Positions 1 through 60,539 of a DNA stretch of 60,539 bases are shown here, one piece after another. Position 1 is the stretch's first letter, and the number at the start of each line of letters is the position of its first letter. The position numbers and the translations under genes were made by a program. The stretch is from positions 1 to 60,539 of the forward strand of contig CAZDTE010000002.1 of assembly GCA_964508275.1 (NCBI GenBank). The letters run 5' to 3'. Source of the stretch: an uncultured Ardenticatenales bacterium. GTDB taxonomy: Bacteria; Chloroflexota; Anaerolineae; Ardenticatenales; JAADHH01. The notes under the pieces were generated by a model. That model had not been told where the DNA came from, searched no databases, and worked only from the letters and a program-made list of their open reading frames with translations.

Positions 1-7300: not shown

Positions 7301-9646
7301 TCACTCGCTCTCCATCCCGGCGACGATTTGTACCTTCGCCAGCAGGAGGCGATCGCCCATCGGGTTCCCGTCCTCGTCGTAGAGAGGCAGCCGCTCACCG
7401 GTCAACGGTTCGTACAGCCCCACTTCGATCTGGTATGAGCCCGGGGGTGCTTGTGGCTGCACAGGCACCCGGTATGCGTCGGCGATCACGCGGTCCGGTG
7501 GCCAGGCCACGAGCGGAAGCTCTCCGCGCAATGGCTCCACGTCCTGCTGCCCCCAGAGGAAGTTCTGTTGCTCGGCGTTGTAGACCTCGCCCAGCAGGTG
7601 TACGAAAACCTTGTACTCCCCGGAGGCCGTCTCCGTAGCCTGCCAGTGTAGCGTGAGCGGGATCGTGTCGCCGGGGCGAAAAGTTGTTGCCGGCAGATCG
7701 TAGCCGGTCAAGCGCAACACGTCGCCAAAACGGATGCGGAGCGGGTGCGCGGGTGGCGCGGGCGATGCACCGCCCACCGGGGATCGCCCGCCGATGGACA
7801 ACGTCGCCAGCGCGACGGACGCGCGCGGCCAGGCCAGTCGCAGGGTGTAGCGGCCTGGCCTGAGCGTGGGCGGGATGCGCAGCGGGTGTCCCGTGCGCAG
7901 GCGAGCGTTGGCAGGGAGGGCGGTCGGGATCGTGGCGTCCAGCGTGGTCTCCGCGCCTTGCGAATCGCGTAGCACCAGGCGGACCGGCTGGGTGACCGGG
8001 CCGGCGGCGCGCCAGTAGAGGGCCAGGTGGATCGTGTCGCCGGCGCGTGCCCGGCGAAGAGGGAGGTCGTAGCCCAGCAACGTCCAACCGTCGTCTCCGG
8101 CCGGCGGGTTGTGGATTTCGACCTGCGGATCGCCTTGTCCCGGCGGCAGCAGGGGGGGACGCGGGCGATCCGGGTCACGGGCGTAGAGCGCTAGCGTGAC
8201 CCGGCCGTAGGAGAATTGCTGTTGCCACGCTGCGTGGTCGGCAAGCCAGCCGGCGATCTGGCCCTGCGGGTCCACGCGCAACGCATCGCGGTTGGTCACC
8301 AGCCAGACGGCGCGCGATTCGGCCCACAACGGCTCGAGCAGGCGAGCGGCGTCGTGGGCCGGCACGGTGGCGCCGTACGGCACACCGGTCCACGATGCGG
8401 CAGGCAAGGCGGCATCGTAGTCGAAGACCGGCCAGTCCCGGTCTGTGTGCAGGACAACCGGCTCGTCGGGCAGGCGAAAGGCGTTCAGCGTTTGGGCCAC
8501 GGACCGGTAGCGATCCTCCGGCCAGCGACCGGCGTAGTAATCGGCAAGTGCCGGGAGCGGAAGCAGGACGGTCAGCGCGATCAGCCCGATCGCCACCCAG
8601 AGGGCCGCGTTGACTCGGGTTGCCTGCCTGTCGAACCAGGCAACCAGGCCCCAGGCGAAGAGCAGGTGGAATGCCGGCAGGAAGAGGACGAGATAGCGTG
8701 CCTGTACCTGAGGGGCGTAGAGGAATCGCAAGGCGGGCGCGGTGCTGAACAGGTAGACGAGCGCCGGGGGCACCAGGATGCCGAGCGCCAGCAGGGTGGC
8801 GATCTGGCCGTGGCGACGACGTTTCGGCCAGGCCATGACCAGGGCGAGCAGGAATAGGATCAGCGAAAGGCCGGCGGCCACGGCCCAGCGATCCAGGCTG
8901 GTGGGGTCGCCGACGGTGAACAGCGTCCAGAAGAGGCGCAGGAACGTCGTCGCGTCGAACGGTTCGGCGACGGACCAGGTGCTGCGCCCGTGCAGGGTGA
9001 CGATCAGCCAGGGGACGAATAGGGCGATCGTCGCCAGTTGGGCCGCGACCCAACGGATGGCCAAGGCTCGCCGGTCCGATCGCCGCCAGATGATCGCGGC
9101 GACCCACAGGTTGGCGACGAGCGGGTAGAGAGCGGAGAGGTAGAACGTGTGCAGGTTGGCTGCTGCCAGCAGGACATACAGTGCGCCGTCTCGCCGTCGG
9201 CCGTGGCGGTAGAAGCGGACGGCTGCGAGCAGCGTGAGCAATCCCAACACGGTGGCCAGCGTGTACATGCGCATCTCCTGCGACCACCAGATCGCGAAGC
9301 GGGAGAGGGCAGCCAGCGTGGCGGCGAGAAGGCCGGCCCGCGGACCCAGCCAACCGGTGCCCAGGCGGAAGACCAACGCCACAATCAGTACGCCGCCGGC
9401 GACGGAGACGAAGCGCAGGGCGAAGGTCGTTTCGCCGGCCAGGTGTTGCCAGGGCCAGAGGAGCAGGAAGTAGAGCGGCGGATGCACATCGCGGGAGGCA
9501 AGGGAGGGGACGGCGCCGAGCGGATGGCGGATCAGCCAGACGGTCCAGCCTTCATCCCACCAGACCGGCGCACCACCCAGCAGGTGCAGGCGCAGGGCGA
9601 AGGCGATCAGCAGGAGGGGGATCATCCAGCGGTTTGTTCGGGTCAC
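7301..9646 (-). CDS. GT-C membrane glycosyltransferase (GT39/ArnT-PMT-like) with a duplicated C-terminal extracytoplasmic beta-domain
   Basis: 781 aa. About 12 hydrophobic segments, an acidic first-loop motif VWWDEGW after TM1, then two copies of a GY-L-x-GD-L-L-YW(Q/R) module in the last ~270 aa. Confidence 0.85.
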   Translation of the reverse strand: MTRTNRWMIPLLLIAFALRLHLLGGAPVWWDEGWTVWLIRHPLGAVPSLASRDVHPPLYFLLLWPWQHLAGETTFALRFVSVAGGVLIVALVFRLGTGWLGPRAGLLAATLAALSRFAIWWSQEMRMYTLATVLGLLTLLAAVRFYRHGRRRDGALYVLLAAANLHTFYLSALYPLVANLWVAAIIWRRSDRRALAIRWVAAQLATIALFVPWLIVTLHGRSTWSVAEPFDATTFLRLFWTLFTVGDPTSLDRWAVAAGLSLILFLLALVMAWPKRRRHGQIATLLALGILVPPALVYLFSTAPALRFLYAPQVQARYLVLFLPAFHLLFAWGLVAWFDRQATRVNAALWVAIGLIALTVLLPLPALADYYAGRWPEDRYRSVAQTLNAFRLPDEPVVLHTDRDWPVFDYDAALPAASWTGVPYGATVPAHDAARLLEPLWAESRAVWLVTNRDALRVDPQGQIAGWLADHAAWQQQFSYGRVTLALYARDPDRPRPPLLPPGQGDPQVEIHNPPAGDDGWTLLGYDLPLRRARAGDTIHLALYWRAAGPVTQPVRLVLRDSQGAETTLDATIPTALPANARLRTGHPLRIPPTLRPGRYTLRLAWPRASVALATLSIGGRSPVGGASPAPPAHPLRIRFGDVLRLTGYDLPATTFRPGDTIPLTLHWQATETASGEYKVFVHLLGEVYNAEQQNFLWGQQDVEPLRGELPLVAWPPDRVIADAYRVPVQPQAPPGSYQIEVGLYEPLTGERLPLYDEDGNPMGDRLLLAKVQIVAGMESE

Positions 9647-9660
9647 GGATATTCGCTGCC

Positions 9661-9688
9661 TTGCGGTTCTGTCTGAACGTGATATAAT
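9661..9688 (+). promoter_or_regulatory. Sigma70-type promoter of sbcD (TTGCGG-16-TGaTATAAT)
   Basis: Extended -10 at 9680-9688. Sits in the divergent intergenic region between the GT39-like gene and sbcD. Confidence 0.5.
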
Positions 9689-9767
9689 TGTGATGTCTCT
9701 GATGCACAGTCAGTGCAGCAGCATTGTATCACACAGCGGCGAGTAGTGTCAAGCGGAGTGACCGGCA

Positions 9768-10994
9768 ATGATCCGCGTTTTGCACCTCGGTGACATCCAC
9801 ATCGGCACGGAAAACTACGGACGGATTGATCCCGCCACAGGTGTGAACAGTCGCGTGTTGGATTTCTTGCGCCGGCTGGACGAGGCGATTGGCTTCGCTC
9901 TGGCTGAGGACGTAGACCTGGTGCTGTTCGCCGGCGACATCTACAAGTCGCGCGATCCCAACTCCACCTACCGCCGCGAGTTTGCCAAACGAGTCAAACG
10001 TCTGTCCGATGCCGGGCTGCCGGTGGTATTGCTGGTCGGCAATCACGATCAGCCGAGCGTGCACCGGCGAGCCAGTAGCATCGAACTGTTCCGCACGCTG
10101 GATGTGCCCGGCGTCTACGTCACCGACAAGGAGACGCTGCACCACATCGAGACTAAGCGCGGCCCGATTCAGGTCGCCGCCGTGCCCTATCCGGCCAAGA
10201 GTCGACTGCTCACGCGTGACGAGTATCGCAACAAAACGATCGACGAGATCCACGCTGCCCTGCTGGACATCATAGGGGAGAACGTGAACGAACTCGCCGA
10301 TAGGGTCGATCCTGATATCCCGACCGTTCTGCTGGCGCATGTATCCGTGGCTGGCGCGAAAGCCGGCAGCGAGCGCAGCATCATGCTGGGCTACGACCCG
10401 GTCGTGCTGAAGAGCGTTCTGCTGAACCCGACGTTCGACTACGTGGCCCTGGGCCACATCCACAAACACCAGAACCTGAACGAAGGGGGCCACCCGCCGA
10501 TCGTTTACTGCGGCAGCATCGAGCGGGTTGATTTTGGGGAGGAGAAGGAGGAGAAGGGCATGGTGTTGGCGGAGGTGGCGCGTGGCGAGACCACCGTGCG
10601 GTTCGTTCCCCTTCATGCTCGCCCCTTTGTCACTGTCCGTGTGGACGCGCGGGAGGTGTCCGATCCCACGGAGGCGGTCATGGCAGAGATGGTGGCGCAC
10701 GAACTGCGCGATGCTGTGGTGCGGCTCTTCGTCCGATTGCGCCCGGAGCAAGCGCCGATGCTGGACGAGAACCACATTCGGCGGGCGCTGGCCGATGCGT
10801 TCTTCGTGGCCGCCATCAACCGGGAAGTGGAAAGCGACGATTCCCTCCGCCTGCGCTTCAGCGGGGACTTCGTGGAACAAGCCACCCCCCGCGAAATGCT
10901 GGAGCGGTACATGATCAGCAAAGAGGTGCCGGAGGATCGGGCGAAGGTGCTGCTCGCTTACGCAGAGCAAGTCTTCGCGGACGTCAACTCGTGA
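9768..10994 (+). CDS. sbcD: Mre11/SbcD-family nuclease (metallophosphoesterase)
   Basis: 408 aa with the calcineurin-like phosphoesterase motifs HLGDIH, GDIY, GNHD and GHIH. No SbcC/Rad50-like ATPase gene follows it. Confidence 0.88.
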   Translation: MIRVLHLGDIHIGTENYGRIDPATGVNSRVLDFLRRLDEAIGFALAEDVDLVLFAGDIYKSRDPNSTYRREFAKRVKRLSDAGLPVVLLVGNHDQPSVHRRASSIELFRTLDVPGVYVTDKETLHHIETKRGPIQVAAVPYPAKSRLLTRDEYRNKTIDEIHAALLDIIGENVNELADRVDPDIPTVLLAHVSVAGAKAGSERSIMLGYDPVVLKSVLLNPTFDYVALGHIHKHQNLNEGGHPPIVYCGSIERVDFGEEKEEKGMVLAEVARGETTVRFVPLHARPFVTVRVDAREVSDPTEAVMAEMVAHELRDAVVRLFVRLRPEQAPMLDENHIRRALADAFFVAAINREVESDDSLRLRFSGDFVEQATPREMLERYMISKEVPEDRAKVLLAYAEQVFADVNS

Positions 10995-11033
10995 GCCGGC
11001 CCATGGCGCGTGGACGGGTGAGTGATCCTGTCC

Positions 11034-11062
11034 TTGACATCCGGTCATAAGTGACCTATAAT
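11034..11062 (+). promoter_or_regulatory. Perfect consensus sigma70 promoter (TTGACA-17-TATAAT)
   Basis: TTGACA at 11034-11039 and TATAAT at 11057-11062 with an exact 17-nt spacer. Lies in an AT-richer non-coding island. Confidence 0.7.
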
Positions 11063-11068
11063 ATGGTA

Positions 11069-11279
11069 GGTGAAGATTGGCACAGACCTGACAGGCTAAA
11101 GAACATGGTGCGTACCTGGCCCCGAACCGACACACGGCGGTATATGCACTCGTCCGACAAGCAGTACGTTGATTCGCACATCCTCCCTATCCTGAAGAGA
11201 ATTTGTTCTGCCCAGAGACACAGACGGCCTCGGATCGATACTCCACAAGCGGAGTAGAAGACGAGGCTGTCTGTTTTTT
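11069..11279 (+). ncRNA. Candidate ~210-nt small RNA or terminator-controlled 5' leader (family not recognised)
   Basis: Bounded by the consensus promoter and an intrinsic terminator. No credible ORF inside. Contains the CU-rich motif CAUCCUCCCUAUCC (11179-11192). Confidence 0.45.
11221..11279 (+). terminator. Rho-independent terminator (12-bp stem with a nested hairpin, then T6)
   Basis: CAGACGGCCTCG (11221-11232) pairs with CGAGGCTGTCTG (11262-11273) with one mismatch. There is an internal TACTCC..GGAGTA hairpin, followed by TTTTTT at 11274-11279. Confidence 0.7.
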
Positions 11280-11465
11280 GGCGATGAGGAGCGGAGGGAG
11301 GTCGGCCACCCGTGCCATGTTGGCGGCGCAACCGCAACAAAGGAGGTGATGTGACACACGGGTACAGGGATCAGTTCCGCAAGCGTGGTGGTGTGTGAAA
11401 GACGAAGTGACGGAAAAAAGAAGTCCTTAAACAAAGACACGGTTCATGCTTAGGAGCAAGAAGGA

Positions 11466-12536
11466 ATGATCGGTACAGAAGGGAATCCTTGGACTCAAGA
11501 TAGCGACAGTGAAGGGTATTGGCAGGCTCTCCTGCAGCAGGGATCGAAGGTTTCACGGCAGGTTCCTTCACAGTCTCCGGTGGAACCGGCGGCACGGCAG
11601 GCGGAGGTGATCTTCCCAGAGCAGGGGACGAAGATCGGGAAGAATGGCGCAGACGAAGATTTCATTTCGTTCCAAGCGAAAGAGGAAGGGTGGCGGCGGC
11701 TGCAATCCTGCTACCGAGAAGGGGATGTTCTAGAGTTGCTGGCGCAAAGCCACAATCGAGGAGGCTTGCTGGTCGATTGTGACGGTGTCCAGGGCTTTGT
11801 ACCTGCTTCGCAATTGTTGGATATGGGGTCCCAGATCAACAGCCAGGACGGGCGAGATTCGTACCTCAGTGGTCGTGTGGGCGAACACCTTGACCTGAAA
11901 ATCATCGAGTTGGATCGGGATGCCGAACGGGTCATCTTGTCTGAGCGAGCAGCAAAATGGGAGGGCAAATGCCCGGACAGCATTCTCGAGTCTCTAGTCC
12001 CTGGAGATGTCTGCTGCGGACGGGTCAGCAATTTGTGCAGTTTCGGCGCGTTCGTTGATCTGGGTGGCGTCGACGGGCTGGTCCACGTTTCCGAATTGTC
12101 GTGGCAGCGCGTCGATCACCCCCGCGACCTCCTGAAACCCGGTCAGGAGATCGAGGTCTACGTCATGGAAGTTGACTGCGAGCGCAAACGAGTGGCCCTA
12201 AGCCTGAAACGGTTGCAGCCCGACCCGTGGGATCGCGTTGAGGAGCGGTATCGGGTTGGCCAGACGGTGACAGGGGTGGTCACCAATGTTGTGGACTTTG
12301 GTGCTTTCGTCCAGGTTGAAGATGGCCTCGAAGGTCTGGTACATATTTCCGAACTGGCAGAAGGGAACTTCCTGCACCCACGTAACGTGGTGGAGGAAAC
12401 CGATGTCGTTACAGCCCGCATTGTGCATATAGACGGTGCTGCCCACCGGCTAGGACTCAGCCTGCGCCAGGTCTACAGCAGCGGTGCGGCGGTTTCCGAA
12501 GATACGGCTGGAGATGCCAACCCAGTCTCCTGGTGA
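11466..12536 (+). CDS. S1 RNA-binding domain protein (three S1 domains, atypical ~90-aa N-terminus)
   Basis: 356 aa with three S1-like blocks: GDVLELLAQ..GGLLVDCDGVQGFVPASQL, GDVCCGRVSNLCSFGAFVDLGGVDGLVHVSEL and GQTVTGVVTNVVDFGAFVQVEDGLEGLVHISEL. Confidence 0.85.
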   Translation: MIGTEGNPWTQDSDSEGYWQALLQQGSKVSRQVPSQSPVEPAARQAEVIFPEQGTKIGKNGADEDFISFQAKEEGWRRLQSCYREGDVLELLAQSHNRGGLLVDCDGVQGFVPASQLLDMGSQINSQDGRDSYLSGRVGEHLDLKIIELDRDAERVILSERAAKWEGKCPDSILESLVPGDVCCGRVSNLCSFGAFVDLGGVDGLVHVSELSWQRVDHPRDLLKPGQEIEVYVMEVDCERKRVALSLKRLQPDPWDRVEERYRVGQTVTGVVTNVVDFGAFVQVEDGLEGLVHISELAEGNFLHPRNVVEETDVVTARIVHIDGAAHRLGLSLRQVYSSGAAVSEDTAGDANPVSW

Positions 12537-14931
12537 AGAGGCGACGCTCCCGGAGCAATCCCCAGTCTCCCTGGGACCGAATGCGCAGTGGGACATTGTG
12601 GGGTTGCTCTTGGCTGCGTCCGGAATCGTCTCCCTCCTTTCCCTCTTTGAGATTGCCCCAGGCGCGCTGAGTCTGCGCTGGGCTTCCATCCTCCGTTTCC
12701 TTTTCGGGTGGGCAGCCTATCCTTTGGCTGGTGCGGCCGTCCTGGGGGGGCTGGCTCTGATCATCGCCCGCGTGGATGAGTCGCCGGCCGTACCGGTGCG
12801 CAGGATAGTGGGCGCCGAACTGGCCATCCTGGCTCTCTTGGGTTTGTTCCACCTGGCGATTCCTGGCCGCGACTCCTACTTGCTGGCCAGTCACGGGGAA
12901 GGGGGTGGCGTGATTGGCTGGGCGGTTGGCAGGGTTCTGACCGACTACTTCGGTTTGTGGGGTGGTCTGGCCGCGTTGGTTGGTCTGAGCGCTGCCGGCA
13001 TCGTGTTGGCACTGAACATCTCCGCGAGGCGGATACAGGCCTGGCTCGACCGACTCGCCGACCGGGCGGCCGGGACGGCTCGCCAGATGCGGACTCTGCG
13101 GGATCCGACGCTCGTTGATGAGATTCCGCCGACCGACTCGATCCCGCTGGACGAGGAAGCCCCACCCGCCTTAGAAGATGCGCCAGTCCCGGTCGCAGCT
13201 TCCACTTCCTCTCCCGCCAAGGTCACGAGCAAAACGGAAGGGCAGAAGCCTTCTCTGGGGTCTGCGCCCACGAAGAAGGCTGTGGTCGCGGCTTCTTCAA
13301 AACGTTCACCGACCCACCGTAGGGCCCGGCGAGCGAAACGTCGGAAGATGAAACCGCCGACCCTCAAACTTCTCCACCGGGCCAAAGGTCAGGACTTTAG
13401 TGCGACCGACGCGCGTGCCAAGGCGAAGCTGATCGAGGAAACACTGGCCAGCTTCGGCGTGCCGGCGAAGGTCGTGGAGGTCAATCCCGGTCCCACGGTT
13501 ACGCAGTTCGGGGTGAAGCCGGGCTATCTGGAGCGCAGAGATCGCAGCGGGAAAGTGGTCCGCCGCAAGGTGAAGGTCAGTAAGATCACCTCGCTGGCCG
13601 ATGATCTGGCGCTGGCCCTGGCCGCACAATCCGTGCGCATCGAGGCCCCGGTGCCCGGCCGCCCTGTTGTCGGCATTGAGGTTCCGAACAGTGCTGCCGC
13701 CCTGGTCTCGCTGCGAGGGGTGATGGAGTCGAACGCGTTCCGCCGGCTGAAGGCACCGCTCCGCATTGCTCTGGGGCGAAACGTCGCCGGGACGCCGGTC
13801 GTCGCGGACCTGACGGCCATGCCGCACCTGCTGATTGCTGGAGCCACCGGATCGGGAAAATCGGTCTGCATCAACAGTATTGTCGCTGCCCTGCTCTTCC
13901 GTCACCCGCCGGAGACGCTGCACCTGATCATGATTGATCCCAAGATGGTGGAGTTGGTGAATTTCAACGGCATTCCCCATTTACTCTCCCCCGTGATCGT
14001 GGAACTGGAGCAAGTCGTCGGCGCGCTGACCTGGGCCATGCACGAGATGGAGGAACGCTACAAGCGGTTCGCCAAATTGGGTGTGCGCAACCTGACCACC
14101 TACAACCAGGCGATGGCGAAACAGCGTGGGGAACAATTGCCTTACGTCGTCATCGTCATTGACGAGTTGGCGGACCTGATGATGTCCGCTCCGGAGGCCA
14201 TCGAACGCCTGATCTGTCGCATCGCCCAGATGGCACGTGCGACCGGCATTCATCTGGTCATTGCCACGCAGCGACCGAGCGTGGACGTGGTCACCGGCTT
14301 GATCAAGGCGAACTTCCCGGCGCGAATCAGTTTCGCCGTCACCAGCATGGTAGACTCGCGGGTGGTCCTGGACATGCCGGGGGCCGAGAAGTTGTTGGGG
14401 CGAGGCGACATGCTTTTCCAGGCCCCCGATGCCCCGGCCCCCGTACGTCTGCAAGGTTGCTTCGTGTCGGACGAGGAACTGGACGCCCTGGTTGAGTACT
14501 GGGTGGCCCAGTCGCAGCCGGACGAGGACGCGCCGGAGGATGTCCCCTGGCAGGACATCGACGTCACACTGCTGGAGGAAGGAGAGGACGATTTGCTGCC
14601 CCAGGCCATTGGCCTGGCTCACGAACACGGCCAGATCTCGGCCTCCTTCCTGCAGCGCAGGCTGCGCATTGGCTACAACCGGGCCTCCCGGCTGATGGAC
14701 ACGCTCGAATCGCGGGGCATTGTCGGCCCTGTGCAGAGCGGCGGCCGGCCTCGGGATGTGCTCTCTCTTTCTCCTGCGGATGAGGAACCGGAACCGATCG
14801 AGGCAACGCCAGCGCAGCCGCCGGAACAGGCCGCGCCAGTGACCGGCGCGGAGCCACCCGCCTCCGAACCGCAGGAGGGGGTCGTAACCTGGTGGGGCGA
14901 CGATGTCGAAGACGAGGAAGAAGACGAGTAG
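12514..14931 (+). CDS. ftsK: DNA translocase FtsK/SpoIIIE
   Basis: N-terminal TM segments, a Pro/Ala/Lys linker, a motor domain with Walker A GATGSGKS and Walker B VIVIDELADL, and a C-terminal gamma winged helix (LQRRLRIGYNRASRLMDTLE). The start is uncertain: ATG 12514 or the ORF start at 12484. Confidence 0.92.
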   Translation: MPTQSPGEEATLPEQSPVSLGPNAQWDIVGLLLAASGIVSLLSLFEIAPGALSLRWASILRFLFGWAAYPLAGAAVLGGLALIIARVDESPAVPVRRIVGAELAILALLGLFHLAIPGRDSYLLASHGEGGGVIGWAVGRVLTDYFGLWGGLAALVGLSAAGIVLALNISARRIQAWLDRLADRAAGTARQMRTLRDPTLVDEIPPTDSIPLDEEAPPALEDAPVPVAASTSSPAKVTSKTEGQKPSLGSAPTKKAVVAASSKRSPTHRRARRAKRRKMKPPTLKLLHRAKGQDFSATDARAKAKLIEETLASFGVPAKVVEVNPGPTVTQFGVKPGYLERRDRSGKVVRRKVKVSKITSLADDLALALAAQSVRIEAPVPGRPVVGIEVPNSAAALVSLRGVMESNAFRRLKAPLRIALGRNVAGTPVVADLTAMPHLLIAGATGSGKSVCINSIVAALLFRHPPETLHLIMIDPKMVELVNFNGIPHLLSPVIVELEQVVGALTWAMHEMEERYKRFAKLGVRNLTTYNQAMAKQRGEQLPYVVIVIDELADLMMSAPEAIERLICRIAQMARATGIHLVIATQRPSVDVVTGLIKANFPARISFAVTSMVDSRVVLDMPGAEKLLGRGDMLFQAPDAPAPVRLQGCFVSDEELDALVEYWVAQSQPDEDAPEDVPWQDIDVTLLEEGEDDLLPQAIGLAHEHGQISASFLQRRLRIGYNRASRLMDTLESRGIVGPVQSGGRPRDVLSLSPADEEPEPIEATPAQPPEQAAPVTGAEPPASEPQEGVVTWWGDDVEDEEEDE

Positions 14932-15031
14932 CCGGATCGCAAGCGTCTGATGATGCCAGTCGTCGGCCCTGGGGCGATACCGCCGCAGGGTGAGAAGGCG
15001 CGAGATCAAACCCCGAACTGAGGTGTACCCC

Positions 15032-16891
15032 ATGGTGAGCAGTCAGCGGCTTGCGGTCGGACGTTCTGGCTGGAGGGGGCTATGGCCGTACAGCGCCCTG
15101 TTTGTCGCCGCGGTATTGGTCTACCTGAGCACCCTTGCTCCCACCATTGCCACCCTCTTCGATGATAGTCTGGAGTTCCAGCTTGTAGCCTTCCAGCCGG
15201 GGATTGCCCACCCCACCGGCTATCCCTTGTACACGCTGTTGGGCAAGCTCTTCACCTGGCTGCCTCCCGGCGATGTGGCCTTCCGGGTAAACCTGTTCTC
15301 TGCGGTGGCGGCGGCGGGCGCCGTGGCCGCCCTGGCCGGGCTGCTCCGGCATCTGGGACTCGGCTGGCCGGCTGCTGTGACGGGGGCCGTGGCTTTCGCC
15401 CTCTCGCGCACGTTCTGGTCCCAGGCGGTGATTGCCGAGGTGTATGCCCTGCACGCGCTCCTCGTCGTTCTCGCCTTGCTGGCTACCGTTCGGCTCACCG
15501 CCAATGCTACGGCGACTCGCCGTGCCTGGTACGCCTGGGCGCTGATCCTCGGGCTGGGTCTGGCCCACCACCGCACAATCCTGCTCCTCTGGCCTGCGCT
15601 GCTCATCTACCTCGCGTGGGCGCGGATGCAGGGGGACGAGAAACTGAATCTCCCCTGGCCGGGGATGGGGGCTGCCTTCCTGCTGCCTCTCCTGCTGTAC
15701 CTCTACATCCCCCTGCGCGGGATGGCAGTGACGTCGCTCGACAGCACCTACGAGAACACCTGGGCCGGCTTCTGGCGATGGGTCACGGCCAGCGGCTACG
15801 GCGGGTTTTTCACGGACAACCCTCTGGCCCCACACTATACCGTGTTCGACTACGTGGCGTTATTCAATCACCAGTTCGGGTTGATTGGCTGGCTGCTGGC
15901 CGGGTTTGGCCTGGTCGCCGGCTGGCGGCAGAACGGTCGAGTCACCGTGCTGCTCCTGTTGACTGCGCTGACCAACCTGCTGTTTGCGTTCAGCTATCGG
16001 GTCTCGGATGTGGACGTGTTCTTCATCCCCGTCTTCCTCGTAGTCGCGGCCTTCATTGGGTGGGGCGGGCAAGCGATCCTGGACTGGCCGGCCCTCCGGC
16101 GACGGATCGGGACATCCCGGCTGGGGCATGGCGTCTTGCTGGCCTTGCTGATCGTCGGCATGGTCCCAACGTGGTGGGCTTCGTACCGGGCTGATGACCG
16201 CAGCGACCGGTGGGAGGTTTACGACGATGGATGGGATGCGATGCACCAGCCGCTGCCGGACGGCGCTGTCGTCATCGGCATCCTGGGTGAGGTGACGCGC
16301 CTACGCTACTTCCAGCAGACCGCCGGCGTGCGGCCCGACCTGCGCACCGTGGCCGCCGACCGGGAGCCGGACCGGCTGGCCGCTGTTGGCCGGCAGATCG
16401 CCGAAGGACGCGTGGTTTATCTGACTCGCCCACTGCCCGGCGTCGAAGAGCGTTACTCGCTGGCCGCTGAAGGGCCGCTGATCCGTGTGCGCTCGGAACC
16501 GCTAGCGGCTCCTCCGGACACAGCCACCCCGATCGGGCGGGCGGTCGCCGAGGGTATCAGCCTGCTGGCCTACCGGCAAGAGCGGTTGGACCGTCACGAC
16601 GGCGACCGGCTGCGGCTCACCCTCTACTGGCAGCCGGCCGGAGCCGTGACCGCTTCCCTGAAAGTCTCCGCTCGCTTGCTGGACGGGGCGGGGAAAATGG
16701 TTGCCCAACGAGATAGCATTCCCGTCCACAACGCCTATCCCACGACGGCGTGGCGCGCCGGCGAGGTCATCCCCGACGTGTACGACCTGCCGCTGCCTGC
16801 ACAGCCGCGGGCATTCGACCGGGTGTCGGTCATCCTCTATGACCCGATCGATCTGCACGAGATCGGCAGGATTGAATGGTCGCCAGATTGA
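15032..16891 (+). CDS. DUF2723 / TMEM260-like GT-C membrane glycosyltransferase with a C-terminal YWQ beta-domain
   Basis: The N-terminus LSTLAPTIATLFDDSLEFQLVAFQPGIAHPTGYPLYTLLG matches the DUF2723 signature region as I remember it. It is polytopic. The C-terminal module LRLTLYWQPAG..KVSARLLDGAG..AQRD is like that of the 7301-9646 protein. Confidence 0.85.
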   Translation: MVSSQRLAVGRSGWRGLWPYSALFVAAVLVYLSTLAPTIATLFDDSLEFQLVAFQPGIAHPTGYPLYTLLGKLFTWLPPGDVAFRVNLFSAVAAAGAVAALAGLLRHLGLGWPAAVTGAVAFALSRTFWSQAVIAEVYALHALLVVLALLATVRLTANATATRRAWYAWALILGLGLAHHRTILLLWPALLIYLAWARMQGDEKLNLPWPGMGAAFLLPLLLYLYIPLRGMAVTSLDSTYENTWAGFWRWVTASGYGGFFTDNPLAPHYTVFDYVALFNHQFGLIGWLLAGFGLVAGWRQNGRVTVLLLLTALTNLLFAFSYRVSDVDVFFIPVFLVVAAFIGWGGQAILDWPALRRRIGTSRLGHGVLLALLIVGMVPTWWASYRADDRSDRWEVYDDGWDAMHQPLPDGAVVIGILGEVTRLRYFQQTAGVRPDLRTVAADREPDRLAAVGRQIAEGRVVYLTRPLPGVEERYSLAAEGPLIRVRSEPLAAPPDTATPIGRAVAEGISLLAYRQERLDRHDGDRLRLTLYWQPAGAVTASLKVSARLLDGAGKMVAQRDSIPVHNAYPTTAWRAGEVIPDVYDLPLPAQPRAFDRVSVILYDPIDLHEIGRIEWSPD

Positions 16892-16916
16892 CAAACCACC
16901 GTGATTGCATTACAAT
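16888..16916 (+). promoter_or_regulatory. Sigma70-type promoter of ssb (TTGACA-17-TACAAT)
   Basis: The TTGACA at 16888-16893 overlaps the stop codon of the upstream gene. TACAAT is at 16911-16916. Confidence 0.65.
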
Positions 16917-16978
16917 GTGGACATCTGTTCGTCAACACCTTCCACCGTTCTGTTCAGCATAGAAAAGGAGCTATCATC

Positions 16979-17401
16979 ATGTATCACAAAGTTATCCTGG
17001 CTGGTCACTTGGGGCGTGACCCGGAGATGCGCTACACCGCCGAGGGCAATCCGGTTACCAATTTCAACGTGGCAACTTCGCGCCGCTGGACCGGGCGTGA
17101 CGGCGAACAACGTGAGGAGACCATCTGGTGGCGCATCTCCGTTTGGGGCAAGCAAGCGGAGACCGCCAACGAATACCTCTTCAAGGGACGCCCTGTTCTG
17201 GTTGAAGGGAGTATGGTGATAGACCCGCAGACCAACGGCCCACGAGTCTGGACGGGTCAGGATGGCCAGCCCCGCGCTTCCTTCGAAGTTCGTGCCCAGA
17301 CCGTGCGTTTCCTCGGACGCGGTGGAGAGGCGGCCCCAGGCGGGGCCGATGGCTCTGCCGCCGGGGAAGGGCCTATCTCCGAGGAAGAAGTGCCGTTCTA
17401 G
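16979..17401 (+). CDS. ssb: Single-stranded DNA-binding protein
   Basis: Trimmed to MYHKVILAGHLGRDPEMRYT (OB-fold SSB N-terminus). Gly/Ala-rich tail ending in the acidic EEEVPF tip. AAAAGGAG RBS upstream of ATG 16979. Confidence 0.93.
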   Translation: MYHKVILAGHLGRDPEMRYTAEGNPVTNFNVATSRRWTGRDGEQREETIWWRISVWGKQAETANEYLFKGRPVLVEGSMVIDPQTNGPRVWTGQDGQPRASFEVRAQTVRFLGRGGEAAPGGADGSAAGEGPISEEEVPF

Positions 17402-17425
17402 CCAGTTGCTTGGAGCACAGCTGAT

Positions 17426-17476
17426 CCCTCCCCCCCTTCACCCTCTGATTTCGGTGGGAGAAGGGGGCTTGGAGGG
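17426..17476 (+). other. Long imperfect GC-rich hairpin after ssb (terminator-like, no U tract)
   Basis: CCCTCC+CCCCCTT pairs with AAGGGGG+GGAGGG around a loop at TCTGATTTCGGT. It is followed by ATGAGGGG, not a T run. Confidence 0.35.
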
Positions 17477-17573
17477 ATGAGGGGGGTCAGACGTGTCGCG
17501 CGTTGGCGTTGCCAAGAGGCAGCCGCGTTTCTCGTCCGTTGTGGGGTGCGGTCGGTGAGGGAAGGACACACTG

Positions 17574-18227
17574 GTGGATAATCTGGAAACGATCGTTGAA
17601 GGGGTTGTGACTCGGCTCGAGGAGACGAATCGAGTGCGAGAAGAAACCCTCGTTGCCTCCCGGCGCATCATTCAACACGCCGCGAAGGCGATTCGCGCGG
17701 CGCACCGTGCCGAGTTCGAGCAGGCGGAAGCGATCCTGGAAGAAGCGCGCCGGCTGGTTCGCGAGCTGGGCGCACGGACGCGTGCTCACCCCCTCATCTA
17801 CGCTGCCGGATACGTCCATGACGCCGAGAAGGAGTTTGCCGAAGCGTGTCTGACGCTGGCCATGATTCGGGGCGACCATTTGCCGGGGCCCGCAGCACTG
17901 GAGGTCCGAGATTCCGCGTACCTGAACGGCCTGGGGGAGGCGGTGGGGGAAATGCGCCGGCACGCGCTCGACCTGATTCGCCGAGGCCATCTGGATCGCG
18001 CGGAAGCCATCCTCGCCGTTATGGAAGATGTGTATGGTCTGTTGGTCACCGTTGATTTTCCCCATGCCATCACCGGCAACATTCGCCGGACCACAGACAT
18101 GGTGCGCGGCGTTGTCGAGCGGACTCGCGGCGATGTCACCTCCACGATCAAACAGCAAGAGTTGCGCCACGCGCTGGCTCGCTTCGAGGAGCGCATTACC
18201 CGCCAGGCCAACCTGGATAGCGAATAG
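17574..18227 (+). CDS. Translin/TRAX-family protein
   Basis: 217 aa, all-helical in appearance. KEFAEA (an ExxE motif as in TRAX QEYVEA) and YLNGLGEAVGEMRR (the Y-L-x-G-x-x-D/E-x-x-GE-x-x-R translin signature). GTG start. Confidence 0.72.
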   Translation: MDNLETIVEGVVTRLEETNRVREETLVASRRIIQHAAKAIRAAHRAEFEQAEAILEEARRLVRELGARTRAHPLIYAAGYVHDAEKEFAEACLTLAMIRGDHLPGPAALEVRDSAYLNGLGEAVGEMRRHALDLIRRGHLDRAEAILAVMEDVYGLLVTVDFPHAITGNIRRTTDMVRGVVERTRGDVTSTIKQQELRHALARFEERITRQANLDSE

Positions 18228-18272
18228 CCAAATGCTGATGTCGGATTGTGATGGCCGGCGTCTGATTGTCGA

Positions 18273-20540
18273 TTGCTGATGACAGATGAAACCCTCGAGC
18301 AACTGAATCCGGCCCAACACGAAGCGGTCGTGCTGGCGGACGGGCCGGTTCTTGTGCTGGCCGGGCCTGGGTCGGGGAAGACGCGAGTCCTGACCCAGCG
18401 TGTGGCCTATCTCGTCCGTTCGTGTGGCGTGCAGCCTTGGCAGATACTGGCGGTGACCTTCACGAACAAGGCGGCCCGTGAGATGCGCGACCGTCTGACG
18501 AGACTGCTCGGACCTGCGGTCGACGCGGTCACGATCGGGACCTTCCACGCGACCTGCGCCCGGATCTTGCGTCGCCATATCGATCGCCTGGGTTTCGACA
18601 ACCGCTTCACCATCTACGACTCCCGCGATCAGCAGAGCCTGATCAAACAGGCTCTGAAGACGCTCGACCTGGATGATAAGCGGTACCGACCACCGGCCGT
18701 GCACGGGACCATCTCTCACGCCAAGAATGACCTCCTCACGCCCGACGACTTCACCAAGCGTACGTCCACGTATTGGGAAGAGGTGGTGGCGCGCGTTTAC
18801 GTCGAATACCAGGAGCTTTTGGAGACCAACAACGCCCTGGATTTCGACGACCTGCTCATGAAGGCGGTCGAACTGTTCCGGACACAACCGGACGTATTGG
18901 AGACATATCTGGCGCGCTATCGCTATCTCCACGTGGACGAGTGGCAGGACACGAACATGGCGCAATATGAACTGGTGCGGTTGCTGGCGGCGAAGCACAG
19001 CAACATCTTCGTCGTCGGTGATCCGGACCAGTCGATCTACTCCTGGCGCGGTGCCGACTATCGCAACGTACACCGGTTCCAGCGTGACTATCCACAGGCT
19101 CACGTGGTGCTTTTGGAGCAGAATTACCGTTCCACGCAGACCATCCTGGACGCCGCGCGCCAGGTGATCGCCAAGAATCCGGGGCGTACCGACAAGCGGC
19201 TGTGGACCAAGCAAGAGGGTGGCCCGCTGATCACGTTGTTCGAGGCCTACGATGAGGAAGAGGAAGCAGGCTTTGTGGCCCGGGAGATCGGGCGTATGGT
19301 CAGGCAGCAGCAAGTCCGGTTGGGAGATTGCGCCGTCATGTACCGCACGAACGCGCAGTCCCGCGCGCTGGAAGATGCGTTTGCTCAACATGCCTTACCC
19401 TACAGGCTGGTGGGGGCGATCCGCTTCTACGAGCGGCGCGAGATCAAGGACATGCTGGCCTACTTGCGCGTCATTCACTCTCCGTTCGATGGCGTTAGCC
19501 TGGATCGCATCATTAACGTGCCGCCTCGGGGCATCGGTAAGAAGACGGTGGGCTCATTGCGGCGGTGGGCCGGCCAATTGGGTGTACCCGCCTACGTAGC
19601 CTTGCAGGTTTTGCAGTCCGTGGTCAGTGGCGATCAAGCGGTGGAAGGCCTGGCCGCGCCACCGCCCTTCGCCACCCGGGCCCGCACGCAGTTGCTGGCC
19701 TTCCTGGCCTTGATCGATAGGTTGATCAACGCTCAGCAGAACATGAACCTGCCAGAACTTCTGCGGGAAGTGGCCCGCGCGTCAGGGTACGAAGCGTCCC
19801 TGCGGGATGACACACCGGAGGGGCAAGAACGATGGGCTAACGTCTTGGCGCTGATCGGCAAGGCACAGGACTATGCCTATCTGGAAACAGAGGAGGCCCT
19901 GGCCACCTTCTTGGAAGACGCGTCGCTGGTTGCGGACGTGGATGAGTTGGAAGAGGGGCAGAAAGCGGTGACCCTGCTGACGCTGCACGCAGCCAAGGGC
20001 CTGGAGTTTCCGGTGGTGTTCATCACCGGTATGGAGGAGGGAATCTTTCCGCACAGTCGCTCGATGGACGACCCGGAGCAGATGCAGGAAGAGCGCCGGC
20101 TCTGTTACGTGGGGATCACGCGGTCCAAGCAGTACCTCTATCTCTTGCGCGCGTTTCGCCGGTCGCTGTACGGCCAGGTCGATTATCGGGACGCCTCGCG
20201 CTTTCTAGGCGATCTTTCGCCTAGCCTGCTGCAAGGGGCACGGCGTGCTGAGCGGCGTACGTGGCAACGCGATCTCGGGCTGGGTGCCGGGCGGTACCGC
20301 AAATCGGCCGGGGCGTGGGGTACGGATTCTGCGCCAGCCGCTCAGGCCACGGCGGCCCAATCGCCGCTGGGGGAGCCGCAGTTCCGTGCCGGCGACCGGG
20401 TGCGTCATGCGTCCTTTGGCGAGGGGGTCGTCATCAGCAGCGTCGCGAAGAACGACGACGAGGAAGTAACGGTCGCTTTCGTCGGCCAGAAGCCGAAGCG
20501 TCTGCTGGCCAGCTTCGCGAAGTTGGAAAAGGTATCCTAG
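18273..20540 (+). CDS. pcrA: ATP-dependent DNA helicase PcrA/UvrD (SF1)
   Basis: 755 aa. LNPAQHEAV, Walker [16 protein letters not shown] (motif II), [14 protein letters not shown], and a C-terminal Tudor-like tail [17 protein letters not shown]. Confidence 0.93.
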
Positions 20541-20602
20541 AGGGTGGTCCTTTACCTGGCCCAGATCGAGAAATCCGGCGAAGCGGCAGGAGAGAACACA
20601 AG

Positions 20603-21676
20603 ATGTTAGACAAAGTGATGAGAATCGTGGAACGCTACGACGAATTAGATCAATTGATGGCGTCTCCAGAGGTGGCGACAAACCACCAGAAACTTGCGGC
20701 GTATGCCAGAGAGCAGAGCGAAATCGCGCCAATCGTGCATGCCTGTCGGGAGTACAAGCGAGGTCAACGAGAGATCGAGGACGTCCAACAGATGCTGGAG
20801 GAGGAGACGGACCGCGAGATGCGCGAGATGCTACTCGAGGCGCTCGACTCGCTGGGGGCCGACAGTGCGCGCCTGGTCGACGAAATGATGCACATGCTGG
20901 TGCCCAAGGACCCGGACGACAAGCGCGACACGATCGTGGAGATCCGTGCCGGGCCGGGAGGGGAGGAAGCAGCGCTCTTCGCCGCGGACCTCTATCGCAT
21001 GTATTCCCGTTATGCCGAAGATCACCGTTGGAAGACGGCACTGCTGAGCAGCAATGCTACCGGCATTGGCGGGTTCAAGGAGGTGATCTTCGAGGTGAAG
21101 GGGCCGGGCGCCTACTCCCGACTAAAGTACGAGTCGGGGGTACATCGGGTGCAGCGTGTGCCGGTAACCGAGTCGAGCGGGCGCATCCATACGTCCACGG
21201 CAACTGTGGCCGTCTTGCCGGAAGTGAATGAGGTGGAAGTGAATATCCACCCGGACGACCTGCGCATAGACATCTTCCGGTCATCGGGACATGGTGGGCA
21301 GAGTGTGAACACGACCGATTCGGCGGTGCGGATGACGCATTTGCCCACGGGCCTGGTCGTCACCTGCCAGGATGAACGCTCACAATTGCAGAACCGGTTG
21401 CGTGCCCTCGCTATCTTGCGTGCCCGACTCTACGACAGGGAACAGCAGCGGCAGCGCGCGAAGATCACCGAGGCCCGGCGGTCTCAGATCGGCACGGGCG
21501 ACCGCAGCGAGAAGATCCGCACATACAACTTTCCCCAGAATCGAGTGACCGACCACCGGATCGGCAAGACGATCCATCGCCTGGACGCAACACTCGATGG
21601 CGATCTGGACGAGTTCCTGGACGAACTGGCTGCTCACGACCAGGCGGAGAAACTGAAAGCGCTGGCCGTCGCATAG
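20603..21676 (+). CDS. prfA: Peptide chain release factor 1
   Basis: Trimmed to [15 protein letters not shown]. Has the PVT (RF1-type PxT) tripeptide in RVPVTES and the GGQ motif in [10 protein letters not shown]. Confidence 0.95.
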
Positions 21677-21777
21677 ATCGTCCGGCGGACGGGCGGAGGC
21701 TCCCCGCCGGCGGCCGCTTTGGCGCGACCGGCAACCGTGGCTCCGGCGCACAACGTTTCGCCGTTTCCGAAAAGTTG

Positions 21778-21786
21778 TGCTATAAT
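21778..21786 (+). promoter_or_regulatory. Extended -10 element (TGcTATAAT) ahead of the small-protein pair
   Basis: Read directly. I saw no good -35 hexamer. Confidence 0.4.
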
Positions 21787-21909
21787 AATCACGTGGAGTA
21801 GTCCGAAAACGTAACTACCCTGACAACGTTCTGGTTGTGTTCGCAACGTAATGTGGCCTTGTCAAAGCAGTCACGTTTTCTGCTTGCTGACAAAAGGGGG
21901 TACGTCATT

Positions 21910-22125
21910 ATGGTCAAGGGCACGGCACCCAAACCCAATTATGAGGCCATGTTGTGCTCGGTCGGTCGTTTCCTGGACAGACAAGGCAATATCCGCGATG
22001 TCAACATCGTCGAGTTTCAGGAAGGGATAATTGTCCAGGGCCTCCAGCATGAATCCACTCGCTATCACACATCCTGGATAAACAAGACGTGGGTGTTCGA
22101 CCACAATGAGGTTTTGCAGCTATAG
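21910..22125 (+). CDS. Small protein of unknown function, paralog 1 (71 aa)
   Basis: MVKGTAPKPNYEAMLCSVGRFLDRQGNIRDVNIVEFQEGIIVQG... aligns with the next gene. AAGGGGG lies ~10 nt upstream of ATG 21910. The ORF could instead start at 21835. Confidence 0.6.
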   Translation: MVKGTAPKPNYEAMLCSVGRFLDRQGNIRDVNIVEFQEGIIVQGLQHESTRYHTSWINKTWVFDHNEVLQL

Positions 22126-22199
22126 CCGCCGTACCACTCGTGCAGTGGGGGTGCTGAGCCCGTGTGCGGCGCCCGAACGGAGCAAAGGGCAGGAGGGAC

Positions 22200-22526
22200 A
22201 TGAAACTGTTCGATGGCATGGGAAAAACCGATTATCAAGATGTCCTGCGTGCCGTAGGCCGTTTGGTTGACGAATACGGTTACCGGGACATCCGGATGTT
22301 TGAAACAGAGGACGGCTTGATCCTGCAGGGGCGGAGGCTGACGGGAAAGATAGATGCCCCCGCTGGGGCGTATGAGACGACGTTCTTCACGGATCAAGAC
22401 GTGGAGACGATCCTTTCCGAGTCATATCGCCTGCGAAAGCCCTCTGCGTCGGGCAAGTTGGCCGATGCCACGCCGGCGACGACCACCACCTTGCTGCGCA
22501 AACTAAAAACCCGGAGGGACGGATGA
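22200..22526 (+). CDS. Small protein of unknown function, paralog 2 (108 aa, basic Thr-rich tail)
   Basis: MKLFDGMGKTDYQDVLRAVGRLVDEYGYRDIRMFETEDGLILQG... is homologous to paralog 1. AGGAGG lies immediately upstream. An alternative GTG start is at 22164. Confidence 0.65.
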   Translation: MKLFDGMGKTDYQDVLRAVGRLVDEYGYRDIRMFETEDGLILQGRRLTGKIDAPAGAYETTFFTDQDVETILSESYRLRKPSASGKLADATPATTTTLLRKLKTRRDG

Positions 22527-22572
22527 CTTCCGATCGTGGGAGTCTCGCGTCCTATGTTGACGGAGCGTCTCT

Positions 22573-22989
22573 ATGGGACAGGTAAAGCTGAGGTGGGTAG
22601 AGAAACGGCAATTCGTGGGTACGGACAGCAGCAAGCACTCGGTTGTTTTGTCTTCACAGGACCCCGAAAATGGCACCGGTATGCGCCCGGCCGAGTTGCT
22701 GCTTGTAGCCCTGGGGGGCTGTGCGGCCTATGACGTGGTTGGCATTATGGAGAAGAAGCGCCAACCGCTGGCCGGCCTGGAGTTGCACATCACCGGCGAG
22801 CAGGATACGGCCCCCCCGTGGGCCTTCAACCAGATCCACGTCGAATACGTTGCGTACGGTGAAGGCATCTCCGAAACTGCGCTCGCGCAAGCGATCAAGT
22901 TGTCGGAAGAGCAATACTGTTCGGTGAGCGCTACGCTGTCTGGAGTCGCCGAGATTACGAGCAGCTACCGGATCAATCCGGCGTCGTAG
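22573..22989 (+). CDS. OsmC/Ohr-family peroxiredoxin-like protein (copy 1)
   Basis: 138 aa with two conserved Cys in LGGCAAYDV and EQYCSVSATL, at OsmC-typical spacing. Confidence 0.88.
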   Translation: MGQVKLRWVEKRQFVGTDSSKHSVVLSSQDPENGTGMRPAELLLVALGGCAAYDVVGIMEKKRQPLAGLELHITGEQDTAPPWAFNQIHVEYVAYGEGISETALAQAIKLSEEQYCSVSATLSGVAEITSSYRINPAS

Positions 22990-23133
22990 CGTTTCGCCCC
23001 CGCGGTCGGGCACAACCAAGGATGAAAAAGGTGCACCTCGCTCGCCGAAGCCTGCCCCAACAAGCAGGCGGTCTGCTTGAACGGGCGGGCGGCTCAGCAG
23101 GGACATTCGCCCGGCGGGACCAACGACTGACAT

Positions 23134-23161
23134 CATCTGACTACTGGCATCTGGCTACTGT
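23134..23161 (+). promoter_or_regulatory. Tandem 14-nt direct repeat (CATCTGACTACTGG / CATCTGGCTACTGT) 25-50 nt upstream of the HEAT-repeat gene
   Basis: Two adjacent copies differing at 2 positions. Read directly. Function unknown. Confidence 0.3.
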
Positions 23162-23185
23162 TTTCAAGACAGGAGGAAAACCCTG

Positions 23186-24184
23186 ATGGACGCTGAAAGC
23201 CCATCGCCTGGTTCGCGGACTGTGTCGCCGGACGATGAACAGATCATCCAGGCGGCGACCGCTGACGATCTGGCCACTGTGGAACGCCTGCTACGCAAGC
23301 TTCTCAGCTCCGATCGCTGGGAGGAATCCACGATTGACATTGCCTTGCGCAACACGACCGACCAGGGACTGTGGAGCCGGCTGCTGGAGGCGCTTGCCCA
23401 ACGCACCTGGGGCGGGCAACCCGTATCGGTCGCCTCCCCGTCCATTGCGGCAGGCCGGTCGCTTGACCTGAAGTTGCGGAGCCTGTTCTTGGACGAAGGA
23501 GGCGCTGGGGAGGACGCGCGCTTGTCGGCCCTGCTGGAAGGCCAAGCAAGCGACAGCCCCCCGGTTTGGCAATTGGCTGCGCTACTCCTCGGCCAGCGTG
23601 GAGACGATCGGGCCACTGAGGCTCTGTTGCGCGCGTTGCGGGAAGGTGATCACAAGCTCCAGGCCCGGGTTGCCGAGGTGCTGAGCAACCTGGAATCCGA
23701 CCAGGTCGTGGCCCCACTGATCGATCTCCTGGCGACCGGCGATGATGTCGCTCACTGGGAAGCTGCCAAATCCCTCGTCGACCTGGGTGCGCGGGCCGTG
23801 CCGGAACTTTGTGGTGCCCTGCAAGGGACGGGTGACGATCACCTGCGCTGGCACATCACGCGGGCCTTGGGCGAAATCGGTGACGCGCGGGCCATCCCTG
23901 TGCTCATCGAGTTGCTGGCCGATGAGAGCGCCGGCGTGCGCTGGCGCTCTGCCGAGGCACTGGTGGCCATCGGCCCGGAATCTGTCCCGGCATTGCTGCG
24001 CAAACTGTCCACAGAGAAACTGACTCCATGGCTGCGGAACAGCGCACTGGCGGTGCTGCGCGGCACGGGGGGCAGGGACACGATGGCACGCATGCGACCG
24101 TTGGTGGACGCCCTGGAGAGTCGCGAAGCCCCGGTACAGGCCCCGGTCGTGGCCGGCAGGATCATGGAGCAGATCGGGCACTGA
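23186..24184 (+). CDS. HEAT-repeat (PBS-lyase-like) protein
   Basis: 332 aa with repeated helical units containing the recurring pattern (V/A)R..AA.ALG.IGD..A...L..LL.D. Confidence 0.8.
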   Translation: MDAESPSPGSRTVSPDDEQIIQAATADDLATVERLLRKLLSSDRWEESTIDIALRNTTDQGLWSRLLEALAQRTWGGQPVSVASPSIAAGRSLDLKLRSLFLDEGGAGEDARLSALLEGQASDSPPVWQLAALLLGQRGDDRATEALLRALREGDHKLQARVAEVLSNLESDQVVAPLIDLLATGDDVAHWEAAKSLVDLGARAVPELCGALQGTGDDHLRWHITRALGEIGDARAIPVLIELLADESAGVRWRSAEALVAIGPESVPALLRKLSTEKLTPWLRNSALAVLRGTGGRDTMARMRPLVDALESREAPVQAPVVAGRIMEQIGH

Positions 24185-24461
24185 CGGCGGTCGAAACGGT
24201 GACCGATCAAGCGGTGGGTATGACGCAAAACTGTGGGGAGTTGTCGGCGTTGTCCTGCACGGTTGAAAGGGCGAGGCATTCCTTTCCAGGTGGGGTCTTC
24301 CCAGTGGGGGGGGCAGAGCCAAGGGGTTTGCCCCTCTCAGGGGTCTGCAGGAATGCATCGCCCCTAATCCAGTCACCATACGTTGATCCACACTCTTGCG
24401 CTATACCTGGTGCGGGTCTGCGTCTGAGAGAAGCAAACATCAACAAGGGAGAACAGATCAA

Positions 24462-24887
24462 ATGGCCGATGCGCAGGTGACCTGGATCGGGGGGATGGCC
24501 TTTGAAGGCACGACCCCTACAGGTCACACCGTGGTGCTCGATGCAGATGAATCGGTGGGTGGAGAGAATGGTGGGTTCCGCCCCCTCTCTCTACTCCTGG
24601 TGGGGCTGGCTGGCTGTACGGCAATGGACGTCATTTCCATCTTGCGCAAGAAGAGGCAAGACGTCACCGGCTTGCAGGTCCGCGTGGAAGCAGAACGGGC
24701 CCCGGAACACCCCAAGATCTACACCGACATCGTTCTGGAGTTCATTGTGCAGGGACATGGCGTTGCCGAAGGGGCCGTCGCGCGGGCGATAGAGCTGTCC
24801 GAGACCAAGTATTGCTCTGCATCCGGGATGTTGAGCAAGGCTGCTCGGATTACGACGCGCTACCGGATCGAGGAAGCCCCATCCTGA
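24462..24887 (+). CDS. OsmC/Ohr-family peroxiredoxin-like protein (copy 2)
   Basis: Trimmed to MADAQVTWIGG. Conserved Cys in LAGCTAMDV and TKYCSASGML. Confidence 0.88.
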   Translation: MADAQVTWIGGMAFEGTTPTGHTVVLDADESVGGENGGFRPLSLLLVGLAGCTAMDVISILRKKRQDVTGLQVRVEAERAPEHPKIYTDIVLEFIVQGHGVAEGAVARAIELSETKYCSASGMLSKAARITTRYRIEEAPS

Positions 24888-24898
24888 CCTGACGCCCC

Positions 24899-26503
24899 TT
24901 GAACCCCTTCATGAACCATCAAACTGACGGCGTAACTCCCACACATTCCCCTGCCTCGGCTCGCCGGGGCATTGTCCGAGCGGCCACCGTGATCGCCGCG
25001 GGCAACGTTGTCAGCCGCCTGCTCGGCCTGGTGCGCGAAACGGTGATCGCCGCCCTGTTTGGGGCGACCGGCCTGGTCAGCGCGTTTCGTGTGGCCGCCA
25101 TCGTCCCCACCATGATCTACGATCTGCTCGTCGGCGGCATGCTCAGTTCCGCGCTCGTGCCGGTGTTCAGCGAGTACGCCGCACGCGAGAACCGCGAGGC
25201 GCTGTGGCGCCTGGTTAGCGCCATGGTGAGTGTGGCCGCCATTGTACTGGGGGCCTTGCTCATTCTCATCGAACTGTTTGCGCCGACCGTGGCCTGGCTG
25301 CTGAGCAGCGGCTTCGACCCCGGCCTGCTGGCCATAACCGCACGCCTGATCCGCATCCTCGCACCGGCTGTCGTCTTCTTCGGCTGCTCCGGTGTGATCA
25401 CCGGACTCTTGTACACGCTACATCGCTTCCGCTACCCCGCGTTTGGAGCCGCGATCTATAACGCCGGCCTCATCATCGCTGCCCTCACCCTTCACCGGCG
25501 TTTCGGCATCGAGGCGCTGGCCATCGGCGTGCTGTTCGGTTCGTTGCTGCAACTGTTGGTCCTGGTTCCGGATCTGCGGGACGCGCGGCTCCACCTGAGC
25601 CTGGCGTTGCGCCATCCGGGACTGCGCCTGATCATGCGCTTGTACGTGCCGATTGCCGTCGGGCTGGTGATCAGCCAGCTCGCCATCATCATCGACCGCA
25701 ACCTGGCCTCGCACACCGGGCCGCAGAGCATTGCCTGGATGCAGTACGCCACCACGCTGATCCAATTCCCCCTTGGCCTGGTTTCGGCGGCTATTTCGCT
25801 GGCGGTACTGCCCTCCCTCTCGAAGCTGGCGGCAACGAATGATCTGGCGGGCTACAAAGCCACTCTGGCCACCGGGCTGCGCCTGGTCATCGTCCTGATC
25901 GTGCCGGCGACGGTGGGGTTGTTCGTGCTGTCCCGGCCGGTAGTCGCCCTGATATTCCAGCACGGTGACTTCGGCCCGGCCGATACGGTGCAGACGGCGG
26001 CTGCTCTGCGCGTGTATCTCATCGGCCTGAGCTTTGCGGCCATAGACCAGCCGCTGATCTTTGCCTTTTATGCGCGGCAAGATACCTGGACCCCGGCGCT
26101 GGTGGGCGTGGCCGGCGTACTCCTGTACCTGGTCGTCGCTCTCAGCCTGGTGGGACAATGGGGTATGCTGGCCCTGGTGTTCGCCAACTCGGTGCAACTC
26201 ACCGGCCATGCCCTGATCATGCTGGTGCTGCTCTGGCGGCGGCTTGGTGACCTCGGGGGTCACGGGTTGCCGAAGCTGCTGGGCCAAACGGTCCTGGCCT
26301 CCTCGATCATGGGCGCCGTGGCCTGGGCGATCTTGCGGGTCGTGGGCAGCGGCGGGGAGGCTTTCATCTTGACCTTGGGCCGCGTTGCCCTGCCTGGCCT
26401 GGGGGGGATAATCGCCTATGGCCTCTTGTTGACCGTGTTGCAAGTCAACGAAGCACGTGATGGGTGGCGGCTCGCCCGTCAATGGATGGGGAATCTTCTC
26501 TGA
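24899..26503 (+). CDS. murJ: Lipid II flippase MurJ/MviN
   Basis: 534 aa. The N-terminal signature AAGNVVSRLLGLVRETVIAALFGATGLVSAFRVA is MurJ-like, with about 14 hydrophobic segments. TTG start at 24899, or ATG at 24911. Confidence 0.9.
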   Translation: MNPFMNHQTDGVTPTHSPASARRGIVRAATVIAAGNVVSRLLGLVRETVIAALFGATGLVSAFRVAAIVPTMIYDLLVGGMLSSALVPVFSEYAARENREALWRLVSAMVSVAAIVLGALLILIELFAPTVAWLLSSGFDPGLLAITARLIRILAPAVVFFGCSGVITGLLYTLHRFRYPAFGAAIYNAGLIIAALTLHRRFGIEALAIGVLFGSLLQLLVLVPDLRDARLHLSLALRHPGLRLIMRLYVPIAVGLVISQLAIIIDRNLASHTGPQSIAWMQYATTLIQFPLGLVSAAISLAVLPSLSKLAATNDLAGYKATLATGLRLVIVLIVPATVGLFVLSRPVVALIFQHGDFGPADTVQTAAALRVYLIGLSFAAIDQPLIFAFYARQDTWTPALVGVAGVLLYLVVALSLVGQWGMLALVFANSVQLTGHALIMLVLLWRRLGDLGGHGLPKLLGQTVLASSIMGAVAWAILRVVGSGGEAFILTLGRVALPGLGGIIAYGLLLTVLQVNEARDGWRLARQWMGNLL

Positions 26504-26518
26504 ACAGCTTCAAACCCC

Positions 26519-26572
26519 TTGACATCCAAAACGTTTTGGATTATAATGAGAGGAACATCCGAAACGATTTGG
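26519..26572 (+). promoter_or_regulatory. Consensus promoter (TTGACA-17-TATAAT) with two LacI-type operators
   Basis: A perfect 16-bp palindrome TCCAAAACGTTTTGGA (26525-26540) fills the promoter spacer. A second imperfect copy CCGAAACGATTTGG is at 26559-26572, with centres 33 bp apart. Confidence 0.72.
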
Positions 26573-26591
26573 GTCGTGGTCAGGGGGGGCC

Positions 26592-27620
26592 ATGCGTGTC
26601 ACATTGCGGGACATCGCCAAAGCAACAGACCTGTCGGTAACCACAGTCTCTCGGGCGCTCAACGATTACGACGATGTCAGCCCGGGGACAAAAGCATTGA
26701 TCCGCCGGGTGGCTGAGGAGATGGGATACAGCCCCAACACTCTGGCCCAGCGCCTGCGTAAGAAACGGACCGACACCATCGGGCTGATCTTGCCGACCTT
26801 CGGCCCGCGATTCTCCGACCCCTTCTTCAGCGAGTTGTTGGCCGGCATCGGCAATCGGGCAGCCCAGCATGGGTTTGACCTCTTGGTCTCGACCCGCCCC
26901 CCGGGGGAGTCCGAGATGGAGGCCTATCGCCGCAAAGTGCAGGGGCGGCGGGTAGACGGATTCGTCGTCGTGCGTACGCGGGGCGAGGACTCACGGATCG
27001 ATTACCTTCGGAACGAAGGGTTCCCTTTCGTTGCCTACGGGCGGACCGACAGCCCGCTGGATTACCCGTTCGTGGATGGCGATGGCCATCGCGGTATGCT
27101 CCTCGTTGTAGACCATCTCGCGAGCCTCGGCCATAGTCGGATCGCCTGCATCACGCCCCCGCCCGACCTGATGTTCACCCAGCATCGGTTGGAAGGATTT
27201 CGGGACGGCTTGCGCGAGCAGGGCATCCAACCCGATGAGGCCCTGGTTCGCACGGGCGATCTCACCCAGCGTGGCGGCTACGAGCAGGCCAGCGCATTGT
27301 TGGATCTGCCCGATCCCCCCACGGCTATCGCGGCTTTCAACGACCTGATGGCGTTCGGGGCGATGAGTGCGGCTCAAGAGCGCGGGCTTGTCGTGGGCAA
27401 AGACCTTGCGGTCACCGGCTTCGACGACACGCCGATGGCTGAACACTCTCATCCCCCGCTCACGACAGTTCACCAGCCGATCTATCAAATTGGGAGCATG
27501 GTCTGTGAGATGCTGATCGGGTTGACGCAGGGCAAACCCCCGGAACAGCCGCACGTGCTCTTACAACCGACGCTTGTTGTTCGTTTTTCGAGCGAGGCGA
27601 AAGGAGGTGATGATCACTAA
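26592..27620 (+). CDS. LacI-family transcriptional regulator
   Basis: N-terminal HTH VTLRDIAKATDLSVTTVSRALN..YSPN, followed by a periplasmic-binding-protein-like sugar-binding core. Confidence 0.92.
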   Translation: MRVTLRDIAKATDLSVTTVSRALNDYDDVSPGTKALIRRVAEEMGYSPNTLAQRLRKKRTDTIGLILPTFGPRFSDPFFSELLAGIGNRAAQHGFDLLVSTRPPGESEMEAYRRKVQGRRVDGFVVVRTRGEDSRIDYLRNEGFPFVAYGRTDSPLDYPFVDGDGHRGMLLVVDHLASLGHSRIACITPPPDLMFTQHRLEGFRDGLREQGIQPDEALVRTGDLTQRGGYEQASALLDLPDPPTAIAAFNDLMAFGAMSAAQERGLVVGKDLAVTGFDDTPMAEHSHPPLTTVHQPIYQIGSMVCEMLIGLTQGKPPEQPHVLLQPTLVVRFSSEAKGGDDH

Positions 27621-27715
27621 TCAACGTTTTTCGATGCGCCTACACGGCGTGTGGGCTGTTCCGTAGGTAGTCAATGGTCACCGTTTTCAAACCGTTCTTC
27701 GAGGAGGAGATTCTC

Positions 27716-29170
27716 ATGAAGAAAAGACTTGCGTTGTTGTTTGTCTCTTTGATGGCCCTCAGCCTGGTGCTGGGAGCCTGTGCCCAAGCTACCCCTACCC
27801 CTCAAAAGATCAAGGAAACCGTGGTGGTGGAGAAGGCGGTCAAGGAGACCGTGGTTGTTGAGGTTACGAAGGTGGTCGAGAAGCCGGCCGAACCGGTGGA
27901 GAAAACCGTCATCGAGTTCTGGACCACCGATAACGAGGAAGCGCGGGTGGACACGTATGAAGCCGTCGCCGCGCGGTTCATGGCCGAACATCCGGACATC
28001 GATCTACGCATCGTCCCGATCGACGAGGCCAGCATCTCGCAGCGAATCGCCACTGCCCAAGGCGCCAACCGGTTGCCAGACATCGTCCGCATGGGCATTG
28101 AACGGGTGGCGGCCTTTGCGGCCGACGGCATCCTGGACGAGGACGCTGCTGAAGGCGTCATTGCCAGCATAGGCGAAGATGACTTCCGCGCCGGACCGCT
28201 CAAGATGGTCGCCGATCCGTCCACCGGCAAACGTGCTGCCGTGCCTTTCGACGGCTGGATCCAGGCCATCTGGTACCGCGCCGACGTTTTCGAATCTGCC
28301 GGCTTGAACGCGCCGGTAAGCTGGGATGACATCAAGGCCGCTTGTGAGAATCTGCCCGGCGCGGGGAACCTCTTGTATGCCCTCACCCTGGGTACCGATC
28401 CAGGGCAGAACTACCCGCACCAGGTCTTCGAACAGGTGGCTATGTCGAACAATGCCTGGCCGTTTGACGAAGACGGCAACGTCACCATGAACACGCCCGA
28501 GATGATCGAAGCCCTGGAGTTCTACACCAGCTTGCAAGATTGTGCCCTCCCCGGCCCGCAGTTCTGGCGCGGGGCACGCGAAGCGTACGAGCTTGACCAG
28601 TCTGGCATGTTGTTCTACAGTACCTACATCATGGACGACTTGGTCGAAGGCTCAGGCCTTTCAGGCGGCGGGAAAGTCCAGATCGCCACCGAAGACCTGG
28701 CCAAGAAGACCGGCTTTGCCTCACAGATGGAAGGGCCGAATGGCTCGGCTTCCTACGGTCAATTGGTTACGCTGGGCATCATGCAGGGCGCCGATCCCGC
28801 GGCACAAGAGGTGATTAAGTTCTTCCTGACCGGTCAGGATTACCAGGATGTGTTGGCGCTGGCTCCGTTCGGCAAGGTCCCGGTGCTCAAGAGTGCTGTG
28901 GATGGCTGGAAAGGGCTCAGTCCCTTCTTCGCCAACTACTCGGATGAGACGATGGCTCAGATCGCCAATGGCTTCGAGTCGATGCAGCGCTGGCTCTTCC
29001 GTCCCGATTACGACGCGACCGAACGCGCCGTCGTCGGCGACATCGAGGGGCGGCTGCTGATTCCGCAAGTCATCAGCAACATCGCACTGGAGGGCACAAT
29101 GACGCCCGAAACCGGTGCTGCCTGGCTGCAGGAGCAAGTAGAGGCCCTGCTGGCCGAACGGCAAGAGTGA
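27716..29170 (+). CDS. ABC transporter substrate-binding lipoprotein (CUT1 sugar family)
   Basis: Lipoprotein signal MKKRLALLFVSLMALSLVLGAC and the size of a solute-binding family 1 protein. GAGGAGGAG RBS. Confidence 0.9.
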   Translation: MKKRLALLFVSLMALSLVLGACAQATPTPQKIKETVVVEKAVKETVVVEVTKVVEKPAEPVEKTVIEFWTTDNEEARVDTYEAVAARFMAEHPDIDLRIVPIDEASISQRIATAQGANRLPDIVRMGIERVAAFAADGILDEDAAEGVIASIGEDDFRAGPLKMVADPSTGKRAAVPFDGWIQAIWYRADVFESAGLNAPVSWDDIKAACENLPGAGNLLYALTLGTDPGQNYPHQVFEQVAMSNNAWPFDEDGNVTMNTPEMIEALEFYTSLQDCALPGPQFWRGAREAYELDQSGMLFYSTYIMDDLVEGSGLSGGGKVQIATEDLAKKTGFASQMEGPNGSASYGQLVTLGIMQGADPAAQEVIKFFLTGQDYQDVLALAPFGKVPVLKSAVDGWKGLSPFFANYSDETMAQIANGFESMQRWLFRPDYDATERAVVGDIEGRLLIPQVISNIALEGTMTPETGAAWLQEQVEALLAERQE

Positions 29171-29346
29171 TCTGGTTGTTCTGTTTGCTGGGGCGTAGGT
29201 CAATCCTGCGCCCCAGCGATTCGCGACTTGTTTGTTGAGGACGTGCCCGTGCCCGTCAGGGCGGGCACCGCCAATCATGGAAATGTGTGTGCATCGGGAC
29301 GTGCCCCTACTCCCTTGCTGAGAAGAGGGAACCGAGGAAGGAGATC

Positions 29347-30309
29347 ATGGCTGCCATGGCCAGAGAAGGGCGAGCGCCAGAAGGCCGGCGCTGGAACTCA
29401 CTTCAGGCTCGTGAGGCTCGCCTGGCCTGGATTCTTATTCTGCCCACAGCGCTGATCGTTTTCGGGCTCGTTCTCTTTCCGGCGATCTTCAGTGTGTGGA
29501 TCAGCTTTCGTGACGTTGGCCTGGGCAACCTGAACGACGTTTTCCATGCGCCCTACGTCGGCCTGGACAATTACCGCGGCGTCTTGAACGATTTCGCTTT
29601 CAAATACCAGGGCCAGCATAACTGGGGCGCAGCGGTCACCAGCGTTGTCTATTCATTCGCCGGCACCGGGCTTGCCTTGCTCGTCGGCCTGGTTGCGGCA
29701 CTGTTACTCAACCGGCCATTCCGGGGCCGGGGGATGGCGCGTGCCATATTTCTGTTCCCGTATGTCGCCCCGATCGTCAGCGTCGCCTTCGTCTGGCGCT
29801 GGATTCTCGATCCGCGCCCTTCCGGTGTCCTGAACGATCTGCTGATGCAGCTCGGCATCATCCAGTTGCCGAAGGCTTACCTGGCGACGCGAGGGTTAGC
29901 CTTGTTGCTGGTCGTCATTTTCGAGGCGTGGCGTTACTTCCCGTTTGCCATGTTGATGATCCTGGCCCGCCTGCAAGCGGTGGACAAGGCGTTGTACGAA
30001 GCGGCCGAGGTGGATGGCGCCAATGCCTGGCACAAGTTTTGGTACGTGACTCTGCCTGAGCTGCGCTACGTCCTGGGCGCTGTCTTCTTGCTCCGCTTGA
30101 TCTGGACGTTCAACAAGTTCGACGATATCTTCCTGTTGACCGGCGGCGGTTTCGGCACAAACGTACTCCCCGTGCTCACGTACCAATTCAGCTTCAAATC
30201 GTTCAACTTTGGCAAGGGGGCCGCGAACGCGATGGTCCTGCTCTTGATGCTGATCGTATTCCTCGCCGTATACGTCTCGGTCGTGATGCGGAATGTCGAG
30301 GAAGTGTAG
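29347..30309 (+). CDS. Carbohydrate ABC transporter permease (MalF/UgpA-like)
   Basis: Six hydrophobic segments and the EAA loop LYEAAEVDGANAWHKFWYVTLP. Confidence 0.9.
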   Translation: MAAMAREGRAPEGRRWNSLQAREARLAWILILPTALIVFGLVLFPAIFSVWISFRDVGLGNLNDVFHAPYVGLDNYRGVLNDFAFKYQGQHNWGAAVTSVVYSFAGTGLALLVGLVAALLLNRPFRGRGMARAIFLFPYVAPIVSVAFVWRWILDPRPSGVLNDLLMQLGIIQLPKAYLATRGLALLLVVIFEAWRYFPFAMLMILARLQAVDKALYEAAEVDGANAWHKFWYVTLPELRYVLGAVFLLRLIWTFNKFDDIFLLTGGGFGTNVLPVLTYQFSFKSFNFGKGAANAMVLLLMLIVFLAVYVSVVMRNVEEV

Positions 30310-30321
30310 AGGGAGGCAATC

Positions 30322-31233
30322 GTGGCGGAAAACCGAGGCGCTCGGTCCACACGAAACGACAACCTGAACCTGATCGACCGCCTGGCACGATGGATCACCT
30401 GGCCGCGATTCATCTTTGCGACGACGCTGACGTTCTTCCTGACCAGCATCCTGTTTCCATTTTACTGGATGGCCAGTTCGTCATTTAAGACGTACATGGA
30501 GATCGGTGGCCGCAAACCGGTCTACGTCCCCGGCGCGCTGCGCCTCGACGCCTACCAGGAGCTCTTCGGCTACTGGCACTTCGGCACGAATGTGCTCAAC
30601 AGCATGAAGGTGGCTGTACCGACGGCCATCATCGCCGTGATCCTGTCCACGTTGGGCGCGTACGCCATAGCCAGGCTACGCTTCCGGGGCAAGGACGTGT
30701 TGCTCAACAGCGTTCTGCTCATCTACCTGTTTCCAGGAATTCTGTTGATCATCCCGCTCTTCGCGATGGTAGCCCGGATCGGTGACCGGGTCGGGTTCGA
30801 GGTTCAGGACAACTTGCCGGTGCTTATCCTGACGTACCTCGCCCAGACGTTGCCTGTTGCCCTGTACATGCTGGCGAATTACTTCCGGACCATCCCGGCT
30901 GAGATCGAACAGGCCGCCCTGATCGACGGGTGCAGCCGCGTCAGCGTGATCTGGCGCATCACCCTGCCGTTGGCGATCCCCGCCCTGGTCTCCGTCACCA
31001 TTTACACGTTCATGATCGCCTGGAACGAATTCCTGTACGCTCTCGTGTTCCTGAACAGCCGCAATCTGTTCACGATGCCGATCCAGATCAACACAATCTT
31101 CAACGATCCCAGCCCCCGCCCGCACGTCGTTATGGCGGCTTCGACGATCATGACCCTCCCCGTTGTGATCCTCTTCCTCGCGCTCGAACGGTTCCTGGAA
31201 GAGGGGCTCACTGCGGGCGGCGTGAAAGGGTGA
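30322..31233 (+). CDS. Carbohydrate ABC transporter permease (MalG/UgpE-like)
   Basis: EAA loop IEQAALIDGCSRVSVIWRITLP. GTG start 13 nt after the previous stop. Confidence 0.9.
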   Translation: MAENRGARSTRNDNLNLIDRLARWITWPRFIFATTLTFFLTSILFPFYWMASSSFKTYMEIGGRKPVYVPGALRLDAYQELFGYWHFGTNVLNSMKVAVPTAIIAVILSTLGAYAIARLRFRGKDVLLNSVLLIYLFPGILLIIPLFAMVARIGDRVGFEVQDNLPVLILTYLAQTLPVALYMLANYFRTIPAEIEQAALIDGCSRVSVIWRITLPLAIPALVSVTIYTFMIAWNEFLYALVFLNSRNLFTMPIQINTIFNDPSPRPHVVMAASTIMTLPVVILFLALERFLEEGLTAGGVKG

Positions 31234-31302
31234 TACGCGAGTGGAATCGCGAACGGCTCTCCCTGCGGGTCCGAACGACAGAACACGGGGGAACCCTTCC
31301 CC

Positions 31303-32565
31303 GTGAACGGTAGGCGGCATCGCATCGGCTTCGTCTCCACCCGGTTCGCCGGAACGGACGGCGTCTCTCTGGAGACAGAGAAGTGGGCCCACATCCTGGC
31401 CACACTCGGCCATGAGTGTTTCTACTTCGCCGGTGAATCTGACCGCCCGGAGACGCGCACCCATCTGGTGCCCGAGGCCCACTTCAATCACCCGGATGTC
31501 GAGGCGCTGAACCGTGACCTGTTCGGCAAGCAGGCCCGGTCGACCGAAGTCTCGCGGAATGTCCAAGCGCTTCGTTCTCACCTGAAAGAGCAGTTGCACA
31601 CGTTCGTTCGCACGTTCGGCCTGGAACTGCTTATCGTCGAGAACGCTCTGTCGTTGCCCATGAACGTGCCGCTCGGACTGGCCGTGACGGAGTTGATCGC
31701 CGAGACCGGCATCCCGACGATCGGGCATCACCATGACTTCGCCTGGGAACGGGAGCATTTCGCCGTGTCGGCAGCCGCCGATTACTTGCGTGCTGCCTTC
31801 CCCCCGACACTGCCGTCGATCCGCCACGTGGTGATCAATTCGATCGGCAGTCGCCAGTTGGCGTTGCGCACCGGCGCAAACTCCACGCTGATCCCAAACA
31901 TCATGGATTTTGACTCGCCGCCGCCGGAACCCGATAGCTACGGCGCCCAGATCCGGCAGGCACTGGGCATCAACCCAGGAGAGAAGATGATCCTGCAACC
32001 GACGCGCATCGTCCCCCGCAAGCGGATCGAGCACGCTATCGAGCTGACGCGGCGGATCGAACTGGAAAGCGTGCTCGTGATTTCGCATGCGGCCGGCGAC
32101 GAAGGCCAGGCCTACGCAGCGTATCTGCGGGAGTACGCTGACATGATCGGTGCGTGCGTGGTGTTTGCGGCAGACATCATCCACCCCCGGCGCGACCAGG
32201 TGCCAGACGGGCGACCGGTCTTCAGCCTGGCTGATGCCTACCAGCAAGCCGATCTGATCACCTACCCCTCGACCGTGGAAGGGTTTGGCAATGCCTTCCT
32301 GGAAACGATCTATTACCGGCGCCCGATCGTGGTCCATGAATACGCGGTCTTCCGGGCCGACATCCGGCCAAAAGGGTTCAGGGTCATCGCGTTCGAGGAC
32401 TTCATCACCGGTGAAACCGTTAGTCAGGCCCGGCAAGTGTTACGTAACCCGGACATGGTCGCCGAGATGGTCGAGCACAACTATGAGTTGGGACGTCGCC
32501 ATTACTCCTACCGGGCGGCGGAGAGACAGTTGGCCGCCCTGCTCGGCGATTGCTTGCGAACGTGA
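31303..32565 (+). CDS. Cytoplasmic GT-B glycosyltransferase (GT4-like)
   Basis: 420 aa with no TM segments. N-terminus IGFVSTRFAGTDGVSLE, and a C-terminal E-x7-E-like motif PSTVEGFGNAFLETIYY. Confidence 0.8.
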   Translation: MNGRRHRIGFVSTRFAGTDGVSLETEKWAHILATLGHECFYFAGESDRPETRTHLVPEAHFNHPDVEALNRDLFGKQARSTEVSRNVQALRSHLKEQLHTFVRTFGLELLIVENALSLPMNVPLGLAVTELIAETGIPTIGHHHDFAWEREHFAVSAAADYLRAAFPPTLPSIRHVVINSIGSRQLALRTGANSTLIPNIMDFDSPPPEPDSYGAQIRQALGINPGEKMILQPTRIVPRKRIEHAIELTRRIELESVLVISHAAGDEGQAYAAYLREYADMIGACVVFAADIIHPRRDQVPDGRPVFSLADAYQQADLITYPSTVEGFGNAFLETIYYRRPIVVHEYAVFRADIRPKGFRVIAFEDFITGETVSQARQVLRNPDMVAEMVEHNYELGRRHYSYRAAERQLAALLGDCLRT

Positions 32566-32657
32566 GATGCGATTGAAAAAAGCTGCCAGGAGGCCTGCTC
32601 CCCTGCATGCGGGCGAAGGCTTTCGGCAACAAGGTTATGACGCGGAGAAAAAAGATC

Positions 32658-33899
32658 ATGAGAAATGATGGAACTGCCCTGCCCGATTGGGCTCGCTCCC
32701 GGCTGGACGAAGTCGGTCAGGCCGACATCCTGGTCGGCATTCCCAGCTACAACAATGCCGGCACGATCGGTTTTGTCGTCGAACAGGCGGCGCGCGGGAT
32801 GGTGGAGCACTTCCCCGATCTGAAACCGGTGCTGCTCAATTCCGACGGAAGCTCAACGGACCGGACAGCCGACGCGGTCATGGGCGTGTCTGTGCCGGCA
32901 GAGGTTGAGGTGCTCACCGCGCCCTACCGGGGCATACCAGGGAAAGGATCTGCCTTGCGAGCGATCTTCGAGGCCGCCTCGCGGCTCGGATGTCGTGCCT
33001 GCGTGGTCGTGGACAGCGACCTGCGCTCGATCAACCCGGCATGGATTCAGCGGCTGGCGGGGCCGATCGTCGAGGGAAGCTACGATTACGTGACTCCCTT
33101 TTATGTGCGCCACAAAAACGACGGTACGATCACGAACAACATCGCCTATCCGATGACGCAGGCGCTCTACGGGTGGGACATCCGTCAGCCGATCGGTGGA
33201 GATTTCGGCTTCTCCGGGGAGCTGGCAGCGCTCTACACCTCTCGTGATGTCTGGGATGGACCGGTCGCCAAGTTCGGCATCGACATCTGGATGACGACAA
33301 CTGCGATCAACGAAGGGTTCCGACCCTGTCAGGCTCGACTGGGAGCCAAGATCCACGATGCCAAGGACCCGGCAGCGGCCCTGGGCCCGATGTTCCGCCA
33401 GGTGGTTGGCGGCCTGTTCGCCCTGATGGAGACGTACGCCGGGCGATGGCAAGCGGTGACCGAAACTCTCTCCGCGCCGATCCTGGGCCCCGATGTGGTG
33501 GTCGAGCCGGAGCCGGTTCCGGTGTCCTTCGGCCGGATGCGGGCCGAGCTGCGTGACGGTGCCCAGCGACACGCCGCCATCTGGGATGGCGTACTGGCCG
33601 ACGAAAACCGCAGCGCCGTCGAGCGGCTGATCGCTCTGCCCGACAAGGCGTATGCGTTCCCCGCCGATCTGTGGGTGCGCTGCGTGTACGATTTCGCGGT
33701 CGCCTGTCGCCGCCACCAGAGCAGCGACCCACAAAGCATCCTGGACGCCATGACACCCCTATACCTTGGCCGCACAGCAGGATTCGTCCGGGAAACGCAG
33801 GAGATGACGACGAGGCAGGCGGAGGACGTGATCCAGGCCCAGGCCCGCACCTATGAGCACCTGAAACCTTACCTCATCGGCCGCTGGCGATCGGCGTGA
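32658..33899 (+). CDS. Cytoplasmic GT-A glycosyltransferase (GT2/GT81-like)
   Basis: ILVGIPSYNNAGTIGFVV and an acidic DxD-type motif VVVDSDL. No TM segments. The start is uncertain among 32607, 32637 and 32658. Confidence 0.72.
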   Translation: MRNDGTALPDWARSRLDEVGQADILVGIPSYNNAGTIGFVVEQAARGMVEHFPDLKPVLLNSDGSSTDRTADAVMGVSVPAEVEVLTAPYRGIPGKGSALRAIFEAASRLGCRACVVVDSDLRSINPAWIQRLAGPIVEGSYDYVTPFYVRHKNDGTITNNIAYPMTQALYGWDIRQPIGGDFGFSGELAALYTSRDVWDGPVAKFGIDIWMTTTAINEGFRPCQARLGAKIHDAKDPAAALGPMFRQVVGGLFALMETYAGRWQAVTETLSAPILGPDVVVEPEPVPVSFGRMRAELRDGAQRHAAIWDGVLADENRSAVERLIALPDKAYAFPADLWVRCVYDFAVACRRHQSSDPQSILDAMTPLYLGRTAGFVRETQEMTTRQAEDVIQAQARTYEHLKPYLIGRWRSA

Positions 33900-33938
33900 C
33901 CCAGGAGGCTTTGCCCCTCTCAGCGTTTCTGCTCGCCA

Positions 33939-34030
33939 GGGAGGCCGGTAAAGGTTGCCAACTTTCCAAAAGTTGGCAACCTTCACGGGGACACACTTTC
34001 CACCGAATTGTGTATGCCCCCCCCACCCGC
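33939..34030 (+). repeat. Palindromic repeat family, copy 2 (plus orientation)
   Basis: GGGAGGCCGGTAAAGGTTGCCAACTTTCCAAAAGTTGGCAACCTTCACGGGGACACACTTTCCACCGAATTGTGTATGCCCCCCCCACCCGC. Contains a 13-bp stem palindrome. Confidence 0.85.
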
Positions 34031-34034
34031 TCAT

Positions 34035-34063
34035 TTGCCAGCCGGGCCAGATTGTGATATACT
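34035..34063 (+). promoter_or_regulatory. Sigma70-type promoter (TTGCCA-17-TGaTATACT)
   Basis: Hexamers read directly. Lies 23 nt downstream of the repeat core and ~50-70 nt upstream of the next CDS. Confidence 0.5.
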
Positions 34064-34111
34064 TGCATCTCAACTAAGTAGTATGCGTTTTTTCCCTCTT
34101 CTTGTTTCCAC

Positions 34112-36283
34112 GTGGATGCTGGGGAAGCTATGACCCAATCAGATGACGGGAACCGGATAGTTATTTCGCGGGTGCGGTTTCCTTACATACTAATCGCCGT
34201 TCTGATCATTGCCCTGTTGGCTGTCGCCTTTGCCTTGTACTTCCTGGTCGTCCGTCGTCCGGCGCCGGTGGCGGAAGCTACGCCGACCGCCACCGTGGCC
34301 GCTTCCCCGGAAGGAATTCGGCGCGCCGCCGTTTCTGCACGTCCACCACCGCCGCCGGGGATGTTGTACAACCAGTCCGATTTCCTTCCCAGCGACTTGG
34401 GAACGTTGTTTCCAGGGTTTGGCCCGATGGGGGCGGAGAACAAGGACCTGGAGTGGATGGGCTGGACAGGGGAGATACAGGGCTTCCTCAACAACGCGGA
34501 GAAGCTTCAGGTCCGGCTGCTGAACGGTGAACGGATCGCCAAACCGACGATTGCAGGCATCATGTTTACGGCCGGCGCGGATGCGGATATGTCGCCCACG
34601 TACGGCAACGGCGGCGTGACCTGGGATTACTGGGCCGACTTCACACCCAAGCGGGTGTACGACAGCATGGGCGTGAAGACCGGCTACATCCTGGACCCCG
34701 GCTGCGGCAAGACAGCCGTCATGCCGCGCTACGACGACCCCACCTGGCAACAGGCGGTCATGGACGACATCGCCGTATTCGGCCAGTATTACAAGGACGA
34801 TCCTCGACTTACCGCCATCGAGATCAACTCCGGCTTTGACGGAGAGCCTCGCTACAGCAAGAGCAGCGGGGGGTGTGACTTCGACGGTGCCGCCGAAAAG
34901 ATCATCGATTCTCGCGAGTTTGACCAGTTCATGTACCGGATGATGGATGCGTATGCCACGGCCTTCGACGTCAACGGCGACGGGAAACCGGACAAACCGA
35001 TCTACATCCACCTCTTCTGGTACAATCGGGCCCGCGCGGAATACGCTATTTCCAAAGGCATAGGCATCAAGTTCAACTCCCTCACCGACGACGCCAACTG
35101 GTTCTACAACTACGACAAGCAGGGGGGCCAGGAGAGCAGCGGCTTCGGCATGTTGGCCATCGCCTACGATCTGGGGTCGCGCACCTTCCTGGCCTTCGAA
35201 TCGGGCCAGCCGTGGAAACCGTACGCCAATTCGTTTGTCTGGATGTCGTATCTGGCGGCCCTCTCGGCCCATCCGGATTTCATCGACAATTTCCGCTCGT
35301 GGACAGAGGGGATGTTGCAGGAAGGGGGCAGCGCTTACGAACCGAACACGCCCCTGAACTTCATCCAACGCCACCTCGGCGTCAGCCTGGAAACGACGCC
35401 CGACGTGTGGGTGGCCCTGCGCGACACGGAATTCAACGAGTGTGACGACAAACGGTGCTACACAGGATTTCGCGGCGATTGGAGCTTCTGGCTCTACCGG
35501 CGTGAGGACATCCCGGAGAACGGCACGGTTGTCGTCGGCCTGAACAACAGCGAGACGTGGGTAGGGATTCCGGAGCAGGCGCGCAACCAGATCTACGCCC
35601 GTCGTGCCCGACGCACCGACGAAGCAAACGGCCAGCACTTCATGTCGTTTGATGTGGATGACGGCTATCCGTTCACCAACCTGCCGCCGCGCAGTGAGCC
35701 GGGTGGGCGGGTCTCCTACGAGGTGACCATCATCTACCTTGATCAAGGTACCGACACGATGTCGCTTGAGTATGTGGACGGGGCCGGCACCCTGCACGAG
35801 GTACCGCTCATAAAGAACAACAGCCGGATGTTCCAGCGACACACCTGGCAAGTGGACAACGCGTACTTCGGCAACGGTCTGCCCGGTAACACCGACTTTC
35901 GAATCAACAGCAACAACGATGGCGATGAGACGATCCACATGGTGATGGTCCGCGGCATTGGCGACGTCAGTGACCGGGTGAGTCCGACTGCTACCAAGGT
36001 GCGCACAAACACGCCGGTGCCTCCGCCCGCTACGGGCACGCCAAGCCCGGCGGCGGAACCGACGGCCACAAACACCCCACGACCGCCAACCGTGACAACG
36101 ACACCGACGGCCCACGTCGGCGGCCAAGGAACGCCGCAAGCCGAAATCGCGGCCCTGCAGACGCAAGTGGCCTCCCTCACCGGCCGTGTGCGGAGTGTGG
36201 AGAATCGCCAGGCTCTCCTGGAGCGGTTGATCGACCGGATGCAAGCCCTCATCCAGCAAGCACTGGAAGCTCTGAAGCCGTAG
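34112..36283 (+). CDS. Membrane-anchored extracytoplasmic protein (possibly glycoside-hydrolase-like) with a Pro/Thr linker and C-terminal coiled-coil tail
   Basis: 723 aa with an N-terminal signal-anchor ILIAVLIIALLAVAFALYFLVV and a large Trp/Asp/Tyr-rich globular domain. The C-terminus is PVPPPATGTPSPAAEPTATNTPRPPTVTTTPT followed by a heptad-like helix. Start is GTG 34112 or ATG 34130. Confidence 0.8.
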   Translation: MDAGEAMTQSDDGNRIVISRVRFPYILIAVLIIALLAVAFALYFLVVRRPAPVAEATPTATVAASPEGIRRAAVSARPPPPPGMLYNQSDFLPSDLGTLFPGFGPMGAENKDLEWMGWTGEIQGFLNNAEKLQVRLLNGERIAKPTIAGIMFTAGADADMSPTYGNGGVTWDYWADFTPKRVYDSMGVKTGYILDPGCGKTAVMPRYDDPTWQQAVMDDIAVFGQYYKDDPRLTAIEINSGFDGEPRYSKSSGGCDFDGAAEKIIDSREFDQFMYRMMDAYATAFDVNGDGKPDKPIYIHLFWYNRARAEYAISKGIGIKFNSLTDDANWFYNYDKQGGQESSGFGMLAIAYDLGSRTFLAFESGQPWKPYANSFVWMSYLAALSAHPDFIDNFRSWTEGMLQEGGSAYEPNTPLNFIQRHLGVSLETTPDVWVALRDTEFNECDDKRCYTGFRGDWSFWLYRREDIPENGTVVVGLNNSETWVGIPEQARNQIYARRARRTDEANGQHFMSFDVDDGYPFTNLPPRSEPGGRVSYEVTIIYLDQGTDTMSLEYVDGAGTLHEVPLIKNNSRMFQRHTWQVDNAYFGNGLPGNTDFRINSNNDGDETIHMVMVRGIGDVSDRVSPTATKVRTNTPVPPPATGTPSPAAEPTATNTPRPPTVTTTPTAHVGGQGTPQAEIAALQTQVASLTGRVRSVENRQALLERLIDRMQALIQQALEALKP

Positions 36284-36364
36284 CGGAAGCGAAACGAGGG
36301 AGAGGGTGGGGAGAGTTGGGTTTGAGCGCAGGCCGGTGACTGGAGAGCGATTGGAAGGGATAGG

Positions 36365-38134
36365 GTGAAGCGAAAGAAGTTGGCTGGGATTGGCATAAGC
36401 CTGATCGTGTTGCTCGCGGGCACGCTGCTGTCGGTGATTGCTGGGCCGGCGGAGCAGCCAACGGGCGCCACCGGCGTGTTGGAAACACGGCGTTTCGGCA
36501 CTGCACCGCTGGTGGATGGCCACCTCCTGGAATGGGAAACGTCGGTTCCAATCACCGTTAGTGCGGCCACTGCCGGGCTGATCATCGGCTCGATTGATGG
36601 CTCGGCGGATATGAGTGCCGTCGTGCGCAGTGCCTGGACGACCGACGCCCTCTACCTCGCTATCCACGTCAACGATGAGCGGTTGATCGCCGACAGCACG
36701 GACATCTGGCGAGACGATGGCGTGGAGATCGGAATCGACGGCAAAGGCGATCTCCGGGCCTGGGGGCGAGACGATCACCAATACACCGTCCGCTCGGACG
36801 GGACGACAGCCGACCGAGGCGTAATCGGGACGGCGAATGTCACGGCTGCGGTCCGTGAGGTGGTCAACGGCTACGACATGGAGATTGCGATCCCCTTCTC
36901 CGAATTGCAGGCCAGCTCCGTCGTCTCCGGCACGGTGATGGGCATCAGCTTCGGCCTGCACGACGATGATGATGGCGACAACTGGGATGCCTATCTGGTT
37001 TGGGGTGGCACGAACACGAACAGCGGAACCGACCAGTTCGCCCGCCTCCAATTCATCGACACGCTGCCGCCGGCCACCGGCACGCCCGGACCGACGGCCA
37101 CTGGTACTCCCCGGCCGACCCTGACCGTGCCACCGGGCACGACACCGACATTGGCGCCGGGTTCCGGTTCGGCCCTCTTCCAGCAGGGCATCGGCAACTA
37201 CGAAGGGACCGACGACACCTACATCAATGTGTGGTCCCCAGACGATCGACACGGAGTGGACGGCATGATATCCGTACGCTCCGGGGACGTCATGGCGGCG
37301 CTCTTCCGGTTCGACGTGTCCCAGTTCCCGACGTATTCCACGGTTCGGCGCGCCGTTTTCAGCGTGTACTTGAGTCAGCGATCTAACCCGAATCCGATGA
37401 CGATCTCTGCCTTCCGCTTGCTGCGTCCCTGGTCCGAAAGCGAGGCTACTTGGAAGCTGGCCCGCCGGGGCGGGGCATGGAACCAGCCCGGCGCGAACGG
37501 GTTGGGCAGTGACCGGGCCTCATCAGCGTCGGCGAGTAAGACGGTGGACACGGAGAAGTCCTGGGTGGAGTTCGACGTCACCGGCATGGTGCGGCGGTGG
37601 GTTGCCGACCCGAGCAGCAACCACGGCCTGATCCTAAAGGGCGCTGGTGGGGTGGCTGTGCGCTACGATGTCTTCTCATCCGAATTCACCTCCCCGGATT
37701 TCCGGCCCAAACTGGTTGTGGAGTATTACTTCCCGTCCCCGACACCGACCGACACGCCGACGCCCACGAACACGCCGACTCGTACGCCGACGCCCACGCG
37801 CACGCCAACGCCCACCAACACGCCGACACCCACGAATACGGCGACGCCGACCAACACCTCGACACCGACAAACACGCCAACGAAAACCCCAACCCCGACC
37901 CGCACGCCCACCCCGACCCGCACGCCGACGCCTACGCGCACGCCGACGCCTACGAACACGGCCACCCTGACCCCCACCCCCACGCGTACGCCGACGCCCA
38001 CCCTCACGCCGACTCCCACGAGCACGCCGACGTTCGAGGAGCGCGTCATCCTGGTTGATCAGAAGATGAGGGTGCTCGAACAGTTGCTGGGAAACTTGGT
38101 GCAGGCGATCAGCGACTACAAGAGTGGGAGGTAG
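36365..38134 (+). CDS. Exoprotein: CBM9/DOMON-like sugar-binding domain + DNRLRE-like domain + ~100-aa TPTPT linker + C-terminal helix
   Basis: Signal-anchor [22 protein letters not shown]9-like block [43 protein letters not shown]-like block [36 protein letters not shown]. Then the (TPTPTxT)n linker and the tail [29 protein letters not shown]. Confidence 0.85.
37735..38032 (+). repeat. Low-complexity coding repeat (ACGCCGACGCCCAC-type units) encoding (T-P-T-P-T-N/R/K-T-P)n
   Basis: Read directly. The antisense ORF 37726-38049 translates as VGVGVRV repeats and is an artefact. Confidence 0.9.
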
Positions 38135-38140
38135 TCTGCA

Positions 38141-38962
38141 ATGGGCAGCACGCCTCCTCTGATCCTGGTGACAAATGATGACGGCATCGGCTCCCCCGGA
38201 CTACGGGCCGCCGTGGAGGCCGTACTGCCGCTGGGCGATGTGCTGGTCGTGGCACCAAAACACCAGCAGAGCGGAGCCGCGCGCAGCTTGCCGATTGACA
38301 GGGGGGTCACCGAGAAGGTCGCCTGGGCCGGGCCCAGTAACCACGAGGTGACCGCCTTCACCGTGGATGGGTCCCCGGCCCTGGCGGTGCGCAGCGCCAT
38401 TCTCCTGTACGCCCCGCGCATGCCCGCGCTCGTTGTCTCCGGCATCAACTACGGGGAAAACGTGGGAGTTGGCATCACCATCTCGGGGACCGTCGGGGCG
38501 GCGCTCGAAGCGGCCGCAACGTTCGGCGTCCCCGCGCTCGCCGTCTCATTGCAAACGCGCGTGGAAGACCACTTGTCCCACAATGACAACGTAGATTTCA
38601 CCACCGCCGCCTTCTTCACCCGAAGCTTCGCCGAAATCGCCCTCCGCCAGCCGTTGCCGCCGGACGTGGACATCCTCAAGATCGAGATACCCAGCACGGC
38701 AACCCCAGAGACGCCCTGGCGCGTCACCCGCGTTTCCCGCCGCCCGTATTTCTACTCCATCGTGGAGGAGAAGAGCGGACGCCGGGACATCGAAGGATAC
38801 GAACCGCGCGTTGACCCCGATCGGCTCGAGCCAGAATCCGACGTGTGGGCCCTGGCCATTGATCGTGTCGTCTCTGTTTCGCCCCTGTCGGTTGATTTAA
38901 CCTCGGCAACGGACCGGCTGTCACTCGATGCCTTGCTGCGCTCCGGCTCAACCCAACACTGA
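38141..38962 (+). CDS. surE: 5'/3'-nucleotidase SurE
   Basis: N-terminal ILVTNDDGIGSPGL SurE signature and SGINYGENVG. 273 aa. Confidence 0.92.
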   Translation: MGSTPPLILVTNDDGIGSPGLRAAVEAVLPLGDVLVVAPKHQQSGAARSLPIDRGVTEKVAWAGPSNHEVTAFTVDGSPALAVRSAILLYAPRMPALVVSGINYGENVGVGITISGTVGAALEAAATFGVPALAVSLQTRVEDHLSHNDNVDFTTAAFFTRSFAEIALRQPLPPDVDILKIEIPSTATPETPWRVTRVSRRPYFYSIVEEKSGRRDIEGYEPRVDPDRLEPESDVWALAIDRVVSVSPLSVDLTSATDRLSLDALLRSGSTQH

Positions 38963-39139
38963 GTCACGCCTGGGTTGTGGGCAGCAAGTCAAATCCCCCT
39001 GAGACGACTGGCTGAGCAATTCCGACCGGTTTTACACTTCGTTTACGAATTTCCCAAACACTCCTAACAGAACCCAGGTACACTGATTGAGGTTGTTAGA
39101 AAAGGTATGCCTGCTTGTAATTGAAAGGAGTGTACAACG

Positions 39140-40528
39140 ATGTCCAAGAAGCGAATGTTGTGGAGCCTGACGCTGCTCGTTGCCCTGCTCGTGGTTGGTG
39201 TGTCGGTGGCGGCAGCACAAGGCCCGGCCGATCCTCCCTCCGCGGGCGGATCCATCAGTGGTACCATCACGGCCGAAAGCGATGGCTCGCCCCTGGCGGA
39301 CATTCCGGTCCGTGCCCTGGACCCGCGCACCGGCGCCCATCGCGGCGCGCGCACGGATGCGGACGGGCACTACGTGGTGGAAAACCTGCGCCCGGGGAAA
39401 TACGTTGTCTTTGCCGGCGGCAATGGCTACCTGCCTGAACTGTACGATAACGTGAATCCACGGAACTTCCCCTATGCCACGCGCGTGGAAGTGACAGCCG
39501 GCAACGAGACCACCGGCATCGACTTTGCCCTCAGTCAAGGAGGCAGCATTTCGGGTGCCGTGACAGCGGCCGCCGATGGTAGCCCCCTGGCCAACATCCG
39601 GGTGTTCGCTGTGCCGGCAGGGACACACCCTCCGGAAGCCAGTGACACGGCGGAGCCCGCCGGCGCCAAGTTCGCTCCGGATCGCGACGCGCCGCTGGAC
39701 GAGCCAGAAGACCGGCCGGAACGGAAACATAAGCGACCGGGTGCGGTGACCGATGACACGGGACACTACACCATCGCCGGCCTGCCTACCGGAGATTTCG
39801 TCGTCGTGGCCGGTGCCGGTTCGGATTACCTACCCCAAGCATACAGCGAGGGAGGCACCGAGCCGACCCCGGTGCACGTCAACGCCGGCGAGGAGACGAC
39901 CGGCATCGGCTTCGCCCTCAGTGCGGGGGGCGGCATCACCGGCCGCGTTACCGACGAAGCCGGCGCGCCGATTGCCAACGCGAAGGTGCGCGCCATTGAC
40001 CCGGACACGCACGCTCGTGGTGGCGCGCGAACCGACGAGGACGGCAACTACAGCATCAGCGGCTTGAAGACGGGGTCGTACCTGGTGAACGCCAACGCCC
40101 CCGGTTACCTGCCGCAGTTCTACAACGGCGCAGCCGATCGCGACTCGGCGACGCGCGTGGCCGTGACAGAGGGGAGCACCACCTCAGGGATCGATTTCGC
40201 GCTGTCTAATGGCGGCTCGATCAGCGGGGTCGTCAGCGACGAGGAAACCGGTGAGCCACTCGCCGGCCGGGTGGTCATCGCCGGGAGTACGGAGACGACG
40301 GTGGGGTTTGCCCTCCATCGACGGGCGCGCACGGATGAAGCCGGCCGGTACACGATCACCGGGCTAACTAGCGGCAGCTACATCGTCGGGGTGCCGGGTG
40401 GGCACGGCTATGCCGGTGAGTTCTATGACAACGTGCGTAGCCGCGCCGAGGCAACCGCCGTGGAGGTGACGGAGGGATCGGCCACGGAAAACATCAACTT
40501 TGCGCTTGCCAAGCGGCTGGCCGAGTAG
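39140..40528 (+). CDS. Secreted protein with four carboxypeptidase-regulatory-like (CarboxypepD_reg) repeats
   Basis: Signal peptide MSKKRMLWSLTLLVALLVVGVSVAAAQ. Four units of the form GGSISG.V....G.PLA...V.A........RTD..G.Y.I.GL..G.Y.V........Y..E.Y......A..V.V..G..T..I.FAL. GAAAGGAG RBS. Confidence 0.85.
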   Translation: MSKKRMLWSLTLLVALLVVGVSVAAAQGPADPPSAGGSISGTITAESDGSPLADIPVRALDPRTGAHRGARTDADGHYVVENLRPGKYVVFAGGNGYLPELYDNVNPRNFPYATRVEVTAGNETTGIDFALSQGGSISGAVTAAADGSPLANIRVFAVPAGTHPPEASDTAEPAGAKFAPDRDAPLDEPEDRPERKHKRPGAVTDDTGHYTIAGLPTGDFVVVAGAGSDYLPQAYSEGGTEPTPVHVNAGEETTGIGFALSAGGGITGRVTDEAGAPIANAKVRAIDPDTHARGGARTDEDGNYSISGLKTGSYLVNANAPGYLPQFYNGAADRDSATRVAVTEGSTTSGIDFALSNGGSISGVVSDEETGEPLAGRVVIAGSTETTVGFALHRRARTDEAGRYTITGLTSGSYIVGVPGGHGYAGEFYDNVRSRAEATAVEVTEGSATENINFALAKRLAE

Positions 40529-40550
40529 GCCCACGACTCCGCACAACACG

Positions 40551-40584
40551 AAGAGGCCGGCGCGATGCCGGCCTCTTTCGTTTG
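40551..40584 (+). terminator. Rho-independent terminator
   Basis: AAGAGGCCGGC-GCGAT-GCCGGCCTCTT followed by TCGTTTGCAGTTTT, 22 nt after the stop codon. Confidence 0.75.
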
Positions 40585-40609
40585 CAGTTTTGAAAACAGT
40601 CCGCCGAAT

Positions 40610-40697
40610 CGTCATTGCGAGCCGGCGGAGACGGCGAAGCAATCTCCACTTTGGCAAACAGGGGATTGCTTCGGTGCTAACGCGCCTCGCAACGACG
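40610..40697. repeat. Long imperfect inverted repeat (CGTCATTGCGAG..GAAGCAATC / GATTGCTTC..CTCGCAACGACG)
   Basis: Arms read directly. It resembles the CATTGCGAGC..AAGCAATC type of short dispersed repeat seen in many bacterial genomes (from memory). Confidence 0.55.
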
Positions 40698-40827
40698 ACC
40701 CCGTTTCCCTGCTGGGCGGACCGCCCGTTCGGGCAGGCGGACTGCCGACCGAGCCCAGCAGGGTTCGCCTCGGTCAGGAGCTCCGGCGAGTGTAGTTTTC
40801 ATCCTGGTGGCGTGCCGTGCTCACAAC

Positions 40828-40862
40828 AAGAAGTTCGACTTCTCCCAGAAGTCGAACTTCTT
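40828..40862 (-). terminator. Perfect 15-bp-stem hairpin downstream of the histidine kinase gene (candidate operon terminator, weak U tract)
   Basis: AAGAAGTTCGACTTC-TCCCA-GAAGTCGAACTTCTT, about 40 nt after the kinase stop. On the minus strand it is followed by GTTGTG. Confidence 0.45.
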
Positions 40863-40901
40863 ACGCGCGCTCCAACCCCCAATCCCCAAAACCTGCCCTG
40901 G

Positions 40902-42326
40902 TCACGCAGCCGGCAGGCGGATCGTGAATGTGGTGCCCTTGCCAACCGCGCTGTGTACGGCGATGTGACCACCGAGCGTGTGCACGATCTCGCGGGTGAT
41001 GGCCAGGCCGAGGCCCGTGCCACCCTCGGCGGTGCGCGCCCGGTCCACGCGATAGAACCGTTCGAAGACCCGGGGCAGATCCTCGGGTGGGATGCCCTGG
41101 CCCGTGTCGGCCACGCGGATGACGACCCAGCGCCCGTTGCTGGGTACCGACTCAATCTGGCCAGTCAGGCGGACCGTGCCGCCGGCCGGTGTGTAACGGA
41201 GGGCGTTGTCCACAAGGTTGGTGAGCACCTGATTCAGCCGGTCCTCATCGGCGACAACAATCAGGCCGGGCGAAGAGGCAACGGCCTGCAAATCCACGTG
41301 GCGTTGCACCGCCTGTGGCCGGAATCGCTCTCCGCACCGCTCTAGCAAGTCCTGCACATTGAGTCGATCTTGACTGAACGTCACCTGGCCCGATTCCAGT
41401 CGCGAGAGTTCGAGGAGTTCGCTGACCAGGCGCGTCATGCGCCCGGCTTCCTGATGGATGATGCGCGCCGATTCGTGCTGGGCCTCCGGCGTAGACGCCG
41501 AGCCGTCGAGCAACGCCTGGGAAAAGCCCCGAATCGATGTCAGTGGTGTTTTCAGATCGTGGGAGACGTTGGCCAGGAAGTCGCGTTGGGTTTTGCGGGC
41601 GCGATTCACTTCGCGAGCCATGTGGTTGAACGCAGAAGCCAGCCGGCCAATCTCGTCGTCGCCGCTGATGACGATCTCTTGCTCGTAATCACCGGTAGCC
41701 ATCGACTGGGATGCCTTCGTCATCTCCTCAACCGGCCGGGTGATCGCCCGTGAGAGCAGCCCGCCGGCGGCCACACAGAGCACCAGCGTCAGAGCCAGGA
41801 CCAGCAGCAACGACGGCGCCAGTTCCAGCCAGGTGTCCACCAAGTCGGCTGCCGGCACGACGAGGGCGACGAACTGGGCCTTCTCCGGCGCGATACGCTG
41901 GGCCGGTGGGCCGAGGGGGATAAGCACGAAGAAAAGGTCCTGGCCGATGATCTTGCGGCGGCGCACCTCCGGGCTGAGGCCCGCATCCCGAAGCACGAAG
42001 GGGATGCGCTCGCCTGCGAGGCTCGCCGACGAATCGGTGTCCGCGACGACCAGACCGTCCCTCGAAAGCAGCACCAGCCGCACGCCGGCGGCATCCGCCT
42101 CGCGGCGCAAACGAGGCAAGAGGAGGGGGAGCGCGACCTGTCGTTCACCTACGAGGTTTGGGAGGCGTACAGAAATGGAAATGGCCAGAATGCGCAGGCT
42201 GCGCACAGCCGATTCTTCCTGACGGCTCTGCAAAAGCCAAGCGGCTGCACTGCCGGACAGCAGCAAGGAGAGGAGCGCGATCAGGGCATAGGTGGCGATC
42301 AGCTTGTGGCGCAACGTTCGAAACAT
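40902..42326 (-). CDS. Sensor histidine kinase (2 TM, HAMP, HisKA, HATPase_c)
   Basis: H-box FLANVSHDLKTPLTSIRGF, N box DNALRYTP and G boxes DTGQGI / GTGLGLAI. Trimmed to MFRTLRHKLIATYALIALL. The ORF extends to a TTG at 42425. Confidence 0.88.
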   Translation of the reverse strand: MFRTLRHKLIATYALIALLSLLLSGSAAAWLLQSRQEESAVRSLRILAISISVRLPNLVGERQVALPLLLPRLRREADAAGVRLVLLSRDGLVVADTDSSASLAGERIPFVLRDAGLSPEVRRRKIIGQDLFFVLIPLGPPAQRIAPEKAQFVALVVPAADLVDTWLELAPSLLLVLALTLVLCVAAGGLLSRAITRPVEEMTKASQSMATGDYEQEIVISGDDEIGRLASAFNHMAREVNRARKTQRDFLANVSHDLKTPLTSIRGFSQALLDGSASTPEAQHESARIIHQEAGRMTRLVSELLELSRLESGQVTFSQDRLNVQDLLERCGERFRPQAVQRHVDLQAVASSPGLIVVADEDRLNQVLTNLVDNALRYTPAGGTVRLTGQIESVPSNGRWVVIRVADTGQGIPPEDLPRVFERFYRVDRARTAEGGTGLGLAITREIVHTLGGHIAVHSAVGKGTTFTIRLPAA

Positions 42327-42408
42327 ACGGTGTGACCCCAGCGGGGGCCGAGGCCAACCCGGCCAACCGGTTGAGCCGTTACGCCCCGTCGCCGCGTAGG
42401 CCCCTCCC

Positions 42409-43089
42409 TCAATCTTCGTCGGCAATCAGTTTGTACCCGATGCCCCAGATCGTTTCTATGGCGACGCCGCTCTCGGCCAACTTGTCTCGTAGGCTGGCTA
42501 CGTGTACGTCCACGGTGCGGGTGTCGCCATAGAAATCGTAGCCCCAGACCGAATCGAGCAACTGGTCTCTGCTCAGCACCAGGCCGCGGTTTTGTACGAA
42601 GGCCCACAGGAGATCGAATTCTTTGGGACGCAGGGAGATCGGCTTATCACCCACCCGTACCTCGCGTCGGGCATGATCGAGGCGCAGGTTGCCCATCTCC
42701 AGGGCCCGTGGAGTCTTCGGAGGGATCTCGACTCGGCGCATAATGGCCTTGATGCGGGCCACAAGCTCACGGGGGTTGAACGGTTTGGTGACATAGTCGT
42801 CGGCGCCCAGTTCCAGGCCCACCACTTTGTCCACGTCGTCGTCGCGCGCGGTTAGCATGATGATGGGAAGATCGTTGCCGGCTTGCCGCAGGCGGCGGCA
42901 CACCTCCCAGCCGTCCATTGCGGGCAGCATGATGTCCAGCAACAACAGGTCCGGCCGCTCATCGGTCGCCCGCTGGAGCGCGGTCTTGCCGTCCGCCGCC
43001 CGTAGCACGGTGTACCCCTCTTTGCCCAGGTACAACTTGGCAAGCTGAAAGATGTTATCTTCGTCGTCGGCGACGAGAATCGTGGCCAT
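42409..43089 (-). CDS. OmpR/PhoB-family response regulator
   Basis: Receiver domain ILVADDED...LLLLDIMLPAMDG plus a winged-helix Trans_reg_C domain (LRPKEFDLLWAF..TRTVDVHVASLRDKL). Confidence 0.93.
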   Translation of the reverse strand: MATILVADDEDNIFQLAKLYLGKEGYTVLRAADGKTALQRATDERPDLLLLDIMLPAMDGWEVCRRLRQAGNDLPIIMLTARDDDVDKVVGLELGADDYVTKPFNPRELVARIKAIMRRVEIPPKTPRALEMGNLRLDHARREVRVGDKPISLRPKEFDLLWAFVQNRGLVLSRDQLLDSVWGYDFYGDTRTVDVHVASLRDKLAESGVAIETIWGIGYKLIADED

Positions 43090-43090
43090 G

Positions 43091-44770
43091 TCAACTTCTC
43101 CCCGAATGGTGCGAGCGAGGGTTGATCAGGGCCTTGATCTCGTGAACATGTTTGCGGGCGGCCTCTTCTCCCCGGCGGATGAATTCATCCGCCTGTTCGT
43201 ATTGCATGGTGTGAATGTCGGCCACTTCTGGCTTGATTAACACATCCACCGGCCCCATACGCGACTTGATGATCTCGCTCTCCATGATCTCCATCGCACC
43301 AGCGATGATGCCGATGATGTTTGGCAGCCGGCCCTGCCGGCGCATGTCCTGTCGTTCCAGTCGCTCCTCCAGGTCCGGGATCACGCTGGAGGCAATGATC
43401 GTCTCCACCCCTTGGTCGTATAGCACGCTCGTAGGCACTGGGTTCACCGTGCCCCCGTCGATAAAGTGGCGGCCATTTAGCTCCATCGGCTTGAAGACGC
43501 CGATGATGGAGATGCTGGCCCGCACCGCTTCGGCCACCGGGCCGCTGTGGAAGACCAGCTCCTCCCCGCTGTGAAAGTCGGCTGCCACGACGTAAAAGGG
43601 GATTTCGAGGTCGGAAAAGGTTTTGTTTCCCAAGAACTCTTGGATATACTTGAGGGTTTTCTTTCCTTGAATGAGGCTGGATCGCGGCGGCAGGCTGAAG
43701 TCCCAGAGGCCAAAGCGCAAGCCGGTGATCTTGGGGAGATCACGGGCGAAGGCAATCATTTCGTCCAGGCTCTTGCCGGCCGCGTACATCGCCCCGAACA
43801 GCGAGCCGGCGCTCGTGCCGGCCAGCACGTCAACGGGGATACCCTCTTCCTCCAGAACCCGCAACACGCCGATGTGCGCGATGCCGCGCGCGTTGCCGCT
43901 GGAAAGGGCCAGGCCGATCTGTCGTCCGGCGATCCGACGAGCCATGCTCCCCAGCCTGGCCGGATCAAATGGCGTGACCCAGTAGCGATCACCGGCCATC
44001 TCCTGGGCCCAGGGCACAGCTACCCCTCCAACCTGCACAACGGCTTCGGCCAGGTCCACCGCTTTTCGAGACATGGGAGTCTCGGCAGTGTCGATGGCCA
44101 GGCAGACGCGGGCGTAATCCTCCATGACTTGGCTCAACACTTCGGGAAGGTCATCAAGGGTGAGCAGTTGGGGTGTCGTGAAGGGGATGACGCCCGGTGT
44201 TCCGGGGTGCAAGTCCGGCACGGTGCTGCTCATCGGCATCCACAGGACGTCTTCCCGCGTTTGTTCAGCCAGGGCGCGCGCCATCTCGCTGCTGAATGCG
44301 CCACTGACCGCCACCACCCTCAGCTGCTTTTGTCGTACCGGATGGCGAATGGTCTCCTGCAGCCGCCGGCTCAACTCGCGGCTGATCGTCAGCCCCAGGG
44401 AGGGATGATCTCGCAGCAGAGCGTCGAGGTCCGCTTTGTGCAGCACCCACAGTTCGGCATCAATAGCCACGCGAACTGTGGCTGAGCGGCGTTCCCCAAG
44501 CAGAAGAGCCATCTCGCCAAAGAAGCTTCCCGGTCCCAGATCGGCCAGGGCGCGTTCCTCTTCGCCCGATCCGGATACAACCTGCACCTGCCCCGATTCG
44601 ATCAGGTACATCGAGTCTGCCGGGGCCCCTTCTTGGACGACGGTCTCCCCTTTCGTTAACCGCTGCATTTGCATGCGGTCTCTGATGACGCTTAGCGTTT
44701 CATCAGGCAGACTGCTGAAGAAAGAGATACGGCGCAGGTTCTGTTCCATGGACATAGTCTCGTCGGTCAT
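43091..44770 (-). CDS. Cyclic-nucleotide-binding (CAP_ED) domain fused to a patatin-like phospholipase
   Basis: CAP_ED phosphate-binding cassette FGEMALLLGERRSATVRV. Patatin oxyanion hole SSGNARG, nucleophile elbow GTSAG and catalytic Asp in FIDGGTVNP. The stop is 1 nt from the regulator ATG. Confidence 0.88.
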   Translation of the reverse strand: MTDETMSMEQNLRRISFFSSLPDETLSVIRDRMQMQRLTKGETVVQEGAPADSMYLIESGQVQVVSGSGEEERALADLGPGSFFGEMALLLGERRSATVRVAIDAELWVLHKADLDALLRDHPSLGLTISRELSRRLQETIRHPVRQKQLRVVAVSGAFSSEMARALAEQTREDVLWMPMSSTVPDLHPGTPGVIPFTTPQLLTLDDLPEVLSQVMEDYARVCLAIDTAETPMSRKAVDLAEAVVQVGGVAVPWAQEMAGDRYWVTPFDPARLGSMARRIAGRQIGLALSSGNARGIAHIGVLRVLEEEGIPVDVLAGTSAGSLFGAMYAAGKSLDEMIAFARDLPKITGLRFGLWDFSLPPRSSLIQGKKTLKYIQEFLGNKTFSDLEIPFYVVAADFHSGEELVFHSGPVAEAVRASISIIGVFKPMELNGRHFIDGGTVNPVPTSVLYDQGVETIIASSVIPDLEERLERQDMRRQGRLPNIIGIIAGAMEIMESEIIKSRMGPVDVLIKPEVADIHTMQYEQADEFIRRGEEAARKHVHEIKALINPRSHHSGRS

Positions 44771-44795
44771 TCGTTGGATTCCCTCATGAGCGTGA

Positions 44796-47700
44796 TTACA
44801 GGTTGGCGTTCGGCTCGTTCACAGCTAACGGAACCGAGGCCTCCCAATTGCTAGGATCGCCATTCGTTGTGCCGCGGTCGCTCCATGTTGCCTGCCGGCT
44901 CCGTGCTTCCGTCAAGGCGGGGCCGGCCTGCAATTGCTCGAATGTCTCTGCCGCCTGGGCGAGCAGCGCGCGGGCTTCGGCCTGGCGACCTTGGTTGGCT
45001 CGGAGGTCTGCAAGCCTGAGGCGAGACTTGGCCAGCTCAAAGGGGTGCCGGAGGGCGGCAAATATCTGGCAGGCGGCTTCCAGGTGCTCTTCCGCTGCCG
45101 GCAGGTCGCCGGCAGCGAGACATACCTGTCCGAGGACACGCCGGGCCGCGCCCTCATTGTTTTTGCTCTGCGTTTGGCGGGCCAGGGCGGCGGACCGGTT
45201 GGCCAGCACACTGGCTTCCTCGACCTCGCCCAACCTCAACAGGACATCCGCCATGAGCCACAATATCTCCGCCACCTGCTCGTTCGAGCCGACTTCGCCG
45301 GCCAGGGCCTGGCCGCGCTGCAAATGCCCTAGCGCGCTGCGGAATTCGCCACGCACCAGCGCCAGATGGCCCAGATTGGTGTGGGCAAAGGCCATGAGCA
45401 GGGGGTTGCGAATCCGCCCGGCCACCTCCAGACTCTTTTCCAGAGATTCCTCCGCCTGGTCGAAATTGCCACGATCCCGATAGATCAATCCCAGGTTGTT
45501 GTAGGCTACCGCCACACCCTCGGCGTCGCCCATCTGTTCGCTGTATTGCAGGCTGCGCTGCACACAGTCCAACGCGCGGCCCCATTCCCCCTGGATGATC
45601 AGCAGGCCGGCCAGGTTGCTGAGGGAGCTGGCCACCCCATAGGTGTAACCCATGCGCTCGCGCAGTTGCAGACCCTTTTCGGCGTACTCGGTTGCTTCTT
45701 CCCAGCGGCCGGTCTGGTAATACACGGCGACGAGGCGGTTGTAGGCGGAGGCGATGTCTTGGAATTGGTCCGTACCGTCCAGGATTTCCAGCGCGCGCAG
45801 GGCCCACGAGCGAGCCTTTTGCGATTGTCCCTGACGATAGTTCACCCAGCCCAAGTCGTTATACACGCGGGCCCGTTCTGGAGCGCGGGCCGTTTCCCCG
45901 TCCATGTCCAACTCGGCCAGGGCCAGGCCAAGCCAGCGCAATGCTTCGTTGTATTCTGCTTTGCGTTCCCAGGTGCGCCCGATCTTGCGCAACTGTTCGG
46001 CGATGCGGCGGTGCTGATCGGGCCCCGGCAGCTCGCGTTGGAGGGCGAGCGCTCGTTCGAGCGCCTGGAGTGCAGCGTCGTAGTCACCGGTGTAACTCTT
46101 GACATCCCCCAAGCCCTGAACCACACGAAGCTCCTGGTCGGGCGTCGGCGCGATTCCTGTGAAGTACGCCTCGGCTCGCTGGAAGAGGTTCTCGGCTTGC
46201 TCGTACGCGAACCGTTCCATGGCCCGCTCGGCGGCGCGGGTGGTGTAGGGCATGGCTCGTTCCGCGTAGTCCGCCTCGCCGAAGTGGAAGGCCAGCAAAT
46301 CGACCACCTCGTCGAGACGGCCGGCGTACAGCTGCTCCAGACCAAAACCAGCACGCCGGTGCAGCGCTTTGCGACGTGGCGAAAGGAGCACACCGTACAC
46401 CGTCTCTCGCACAAGGGTGTGGCGGAAGGTGTAGGAGCGCTCATCGCCATCATGCTCCAGGTCCAGGAACTCTCTGTCGGTCAGTTCTCGCAACGCCGCG
46501 TCGAGCGCCGGGCGGTGTTCGTTGCCGACGATGGAATCTAGCAGGGGGTAGGGGATGCGCGGCCCGACGACGGCACTGCATTGCAGTACGTATTTCGGTT
46601 CCCCTGGGAGACGGTCGACACGGCTCATCAGCAGGGCGTGGAGGGATTGCGGGATTCCCAACGCGTTCAGGTCCAGATCGGGTTGCGCCTGCCATTCCCC
46701 GTTCGTCCGCCAGATCGCCCGTTGCTCGATGAGCAGGCGGACAATCTCTTCCAGAAAGAAGGGCGTGCCCTCGGCCTTCTCCGAAATGCCCTGCTGCACC
46801 TGAGGCGGTAAGGCCGGTGACTTGAGGAGCGAATCAACCAGCGTGCGGCTGTCGGCCAGGGACAGCTTGGTCAGCGGCAGATTCAGGTAACGCGCCGGGC
46901 AGGTTTCGGAAGCGACATGGTGGATCGCTGACGCGGCCTGACCCTCGTAGGGCCGGGAGATGAGGCACAGGCAGAGGGCGCGCTGCTCTACCAAGGGTAT
47001 GAGAAACAGCAGGAGGTCCAGGGAGGCGCGATCTACCCAGTGCAGATCGTCCGCAATGATGACGAGAGGCTGGGTGCGGGCAGTAGCAAGAATCAGCCGG
47101 CGCAAGGCCAGAAAGGTCTGCCGGCGCAATTGCTCCGGGGCGAGGTGGCGAATGCGACTCGACCCGACAGGGTCCGTGATCGGTATATCCAGCATCCGCT
47201 GTACAAAAGGGAGTACGCCGGCATATTCGTCGGGCAAGAGAGCCCGGACTCCCTGAAGGCTCTTCTCTTGTCGCGCGTCGTCATCGTCTCCGTAGCGGAT
47301 CCCGAGAAGCTGGTTGAAGAGTTGTTGAAACAGCCAGTAGCTGGTGTGCGTGGCGTGGGAGCGACACGTTTCTTCCAACACCCGCAGGCGTTGTTGAAGC
47401 ATGAACCGCTTGCTCTCTCTGACCAGGCGCGTTTTGCCGATGCCCGCCTCGCCGGTCAACAACACTACATGCCCTTCGTTTCGTTGCACGACGCCGTCGA
47501 TCGCCTGGCGAAGTTGGGCCAGTTCCCGATCGCGCCCGATCATGGGGGAATGTAGGCCGCGAACGCCGCGAATCTGTCCGGGATGCGTTCTCAGGCCGAC
47601 AACTTCGAACGTTTCCGCCGGGGCCTCGCGCCCCTTGACGGTGACCGAGCCATGTGGCAGGTAGTCGAACAAAGCCTCGGTCGCTGCCCACACGGTCTGA

Positions 47701-48425
47701 CTGACCAGGATCGTGTCGGGGATCGCCAGTTCCTCCAGACGGGAGGCCAGGTTCACGGTGTCGCCGATCACGGTGTACTGCATCCGCAGGTCCGAGCCAA
47801 CGGTGCCGGCGATAACCGTGCCGGCGTTCAGTCCGATGCGAACGTGTAACGCGAGGCCGTATTCGCTCTCCAGCCGCCGGTTGAACGTTCGGAGGAAGTC
47901 GAGCATACCGAGGGCCGCCCGCACAGCGCGCTCCGGGTCGTTCTCGTGGGCTAGGGGCGCGCCGAAGAGGGCCATGATGCCATCGCCGATGAACTTGTCG
48001 ATCGTTCCCTCGTATCGGTGGATCTCATCGGCGAAGCCGCGCATGCACTCGCCCAACAGATCGTAGACGCGCTCGGGGTCCATCGTCTCGGACAAGGTCG
48101 TGAAGCCCTGCAGGTCCGCAAAGAGCACGGTCACGTTCCGGCGTTCGCCTTCGATCTTGCCCCGCGAGGCCAGGAGCTTTTCGACGAGATGTTCGGGGAC
48201 GTAGCTGCGCAGACGCTTCCAGGCTTCGTCGTCGCCGGCTGAGGTGGCCGTGGCGGCCGGCTGTTCGGTCAGCAGGCTGGAGCCACAGTTCCCACAGAAT
48301 CTGAATCCGGCCGGGTTCTCGAAGCCACATTGCAGGCAGGCGATTCCCAGCGCAGCAGCACAGGCTGCGCAGATGTGCATACCTGGCGGATTGTCGTGGC
48401 CACAAGCTGGACAACGCTGAGACAT
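44796..48425 (-). CDS. Double zinc-ribbon / class III adenylate(guanylate) cyclase / AAA_16 P-loop (STAND) / TPR multidomain protein
   Basis: 1209 aa. CPACG..CAAC and CLQCG..CGNCG zinc ribbons. Cyclase motifs VLFADLQGFT, DKFIGDGIMALFG and YTVIGDTVNLASRLE. Walker A GEAGIGKTRL and Walker B IIADDLHWVD. About 500 aa of TPR-like repeats with no terminal HTH. Confidence 0.9.
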   Translation of the reverse strand: MSQRCPACGHDNPPGMHICAACAAALGIACLQCGFENPAGFRFCGNCGSSLLTEQPAATATSAGDDEAWKRLRSYVPEHLVEKLLASRGKIEGERRNVTVLFADLQGFTTLSETMDPERVYDLLGECMRGFADEIHRYEGTIDKFIGDGIMALFGAPLAHENDPERAVRAALGMLDFLRTFNRRLESEYGLALHVRIGLNAGTVIAGTVGSDLRMQYTVIGDTVNLASRLEELAIPDTILVSQTVWAATEALFDYLPHGSVTVKGREAPAETFEVVGLRTHPGQIRGVRGLHSPMIGRDRELAQLRQAIDGVVQRNEGHVVLLTGEAGIGKTRLVRESKRFMLQQRLRVLEETCRSHATHTSYWLFQQLFNQLLGIRYGDDDDARQEKSLQGVRALLPDEYAGVLPFVQRMLDIPITDPVGSSRIRHLAPEQLRRQTFLALRRLILATARTQPLVIIADDLHWVDRASLDLLLFLIPLVEQRALCLCLISRPYEGQAASAIHHVASETCPARYLNLPLTKLSLADSRTLVDSLLKSPALPPQVQQGISEKAEGTPFFLEEIVRLLIEQRAIWRTNGEWQAQPDLDLNALGIPQSLHALLMSRVDRLPGEPKYVLQCSAVVGPRIPYPLLDSIVGNEHRPALDAALRELTDREFLDLEHDGDERSYTFRHTLVRETVYGVLLSPRRKALHRRAGFGLEQLYAGRLDEVVDLLAFHFGEADYAERAMPYTTRAAERAMERFAYEQAENLFQRAEAYFTGIAPTPDQELRVVQGLGDVKSYTGDYDAALQALERALALQRELPGPDQHRRIAEQLRKIGRTWERKAEYNEALRWLGLALAELDMDGETARAPERARVYNDLGWVNYRQGQSQKARSWALRALEILDGTDQFQDIASAYNRLVAVYYQTGRWEEATEYAEKGLQLRERMGYTYGVASSLSNLAGLLIIQGEWGRALDCVQRSLQYSEQMGDAEGVAVAYNNLGLIYRDRGNFDQAEESLEKSLEVAGRIRNPLLMAFAHTNLGHLALVRGEFRSALGHLQRGQALAGEVGSNEQVAEILWLMADVLLRLGEVEEASVLANRSAALARQTQSKNNEGAARRVLGQVCLAAGDLPAAEEHLEAACQIFAALRHPFELAKSRLRLADLRANQGRQAEARALLAQAAETFEQLQAGPALTEARSRQATWSDRGTTNGDPSNWEASVPLAVNEPNANL

Positions 48426-48450
48426 GCGGCCCTCTCCCTTACACCATCAG

Positions 48451-48474
48451 CGGATGTTTGTCGACAAACGTCCG
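48451..48474. promoter_or_regulatory. 24-bp near-perfect palindrome (CGGATGTTTGTCGACAAACGTCCG) between the promoter and start codon of the cyclase operon; candidate operator
   Basis: The core GTTTGTCGACAAAC (48456-48469) is a perfect palindrome and the outer arms have one mismatched pair. Confidence 0.55.
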
Positions 48475-48480
48475 TTCACA

Positions 48481-48509
48481 ATTATACAACACATTGCCCC
48501 CGCACGCAA
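48481..48509 (-). promoter_or_regulatory. Sigma70-type promoter of the cyclase operon (TTGCGT-17-TATAAT on the minus strand)
   Basis: -10 is the reverse complement of 48481-48486 and -35 is the reverse complement of 48504-48509, with an exact 17-nt spacer. Confidence 0.65.
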
Positions 48510-48609
48510 CATACTAAAGGTACTATCAGAAGCCTTACCACCACGCCAAGGTAGTGTATCCCTTACGGTGGATATTCGGCCAGGGGGAACATTGTGCATC
48601 CTGCGTCAT

Positions 48610-48698
48610 GGGGCGGGCAAAGGTTGCCAACTTTCCAAAGGTTGGCAACCTTTCACGAGGACACACTTTCCACCGAATTGTATGCACCACCCCACGCC
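48610..48698 (+). repeat. Palindromic repeat family, copy 3 (plus orientation)
   Basis: GGGGCGGGCAAAGGTTGCCAACTTTCCAAAGGTTGGCAACCTTTCACGAGGACACACTTTCCACCGAATTGTATGCACCACCCCACGCC. The 13-bp stem is 48619-48631 / 48641-48653. Confidence 0.85.
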
Positions 48699-48707
48699 AA
48701 CAAGCTC

Positions 48708-48736
48708 TTGTTTTTTCGCAGAAGTCGTGGTATAGT
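48708..48736 (+). promoter_or_regulatory. Sigma70-type promoter (TTGTTT-17-TGgTATAGT)
   Basis: Extended -10 at 48728-48736. Lies 26 nt downstream of the repeat core and upstream of the enoyl-CoA hydratase gene. Confidence 0.55.
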
Positions 48737-48867
48737 ATGACCAGCAACCACCCCGGCGAGTGCAGGAGAACGGTCGAGTCGTTGTTGGCTTCTGTCCATC
48801 GCTCGGGTCCCCCGATCTTGATCGAAGGATCGAGGGCGGTTTGATCAGGAACGAAGGAGGTTAGCCG

Positions 48868-49650
48868 ATGTACGAGACGATTCGCTATGCTACAAGCGAC
48901 CGCATGGCCACACTCACCCTTCACCGCCCGCAGGTCCGCAACGCCCTGAACGCTGTCCTGCTCCGCGAATTGCTCGACGCGTTGCAGGAGGCAGAAGGCG
49001 ACGACGGTGTGCGCGCTCTGATCCTTACCGGCAGCGGCCCGGCCTTCTGTGCCGGGCAGGACCTGACGGTATTCCAGCAGGCCCTGGAGGCGGGACAGGC
49101 CCCCGACGTGCAACGGTTGCTGGACGAGACGTACCATCCCGTGGTCCGCGCGATTCACGACATGCCGAAGCCGGTGATCGCCGCTGTCAACGGCGCGGCC
49201 GCCGGTGCGGGCATGAGTCTGGCCCTGGCCTGCGATCTGCGGATCATGGCGGAGGATGCGTTCTTCACCCAGGCGTTCATCCGCCTAGGCCTGGTGCCCG
49301 ATTCCGGCTCTACCTTTTTCCTCACCCGGCTGGTGGGCCCGGCGCGCGCCTTCGATCTGGCCGCGAGCGGCCGGCGCGTGGGCGCGGCAGAGGCGCTGCG
49401 GCTTGGTCTGGCGGAGCGCGTTGTGCGGGCCGGCGACGTGCTGCCCACTGCCCAGGAGGAGGCTTCGCGGTTGGCGCAGCGGCCGGCTCGCGCCATCGCC
49501 TGGACGAAGCAGCTTTTTCAGAAGGTGGCGCGACTGGACATGGAGGCAGCATTGCAAGCAGAAGCGACGCTGCAAGCGAAGGCCATCGTCACGGAGGAGC
49601 ATCGAGAGGGGGTGCAAGCCTTCATGGAGAAGCGATCGCCGCGGTTCTGA
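48868..49650 (+). CDS. Enoyl-CoA hydratase/isomerase (crotonase) family protein
   Basis: 260 aa. LTLHRPQVRNAL, GSGPAFCAGQDL and AAVNGAAAGAGMSLALACD oxyanion-hole regions. AAGGAGG RBS. Confidence 0.9.
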   Translation: MYETIRYATSDRMATLTLHRPQVRNALNAVLLRELLDALQEAEGDDGVRALILTGSGPAFCAGQDLTVFQQALEAGQAPDVQRLLDETYHPVVRAIHDMPKPVIAAVNGAAAGAGMSLALACDLRIMAEDAFFTQAFIRLGLVPDSGSTFFLTRLVGPARAFDLAASGRRVGAAEALRLGLAERVVRAGDVLPTAQEEASRLAQRPARAIAWTKQLFQKVARLDMEAALQAEATLQAKAIVTEEHREGVQAFMEKRSPRF

Positions 49651-49692
49651 GATCAGAGTACCACCGTCCTATGGAAGAAGTGGGCATTGTGT

Positions 49693-49701
49693 GGTATAAT
49701 C
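49693..49701 (+). promoter_or_regulatory. Extended -10 element (TGgTATAAT) starting a ~320-nt untranslated leader or independent RNA
   Basis: Read directly. The -35 is weak. The next start codon I accept is at 50027. Confidence 0.45.
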
Positions 49702-50026
49702 GGTTAGTTAAGAAAAGTGGGGCATGCAATCGAGAGGACGTCCTGGCGGGGTCAATTGAAAGCCGAGATGACCACCGACAGCACCCCTTAGACTACGTAC
49801 GGAACGTCCGCCTCAGGGCAGGCTGCGCTGACTGTCAGTCTGAGCAGGGGAGCCGGAGTGCGCGGAGGAGTAAGGGGCCTCGATGTGTAGTGTCAACCTA
49901 TCGCCCCAGCATCCTTGCTCCCTTGAACAGAGTGCAGCGGTCGGTGGCTCGCAGTCTGTAGTCATTTCCTTGCCGGCGGCCGCTGCTGTTTCATAGGAAT
50001 TCAGTGGAGATTCTCAAGTACTGATC

Positions 50027-51721
50027 ATGACCTACGGTGCTGGTGAGACACAAGTAGCCCACGACCGCACACTAGATCAGAGGGCTCAGGGATGGCTTCC
50101 GAGGTCTGGATGGACGCTTGGGTTGGCCGTCCTGATCGCAGCCGTCGCAATATTCCACATTGCGACCTTACGTCGTTTTCCGATAGTATATGTAGATGAG
50201 GCCTGGATGGCGAGCCGCGCTTGGGCATGGCTCCACACTGGTCTAAATTTCGGCCCACTGGACGCAGGCGTATGGGACAAGTTTGAAGGTTACTGGACGG
50301 TTCTCCCATTGCTGCCTACTCTAGTCAATGCCACGTTTATTCGGCTTTTTGGATTGAAGGTTGGCTCTCTGCGTCTGGCGTCGCTGCTGGCCGGATTTGG
50401 GCTTCTGGCCATAGTCTATTACATTTTCTATGAACTTTACCGCTCTCGTCGTGGCGGCCTCATAGCAGTTTTCCTGGTCTCAACATCCCTCTCTTTCCTG
50501 TACTCTTCCCACTTCATTCGGCAGGATATCTATGTTGCTACATTAGGCTTTGGCGCAATAGCGCTCTACCTCGCCGGACGTCGCAGACAGCAATCGGTTC
50601 TCAGCTTGTTGGCAGGCCTGCTGATAGGTGCAGCCTTTGAATTCCATCCAAACGGTGCGATCTATGCGCCAGTGATCGGGGCCTTGTACCTGCTGGACGA
50701 TGGGAGGCATTTTGTTCGTCGGCGGAGCTTCTGGGTCTTCGTGTTTGGAATCTGTCTCGGTCTGGCTTGGTATGCCTGGCTCCACATTATACCATACCCT
50801 CAGACGTATGTCGCTATGATGAGCCGCAAATCCCTCGTCACACACATGCCGCCTATTGCCTCACGCAACCCCATCACGATCTTGCTCGGTCTTTCGAGCA
50901 TGGCAGGATACCTCTTCCTGGGCACTGGCGGGCGCATATTGGCAACAGCGGTCATTGCTACCATCGTTCTACGGCACAAGTGGACCGCTCTTCACGTGAA
51001 GCCTCTTGTGATGCTTGCAGTAGGAGTGACAACATTTGCACTTCTCATCCGAAATAGGGTGGGACATTACGTCATCCTTGTTGCGCCTTTTTCAGACATC
51101 GTTTTGGCTGGCTGGATCGAGCAAGCCCTGCAAGCCACAGGCGTGGATAGTCCCTGGCTAGGTAGGGGGAATGCCGTTGTCCTCTCAGCAGTAGCGATGA
51201 GTCTCGTTTTCACGTATGGGACGGTCATACTGACCCCACCGCCTGGAGACATGGAACTGGTTGCTAATCGCATCGAACTAGTCATGTCGCCAAGTGATAC
51301 GGTTATCGGTTCTCAGACATACTGGTTTGGCCTCTATCAATATAACTACCAGTCTTGGCATCAGATTCTGCGCTATCAATGGTTTAATCCGGGTAGCACA
51401 TTTGAAGAGGCCATGAAAGCGCTGCGCCCTGATGTGCTGGTCATGGATGTCTATTGGCGTTCTTTCACTGTGGAGGGTCCACAACACAGCCCGCGATCAG
51501 GCCTTCCGCCTGGTGACTGGGACAGGGGTCTATCGAATGAAGAGGTGAAATCCTTCCTCACTCGCTATGGGAGATTGGAGGATAGATTTTATACTGCTTC
51601 ATACGGAACGGTTGAGATATACTCTCTTCACTGGGATCGCCAAGACGTAGGGTTCGTGGACGCTGACAAGCGCCCTGATGCAGAGCCAGCCATCCGCAAG
51701 GAGATGTCACGTTGGAGGTAG
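50027..51721 (+). CDS. GT-C membrane glycosyltransferase G1 (GT39/PMT_2-like), lower G+C than its neighbours
   Basis: 564 aa and polytopic. Acidic first-loop motif VYVDEAW after TM1. Hand-counted G+C is 28-35 per 60 nt in three lines. Confidence 0.85.
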   Translation: MTYGAGETQVAHDRTLDQRAQGWLPRSGWTLGLAVLIAAVAIFHIATLRRFPIVYVDEAWMASRAWAWLHTGLNFGPLDAGVWDKFEGYWTVLPLLPTLVNATFIRLFGLKVGSLRLASLLAGFGLLAIVYYIFYELYRSRRGGLIAVFLVSTSLSFLYSSHFIRQDIYVATLGFGAIALYLAGRRRQQSVLSLLAGLLIGAAFEFHPNGAIYAPVIGALYLLDDGRHFVRRRSFWVFVFGICLGLAWYAWLHIIPYPQTYVAMMSRKSLVTHMPPIASRNPITILLGLSSMAGYLFLGTGGRILATAVIATIVLRHKWTALHVKPLVMLAVGVTTFALLIRNRVGHYVILVAPFSDIVLAGWIEQALQATGVDSPWLGRGNAVVLSAVAMSLVFTYGTVILTPPPGDMELVANRIELVMSPSDTVIGSQTYWFGLYQYNYQSWHQILRYQWFNPGSTFEEAMKALRPDVLVMDVYWRSFTVEGPQHSPRSGLPPGDWDRGLSNEEVKSFLTRYGRLEDRFYTASYGTVEIYSLHWDRQDVGFVDADKRPDAEPAIRKEMSRWR

Positions 51722-52947
51722 CACCCCTGAGAAGCAAAGCATCTGATCGTTCAAGAAAACGTAGCTGGCTACAAGTTTGGGTGCTACTTGTGCTCGGTGC
51801 CTTGCTCTTTGTAGCTTTGACCATCGCATTGCGAGAAACGTTTACATCCCCCCATCCCGGCGCCAATGACTTCTACATCCCCTGGCGCGCCGTACGCGCG
51901 CTGGTCGTCGAAGGGCGCAATCCCTACTCACCCGAGGTCACTCGAGACATCCAGCAAGTGCTCTTTGGCGGCCCACGTCCGCCGGGGACTCATCAATACG
52001 CCTTCGCCTACCCCCTCACCGTGCTACCGCTGCTGGCACCACTCGCTCCTTTGCCCTACGATTGGGCGGAGGCGATCTGGGTGACCCTGTCAATGTGGGC
52101 CTTGCTGGGCGGACTCTTCTTGTCGCTGCGCGTGCCGGACTGGTCCCCGCGGCCGCTCTTCATGGCGGTGCTGGCCATCTGGGCGTTACTCTTCTATCCC
52201 GCAGCGCGCGCCCTGATCCTGGGCCAGATCGCGGCGATTGTGTTCTTCCTGGCCACCGCAAGCATCTACCTGCTCCACCGGGGCCATCCGGCCTGGGCAG
52301 GCGTAGCCCTGGCCGCCACGACCATCAAACCGCAAATGGTCGTCTTGCTGATCCCGATTCTGCTGCTGTGGGCGACTGAACGGCGGCAGATGATCGTCTG
52401 GCGCACATTCGCCGTGACGCTGGCCGGCATGGTGCTGCTTCCGCTCCTGTGGCTGCCCACCTGGCCGCTCGATTTCGTCCGCGCCGTGACCGACTACGCC
52501 GGCTACGTCCCCGTCGGCTCTCCCGTCGGGATCGCGCTTTCGGCCTTGCCGGCGTCCGGGGTCATGACCATCGCGTTGGACGGTGCGCTCATGGCGCTCC
52601 TGGCCTACGGATACTGGCGTGAACGGGCGCACGGAACGGCGAGCCTGTTGTGGCTCGCCAGCCTGGCCATCGTCGTTGGCCTGCTAATCGTGCCGCGCGG
52701 CGGAACGACGAACCAGGTCCTGCTGATCATTCCCTGCATGCTGGCGACTTGCTGGTTCGTGCATCGCCACCGCGGCCCGCTGATGACCTCTCTGATCCTG
52801 GCCCTGCTTCTCGTCCTGCCGTGGCTCCTGTTCCTGGCTACCGTGCAGGGGAACACCGAGCAAGTGATCATGTTCGTGCCCCTGCCGTTCGCTGTTCTGC
52901 TGCTACTCTGGCCGATCCGGCCGGGAGGGCGTCCATGCGCGTCGTAG
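51712..52947 (+). CDS. GT-C membrane glycosyltransferase G2 (DUF2029/GT87-like)
   Basis: 411 aa. First-loop motif GANDFYIPW and TTIKPQMVVLL (the KPQ motif typical of DUF2029). The TTG start overlaps the G1 stop. Confidence 0.82.
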   Translation: MEVAPLRSKASDRSRKRSWLQVWVLLVLGALLFVALTIALRETFTSPHPGANDFYIPWRAVRALVVEGRNPYSPEVTRDIQQVLFGGPRPPGTHQYAFAYPLTVLPLLAPLAPLPYDWAEAIWVTLSMWALLGGLFLSLRVPDWSPRPLFMAVLAIWALLFYPAARALILGQIAAIVFFLATASIYLLHRGHPAWAGVALAATTIKPQMVVLLIPILLLWATERRQMIVWRTFAVTLAGMVLLPLLWLPTWPLDFVRAVTDYAGYVPVGSPVGIALSALPASGVMTIALDGALMALLAYGYWRERAHGTASLLWLASLAIVVGLLIVPRGGTTNQVLLIIPCMLATCWFVHRHRGPLMTSLILALLLVLPWLLFLATVQGNTEQVIMFVPLPFAVLLLLWPIRPGGRPCAS

Positions 52948-53213
52948 CCGGCCGGATCGGCCTCGCCGCGCTGGTCATCGCCTGGCTGACTGCCGTCCTG
53001 GTCAGTTTCTACGCCGTGCAAAAACCGTTCGATCTGGCGCAGGTTCGAGCCATGGCCCAAACCGGTTGGAACATTGCCGTCGCTGTGATCGTGCTCGGCG
53101 CCGCCACACGCCTCGGCCTGTGGATCAACCGTTGCTTCTCGCTGCCCGCGCTCGGTATCGGTGAACGTTTCGGGCTCCAGCCCCTTCTGGAGGGCGGCGA
53201 TGAACTCGATTGA
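52935..53213 (+). CDS. Small two-TM membrane protein G3 (92 aa), possibly a gene remnant
   Basis: MRVVAGRIGLAALVIAWLTAVLVSFYAVQKPF.. fills the 252-nt gap between G2 and G4 exactly. Its ATG overlaps the G2 end and its stop overlaps the G4 start. Confidence 0.55.
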   Translation: MRVVAGRIGLAALVIAWLTAVLVSFYAVQKPFDLAQVRAMAQTGWNIAVAVIVLGAATRLGLWINRCFSLPALGIGERFGLQPLLEGGDELD

Positions 53214-54339
53214 GCGGATCTTCCACCCCAGCCGTCGAATTCATTCGATGGCTGCTGCCCTGGAGTTGGCTCTACTGGCCCTGCTGGCCGGGTGGGTGCT
53301 CACCACCTGGCGCTACCCGGCCGGCGACTTCCTGAACAACGCCTGGGCCCCGGCCCGCCTCCTCTGGCTGGGTGGCAACTCGCCGTATGACCAAGCCGCA
53401 GCGAGCCAACTCCTCGCCGGTGCGGCCACCAGCCCGGTGCTGCAAGCCGTCTGGACTCCTCTGGCCCTGCCGCTCTTCTTGCCCCTGTCTTTCCTCCCGC
53501 CCGGACTGGCGGCGAACCTGTGGTTCCTGGCCCAGTTTGCCTGGCTGTTGATGGCGGCTGCCCTACTGAGCCGGTCGAAGGCTGCCGGTCCTCGTTCGCT
53601 CCTTGCCCTGACGGTGCTCATGCTCTTTCCCCCCGCCCTGAACGCGCTAATGCTGGGACAGGTGACGGCATTCGCTGTGGTCGTTCTCGTGGCCGGAGCG
53701 CTGGCCGCCGATCGTGGGCGAGTCCGGCTGGCCGGGTTCCTGATGGCCTGGGCCTTGATCAAGCCGCAATTGACGCCACTGATTCTGCTGGCGCTCGGTG
53801 TTTGGGTGTGGCAAGGGAGGCGGCTTCGGCAACTGCTGATCGGGGGATCGTGCGGTCTGGTCACCGGCCTGGGGCCCATCATCGCGCTGCGACCGACCAT
53901 CGCCGGCGAGTACGTGAGCGCACTGCGCACCAACCCGCAATGGCTACATGCCAGCCTGCCGGCCCTCGTGCGCGAAGCGACCGGCAAGGCCGGTGCAGGA
54001 TACGCAACCTGGCTCATCCTCGCCACCGCCGTCCTGTGGGTGACCTACCGCGTCTGGCAAGTACTGCCCTTCCGGCCGGCTGTCGCCTGGACGTTGGCGC
54101 TCACTCTATTGGTCACGCCCTACGTGTGGAGCTGGGATCAAGTGCTCCTGCTGCCGCTGATGGGGCACGTCTCCCTGTCGACACGGGGCTGGCAGGCCGC
54201 CGGCTGGTGGATCGGCCTGGCCCTGATCGCCGGTGGCTACCTCTGGATCGGGCTGCGCGTGCAGAACGCCAGCCACTGGTACACCTGGGTGCCTTACGCG
54301 GTGATGGCTTTGGCCTGGGGGATGCGCGATGGGGCCTAA
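53200..54339 (+). CDS. GT-C membrane glycosyltransferase G4 (DUF2029/GT87-like)
   Basis: First-loop motif PAGDFLNNAW and WALIKPQLTPLILL (KPQ motif). About 10 hydrophobic segments. Confidence 0.8.
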   Translation: MNSIERIFHPSRRIHSMAAALELALLALLAGWVLTTWRYPAGDFLNNAWAPARLLWLGGNSPYDQAAASQLLAGAATSPVLQAVWTPLALPLFLPLSFLPPGLAANLWFLAQFAWLLMAAALLSRSKAAGPRSLLALTVLMLFPPALNALMLGQVTAFAVVVLVAGALAADRGRVRLAGFLMAWALIKPQLTPLILLALGVWVWQGRRLRQLLIGGSCGLVTGLGPIIALRPTIAGEYVSALRTNPQWLHASLPALVREATGKAGAGYATWLILATAVLWVTYRVWQVLPFRPAVAWTLALTLLVTPYVWSWDQVLLLPLMGHVSLSTRGWQAAGWWIGLALIAGGYLWIGLRVQNASHWYTWVPYAVMALAWGMRDGA

Positions 54340-55855
54340 GCCCAGTCGTATCAGAATCGAGCACCTATGGGTGTTAGCTCTCCTGGCCAGTGCCTTCACA
54401 CTGGTCTCGGTCAGCCCGGTGCCGCCGCACGACTTCTGGTGGCACGCCCGCATCGGTGAACAGATCGTCCACCTGCGGGCCATCCCCACTGCCGACACGT
54501 TCTCGTTTGTCGCCCAAGGCCGGCCGGTGTTTTACCAGAGCTGGCTGAGTGAGGTGGCCCTCTACGGCCTGCTATACGCTGGCGGGTTGCCATTGGCGAT
54601 CTTCGTGCAAGCGTTGCTGATTGCCTTCACCTACGGCTGGCTGTACCTGCTGTGCCGTGAGGGAAGCGGAGGGAATCACCGCCTCGCTGCGTTCTGCACC
54701 GTCTGGGTGCTGTTCGCCGCCTCAAATAACTGGGCCATCCGTCCCCAGAGCTTCTCGTTCTTGCCTTTCCTCCTGTTCCTCTGGGTGCTACGAGGCTACG
54801 TACGCGGCCGGCGAGTCCCGGTCTGGTTGTTGCCCGTGGTGATGGCCCTGTGGGTCAACCTGCACGGCGCGTTCATCCTGGGCGCGATCATGGCCCTGCT
54901 CGTGCTTGCCGGATCGCTGCTCGACCGCCACCTGCCGCTTCGTCGCGACTCCGGCCCCCCGGCGCTCAAGCCGCTGGCCGTCGCCGCGCTTGCCACCCTG
55001 CCGGCGATGCTGCTGAACCCGCGCGGTCTCGGCGTGATCGGCTACGTCATCAACCTGCTTACCAACCCACCCAGCCAGCAGTTGATCATGGAATGGCGGC
55101 AGCCAGACATCCACGGCTTCCAGGGCCGGTTGTTCTACGCCCTGCTGCTGGTTTGTGTGCTTGCGTTTGCGACCTCGCGTCGTCGCCTCCGCTGGGCCGA
55201 CCTGCTCCTCTTTGCCGCCTTCGCCTGGATGGGACTGACCTCCATCCGCTACGTCATCTGGTTCGGTCTGGTGGCCGCCCCGCTGTTGGCCGAATCGCTG
55301 GCTGCGCAGAACTGGCCGATCAGCGAACGTTGGGCCCGGTTCAAGCAAAGTCGCCTGGGACAGATCCTCTTCGTCGGTCAAGAAGGCGGCTATCCCGGCT
55401 TCACGGTTCTGATCATCACGCTGATCGTCCTGGAGGTGCTGATCGCCCTGCCCTGGAACAAAGAGCGCCTGCCACTGCCCCCCGCTGTCGCCGGCTTGAC
55501 AACGCCCGACACTCCCGTGGCCGCCACGCAGTTCCTGCTGGAGCACGACCTGCCCGGTCCCCTGTTCCACGACATGGGCTACGGCAGCTACCTGATCTGG
55601 GCCGCTTGGCCTCGCGTACGGGTCTTCAGCGATCCGCGTGTCGAGTTGTACCCGCTGGATCTCTGGCTAGACTACGCCACGATCTCGTCTGCCCGATACG
55701 ATTATGCCGCTTTGCTGCAGCGCTACGGCATACAGACCCTCATGCTCGACCAGGTGAATCAGGCAGCCCTCATCGAGGCGGTCAGTGCGGCAGGCAGTGG
55801 CTGGCAACCGTTCTACGACGACGGGCGCACTGCCATCTTCCGGAGAGCCCCATGA
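54329..55855 (+). CDS. GT-C-like polytopic membrane protein G5 (family not recognised)
   Basis: 508 aa. First-loop motif PPHDFWWHARIGE. Many TM segments plus a C-terminal soluble domain. Confidence 0.78.
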   Translation: MGPKPSRIRIEHLWVLALLASAFTLVSVSPVPPHDFWWHARIGEQIVHLRAIPTADTFSFVAQGRPVFYQSWLSEVALYGLLYAGGLPLAIFVQALLIAFTYGWLYLLCREGSGGNHRLAAFCTVWVLFAASNNWAIRPQSFSFLPFLLFLWVLRGYVRGRRVPVWLLPVVMALWVNLHGAFILGAIMALLVLAGSLLDRHLPLRRDSGPPALKPLAVAALATLPAMLLNPRGLGVIGYVINLLTNPPSQQLIMEWRQPDIHGFQGRLFYALLLVCVLAFATSRRRLRWADLLLFAAFAWMGLTSIRYVIWFGLVAAPLLAESLAAQNWPISERWARFKQSRLGQILFVGQEGGYPGFTVLIITLIVLEVLIALPWNKERLPLPPAVAGLTTPDTPVAATQFLLEHDLPGPLFHDMGYGSYLIWAAWPRVRVFSDPRVELYPLDLWLDYATISSARYDYAALLQRYGIQTLMLDQVNQAALIEAVSAAGSGWQPFYDDGRTAIFRRAP

Positions 55856-57480
55856 CTCTGCGGCGCACGCTGGCCGGACTGTTCCTGGTCACCCTGATCG
55901 TCAGGGCCCTAACTGCCTGGCCGTTGCAACAGCCCGGCTACTTCGACGCCTACTACTACGTGAACGTGGCCCACAACCTTCTGCACGGGCAGAGTCTGGT
56001 GGAGCACGTGGTCTGGAACTTCCTGGACAACCCAGCGACCATTCCCCACCCCAGCCACCTCTACTGGATGCCCCTATCGACATTCCTGGCGTATACGGGC
56101 ATGTGGCTATTCGGTGACAGTTACCGGGCCAGCCATGTCCCGTTCGTGTTGCTCTCTTCGCTGCTGCCGCCACTGGCAGCCTGGCTGGCCTATCACGTCT
56201 GGCGAAACCTCCGTTACGCCTGGGCTGCCGGCCTGCTTACCCTGTTCAGCGGCTTCTACTTCATCTACTGGGTGACGCCAGAAAACTGGACGCCGTTCGC
56301 CCTGGCGGTGGACGCGGCGTTGGTGGCCCTCTACGTTGGCCTGCGCACGGGGCGCGAGCGCTACGTCATCGCCGCCGGCCTGGCGGCCGGCTTCGCTCAC
56401 CTGGCCCGCGCCGACGGCATCCTGCTCCTCCCCGTTGCTGTCCTTGCCATCGCCGCCCAGAACACGGCCCCCAACCCGAAACTCGAAACTCGAAACCCGA
56501 AACCGTCCCGTTCATCATTCATCATTCGTCATTCATCATTGTTTGTCCTCGCCTACTTCCTTGTCATGGCCCCGTGGTTCTACCGCAACTGGCAAGTCGC
56601 CGGGACACCTCTGCCCACCGCCGGCACCAAGACGATCTTTCTGCGTAGCTACGACGACTTATTCGGCTACGGTCTAGACCTCACCCTGCGCAGCTACCTG
56701 GCCTGGGGGATCGGGCCGATCCTGCGATCCAAACTGATGGCCACGCTGTGGAATCTGGTGATCCTGGCCGGTGCGTTACAATTCTTCCTGGCCCCGTTCG
56801 CCGTCATCGGGTTCTGGCAGACCCGTCGCCACCCGCTGTGGCGACCATTCTTCGTCTACTGCGCGGCCCTCGTCGCCGCGATGGTGCTGGTCTTCACCTT
56901 CCCCAGCCGGCGTGGCTCCATGCTCCACTCTGCAGCGGCCCTGATCCCGTTCGCCTGTGCCGCCGTGCCTGCCGGAGTCGAGGCGACTGTCCAACGCATC
57001 GCCCGTTGGCGGCACACGTGGAACGTTGAAGAAGCCCAGCGCTTCTTCGTCTACGGTTTCGTCGCGCTGGCTGCTGTCATCAGCCTCTTCCTCTACGCGC
57101 AGGCGATCCACGAACCGTGGCTGGGCGAATCTCTCCTGCCGCCGTGGAATGAGCGCGGGCTGGTTTACCGGGAGGTGGACACCTGGCTGGCAGAGCACGA
57201 TCCCGCTGCCGGGCGGCTGATGGCGGTCGATCCACCCGCCGTCCACTACTTCACCGGACGCGAGGCGGTGGTAATCCCCAACAACGGCGTCGACCTGATT
57301 CGGGCCGTGAGCCGCCAGTTCGACGTTTCCTACCTCGTCCTGGAAAAAGATCACATCACTCCCCTGAACGGCCTTTACGATGACCCAGAGAGCCTGCCCG
57401 GGTTCGTGTTGCTGGCCCGCTTTCAAGATGCCAAGGACAATCCCGTGTACCTTTTCCACCTGAAGAGGGTTGAACGTTGA
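55852..57480 (+). CDS. GT-C membrane glycosyltransferase G6 (GT39/ArnT-PMT-like)
   Basis: Trimmed from ORF 54850-57480 to MTLRRTLAGLFLV, with an ATGA overlap with G5. First-loop motif GYFDAYYYV. Contains in-frame heptanucleotide arrays at 56475-56538. Confidence 0.85.
   Translation: MTLRRTLAGLFLVTLIVRALTAWPLQQPGYFDAYYYVNVAHNLLHGQSLVEHVVWNFLDNPATIPHPSHLYWMPLSTFLAYTGMWLFGDSYRASHVPFVLLSSLLPPLAAWLAYHVWRNLRYAWAAGLLTLFSGFYFIYWVTPENWTPFALAVDAALVALYVGLRTGRERYVIAAGLAAGFAHLARADGILLLPVAVLAIAAQNTAPNPKLETRNPKPSRSSFIIRHSSLFVLAYFLVMAPWFYRNWQVAGTPLPTAGTKTIFLRSYDDLFGYGLDLTLRSYLAWGIGPILRSKLMATLWNLVILAGALQFFLAPFAVIGFWQTRRHPLWRPFFVYCAALVAAMVLVFTFPSRRGSMLHSAAALIPFACAAVPAGVEATVQRIARWRHTWNVEEAQRFFVYGFVALAAVISLFLYAQAIHEPWLGESLLPPWNERGLVYREVDTWLAEHDPAAGRLMAVDPPAVHYFTGREAVVIPNNGVDLIRAVSRQFDVSYLVLEKDHITPLNGLYDDPESLPGFVLLARFQDAKDNPVYLFHLKRVER
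56475..56538 (+). repeat. Two heptanucleotide tandem arrays inside G6: (CYCGAAA)x4 at 56475-56502 and (TTCRTCA)x4 at 56511-56538
   Basis: Units read directly: CCCGAAA CTCGAAA CTCGAAA CCCGAAA, then TTCATCA TTCATCA TTCGTCA TTCATCA. They translate as NPKLETRNPKP..SSFIIRHSS. Confidence 0.88.
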
Positions 57481-59075
57481 ACGATAAACGCATCACGCAA
57501 TACGCAACACGCAACACGCAATACGCATTGCCCAGATGGACGTCGTTCGTGGGGATTGCCCTGATCGCCCTGGCCAGCGTCATGGCCTATGTCGGCCTCA
57601 CGCGAGTTGCCCTGGGCCAGTTGGGTTTCCCTCTGGACGATGCCTGGATCCACCAGACCTACGCCCGTAACCTGGTCGAACTGGGCCGGTGGGCTTTCGT
57701 GCCCGGCGAGCCGAGCGCCGGCTCCACCGCGCCGCTGTGGACGATCCTGCTGGCCCTCGCCCACCTCTTGCCTGGCGACTTCCATCTCTGGACCTACCTC
57801 TTCGGCGCTACCGGCCTGCTCATGGTCGGCGTCGGAACTTGGCGACTCTCCCTCCTCCTGTTCGGAAACAGTCGCCTGGCCGGCGTCACGGCGTTGTTCT
57901 GCCTGCTGGAGTGGCACCTCGTGTGGGCCGGCGCCTCGGGCATGGAGATCACGTTCTTCGGCGGGCTGGCTCTGATCGTGATGGCCCGTTACCTGGAGGG
58001 TGTCCGCGGGCTGTCTGGGGAGCGCAAACGGGCCAGCCGCCTGCGCCCGCTGCAATGGGGGCTGTTGACCGGCCTCCTGGTGATGACCCGCCCGGAAGGC
58101 CTCATGCTCGGCGCCATCATCGGCGGGCACATGGTCTTGGTGCTCGCAACCGAGCGGGCGAGGGCGGACGCCGAACAATTCGGAACCGACCTCGGCATGG
58201 GCGATCTCCTGGTCTTCGGTTTCGGCGCGCTGCTCGTCGTCGGGCCGTATCTCCTCTACAACTGGAGTCTCAGCGGCACGATCTTCCCGAACACGTACTA
58301 CGCCAAGCAACATGAGTACCGGATTCTGCTCTCCGCGGTGCCCTGGTGGCGGCGGCTGTTCTCTGTCGGTGCGGCTCCCTGGATCGGGGCCCAGGTGCTG
58401 CTCCTGCCCGGTCTGGTCTACCAGGTCATCACGGGTGGGCAGAGAGATGGTTCTTCTCGCTGGCTCGCCTTGCTGTCGTCGAACGTGCCGTTGGGGTGGG
58501 CCCTGCTCACGATCCTGGCCTATGCCTTGCGCCTGCCGGTCACCTATCAGCACGGGCGGTACGTGATGCCGGTCATTCCGGTGCTGATCGTGTACGGGGT
58601 TGGCGGCACCGAGCGGCTGCTCAACCGGCTGGACCTCCGGCTGCTGCGGTTCGTTGTAGCGCTCTCGACCGGCGCGTTGCTCGTCGCGTTCTGGGTCTTG
58701 GGCGCGCAGGCGTATGTCCAGGACGTGGACATCATTAACTGCGAGATGGTCTCCATCGCTCGCTGGCTGGACGCGAACGCCCCACCGGATGCCTTGATCG
58801 CGGCCCACGACATCGGCGCCATCGGCTACTTCACCCGTCGCCCGCTGCTCGACCTGGCCGGGCTGGTGAACCCGGAAGTGATCCCGATCCTGCGTGACGA
58901 AGCGGCCCTGCAGGTGTGGCTGGTGCGCCGCCGGGCCGACTACCTGGTCACGCTGGGCGACTGGTACACGACGTTGGGGCGCACAGCCGATTGGCTAGCG
59001 ATCCATCGGGCGTCCTGCCCGCGGGTGCAGGCTGCCGGGAAAGAGGACATCGTGGTCTACGTCGCCGTCCGTTGA
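57477..59075 (+). CDS. GT-C-like polytopic membrane protein G7
   Basis: 532 aa. First-loop motif LGFPLDDAWIHQTYARNL and a C-terminal soluble domain. The TTG start overlaps the G6 stop (TTGA). An alternative TTG start is near 57527. Confidence 0.78.
   Translation: MNDKRITQYATRNTQYALPRWTSFVGIALIALASVMAYVGLTRVALGQLGFPLDDAWIHQTYARNLVELGRWAFVPGEPSAGSTAPLWTILLALAHLLPGDFHLWTYLFGATGLLMVGVGTWRLSLLLFGNSRLAGVTALFCLLEWHLVWAGASGMEITFFGGLALIVMARYLEGVRGLSGERKRASRLRPLQWGLLTGLLVMTRPEGLMLGAIIGGHMVLVLATERARADAEQFGTDLGMGDLLVFGFGALLVVGPYLLYNWSLSGTIFPNTYYAKQHEYRILLSAVPWWRRLFSVGAAPWIGAQVLLLPGLVYQVITGGQRDGSSRWLALLSSNVPLGWALLTILAYALRLPVTYQHGRYVMPVIPVLIVYGVGGTERLLNRLDLRLLRFVVALSTGALLVAFWVLGAQAYVQDVDIINCEMVSIARWLDANAPPDALIAAHDIGAIGYFTRRPLLDLAGLVNPEVIPILRDEAALQVWLVRRRADYLVTLGDWYTTLGRTADWLAIHRASCPRVQAAGKEDIVVYVAVR
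57495..57529 (+). repeat. Heptanucleotide tandem array (ACGCAAY)x5 at the G6/G7 junction
   Basis: ACGCAAT ACGCAAC ACGCAAC ACGCAAT ACGCATT read directly. If G7 starts at 57477 it translates as ITQYATRNTQYAL. Confidence 0.88.
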
Positions 59076-59131
59076 GGCGCAGACTGGGGGGGTCAGGTTG
59101 CGATGAGTGTGAGGAGGAGGTGTGACAGACG

Positions 59132-60253
59132 ATGACGAATACAGCGCGACGGTTGGGTGTCCTGACGGGTGGTGGCGATTGTCCGGGCTTGAACGCCGTC
59201 ATCCGCGCCATCGTGAACACGGCCATCAACGAGTACAGTTGGGATGTGTTGGGCTTCGAGGACGGGTTCGAGGGCCTCATCCAGCCGGGGAAAGTGCGGT
59301 CGCTCACGCTGGCCGATGTGCGAGGCATTCTGCCCCAGGGTGGCACGATCTTGGGCACGACCAACCGGGCCAACCCATTCCATTACGAGGTGGAGACGGA
59401 GGAGGGCGTGAAGGTCTTCGATGTGTCGGATGACGTGGTGCGGCACGCGCAAGTGCTGGGCATCGATGTGTTGGTCGTCATCGGCGGTGATGGGTCGCTG
59501 CGCATAGGCCAAGAGCTGATCGAGAAGGGGATGAAGATCGTCGGCGTGCCCAAGACGATCGATAACGACCTTCAAGGTACTGTTGTGACCTTTGGCTTCG
59601 ATACCGCCGTCAACACCGCCATGGAGGCCCTCGACAAGCTGCACACCACCGCCGAGAGCCACCACCGCGTCATCATCTTGGAGGTGATGGGGCGTGACGC
59701 CGGCTGGATCGCCCTGCAGGCCGGTATCGCCGGCGGAGCGGACGTCATTCTGATCCCCGAAATCCCCTATGACCTGGAGGTGATTGCCGGCAAGATCAAC
59801 GCCCGGAATCGGCGTGGAGCCAAGTTCAGCATCGTGGTGATCGCCGAAGGAGCCAGGTCGGTGGGCGGCGACGCTGTGTACCAGGAGGGGCGCGAGATCG
59901 GCGCCGTTCGCCGACTGGGCGGAATCGGCGAAGCGCTGGCCGGGCAACTCAGGACTAGCTGCCAGACTGAGGTGCGTGTGACCGTGCTCGGACATCTCCA
60001 GCGCGGCGGATCTCCGTCCGCGTTCGACCGGCTACTGGCCAGTCGCTTTGGTGCGATGGCGGTGCATCTGGTCGCCGAGGGCCAAGTCGGGCACATGGTC
60101 GCCCTGGAGAATGACCGCATTGTCAGCGTGCCGATCGCGGAGGCCGTCGCGCAGCAGAAGTTTGTCCCTCTGGACAGCGACATCCTGCGCACAGCCTTTG
60201 GACTCGACATCTGCTTGGGCAACACGCGCGCGGCCATGGCGGCCAGCCCATGA
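59132..60253 (+). CDS. pfkA: 6-phosphofructokinase
   Basis: GVLTGGGDCPGLNA, IGGDGS, PKTIDND and VMGRDAG motifs. 373 aa. Confidence 0.92.
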   Translation: MTNTARRLGVLTGGGDCPGLNAVIRAIVNTAINEYSWDVLGFEDGFEGLIQPGKVRSLTLADVRGILPQGGTILGTTNRANPFHYEVETEEGVKVFDVSDDVVRHAQVLGIDVLVVIGGDGSLRIGQELIEKGMKIVGVPKTIDNDLQGTVVTFGFDTAVNTAMEALDKLHTTAESHHRVIILEVMGRDAGWIALQAGIAGGADVILIPEIPYDLEVIAGKINARNRRGAKFSIVVIAEGARSVGGDAVYQEGREIGAVRRLGGIGEALAGQLRTSCQTEVRVTVLGHLQRGGSPSAFDRLLASRFGAMAVHLVAEGQVGHMVALENDRIVSVPIAEAVAQQKFVPLDSDILRTAFGLDICLGNTRAAMAASP

Positions 60254-60457
60254 ACCCGGAACGCTGTGCCGTGCGCACGCGGCGTACGCCACCAAGGATG
60301 AATATGGGGTCACAGATCTCCCTCATTCAATCCCACCCGCTGGGGGGAAGCGGCCGCCGGCGAGCGTTCGCTCTCCCATGCGAGGGTCCCCCTCAGTGGG
60401 GAGCTGGTGTTTTCACGGGAGTTATGACGTATCATCTCAATAACTTGGGGAACACCC

Positions 60458-60539
60458 CCGGCCCCCAATTCTGGGGGAGCACGCCCCCCAATTCTGGGGG
60501 AGCACGCCCCCCAATTCTGGGGGAGCACGCCCCCCAATT
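60458..60539. repeat. 23-bp tandem direct repeat (ACGCCCCCCAATTCTGGGGGAGC), 3 full copies plus 1 partial, truncated by the window end
   Basis: Units at 60458, 60481, 60504 and 60527. Each unit contains the small palindrome CCCCCA-ATTC-TGGGGG. There are no spacers between units. Confidence 0.9.

Follow-up and report, generated by a model that had tools for sequence, protein, structure and literature searches.

Does a gene cluster that joins a STAND-type class III cyclase, a patatin lipase with a cyclic-nucleotide-binding (CAP_ED) domain, and a two-component pair serve anti-phage defense, or does it regulate the lipids of the cell's own membrane? The cluster lies in a window, meaning the whole stretch of DNA analyzed, of 60,539 nucleotides from an uncultured Ardenticatenales bacterium. 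A sequence-only reading of this DNA had proposed a membrane-attack or defense-like module, with the caveat that a physiological lipid-remodeling circuit could account for it equally. We find that the cluster is a real, conserved four-gene signaling cluster of Chloroflexota, and that the evidence favors own-membrane lipid regulation over anti-phage defense.

Organization of the Cluster

All four open reading frames are on the minus strand, with the spacings first described for them: the cyclase (gene 1, 44796–48425, 1209 residues), the lipase (gene 2, 43091–44770, 559 residues) after a gap of 25 nt, an OmpR-family response regulator (gene 3, 42409–43089, 226 residues) starting 1 nt past the lipase stop, and a membrane sensor histidine kinase (gene 4, 40902–42326, 474 residues from the ATG at 42326). 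A longer kinase frame spans 40902–42425 (minus strand), and alignments of kinase homologues begin at its residue 34, i.e. at the ATG at 42326; if this is the start, the regulator-kinase gap is 82 nt.

A putative cluster promoter was read from the sequence at 48481–48509 (minus strand), with a −35 element TTGCGT (48509–48504), a 17-nt spacer, and a −10 element TATAAT (48486–48481), followed by a conserved TGTGAA. The block TTGC.T-17-TATAAT-TGTGAA is kept upstream of the cyclase in three relatives (L081, L082, and L083) with divergent flanking sequence, and its conservation amid divergent upstream regions supports a real promoter. Its earlier description as near-consensus was overstated: the −35 element matches TTGACA at only 3 of 6 positions, and for this reason a consensus promoter scan did not list the site. 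The perfect 14-bp palindrome GTTTGTCGACAAAC, read in the 5′ leader at 48456–48469, is present as described, but its proposed role as an operator is unsupported because we did not find it conserved in L081 and L083. Downstream, 40 nt past the kinase stop, RNA folding confirmed a 15-bp stem-loop (40828–40862, minus strand; −29.8 kcal/mol, z = −5.4, a stability that none of 200 shuffled sequences reached). Its T tract is weak, and a terminator scan did not list it; it is likely a transcript end or stabilizer.

Domain Structure of the Cyclase and Lipase

Gene 1 encodes a cytosolic class III cyclase with several domains and of the STAND type (DZR-CHD-AAA_16-TPR), a predicted adenylate cyclase. Pfam searches assign, all on the minus strand, a double zinc ribbon to residues 5–48 (48282–48413; DZR, 1.6e-9), the cyclase homology domain to residues 96–272 (47610–48140; Guanylate_cyc, 2.1e-29), a STAND-type NTPase to residues 296–485 (46971–47540; AAA_16, 2.1e-26), and a TPR array to residues ~770–1165 (44931–46118; TPR_12, 7.8e-45; TPR_MalT, 6.8e-22), with no HTH found, in agreement with the initial description of a STAND-type cyclase with intact catalytic and Walker residues and without an output HTH. 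The motifs VLFADLQGFT, DKFIGDGIM, QYTVIGDTVNLASRLE, GEAGIGKTRL, and IIADDLHWVD all occur in the translation. Across 28 family members of 39–73% identity the catalytic residues (Asp104, Asp148, Lys144, Thr218, Asn225, and Arg229), the Walker A residues Gly325, Gly328, Gly330, and Lys331, and the Walker B Asp460 are invariant, and the second zinc ribbon (Cys30, Cys33, Cys44, and Cys47) is conserved in at least 90% of cyclase sequences. The cyclase homology domain carries a Lys/Thr substrate pair; like that of class IIIb cyclases, this pair is of the purine/adenine type. A 100% identical protein was found in public data, encoded on a 62-kb contig.

Gene 2 encodes a cytosolic NTE-family-like lipase, arranged as CAP_ED, a degenerate P-loop-like domain, and patatin. 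The cyclic-nucleotide-binding domain (residues 36–122; 44405–44665, minus strand; Pfam cNMP_binding, 2.2e-23) matches in fold the corresponding domains of CRP, GlxR, PKA-R, and HCN, and its phosphate-binding cassette (Gly85, Glu86, Arg95, and Thr98) is invariant across 25 homologues, as is the Ser320/Asp438 catalytic dyad of the patatin domain (residues 287–450; 43421–43912, minus strand; Pfam Patatin, 5e-33), which has the oxyanion motif GNARG, the nucleophile GTSAG, and DGG. The motifs FGEMALLLGERRSATV, SSGNARG, GTSAG, and DGG are all found in the translation. A lipase with intact cassette and dyad does follow the cyclase, as first claimed.

A third folded domain, missed in the sequence-only reading, lies between these two (residues ~150–285; 43916–44323, minus strand). 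Its AF2 model (pLDDT 88.8) has ParA (3ea0), MinD (1hyq), BY-kinases, and BcsQ as best Foldseek matches; family members give weak Pfam matches to CBP_BcsQ, CbiA, and AAA_31, and hhalign aligns it with the PF24179 NTE_Ploop region of P0282 (87.8% probability, E 3e-6). It is a degenerate MinD/ParA-like domain, the NTE "P-loop-like" domain, from which the Walker A lysine is absent.

The best structural match of the patatin domain is PlpD (5fya; E 1e-21, 31% identity) and its best NCBIfam match is RssA. Identity is 30–31% to PlpD/RssA and 16–20% to CapV/CapE; given this difference and the NTE architecture, we rejected a CapV-like lipase. By its architecture of CAP_ED, P-loop-like domain, and patatin, the lipase belongs with neuropathy target esterase (NTE), as a divergent bacterial member.

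Conservation of the Cyclase-Lipase Pair

The pairing extends far beyond this genome: a cyclase gene followed by a lipase gene occurs in the window and at 17 other loci of Anaerolineae-class Chloroflexota (L002, L003, L004, L007, L013, L016, L018, L081, L083, L087 [partial], L088, L091, L167, L169, L170, L177, and L178), with protein identities as low as 42%/49%. The tight spacing recurs as well, with intergenic gaps of −8 to 39 nt in loci with called genes. Pairwise cyclase and lipase distances give a Mantel r of 0.956 (none of 2000 permutations as high), or 0.943 within the Anaerolineales subset; a strong correlation is expected of any pair of genes passed on vertically. The cyclase and lipase genes are co-inherited as a closely spaced pair.

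Whether the pair also has a private signal is a separate matter. The cyclase might instead feed a global cAMP pool that serves CRP-type regulators and numerous CAP_ED proteins, with the lipase reading that pool or another ligand and adjacency reflecting co-expression or lineage history only. We consider this unlikely, although several observations agree with it beyond the general expectation of a high Mantel correlation. In about half of the family loci with a lipase, no cyclase lies within 10 kb (including Ardenticatenia L006/L008, Caldilineaceae L009, L014, L017, and others); a dedicated neighboring cyclase is therefore not required, and the lipase may read a global cAMP pool. These genomes also carry other cyclases, e.g. 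one of the CHASE2 type in that of L170, and a 41%-identical cyclase paralogue in L176 stands beside unrelated partners. Against it, gaps of at most 39 nt (one an 8-nt overlap) occur in two separate clades at ~42% cyclase identity, and when sampled from the cyclase side, two of three further homologues again have a lipase immediately downstream.

The Two-Component Genes

Pfam domains bear out the OmpR/HAMP-kinase pair: Response_reg and Trans_reg_C in the regulator; HAMP, HisKA, and HATPase_c in the kinase, which has two transmembrane segments and a ~150-residue outer loop. Regulator orthologues (59–83% identity) adjoin the lipase in L001, L006, L008, L015, L081, L083, and L167, and the cyclase in L178. 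Most of the examined family loci, and most of the cyclase-less ones among them, have a sensor kinase immediately after the lipase. The OmpR/HAMP pair is downstream in the window clade and Ardenticatenia, a GAF-HisKA_3 kinase is directly downstream of the lipase in at least 18 loci (several without a cyclase), and in L178 both kinds of kinase flank the cyclase-lipase pair. The lipase's most conserved neighbor is thus a sensor kinase, not the cyclase, and the two-component pair is not peripheral to the cluster. The wider conservation of the kinase link had escaped the earlier reading. The lipase-regulator gap is 176–231 nt in the three closest relatives, so that the two-component pair may be a separate transcription unit there.

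Genomic Context and the Case for Defense

An anti-phage or abortive-infection role would have the TPR/STAND part sense phage, the cyclase release a cyclic-nucleotide burst, and the gated patatin destroy the membrane. The architecture recalls this known logic of STAND sensor, cyclic-nucleotide signal, and patatin effector, and both STAND-TPR architecture and such signaling are frequent in immune systems; a 2026 preprint places some STAND-fused cyclases (NACHT, AP-ATPase) in a predicted "immune clade" (10.64898/2026.08.12.744502). PADLOC models for PycC, CAP_ED effectors, and phospholipase effectors match at the domain level. The window and its closest relatives have different flanking genes, and in L081 there is a tyrosine recombinase upstream.

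Most of the evidence nevertheless makes this role very improbable. The window is core chromosome, and the related loci have a similar core-genome setting. It encodes RecN, HisRS, S1, FtsK, PcrA, RF2, MurJ, and PFK, and no defense or mobile genes were found within it, in line with the sequence-only reading, which had seen no such neighbors. Defense-type matches within 10 kb of family loci are confined to two, neither of which adjoins the module: in L084/L085 a metallo-beta-lactamase matches the Apyc1 Pfam family generically, and L170 has a pair of McrBC genes at its far end. The PADLOC matches are all to generic domains (cyclase, CAP_ED, and patatin); no system-specific model, such as those for Avs or CD-NTase, matched, and at 98.8 bits the PycC score does not exceed the 102.9 bits of the generic Pfam cyclase model. 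The patatin domain is of the PlpD/RssA/NTE type rather than CapV, and the proposed analogy to Avs, Pycsar, and CBASS is not supported. No full-length relatives were found on 2.9 million viral contigs, and the family is of narrow extent, forming 39 clusters at 50% identity in a set of 1.84 billion representatives.

Synteny is also kept. Anaerolineales loci have the fixed order cyclase, one or two lipase genes, and GAF kinase, with fpg upstream at a distance of a few kb in L004, L016, L018, L088, L169, L170, and L177 and a YegS-like lipid kinase just upstream in L003, L169, and L170. Within Anaerolineales, identity to L169 is 67–71% for Fpg, 65–69% for the lipase, 58–60% for the cyclase, and 52–54% for its TPR part, which at this level among orthologues is conserved and not hypervariable; the cyclase and lipase diverge about as slowly as Fpg. 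The locus is thus largely a conserved core locus of the lineage, which the earlier reading had itself set against a defense role. Housekeeping context, conserved synteny, Fpg-like rate, and generic PADLOC matches together speak against the defense-like module and make the lipid-remodeling caveat the better reading. A switch for development or programmed cell death in filamentous Chloroflexota (e.g. filament fragmentation or sacrificial lysis) is likewise very improbable. It would be a chromosomally fixed "conflict-type" system like those of multicellular prokaryotes in which STAND/TPR proteins and cyclic-nucleotide cyclases recur (PMC7159879), and would suit a vertically fixed module whose intracellular lipase, tandemly duplicated at several loci, could attack the cell's own membrane. 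Against it are the slow evolution of both proteins and the absence of vWA-MoxR, VMAP, caspase, and effector-associated domains from the module and examined loci.

Proposed Role in Membrane-Lipid Homeostasis

We regard it as reasonably probable that the cluster forms a cAMP circuit, conserved in Anaerolineae-class Chloroflexota and coupled to a two-component system, whose output is a gated NTE-type (lyso)phospholipase and whose purpose is homeostasis of membrane lipids or the envelope. The TPR array would bind an endogenous ligand or protein and, with nucleotide exchange at the NTPase, promote oligomerization, bringing cyclase domains into active dimers whose predicted product, from the Lys/Thr pair, is cAMP. 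Cyclic-nucleotide regulation is itself unproven for NTE-family enzymes (PMC9025805); the cAMP-to-lipase step, which we infer, would consist of cAMP binding to CAP_ED and relieving autoinhibition, with the degenerate P-loop-like dimerization domain passing the signal on within the lipase. Like NTE-family enzymes, the lipase would then deacylate (lyso)phospholipids, here those in the membrane of its own cell, and the HAMP kinase and OmpR regulator, replaced in sister lineages by the GAF-HisKA_3 kinase, may read out or co-regulate the membrane or envelope change. The cluster would thereby serve physiological lipid and envelope homeostasis or stress adaptation rather than abortive infection.

Gene Organization and Regulatory Sequences

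All four minus-strand genes described in the sequence-only reading are present: a cyclase (gene 1, 1209 residues, 44796–48425), a lipase (gene 2, 559 residues, 43091–44770), an OmpR regulator (gene 3, 42409–43089), and a kinase (gene 4, 40902–42326). The tight spacing that it reported was reproduced, with 25 nt separating the cyclase stop (44796) from the lipase ATG (44770) and one base lying between the lipase TGA (43091–43093) and the regulator ATG (43089). The kinase frame can be read from a TTG at 42425; alignments with homologues do not begin until the ATG at 42326, and with that start the gap to the regulator is 82 nt. Each peptide motif that had been quoted occurs in the translations, and the proposed domains (Guanylate_cyc, AAA_16, TPR, cNMP_binding, and Patatin) were all matched in Pfam. 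Genes 3 and 4 are, by their Pfam matches, an OmpR-type regulator and a HAMP-HisKA-HATPase_c kinase, the composition of an OmpR/HAMP two-component system, and neither reached an NCBIfam equivalog cut-off.

A consensus promoter/terminator scan listed neither the promoter of the cluster nor its terminal hairpin, and both were then checked by hand, by alignment, and by folding. The promoter hexamers, TTGCGT (48509–48504, minus strand) and TATAAT (48486–48481, minus strand), are separated by a 17-nt spacer. A TTGC.T-17-TATAAT-TGTGAA block is kept 5' of the cyclase in three relatives despite diverged flanks, and the hexamers are therefore likely to be a genuine promoter; its description as near-consensus is too generous for the −35 hexamer, which matches the consensus at only 3 positions. 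A 14-bp palindrome behind the −10 hexamer had been taken for an operator; we dropped this assignment because the sequence is not conserved in the same three relatives, in which the promoter block is kept. RNA folding bore out the hairpin after the last gene and gave it high stability (−29.8 kcal/mol, z = −5.4); it lacks a good U tract.

A non-coding element of ~70–145 nt occurs in three copies in the window, all intergenic: 5528–5672 (plus strand), ~48546–48692 (minus orientation), and ~33940–34010 (minus orientation, partial). A distance of 36 nt separates the end of one copy from the −35 hexamer of the cyclase downstream. The element core contains a hairpin (AAGGTTGCCAAC / GTTGGCAACCTT), the whole element folds as nested stems, and the motif AAGGTTGSCAACCTT has 6 matches against 0.09 expected. 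Rfam at gathering thresholds returned nothing in the window, and hence no family for the element. It is absent from the equivalent upstream regions of two related Chloroflexota loci, L081 and L083, so that it looks like a lineage-specific MITE/REP-like element or small RNA.

The Cyclase Is a STAND-Type Class III Enzyme

Pfam matches to gene 1 comprise an N-terminal DZR domain (residues 5–48), a Guanylate_cyc domain (residues 96–272, 2.1e-29), an AAA_16 domain (residues 296–485, 2.1e-26), and a TPR array of ~400 residues (TPR_12 7.8e-45, TPR_MalT 6.8e-22). In an alignment of 28 family members (39–73% identity), the residues that define a class III catalytic domain are invariant: the two metal-binding aspartates (D104/D148), the substrate-defining lysine and threonine (K144/T218), and the transition-state asparagine and arginine (N225/R229). 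No variation was seen either in the glycines and lysine of Walker A or in the aspartate of Walker B, many positions of the TPR array are also conserved, and the succession of Walker A, Walker B, and a repeat sensor (TPR) is that of STAND/AAA_16 proteins. The invariance of the catalytic and Walker residues indicates that both predicted enzymatic activities of gene 1 are under purifying selection.

These features place the protein with the STAND-type class III cyclases, which include mammalian sACfl and Rv0386. Its Lys/Thr substrate residues are of the purine/adenine type, as in the sAC-like class IIIb enzymes. In mammalian full-length soluble AC (ADCY10, sACfl) and mycobacterial Rv0386/Rv1358/Rv2488c, too, a P-loop STAND NTPase comes after the class III catalytic domain, and Rv0386 also has TPR repeats. 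In contrast to this type, gene 1 has a single catalytic domain where sACfl has C1 and C2, carries an N-terminal double zinc ribbon, and has a candidate effector encoded directly downstream. It also lacks the LuxR-type HTH output of Rv0386: no HTH was found among the Pfam matches of the cyclase, whereas a C-terminal LuxR-type HTH characterizes the Rv0386 subgroup.

The best NCBIfam match of the cyclase-NTPase region was TIGR03903, the TOMM system kinase/cyclase fusion (residues 90–754), at a score of 275.6 bits that is far under the family cut-off of 705.75. The TIGR03903 fusions have the cyclase-AAA_16-TPR core in common with gene 1; unlike them, gene 1 has no kinase domain, and there are no TOMM or RiPP genes nearby. 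Since the best match is to a TOMM fusion family, some relatives of the cyclase may regulate peptide natural-product loci.

Two homologues from other loci depart from the arrangement in the window. In L176 (6001–13489), a 41%-identical cyclase paralogue overlaps the start of a 1084-residue WHD_MalT/TPR/BTAD protein, and a Frankia_peptide (RiPP-like) gene is close by. In L168 (3501–6795), a 733-residue homologue (DZR-CHD-AAA_16, where CHD is the class III cyclase homology domain) is 68% identical and lacks the TPR array. Transposase-like HTH_23/28/29/32 genes and no lipase follow it, and it is therefore probably a copy that an insertion sequence has cut short. Several proteins of this kind, 733–766 residues long, exist; we did not retain the 733-residue P0127-type protein as a natural short form, the one examined having transposase-like HTH genes and no lipase downstream.

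A Probable Compact NTE-Family Architecture in the Lipase

Gene 2 matches cNMP_binding at residues 36–122 (2.2e-23) and Patatin at residues 287–450 (5e-33). A cyclic-nucleotide-binding domain (CNB or CAP_ED) N-terminal to the esterase, the patatin nucleophile GTSAG (G-x-S-x-G), and the DGG aspartate, all present in gene 2, are features of the NTE family. Across 25 homologues there is no variation at G85, E86, R95, and T98 of the phosphate-binding cassette or at the catalytic S320 and D438.

Modeling of the whole lipase with AlphaFold2 (pLDDT 80.6) revealed a third folded domain between the CAP_ED and patatin domains. Direct Pfam and PDB sequence-profile searches of this middle domain gave nothing decisive, and a direct Pfam search of the lipase gave no match to PF24179; the domain was characterized by modeling its structure in isolation for comparison with Foldseek, and by a profile search with subsequent hhalign. 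Modeled alone (pLDDT 88.8), it has ParA, MinD, BY-kinases, BcsQ, FleN, and Soj as its best PDB matches, i.e. a MinD/ParA-like fold, without the Walker A lysine. Its profile retrieved no more than 39 clusters from 1.84 billion representative proteins, nearly all of them ~550-residue proteins with the middle domain at the same position. One of those reached by this family profile (A4), P0282, carries PF24179 (NTE_Ploop) exactly at the middle-domain position, and hhalign of the middle domain against this PF24179 region gave 87.8% probability (E 3e-6). The patatin domain is nearest to PlpD (Foldseek, E 1e-21, 30–31% identity) and RssA, with CapV and CapE at 16–20% identity (Foldseek, E about 1e-13). 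Because the middle domain is tied to PF24179 by profile comparison and the patatin domain lies nearest PlpD/RssA, gene 2 is probably a pared-down and divergent bacterial form of the NTE-family architecture rather than an effector of the CapV kind. Many of its homologues are annotated "NTE family protein" by JGI.

The domain order of gene 2, namely CNB, a probable P-loop-like domain (PF24179), and patatin with a Ser-Asp dyad, resembles that of PNPLA6/NTE, PNPLA7, Drosophila SWS, and M. tuberculosis Rv2565, a family whose known role is (lyso)phospholipid deacylation for membrane homeostasis (PMC9025805, PMC5704489). Gene 2 differs in its single CNB domain, against three, and in lacking a transmembrane anchor, and its shortened, divergent middle domain is linked to PF24179 by profile comparison only. 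It is also unlike the NTE members in the literature searched in that it lies in an operon with a dedicated cyclase and sensor kinase. The CAP_ED-patatin gene is tandemly duplicated in seven loci (L004, L007, L013, L015, L018, L088, and L177), where the second copies are 43–46% identical to the window protein; those from Anaerolineales form their own clade in a neighbor-joining (NJ) tree.

Cyclase and Lipase Are Co-inherited, with a Sensor Kinase as the Older Partner

The nearest homologues all come from Chloroflexota (Ardenticatenales, Anaerolineales, and Caldilineaceae). A metagenome scan with degenerate patterns added at least ~10 full-length loci, and also caught generic patatins. The cyclase is followed by the lipase in at least 17 loci besides the window, with gaps of −8 to 39 nt where genes were called (an overlap in L167, where the lipase starts before the cyclase stop), and the coupling of the two genes on which the sequence-only reading relied is thus conserved outside this genome. 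Cyclase and lipase pairwise distances are strongly correlated across 17 loci (r = 0.956; 0 of 2000 permutations as high), and the correlation within Anaerolineales alone is 0.943. Sampling from the cyclase side, two of three further homologues (41–42% identity) have the lipase downstream, the third being a paralogue in an unrelated context.

The composition of the remainder of the module varies. The four-gene cassette is retained in the clade of the window (L081, L083, and L167; 67–78% identity), while the Anaerolineales-type order is cyclase, one or two lipase genes, and a GAF-HisKA_3 kinase, often followed by a 671-residue protein, with fpg a few kb upstream in seven such loci. L178 has the OmpR/HAMP pair as orthologues (59% and 37% identity) placed upstream of the cyclase in divergent orientation, with a GAF kinase downstream of the lipase. 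Other lipase genes have no cyclase within 10 kb, among them those of Ardenticatenia L006, L008, and L015, Caldilineaceae L009, L014, and L017, and L086. Most of these cyclase-less loci retain a kinase directly downstream, either the OmpR/HAMP pair or GAF-HisKA_3, and the cyclase is a lipase partner in two clades of the NJ tree. Of the partnerships of the lipase, that with the sensor kinase is thus the oldest and most general. That cyclase and lipase are co-located with no private cAMP link between them is an unlikely explanation.

Just upstream of the cyclase, some Anaerolineales-type loci carry a YegS-like gene for a lipid kinase and a small ORF with a predicted secreted product. The DAGK_cat/YegS-like gene adjoins the pair in L003, L169, and L170, being divergent in the latter two, and a PlsY acyltransferase is also nearby in L169; this lipid-metabolism neighborhood fits a role in lipid homeostasis. 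The small ORF (L169 5866–6075, L170 6200–6400) encodes 66–69 residues with a signal-peptide-like N-terminus on the same strand as the cyclase, and no convincing equivalent was found upstream of the window cyclase.

Genomic Context and Comparison with Immune Systems

The sequence-only reading proposed a candidate membrane-attack or defence-like module, with the caveat that the cluster might instead be a physiological lipid-remodeling circuit. Among the products encoded in the window are RecN, NAD kinase, HisRS, ribosomal protein S1, FtsK, PcrA/UvrD, RF2, and MurJ, together with a LacI/ABC sugar system, SurE, enoyl-CoA hydratase, phosphofructokinase, and many glycosyltransferases; its 60 kb were found to be free of genes for defence or mobile elements. 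The related loci are likewise of housekeeping character, with two exceptions that lie several kb from the module: a generic Apyc1-family match in L084/L085 and a McrBC pair at the far end of L170. Relative to L169, identities within Anaerolineales are 67–71% for Fpg, 65–69% for the lipase, 57–63% for the GAF kinase, and 58–60% for the cyclase overall (71–78% in the catalytic domain, 58–62% in the NTPase, and 52–54% in the TPR array). By this sequence comparison, the module diverges at the rate of ordinary chromosomal genes, and its sensor repeats show no diversification.

Two side observations concern these surroundings. The Apyc1-like gene (L084 4529–5305, L085 4597–5376) encodes a metallo-beta-lactamase-fold protein matching Pfam Anti-Pycsar_Apyc1 (cNMP phosphodiesterase type), and sits in an ABC-transporter operon ~5 kb upstream of cyclase-less Ardenticatenia lipase/two-component loci. 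Membrane glycosyltransferase genes (PMT_2, GT87, TMEM260-like) are unusually dense in the window (7301–9646, 14990–16891, and 50027–57480), numbering at least six, with four in a row just beyond the enoyl-CoA hydratase gene beside the cluster; the L167 cassette is also flanked by PMT_2 genes.

The likeness to Avs, Pycsar, and CBASS that had been suggested was not supported by comparison with each system. Pycsar/Pucsar shares the two-gene logic of a class III-type cyclase followed by a CAP_ED-fused effector, but differs in effector type and genomic behavior, and probably in cyclase clade (10.64898/2026.08.12.744502). The effector here is an NTE-type lipase, whereas Pycsar uses a TIR or 3TM protein, and Pfam found no TIR or TM domain in the lipase, only the patatin as effector. 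The cyclase, unlike that of Pycsar, is a 1209-residue STAND protein with purine-type substrate residues (Lys/Thr), which models of PycC, the clade that makes cCMP or cUMP, match at the domain level only (best score 98.8 bits, not above the 102.9 bits of generic Pfam Guanylate_cyc). Pycsar, which protects against phage, is found in defence islands with a patchy distribution, in contrast to the housekeeping context and conserved synteny of this core chromosomal locus. With CBASS (CapV/CapE) it has in common only the idea of a nucleotide-gated patatin, the gating being a prediction here. No CD-NTase (cGAS/DncV-like) was matched by PADLOC or Pfam in the four genes or their neighbors, SAVED and CapV-type sensors are lacking, the ligand sensor is a classical CAP_ED, and PlpD outranks the CapV/CapE-type effectors, PADLOC phospholipase-effector matches reaching just 24 bits. 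PADLOC gave no match to Avs models, the sole weak match being PDC-S27 (E 0.008), and where Avs proteins have an N-terminal cell-killing effector (a nuclease, protease, TIR, or similar), the N-terminal enzymatic domain of gene 1 is a cyclase.

PADLOC matches to the four proteins were generic and at the domain level, with no system assignable, and a scan of viral contigs found no full-length family member, only patatin-domain-only relatives. The sequence-only reading had itself named a conserved core locus as counting against defence, and a locus largely of that kind was found; the defence reading fails on this ground. An anti-phage module is thus very unlikely in view of the core context with conserved synteny, the Fpg-like divergence, the generic PADLOC matches, and the viral-contig result, and the physiological caveat is favored over it. 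A chromosomally fixed immune or programmed-cell-death switch in filamentous Chloroflexota is likewise very unlikely: the TPR/STAND cyclase would detect an invader or damage, a cAMP burst would cause the NTE-type lipase to dismantle the membrane of the affected cell, and the two-component system would spread or limit the response. If true, this would add a new effector class to cNMP-based immunity and set a precedent, in bacteria, for NTE-family lipases gated by cyclic nucleotides. The least probable of the readings is a role in development or cell death. The combination of STAND, cNMP, and patatin is not by itself a signature of defence.

A Proposed cAMP-Gated Lipase Circuit

The observed domain architecture, the conserved catalytic and ligand residues, the co-inherited tight adjacency, and the lipase-kinase link are best accommodated by a lineage-conserved circuit, which is probably what the cluster encodes, in which cAMP from the STAND cyclase gates the NTE-type lipase for lipid/envelope homeostasis, with the kinase coupled to it. 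Class III cyclases must dimerize to be active, and oligomerization is how STAND proteins signal. Ligand binding at the TPR array, with nucleotide exchange in the STAND NTPase, would oligomerize the cyclase and so bring about active cyclase dimers. The product would be cAMP, given a Lys/Thr pair of the purine/adenine type, like that of class IIIb enzymes. Binding of cAMP to the CAP_ED domain would then release the lipase through the degenerate MinD/ParA-like domain, and the lipase would deacylate (lyso)phospholipids of its own cell, in keeping with the activity of NTE-family enzymes (PMC9025805, PMC5704489). The membrane HAMP kinase and OmpR regulator may read or co-regulate the state of the envelope.

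Neither this operon nor a bacterial CAP_ED-patatin gated by cAMP turned up in the literature searches. How the STAND part contributes to the regulation of sACfl- and Rv0386-type cyclases is not settled (PMC12802110; 10.1101/2024.03.06.583649), and biochemical work on sACfl published in 2025 identified no regulator that acts via the STAND module (PMC12802110). NTE-family lipases, including the human disease gene PNPLA6, carry CNB domains, and their direct control by cyclic nucleotides has never been clearly shown (PMC9025805). One small bacterial operon could make both of these old questions testable. A STAND cyclase encoded beside an NTE-type lipase, and inherited with it as a unit across a bacterial class, leads to the specific prediction that its cAMP gates that lipase, which is within reach of two recombinant proteins. 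The interest of the cluster may thus lie mainly in its use as a tractable model for two regulatory questions, the role of the STAND module in cyclases and the cyclic-nucleotide control of NTE lipases.

Follow-up and report, generated by a model that had tools for sequence, protein, structure and literature searches.

The window, a metagenome-derived stretch of 60,539 nucleotides from a Chloroflexota (Ardenticatenales-like) contig, contains at positions 50027-59075 the genes for six distinct large membrane proteins, predicted to be GT-C glycosyltransferases, together with a 92-residue stub of a seventh. These six coupled enzymes probably carry out a stepwise glycosylation on the outer side of the membrane, with polyprenyl-phosphate-hexose donors, building one mannose-rich surface glycoconjugate; within this scheme, we infer which sugar is donated, that the enzymes act in sequence on a single acceptor, and what kind of acceptor this is. 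Judged by the loci of related genomes, the array is a lineage-specific reduction of a larger, variable GT-C array.

Gene organization of the GT-C array

All seven ORFs lie on the plus strand and overlap at six of six junctions, with coordinates, frames and junctions as claimed by an earlier sequence-only reading of this DNA. G1 (50027..51721, 564 aa), a putative GT39/ArnT-like GT-C of the Pfam family PMT_2, has its stop at 51721, past the TTG start of G2 at 51712. G2 (51712..52947, 411 aa), a PimE-like GT87 candidate according to Pfam and to the PimE profile, stops at 52947, past the ATG of G3 at 52935, and G3 (52935..53213, 92 aa, two TM), assigned by its match to full-length relatives as the putative 5' stub of a PMT_2-type GT-C gene, stops at 53213, past the ATG of G4 at 53200. 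G4 (53200..54339, 379 aa), the second predicted GT87 enzyme (Pfam GT87), stops at 54339 and the ATG of G5 is found at 54329. G5 (54329..55855, 508 aa) and G7 (57477..59075, 532 aa) are GT-C(A)-fold enzymes as modelled with AlphaFold2 and compared by Foldseek, and G6 (55852..57480, 542 aa), located between them, is ArnT/PMT_2-like as predicted from a marginal Pfam PMT_2 match and from its orthologues. The G5/G6 junction is an ATGA at 55852-55855 and the G6/G7 junction a TTGA at 57477-57480.

GGAG-type Shine-Dalgarno motifs were present 7-9 nt 5' of the G2, G3 and G4 starts. Promoter and terminator scans of the operon region gave hits at chance level only, and the operon has no intergenic terminators, all junctions being overlapping. 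On the sole basis of these overlaps, we infer that the genes are co-transcribed as a single operon.

On the plus strand upstream, an enoyl-CoA hydratase gene (48868..49650, ECH_1/ECH_2) is separated from G1 by a gap of 376 bp and is outside the GT-C system. Downstream, a phosphofructokinase gene (59132..60253, PFK Pfam match) starts 56 bp past G7 on the same strand and is probably outside the system too; in the related loci L003 and L004, the next gene after the G7 orthologue belongs to family f26, whose median length of 374 aa is PFK-like, and by this size we take it to be a putative PFK. No gene for a cytoplasmic GT, donor synthase, flippase, priming enzyme or acceptor was found in or adjoining the operon, which bears out the earlier statement that the cluster lacks the first three, and a tblastn search of the whole 60-kb window returned no DPM-like GT2. 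The two further GT-C genes that had been proposed in the window are real according to Pfam, one at 7301-9646 on the minus strand (PMT_2) and the other at 15032-16891 on the plus strand (TMEM260_N and a weak PMT_2), both outside the operon.

Assignment of the large proteins to the GT-C class

A Kyte-Doolittle scan showed 8-11 TM-like segments in each large protein and two in G3, in agreement with the multi-TM character proposed for all seven; the large proteins thereby fall within the range of about 7-13 TM helices of the GT-C class. The six acidic motifs that had been quoted are all present, each just past TM1, at residues 54-60 of G1, 50-58 of G2, 40-49 of G4, 32-39 of G5, 29-37 of G6 and 52-59 of G7. 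The conserved Asp of this first extracytoplasmic loop (loop 1) is the predicted catalytic residue of the GT-C class. That the six are GT-C enzymes and not, for instance, transporters was upheld by Pfam or profile matches for G1, G2, G4 and G6 and by comparison of AlphaFold models with solved enzymes for G5 and G7, so that all six are glycosyltransferases of this class as predicted at the sequence or model level. They belong to different lineages and are not duplicates. None of the seven proteins matched the Emb/Aft Pfam families, and we found no biochemistry of these families in Chloroflexota in the published literature.

G1 matched PMT_2 with an E-value of 6.5e-9 (36.6 bits, cut-off 26.1) and PMT (PF02366) with 21.4 bits, just under the cut-off of 22.7; some of its 58 homologues carry the NCBI name "glycosyltransferase family 39 protein". 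Its loop-1 motif is VDEAW, with D57 invariant and E58 conserved to at least 90%. The C-terminal part of the protein is an extracytoplasmic domain. The conservation of TM1 and D57/E58 among the homologues shows 50027 to be the correct start, the protein being cut short in the JGI call at 50207. In base composition the gene stands apart from the remaining operon as foreign, with a GC of 0.533 and a GC3 of 0.558 next to neighbours of GC3 0.75-0.86. The locus L091 has a G1 orthologue (59% identity) in the same ECH-G1-G2 order, with an ECH remnant upstream of it; in the 79 related loci searched, G1 had no match.

G2 and G4 both matched GT87 (PF09594), with E-values of 2.2e-13 (51 bits) and 4.6e-12 (46.6 bits) for a cut-off of 25, and they carry the previously noticed KPQ motif at positions 206 and 188, respectively. 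They are distant relatives of each other (35% identity over 69 aa, E 7e-6). A profile built from 30 GT87 sequences, including these two, matched PimE (9dm5) with an E-value of 7.8e-13 over residues 61-380. In the same 30 sequences, D53 of the G2 loop-1 motif GANDF is at least 90% conserved, and D43 of G4 stands in the same GDF motif. As D53 sits a few residues upstream of the start of the HMMER alignment (PimE residue 61), its equivalence to Asp58, which we take to be the catalytic loop-1 Asp of PimE, is extrapolated and not aligned. Orthologues of G2 were found in L006 and L007 (35-38% identity) and in L091 (52%), and a G4 orthologue in L005 (63%).

G6 exceeded the PMT_2 cut-off only marginally (26.4 bits for 26.1) and its ArnT match is weak; its orthologues clear the same cut-off, for example that of L006 with 36.2 bits (9e-9). 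D32 of its loop-1 motif GYFDAYYY, which has the Asp only and no Asp-Glu pair, and a PSHLYWMPL motif are invariant in seven orthologues.

G5 had no match in Pfam or NCBIfam at E<=1 and G7 has no Pfam model. Their AlphaFold2 models (pLDDT 92.4 and pTM 0.91 for G5; pLDDT 88.8 for G7) exhibited 11-13 long helices and, C-terminal to them, an alpha/beta domain, and in Foldseek searches solved GT-C enzymes ranked ahead, transporters appearing only at E above 0.1 with TM-scores of about 0.1. The PDB matches of G5 were STT3 (top), AglB, PglB, ArnT and AftA (E 6e-7 to 5e-4, TM-score <=0.60), and those of G7 were STT3 (5e-9), ArnT (TM 0.57), AftB, ALG9/12 and DPY19 (E 5e-9 to 7e-5, TM-score <=0.60), with ArnT, AftB and STT3 not separable as models for G7. 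Across 40 sequences, the loop-1 D35 of G5 (PHDFWWH) is invariant, as are R138, Q140, W175, N177, H179, E255 and R307; in the same way, D54 and D55 of the G7 motif PLDDAWIHQ are invariant in 41 sequences. G7 has more than 4,678 homologues, some of them named "arabinofuranosyltransferase" by JGI. An hhalign comparison with the G1 family (probability 91%, E 1.2e-6) indicates that G7 is remotely related to this PMT_2 family, and a weak match to the LA_3751/3752 putative GT family was also seen.

A deletion stub and a conserved core

The sequence-only reading had counted seven genes; six of them do code for enzymes by the predictions above, and G3 is instead, as its alignments indicate, the 5' stub of a deleted PMT_2-type GT-C gene of about 675 aa that is intact in relatives. 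Residues 11-79 of G3 match the N-termini of proteins of 672-687 aa located at the same syntenic position in L084, L006 and L085, with 54% identity (E 5e-16) to the L084 protein. In L005, a full-length gene whose product is 65% identical to the L084 protein precedes the G4 orthologue; in its partial ORF, PMT_2 covers residues 150-291. For G3, there was no match in Pfam, and the catalytic module is missing. It has kept a good Shine-Dalgarno motif and an ATG, and for this reason it may still be expressed.

In relatives the orthologues are clustered rather than dispersed. G5-G6-G7 is kept in L003, L004, L006, L007, L084 and L085 with 45-76% identity, and the G6-G7 pair also in the Anaerolineae loci L086, L089 and L090, which makes nine related loci with a G6-G7 pair. 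Homologous arrays, in Ardenticatenales and Anaerolineae, comprise 4 to about 11 GT-C genes, among which GT87 and PIG-V-like (Mannosyl_trans2) genes recur. The 5' content differs strongly between lineages, and in L084 the 5' genes are also of lower GC than the G5-G7 core. G5-G6-G7 and G6-G7 remain collinear, with overlapping junctions, across genomes having only 40-50% protein identity, which argues for a functional interdependence. From these comparisons, G5-G6-G7 appears as a conserved core and G1 to G4 as a variable module gained, lost and exchanged between lineages. The dense, coupled array described earlier stands as far as the overlapping junctions are concerned, and a fixed "stoichiometric coupling" was an overstatement, the array being variable between lineages.

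The G5 family in Chloroflexota

With a G5 profile, 37,047 cluster representatives were retrieved at E<=1e-3, and 12,470 remained at the stricter limit of E<=1e-30. A GT2 of about 250 aa directly adjoins the G5-family gene in 23 of 77 GTDB loci and lies within 4 kb in 31 of them; it matches the Pyrococcus dolichol-P-mannose synthase 5mlz over the whole catalytic domain (E 2e-33). G5-family genes also adjoin a GT2 in Oscillochloris trichoides, a cultivable relative.

A broader proposal, which we put forward only tentatively and hold to be possible rather than probable, is that the G5 family, new at the CAZy level and recognisable only by structure, forms together with the adjoining DPM1-like synthase, and often a HisKA_3 sensor kinase, a Chloroflexota-wide envelope glycosylation system, in which the multi-GT-C arrays, the present operon among them, would build a lipomannan-like or wall-bound mannan. 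The cell-envelope architecture of Chloroflexota is still debated, and if this proposal were true, mannan would be a major, so far undescribed envelope polymer of the phylum.

Proposed function of the array and alternative explanations

In the scheme that we favour, a DPM1/Ppm1-type GT2 encoded elsewhere in the genome would charge polyprenyl phosphate, on the inner side of the membrane, with a hexose, for which mannose from GDP-mannose is the likeliest candidate, and the lipid-linked sugar would be flipped to the outer face. Each GT-C would there transfer, via its loop-1 Asp, one sugar to the growing acceptor, and the different families may provide different linkages or acceptor specificities, jointly building and decorating one mannose-rich glycoconjugate. 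The presumed use of polyprenyl-phosphate sugars by these GT-Cs is supported, independently though indirectly, by the DPM-synthase-like GT2 adjoining the G5 family in the 23 of 77 loci.

With the strong variation between related arrays, the gene deleted at G3 and the foreign composition of G1, the locus is in line with decorating modules acting independently no less than with a fixed assembly line. Each GT-C might then decorate, in the way of Gtr/three-component systems, a polymer whose backbone is made elsewhere, such as a sheath, a wall polysaccharide or an S-layer glycan, with a sugar as side branch. The genes would be clustered only through a common donor and through exchange as a variable cassette that diversifies the surface, for example in phage evasion. 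The highly variable 5' part, the G3 stub, the foreign GC3 of G1 and the lower GC of the L084 5' genes are all in line with such modules, and a G5-family gene with its adjoining GT2 resembles GtrB plus a GT-C enzyme, a pairing with known background (PMC11127046). We nevertheless consider this somewhat unlikely, given the interdependence suggested by the collinear, overlapping G5-G6-G7 and G6-G7 genes at 40-50% protein identity, and the recurrent neighbour families of 79 loci did not include a GtrA-like flippase gene. In a protein O-glycosylation pathway, G1 would place a first mannose on Ser/Thr residues of proteins that are secreted or sit in the membrane, and the GT87s and other GT-Cs would extend this O-glycan. 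The conserved D57-E58 pair is the Asp-Glu motif typical of protein O-mannosyltransferases, G1 matches PMT_2 and comes just short of PMT, some of its homologues are named GT39 by NCBI, it heads the array both here and in L091, and two more PMT_2/TMEM260-like genes lie in the window. Protein O-glycosylation is all the same unlikely, since the G5-G6-G7 core is without a G1 homologue in most relatives (no match in 79 loci), the PMT score is under its cut-off, no acceptor protein gene is linked, and the nine to eleven GT-C genes of relatives exceed the need of any known bacterial O-mannosylation system.

The donor sugar is not readable from sequence, and the JGI "arabinofuranosyltransferase" names on several G7 homologues count against the mannose assignment, as do the unseparated Foldseek matches, with AftA and AftB among those of G5 and G7. 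A PRPP synthetase gene moreover follows the G7 homologue in L086, so that the product could be a pentofuranose polymer, arabinan- or ribofuranose-like, made from polyprenyl-phosphoribose-derived donors in the Aft/Emb manner, and not a mannan. We regard such a polymer as very unlikely: PRPP synthetase is a housekeeping enzyme, found beside G7 only once, the recurrent linked synthase is DPM-like, that is a hexose-P-polyprenol synthase, and the partners of the GT87 and PIG-V-like kinds belong to families of mannosyltransferases. The neighbour families with an annotation and the neighbourhoods annotated with Pfam, which cover a minority of the neighbour ORFs in the 79 loci, contained neither a UbiA-type phosphoribosyltransferase nor a DprE1/E2-like gene. 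Returning to the mannose-rich glycoconjugate, the arrays recurring across Chloroflexota point to a pathway, so far uncharacterised, by which a surface glycan is built or decorated outside the membrane.

Comparison with known systems

Actinobacterial Pmt uses polyprenyl-P-mannose. Protein O-mannosylation in actinobacteria (Pmt/GT39 and Ppm1) resembles the present system by the loop-1 Asp-Glu and the PMT_2/PMT similarity of G1 and likely by the donor class, and differs from it in that G1 scores under the PMT cut-off, is coupled to five more GT-C genes and is missing beside the G5-G7 core of most relatives. Three-component extracytoplasmic systems (GtrA/GtrB/Gtr*), for which pentofuranose variants are described (Kelly et al. 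2024, PMC11127046), likewise combine a GT2 polyprenyl-P-sugar synthase with an outer-face GT-C, as when the Chloroflexota G5 family pairs with a GT2. Here the GT-C is present, the GT2 adjoins it in relatives only while the window operon is without synthase, no GtrA/MATE-type flippase is linked, GtrA-like genes being absent from the recurrent neighbours, and an array has up to about 11 GT-Cs instead of one.

In the eukaryotic ER lumen, ALG3/ALG9/ALG12 and ALG6/8/10 are ordered, distinct GT-Cs that each add one sugar from Dol-P-Man or Dol-P-Glc, with STT3 acting in the same assembly. The best structural matches of G7 include ALG9/ALG12 and STT3, and STT3 also ranks first for G5. The fold alone is common to these enzymes and ours (9-15% identity), and there is no sign of a pyrophosphate-linked oligosaccharide carrier or an oligosaccharyltransferase step.

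The genes of mycobacterial LM/LAM/AG synthesis are largely dispersed. In the mycobacterial and corynebacterial PIM/LM/LAM and arabinogalactan pathways (PimE, MptA/B/C, AftA-D, EmbA-C, Ppm1), several GT-Cs, including GT87, act at the outer face with polyprenyl-phosphate sugars from a DPM1-like synthase. In profile form, the two GT87 proteins of the operon match PimE, and the G5 family of relatives is linked to a DPM-like GT2. In contrast, the present genes form one overlapping operon in a Chloroflexota genome, four of the six enzymes come from other families, G5 and G7 being without Pfam model, and Emb/Aft Pfam families, PimA/PimB-type priming GTs and phosphatidylinositol anchor genes are not linked. 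Neither an Emb/Aft match nor a GT4/GT2 was found in the operon, nor a DPM-like GT2 in the window, a Ppm1-like gene being linked only in other Chloroflexota. By the lineage diversity of its six proteins, which are not duplicates, the system is like both the ALG3/9/12 and the PimE/Mpt pathways, and by analogy the operon would resemble the mycobacterial pathway in its working, without being a member of it.

Layout of the seven-gene operon

The seven ORFs, all on the + strand, are located at 50027-51721 (G1), 51712-52947 (G2), 52935-53213 (G3), 53200-54339 (G4), 54329-55855 (G5), 55852-57480 (G6) and 57477-59075 (G7), and the operon is flanked by an enoyl-CoA hydratase (ECH) gene and a phosphofructokinase gene. 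The overlapping stops and starts proposed in the sequence-only reading were confirmed at all six junctions, including the ATGA at 55852 and the TTGA at 57477, and GGAG-type ribosome-binding motifs were found upstream of G2, G3 and G4. Promoter and terminator scans gave no signal above chance level, and nothing was found by Rfam and tRNA scans of the window. At the G6/G7 junction, the minus strand carries a terminator-like GC-rich repeat (57519-57488). The window comes from JGI metagenome 3300002231 as one of its contigs, and its nearest genomic relatives are Ardenticatenales MAGs of the phylum Chloroflexota. Two nearly identical contigs of JGI 3300002231 (L001 and L002) both span window positions ~44300-60500; in the second contig, frameshifts interrupt G1, G4, G6 and the adenylate-cyclase gene upstream, which reflects either errors in assembly or sequencing or a strain that co-occurs and carries pseudogenes.

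G1, G2 and G4-G7 are GT-C enzymes

The large proteins each contain 8-11 hydrophobic segments and G3 contains two. All the acidic motifs quoted earlier for the large ORFs were present directly after the first TM segment, as was the KPQ motif in both G2 and G4. Pfam placed G1 in PMT_2 (E 6.5e-9), with a PMT match just below threshold, and assigned G2 and G4 to GT87; G6 matched PMT_2 marginally, its orthologues matching clearly, and no Pfam match was obtained for G3, G5 or G7. The NCBIfam search of the operon proteins gave weak hints only. A 30-sequence GT87 profile including G2 and G4 matched PimE, a mannosyltransferase of solved structure, at E 7.8e-13, and residue D32 of the G6 motif GYFDAYYY is invariant among G6 orthologues. 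Family-profile searches of PDB chains found nothing for G5, G7 or G1.

The fold of G5 and G7 was revealed by structure comparison alone. Family alignments were built for both proteins, followed by AlphaFold2 models with pLDDT values of 92.4 (G5) and 88.8 (G7). Foldseek comparison with the PDB gave significant matches to STT3, AglB, PglB, ArnT and AftA for G5, and to STT3, ArnT, AftB, ALG9/12 and DPY19 for G7, with TM-scores of up to 0.6. Significant E-values were reached by GT-C enzymes only; transporters appeared only at E > 0.1 with TM-scores of ~0.1, and a transporter identity was rejected. In the models, the helix after TM1 begins with the invariant D35 of PHDFWWH in G5 and with the invariant D54/D55 of PLDDAWIHQ in G7. 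Canonically, GT-C enzymes have their catalytic residue at the start of the helix following TM1. On the basis of the Pfam and profile matches, the model-based Foldseek matches and the position of the loop-1 Asp, all six large proteins are GT-C enzymes, which upholds the assignment made from the sequence.

None of these six proteins is a recent duplicate of another. Pairwise similarity among the operon proteins was restricted to G2 and G4 (35% over 69 aa). In profile-profile comparisons, a remote link was obtained between G7 and the G1 family (91% probability), whereas no signal came from hhalign runs of the G5 family with the G7 family or the G1 family (probabilities of 0.7% and 2.3%, respectively). 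G6 has a variable low-complexity loop at residues ~200-235 (window 56440-56560; NTAPNPKLETRNPKPSRS), which in the orthologue of locus L084 (L084 11488-13200) is enlarged to a long Ser/Pro-rich repeat.

The operon is a reduced version of a plastic GT-C array

Synteny was analysed in 79 loci of GTDB species representatives, found via the G5 family, and in eight further neighbourhoods. G5-G6-G7 are kept together in L003, L004, L006, L007, L084 and L085, and the G6-G7 pair also in the Anaerolineae loci L086, L089 and L090. The arrays vary as a whole: L090 contains GT87, a long PMT_2, GT87, PMT_2, an unknown gene, G6 and G7; L088 has three PMT_2 genes and unknowns with G7 last; L089 has two YfhO-like genes, then G6-G7 and a 956-aa PMT_2 gene; L085 has GT87, a long PMT_2, G5, G6 and G7; and L084 and L091 joined give ~12 same-strand genes, of which ~11 are GT-C-like. 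The operon genes thus stay clustered in relatives, though array content varies. From this retention and variation, the window operon represents a cut-down form of a GT-C array that is conserved yet plastic, with G5-G7 as stable core and a variable 5' end. The comparison establishes the dense clustering of different GT-C enzymes in arrays as a conserved trait of both Ardenticatenales and Anaerolineae.

In the complete Anaerolineae genome CP070818.1 (L086, 11569-12516), a gene for a DUF2079 membrane protein precedes G6-G7 and a PRPP synthetase gene follows; the latter may be a coincidence or a hint at a pentose donor. In the Ardenticatenaceae-like relative L085 (2597-5941), as a single case, an MMPL-family transporter gene lies two genes upstream of the array; if functional, this linkage would favour a glycolipid product.

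A G3 stub and a probable G1 replacement in the variable 5' part

The 92-aa G3 is what is left of the 5' end of a PMT_2-type gene of ~675 aa and still looks intact. Over residues 11-79 it aligns with the N-terminal part of PMT_2-type GT-C proteins of 672-687 aa, whose genes occupy the same position, between a GT87 gene and G5, in L084, L006 and L085. In L005, the closest relative with upstream sequence (G5 73% identical), the full-length gene precedes the G4 orthologue. Since the PMT_2 module of these proteins starts beyond residue ~150, G3 is devoid of the catalytic part; ~1.8 kb of the parent gene was lost by deletion in the window's lineage. A small accessory subunit was considered and rejected, as G3 matches only the first ~80 residues of a gene intact in four relatives. 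With its retained GGGAGG ribosome-binding site and its overlap with both neighbours, G3 may still be translated as a 2-TM peptide.

The base composition of G1 is foreign, with a GC of 0.533 and a GC3 of 0.558, compared to GC3 values of 0.75-0.86 for G2-G7 and both flanking genes. A recent horizontal insertion, suggested by GC3, was dropped because the order ECH-G1-G2 is shared with L091 (59% identity for G1, 52% for G2). As the G1 orthologue of L091 is also not deviant, replacement of the resident G1 by the allele of a lower-GC relative (allelic or xenologous) is favoured over a new insertion. In L084, the GC of the 5' genes of the array is below that of the G5-G7 core. The JGI gene call starts G1 at 50207 (Met61), dropping TM1 and the conserved VDEAW motif; alignment of homologues argues for the long form, starting at 50027, as the correct one. 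As the stub G3 and the compositionally foreign G1 demonstrate, turnover at the 5' end resembles that of surface-antigen loci, a hint of selection on surface structure.

Linkage of the G5 family to a DPM-like synthase

The ORFs found in the 79 loci were clustered into families, the G5 counts being based on 77 loci. The G5 family has 116 copies in these 77 loci, with at least two copies in 37. A ~250-aa GT2 immediately adjoins a G5-family gene in 23 of the 77 loci and lies within 4 kb in 31; GT87 genes are found within 10 kb in 20 of 77. This GT2 matched the Pyrococcus dolichol-phosphate-mannose synthase (5mlz) at E 2e-33 across the catalytic domain, followed by ArnC-type undecaprenyl-phosphate sugar transferases. 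The linkage spans the phylum, including the cultivated Oscillochloris trichoides (L014); in the two MAGs that bear the labels Roseiflexus (L068) and Kouleothrix (L030), adjacency of the GT2 is limited to L068. This linkage in relatives, an independent line of genomic evidence, suggests that the G5 family would use a polyprenyl-phosphate hexose, most plausibly mannose.

The usual order is HisKA_3 kinase, GT2, G5, G5, with kinase and GT2 on the opposite strand. The arrangement HisKA_3 histidine kinase (-), GT2 (-), G5 (+), G5 (+) recurs in Chloroflexia, and the order was found in L013, L022, L038, L043, L050, L057, L064, L068, L070, L071, L080 and others; this architecture hints at regulated envelope glycosylation. 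Anaerolineae arrays also hold PIG-V-like (Mannosyl_trans2) genes and another unannotated GT-C-like family. Large bidirectional arrays in uncultured Chloroflexia and Anaerolineae MAGs (L016, L018, L021, L028 and L072) contain 3-6 GT87 genes, two G5-family genes, one PIG-V-like gene, a DPM-like GT2 and an unannotated membrane family of ~489 aa. Members of this family bear the motif ADYGEAPL behind TM1, and they probably form one more GT-C family that lacks a Pfam model.

Among 1.84 billion cluster representatives, the G5 profile matched 37,047 at E ≤ 1e-3 and 12,470 at E ≤ 1e-30, and none of the best 120 homologues had a Pfam domain or a name beyond "hypothetical". The G5 family thereby proves very large, and neither Pfam nor NCBIfam contains it. 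A GtrA-like flippase was not found among the small neighbour ORFs of the loci, the candidates f34 and f27 being antisense ORFs and G5 fragments, and no hint of the acceptor came from the other neighbour families, among them YceG, RuvB, DUF362 and DUF4962.

Other genes of the window

A DPM-synthase-like GT2 was not found in the window. The two further GT-C genes noticed earlier were confirmed as PMT_2 (7301-9646) and TMEM260_N/PMT_2 (15032-16891). Distant from the operon and seemingly unrelated to it are a MurJ-like gene at 24989-26503 and, at 31303-33899, a GT4-like and a GT2-like gene. The latter two are followed by genes for two large proteins (717 and 595 aa) having a single N-terminal TM/signal segment and no Pfam domain, and the region 31303-38152 may be a separate glycan-related cluster. 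On the minus strand, 44796-48425 encodes a 1209-aa protein with double zinc-ribbon, adenylate/guanylate cyclase, AAA ATPase and TPR regions; it adjoins a cNMP-binding patatin-like gene, with which it may form a cyclic-nucleotide signalling pair.

Discussion

Sediments, soils, hot springs and wastewater sludge harbour Chloroflexota in abundance, yet the envelope chemistry of this phylum is poorly known. Outer-face, stepwise glycosylation by the six GT-C enzymes best accounts for what was observed: the fold, the motifs, the overlapping genes, the synteny and, in relatives, the linkage to a donor synthase. Polyprenyl phosphate would be charged by a DPM1/Ppm1-like synthase encoded elsewhere, the charged lipid would be flipped, and each enzyme would add one sugar via its loop-1 Asp. 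In PimE/MptA-C of mycobacteria and ALG3/9/12 of eukaryotes, different GT-C families make different linkages; by analogy, the different families of the operon might do so as well. Which sugar is used, in what order the enzymes act and on which acceptor are inferences.

One rival to this stepwise assembly is a pathway for protein O-mannosylation that the GT39-like G1 would start. The enzymes could also be a cassette of independent Gtr-like decorating enzymes, as the turnover at the 5' end would suggest, but the deep conservation of G5-G6-G7 argues against it. A pentofuranose polymer, to which the JGI naming, the AftA/B structural matches and one PRPP-synthetase neighbour point, is a weak candidate for the product.

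Extracytoplasmic GT-C systems have been described (PMC11127046), and our literature search found no description of these genes or arrays. The array offers candidate founders of new glycosyltransferase families, and the findings open a concrete, testable way into a glycan pathway that acts at the outer face in bacteria outside Actinobacteria. The enzymes are members of a known superfamily, and their logic resembles that of lipoglycan assembly in mycobacteria and of three-component glycosylation systems. The operon differs in its phylum, in gathering many different GT-C families in an operon-like cluster, and in including two families without Pfam models, one of which is very large and linked to a DPM-like synthase.
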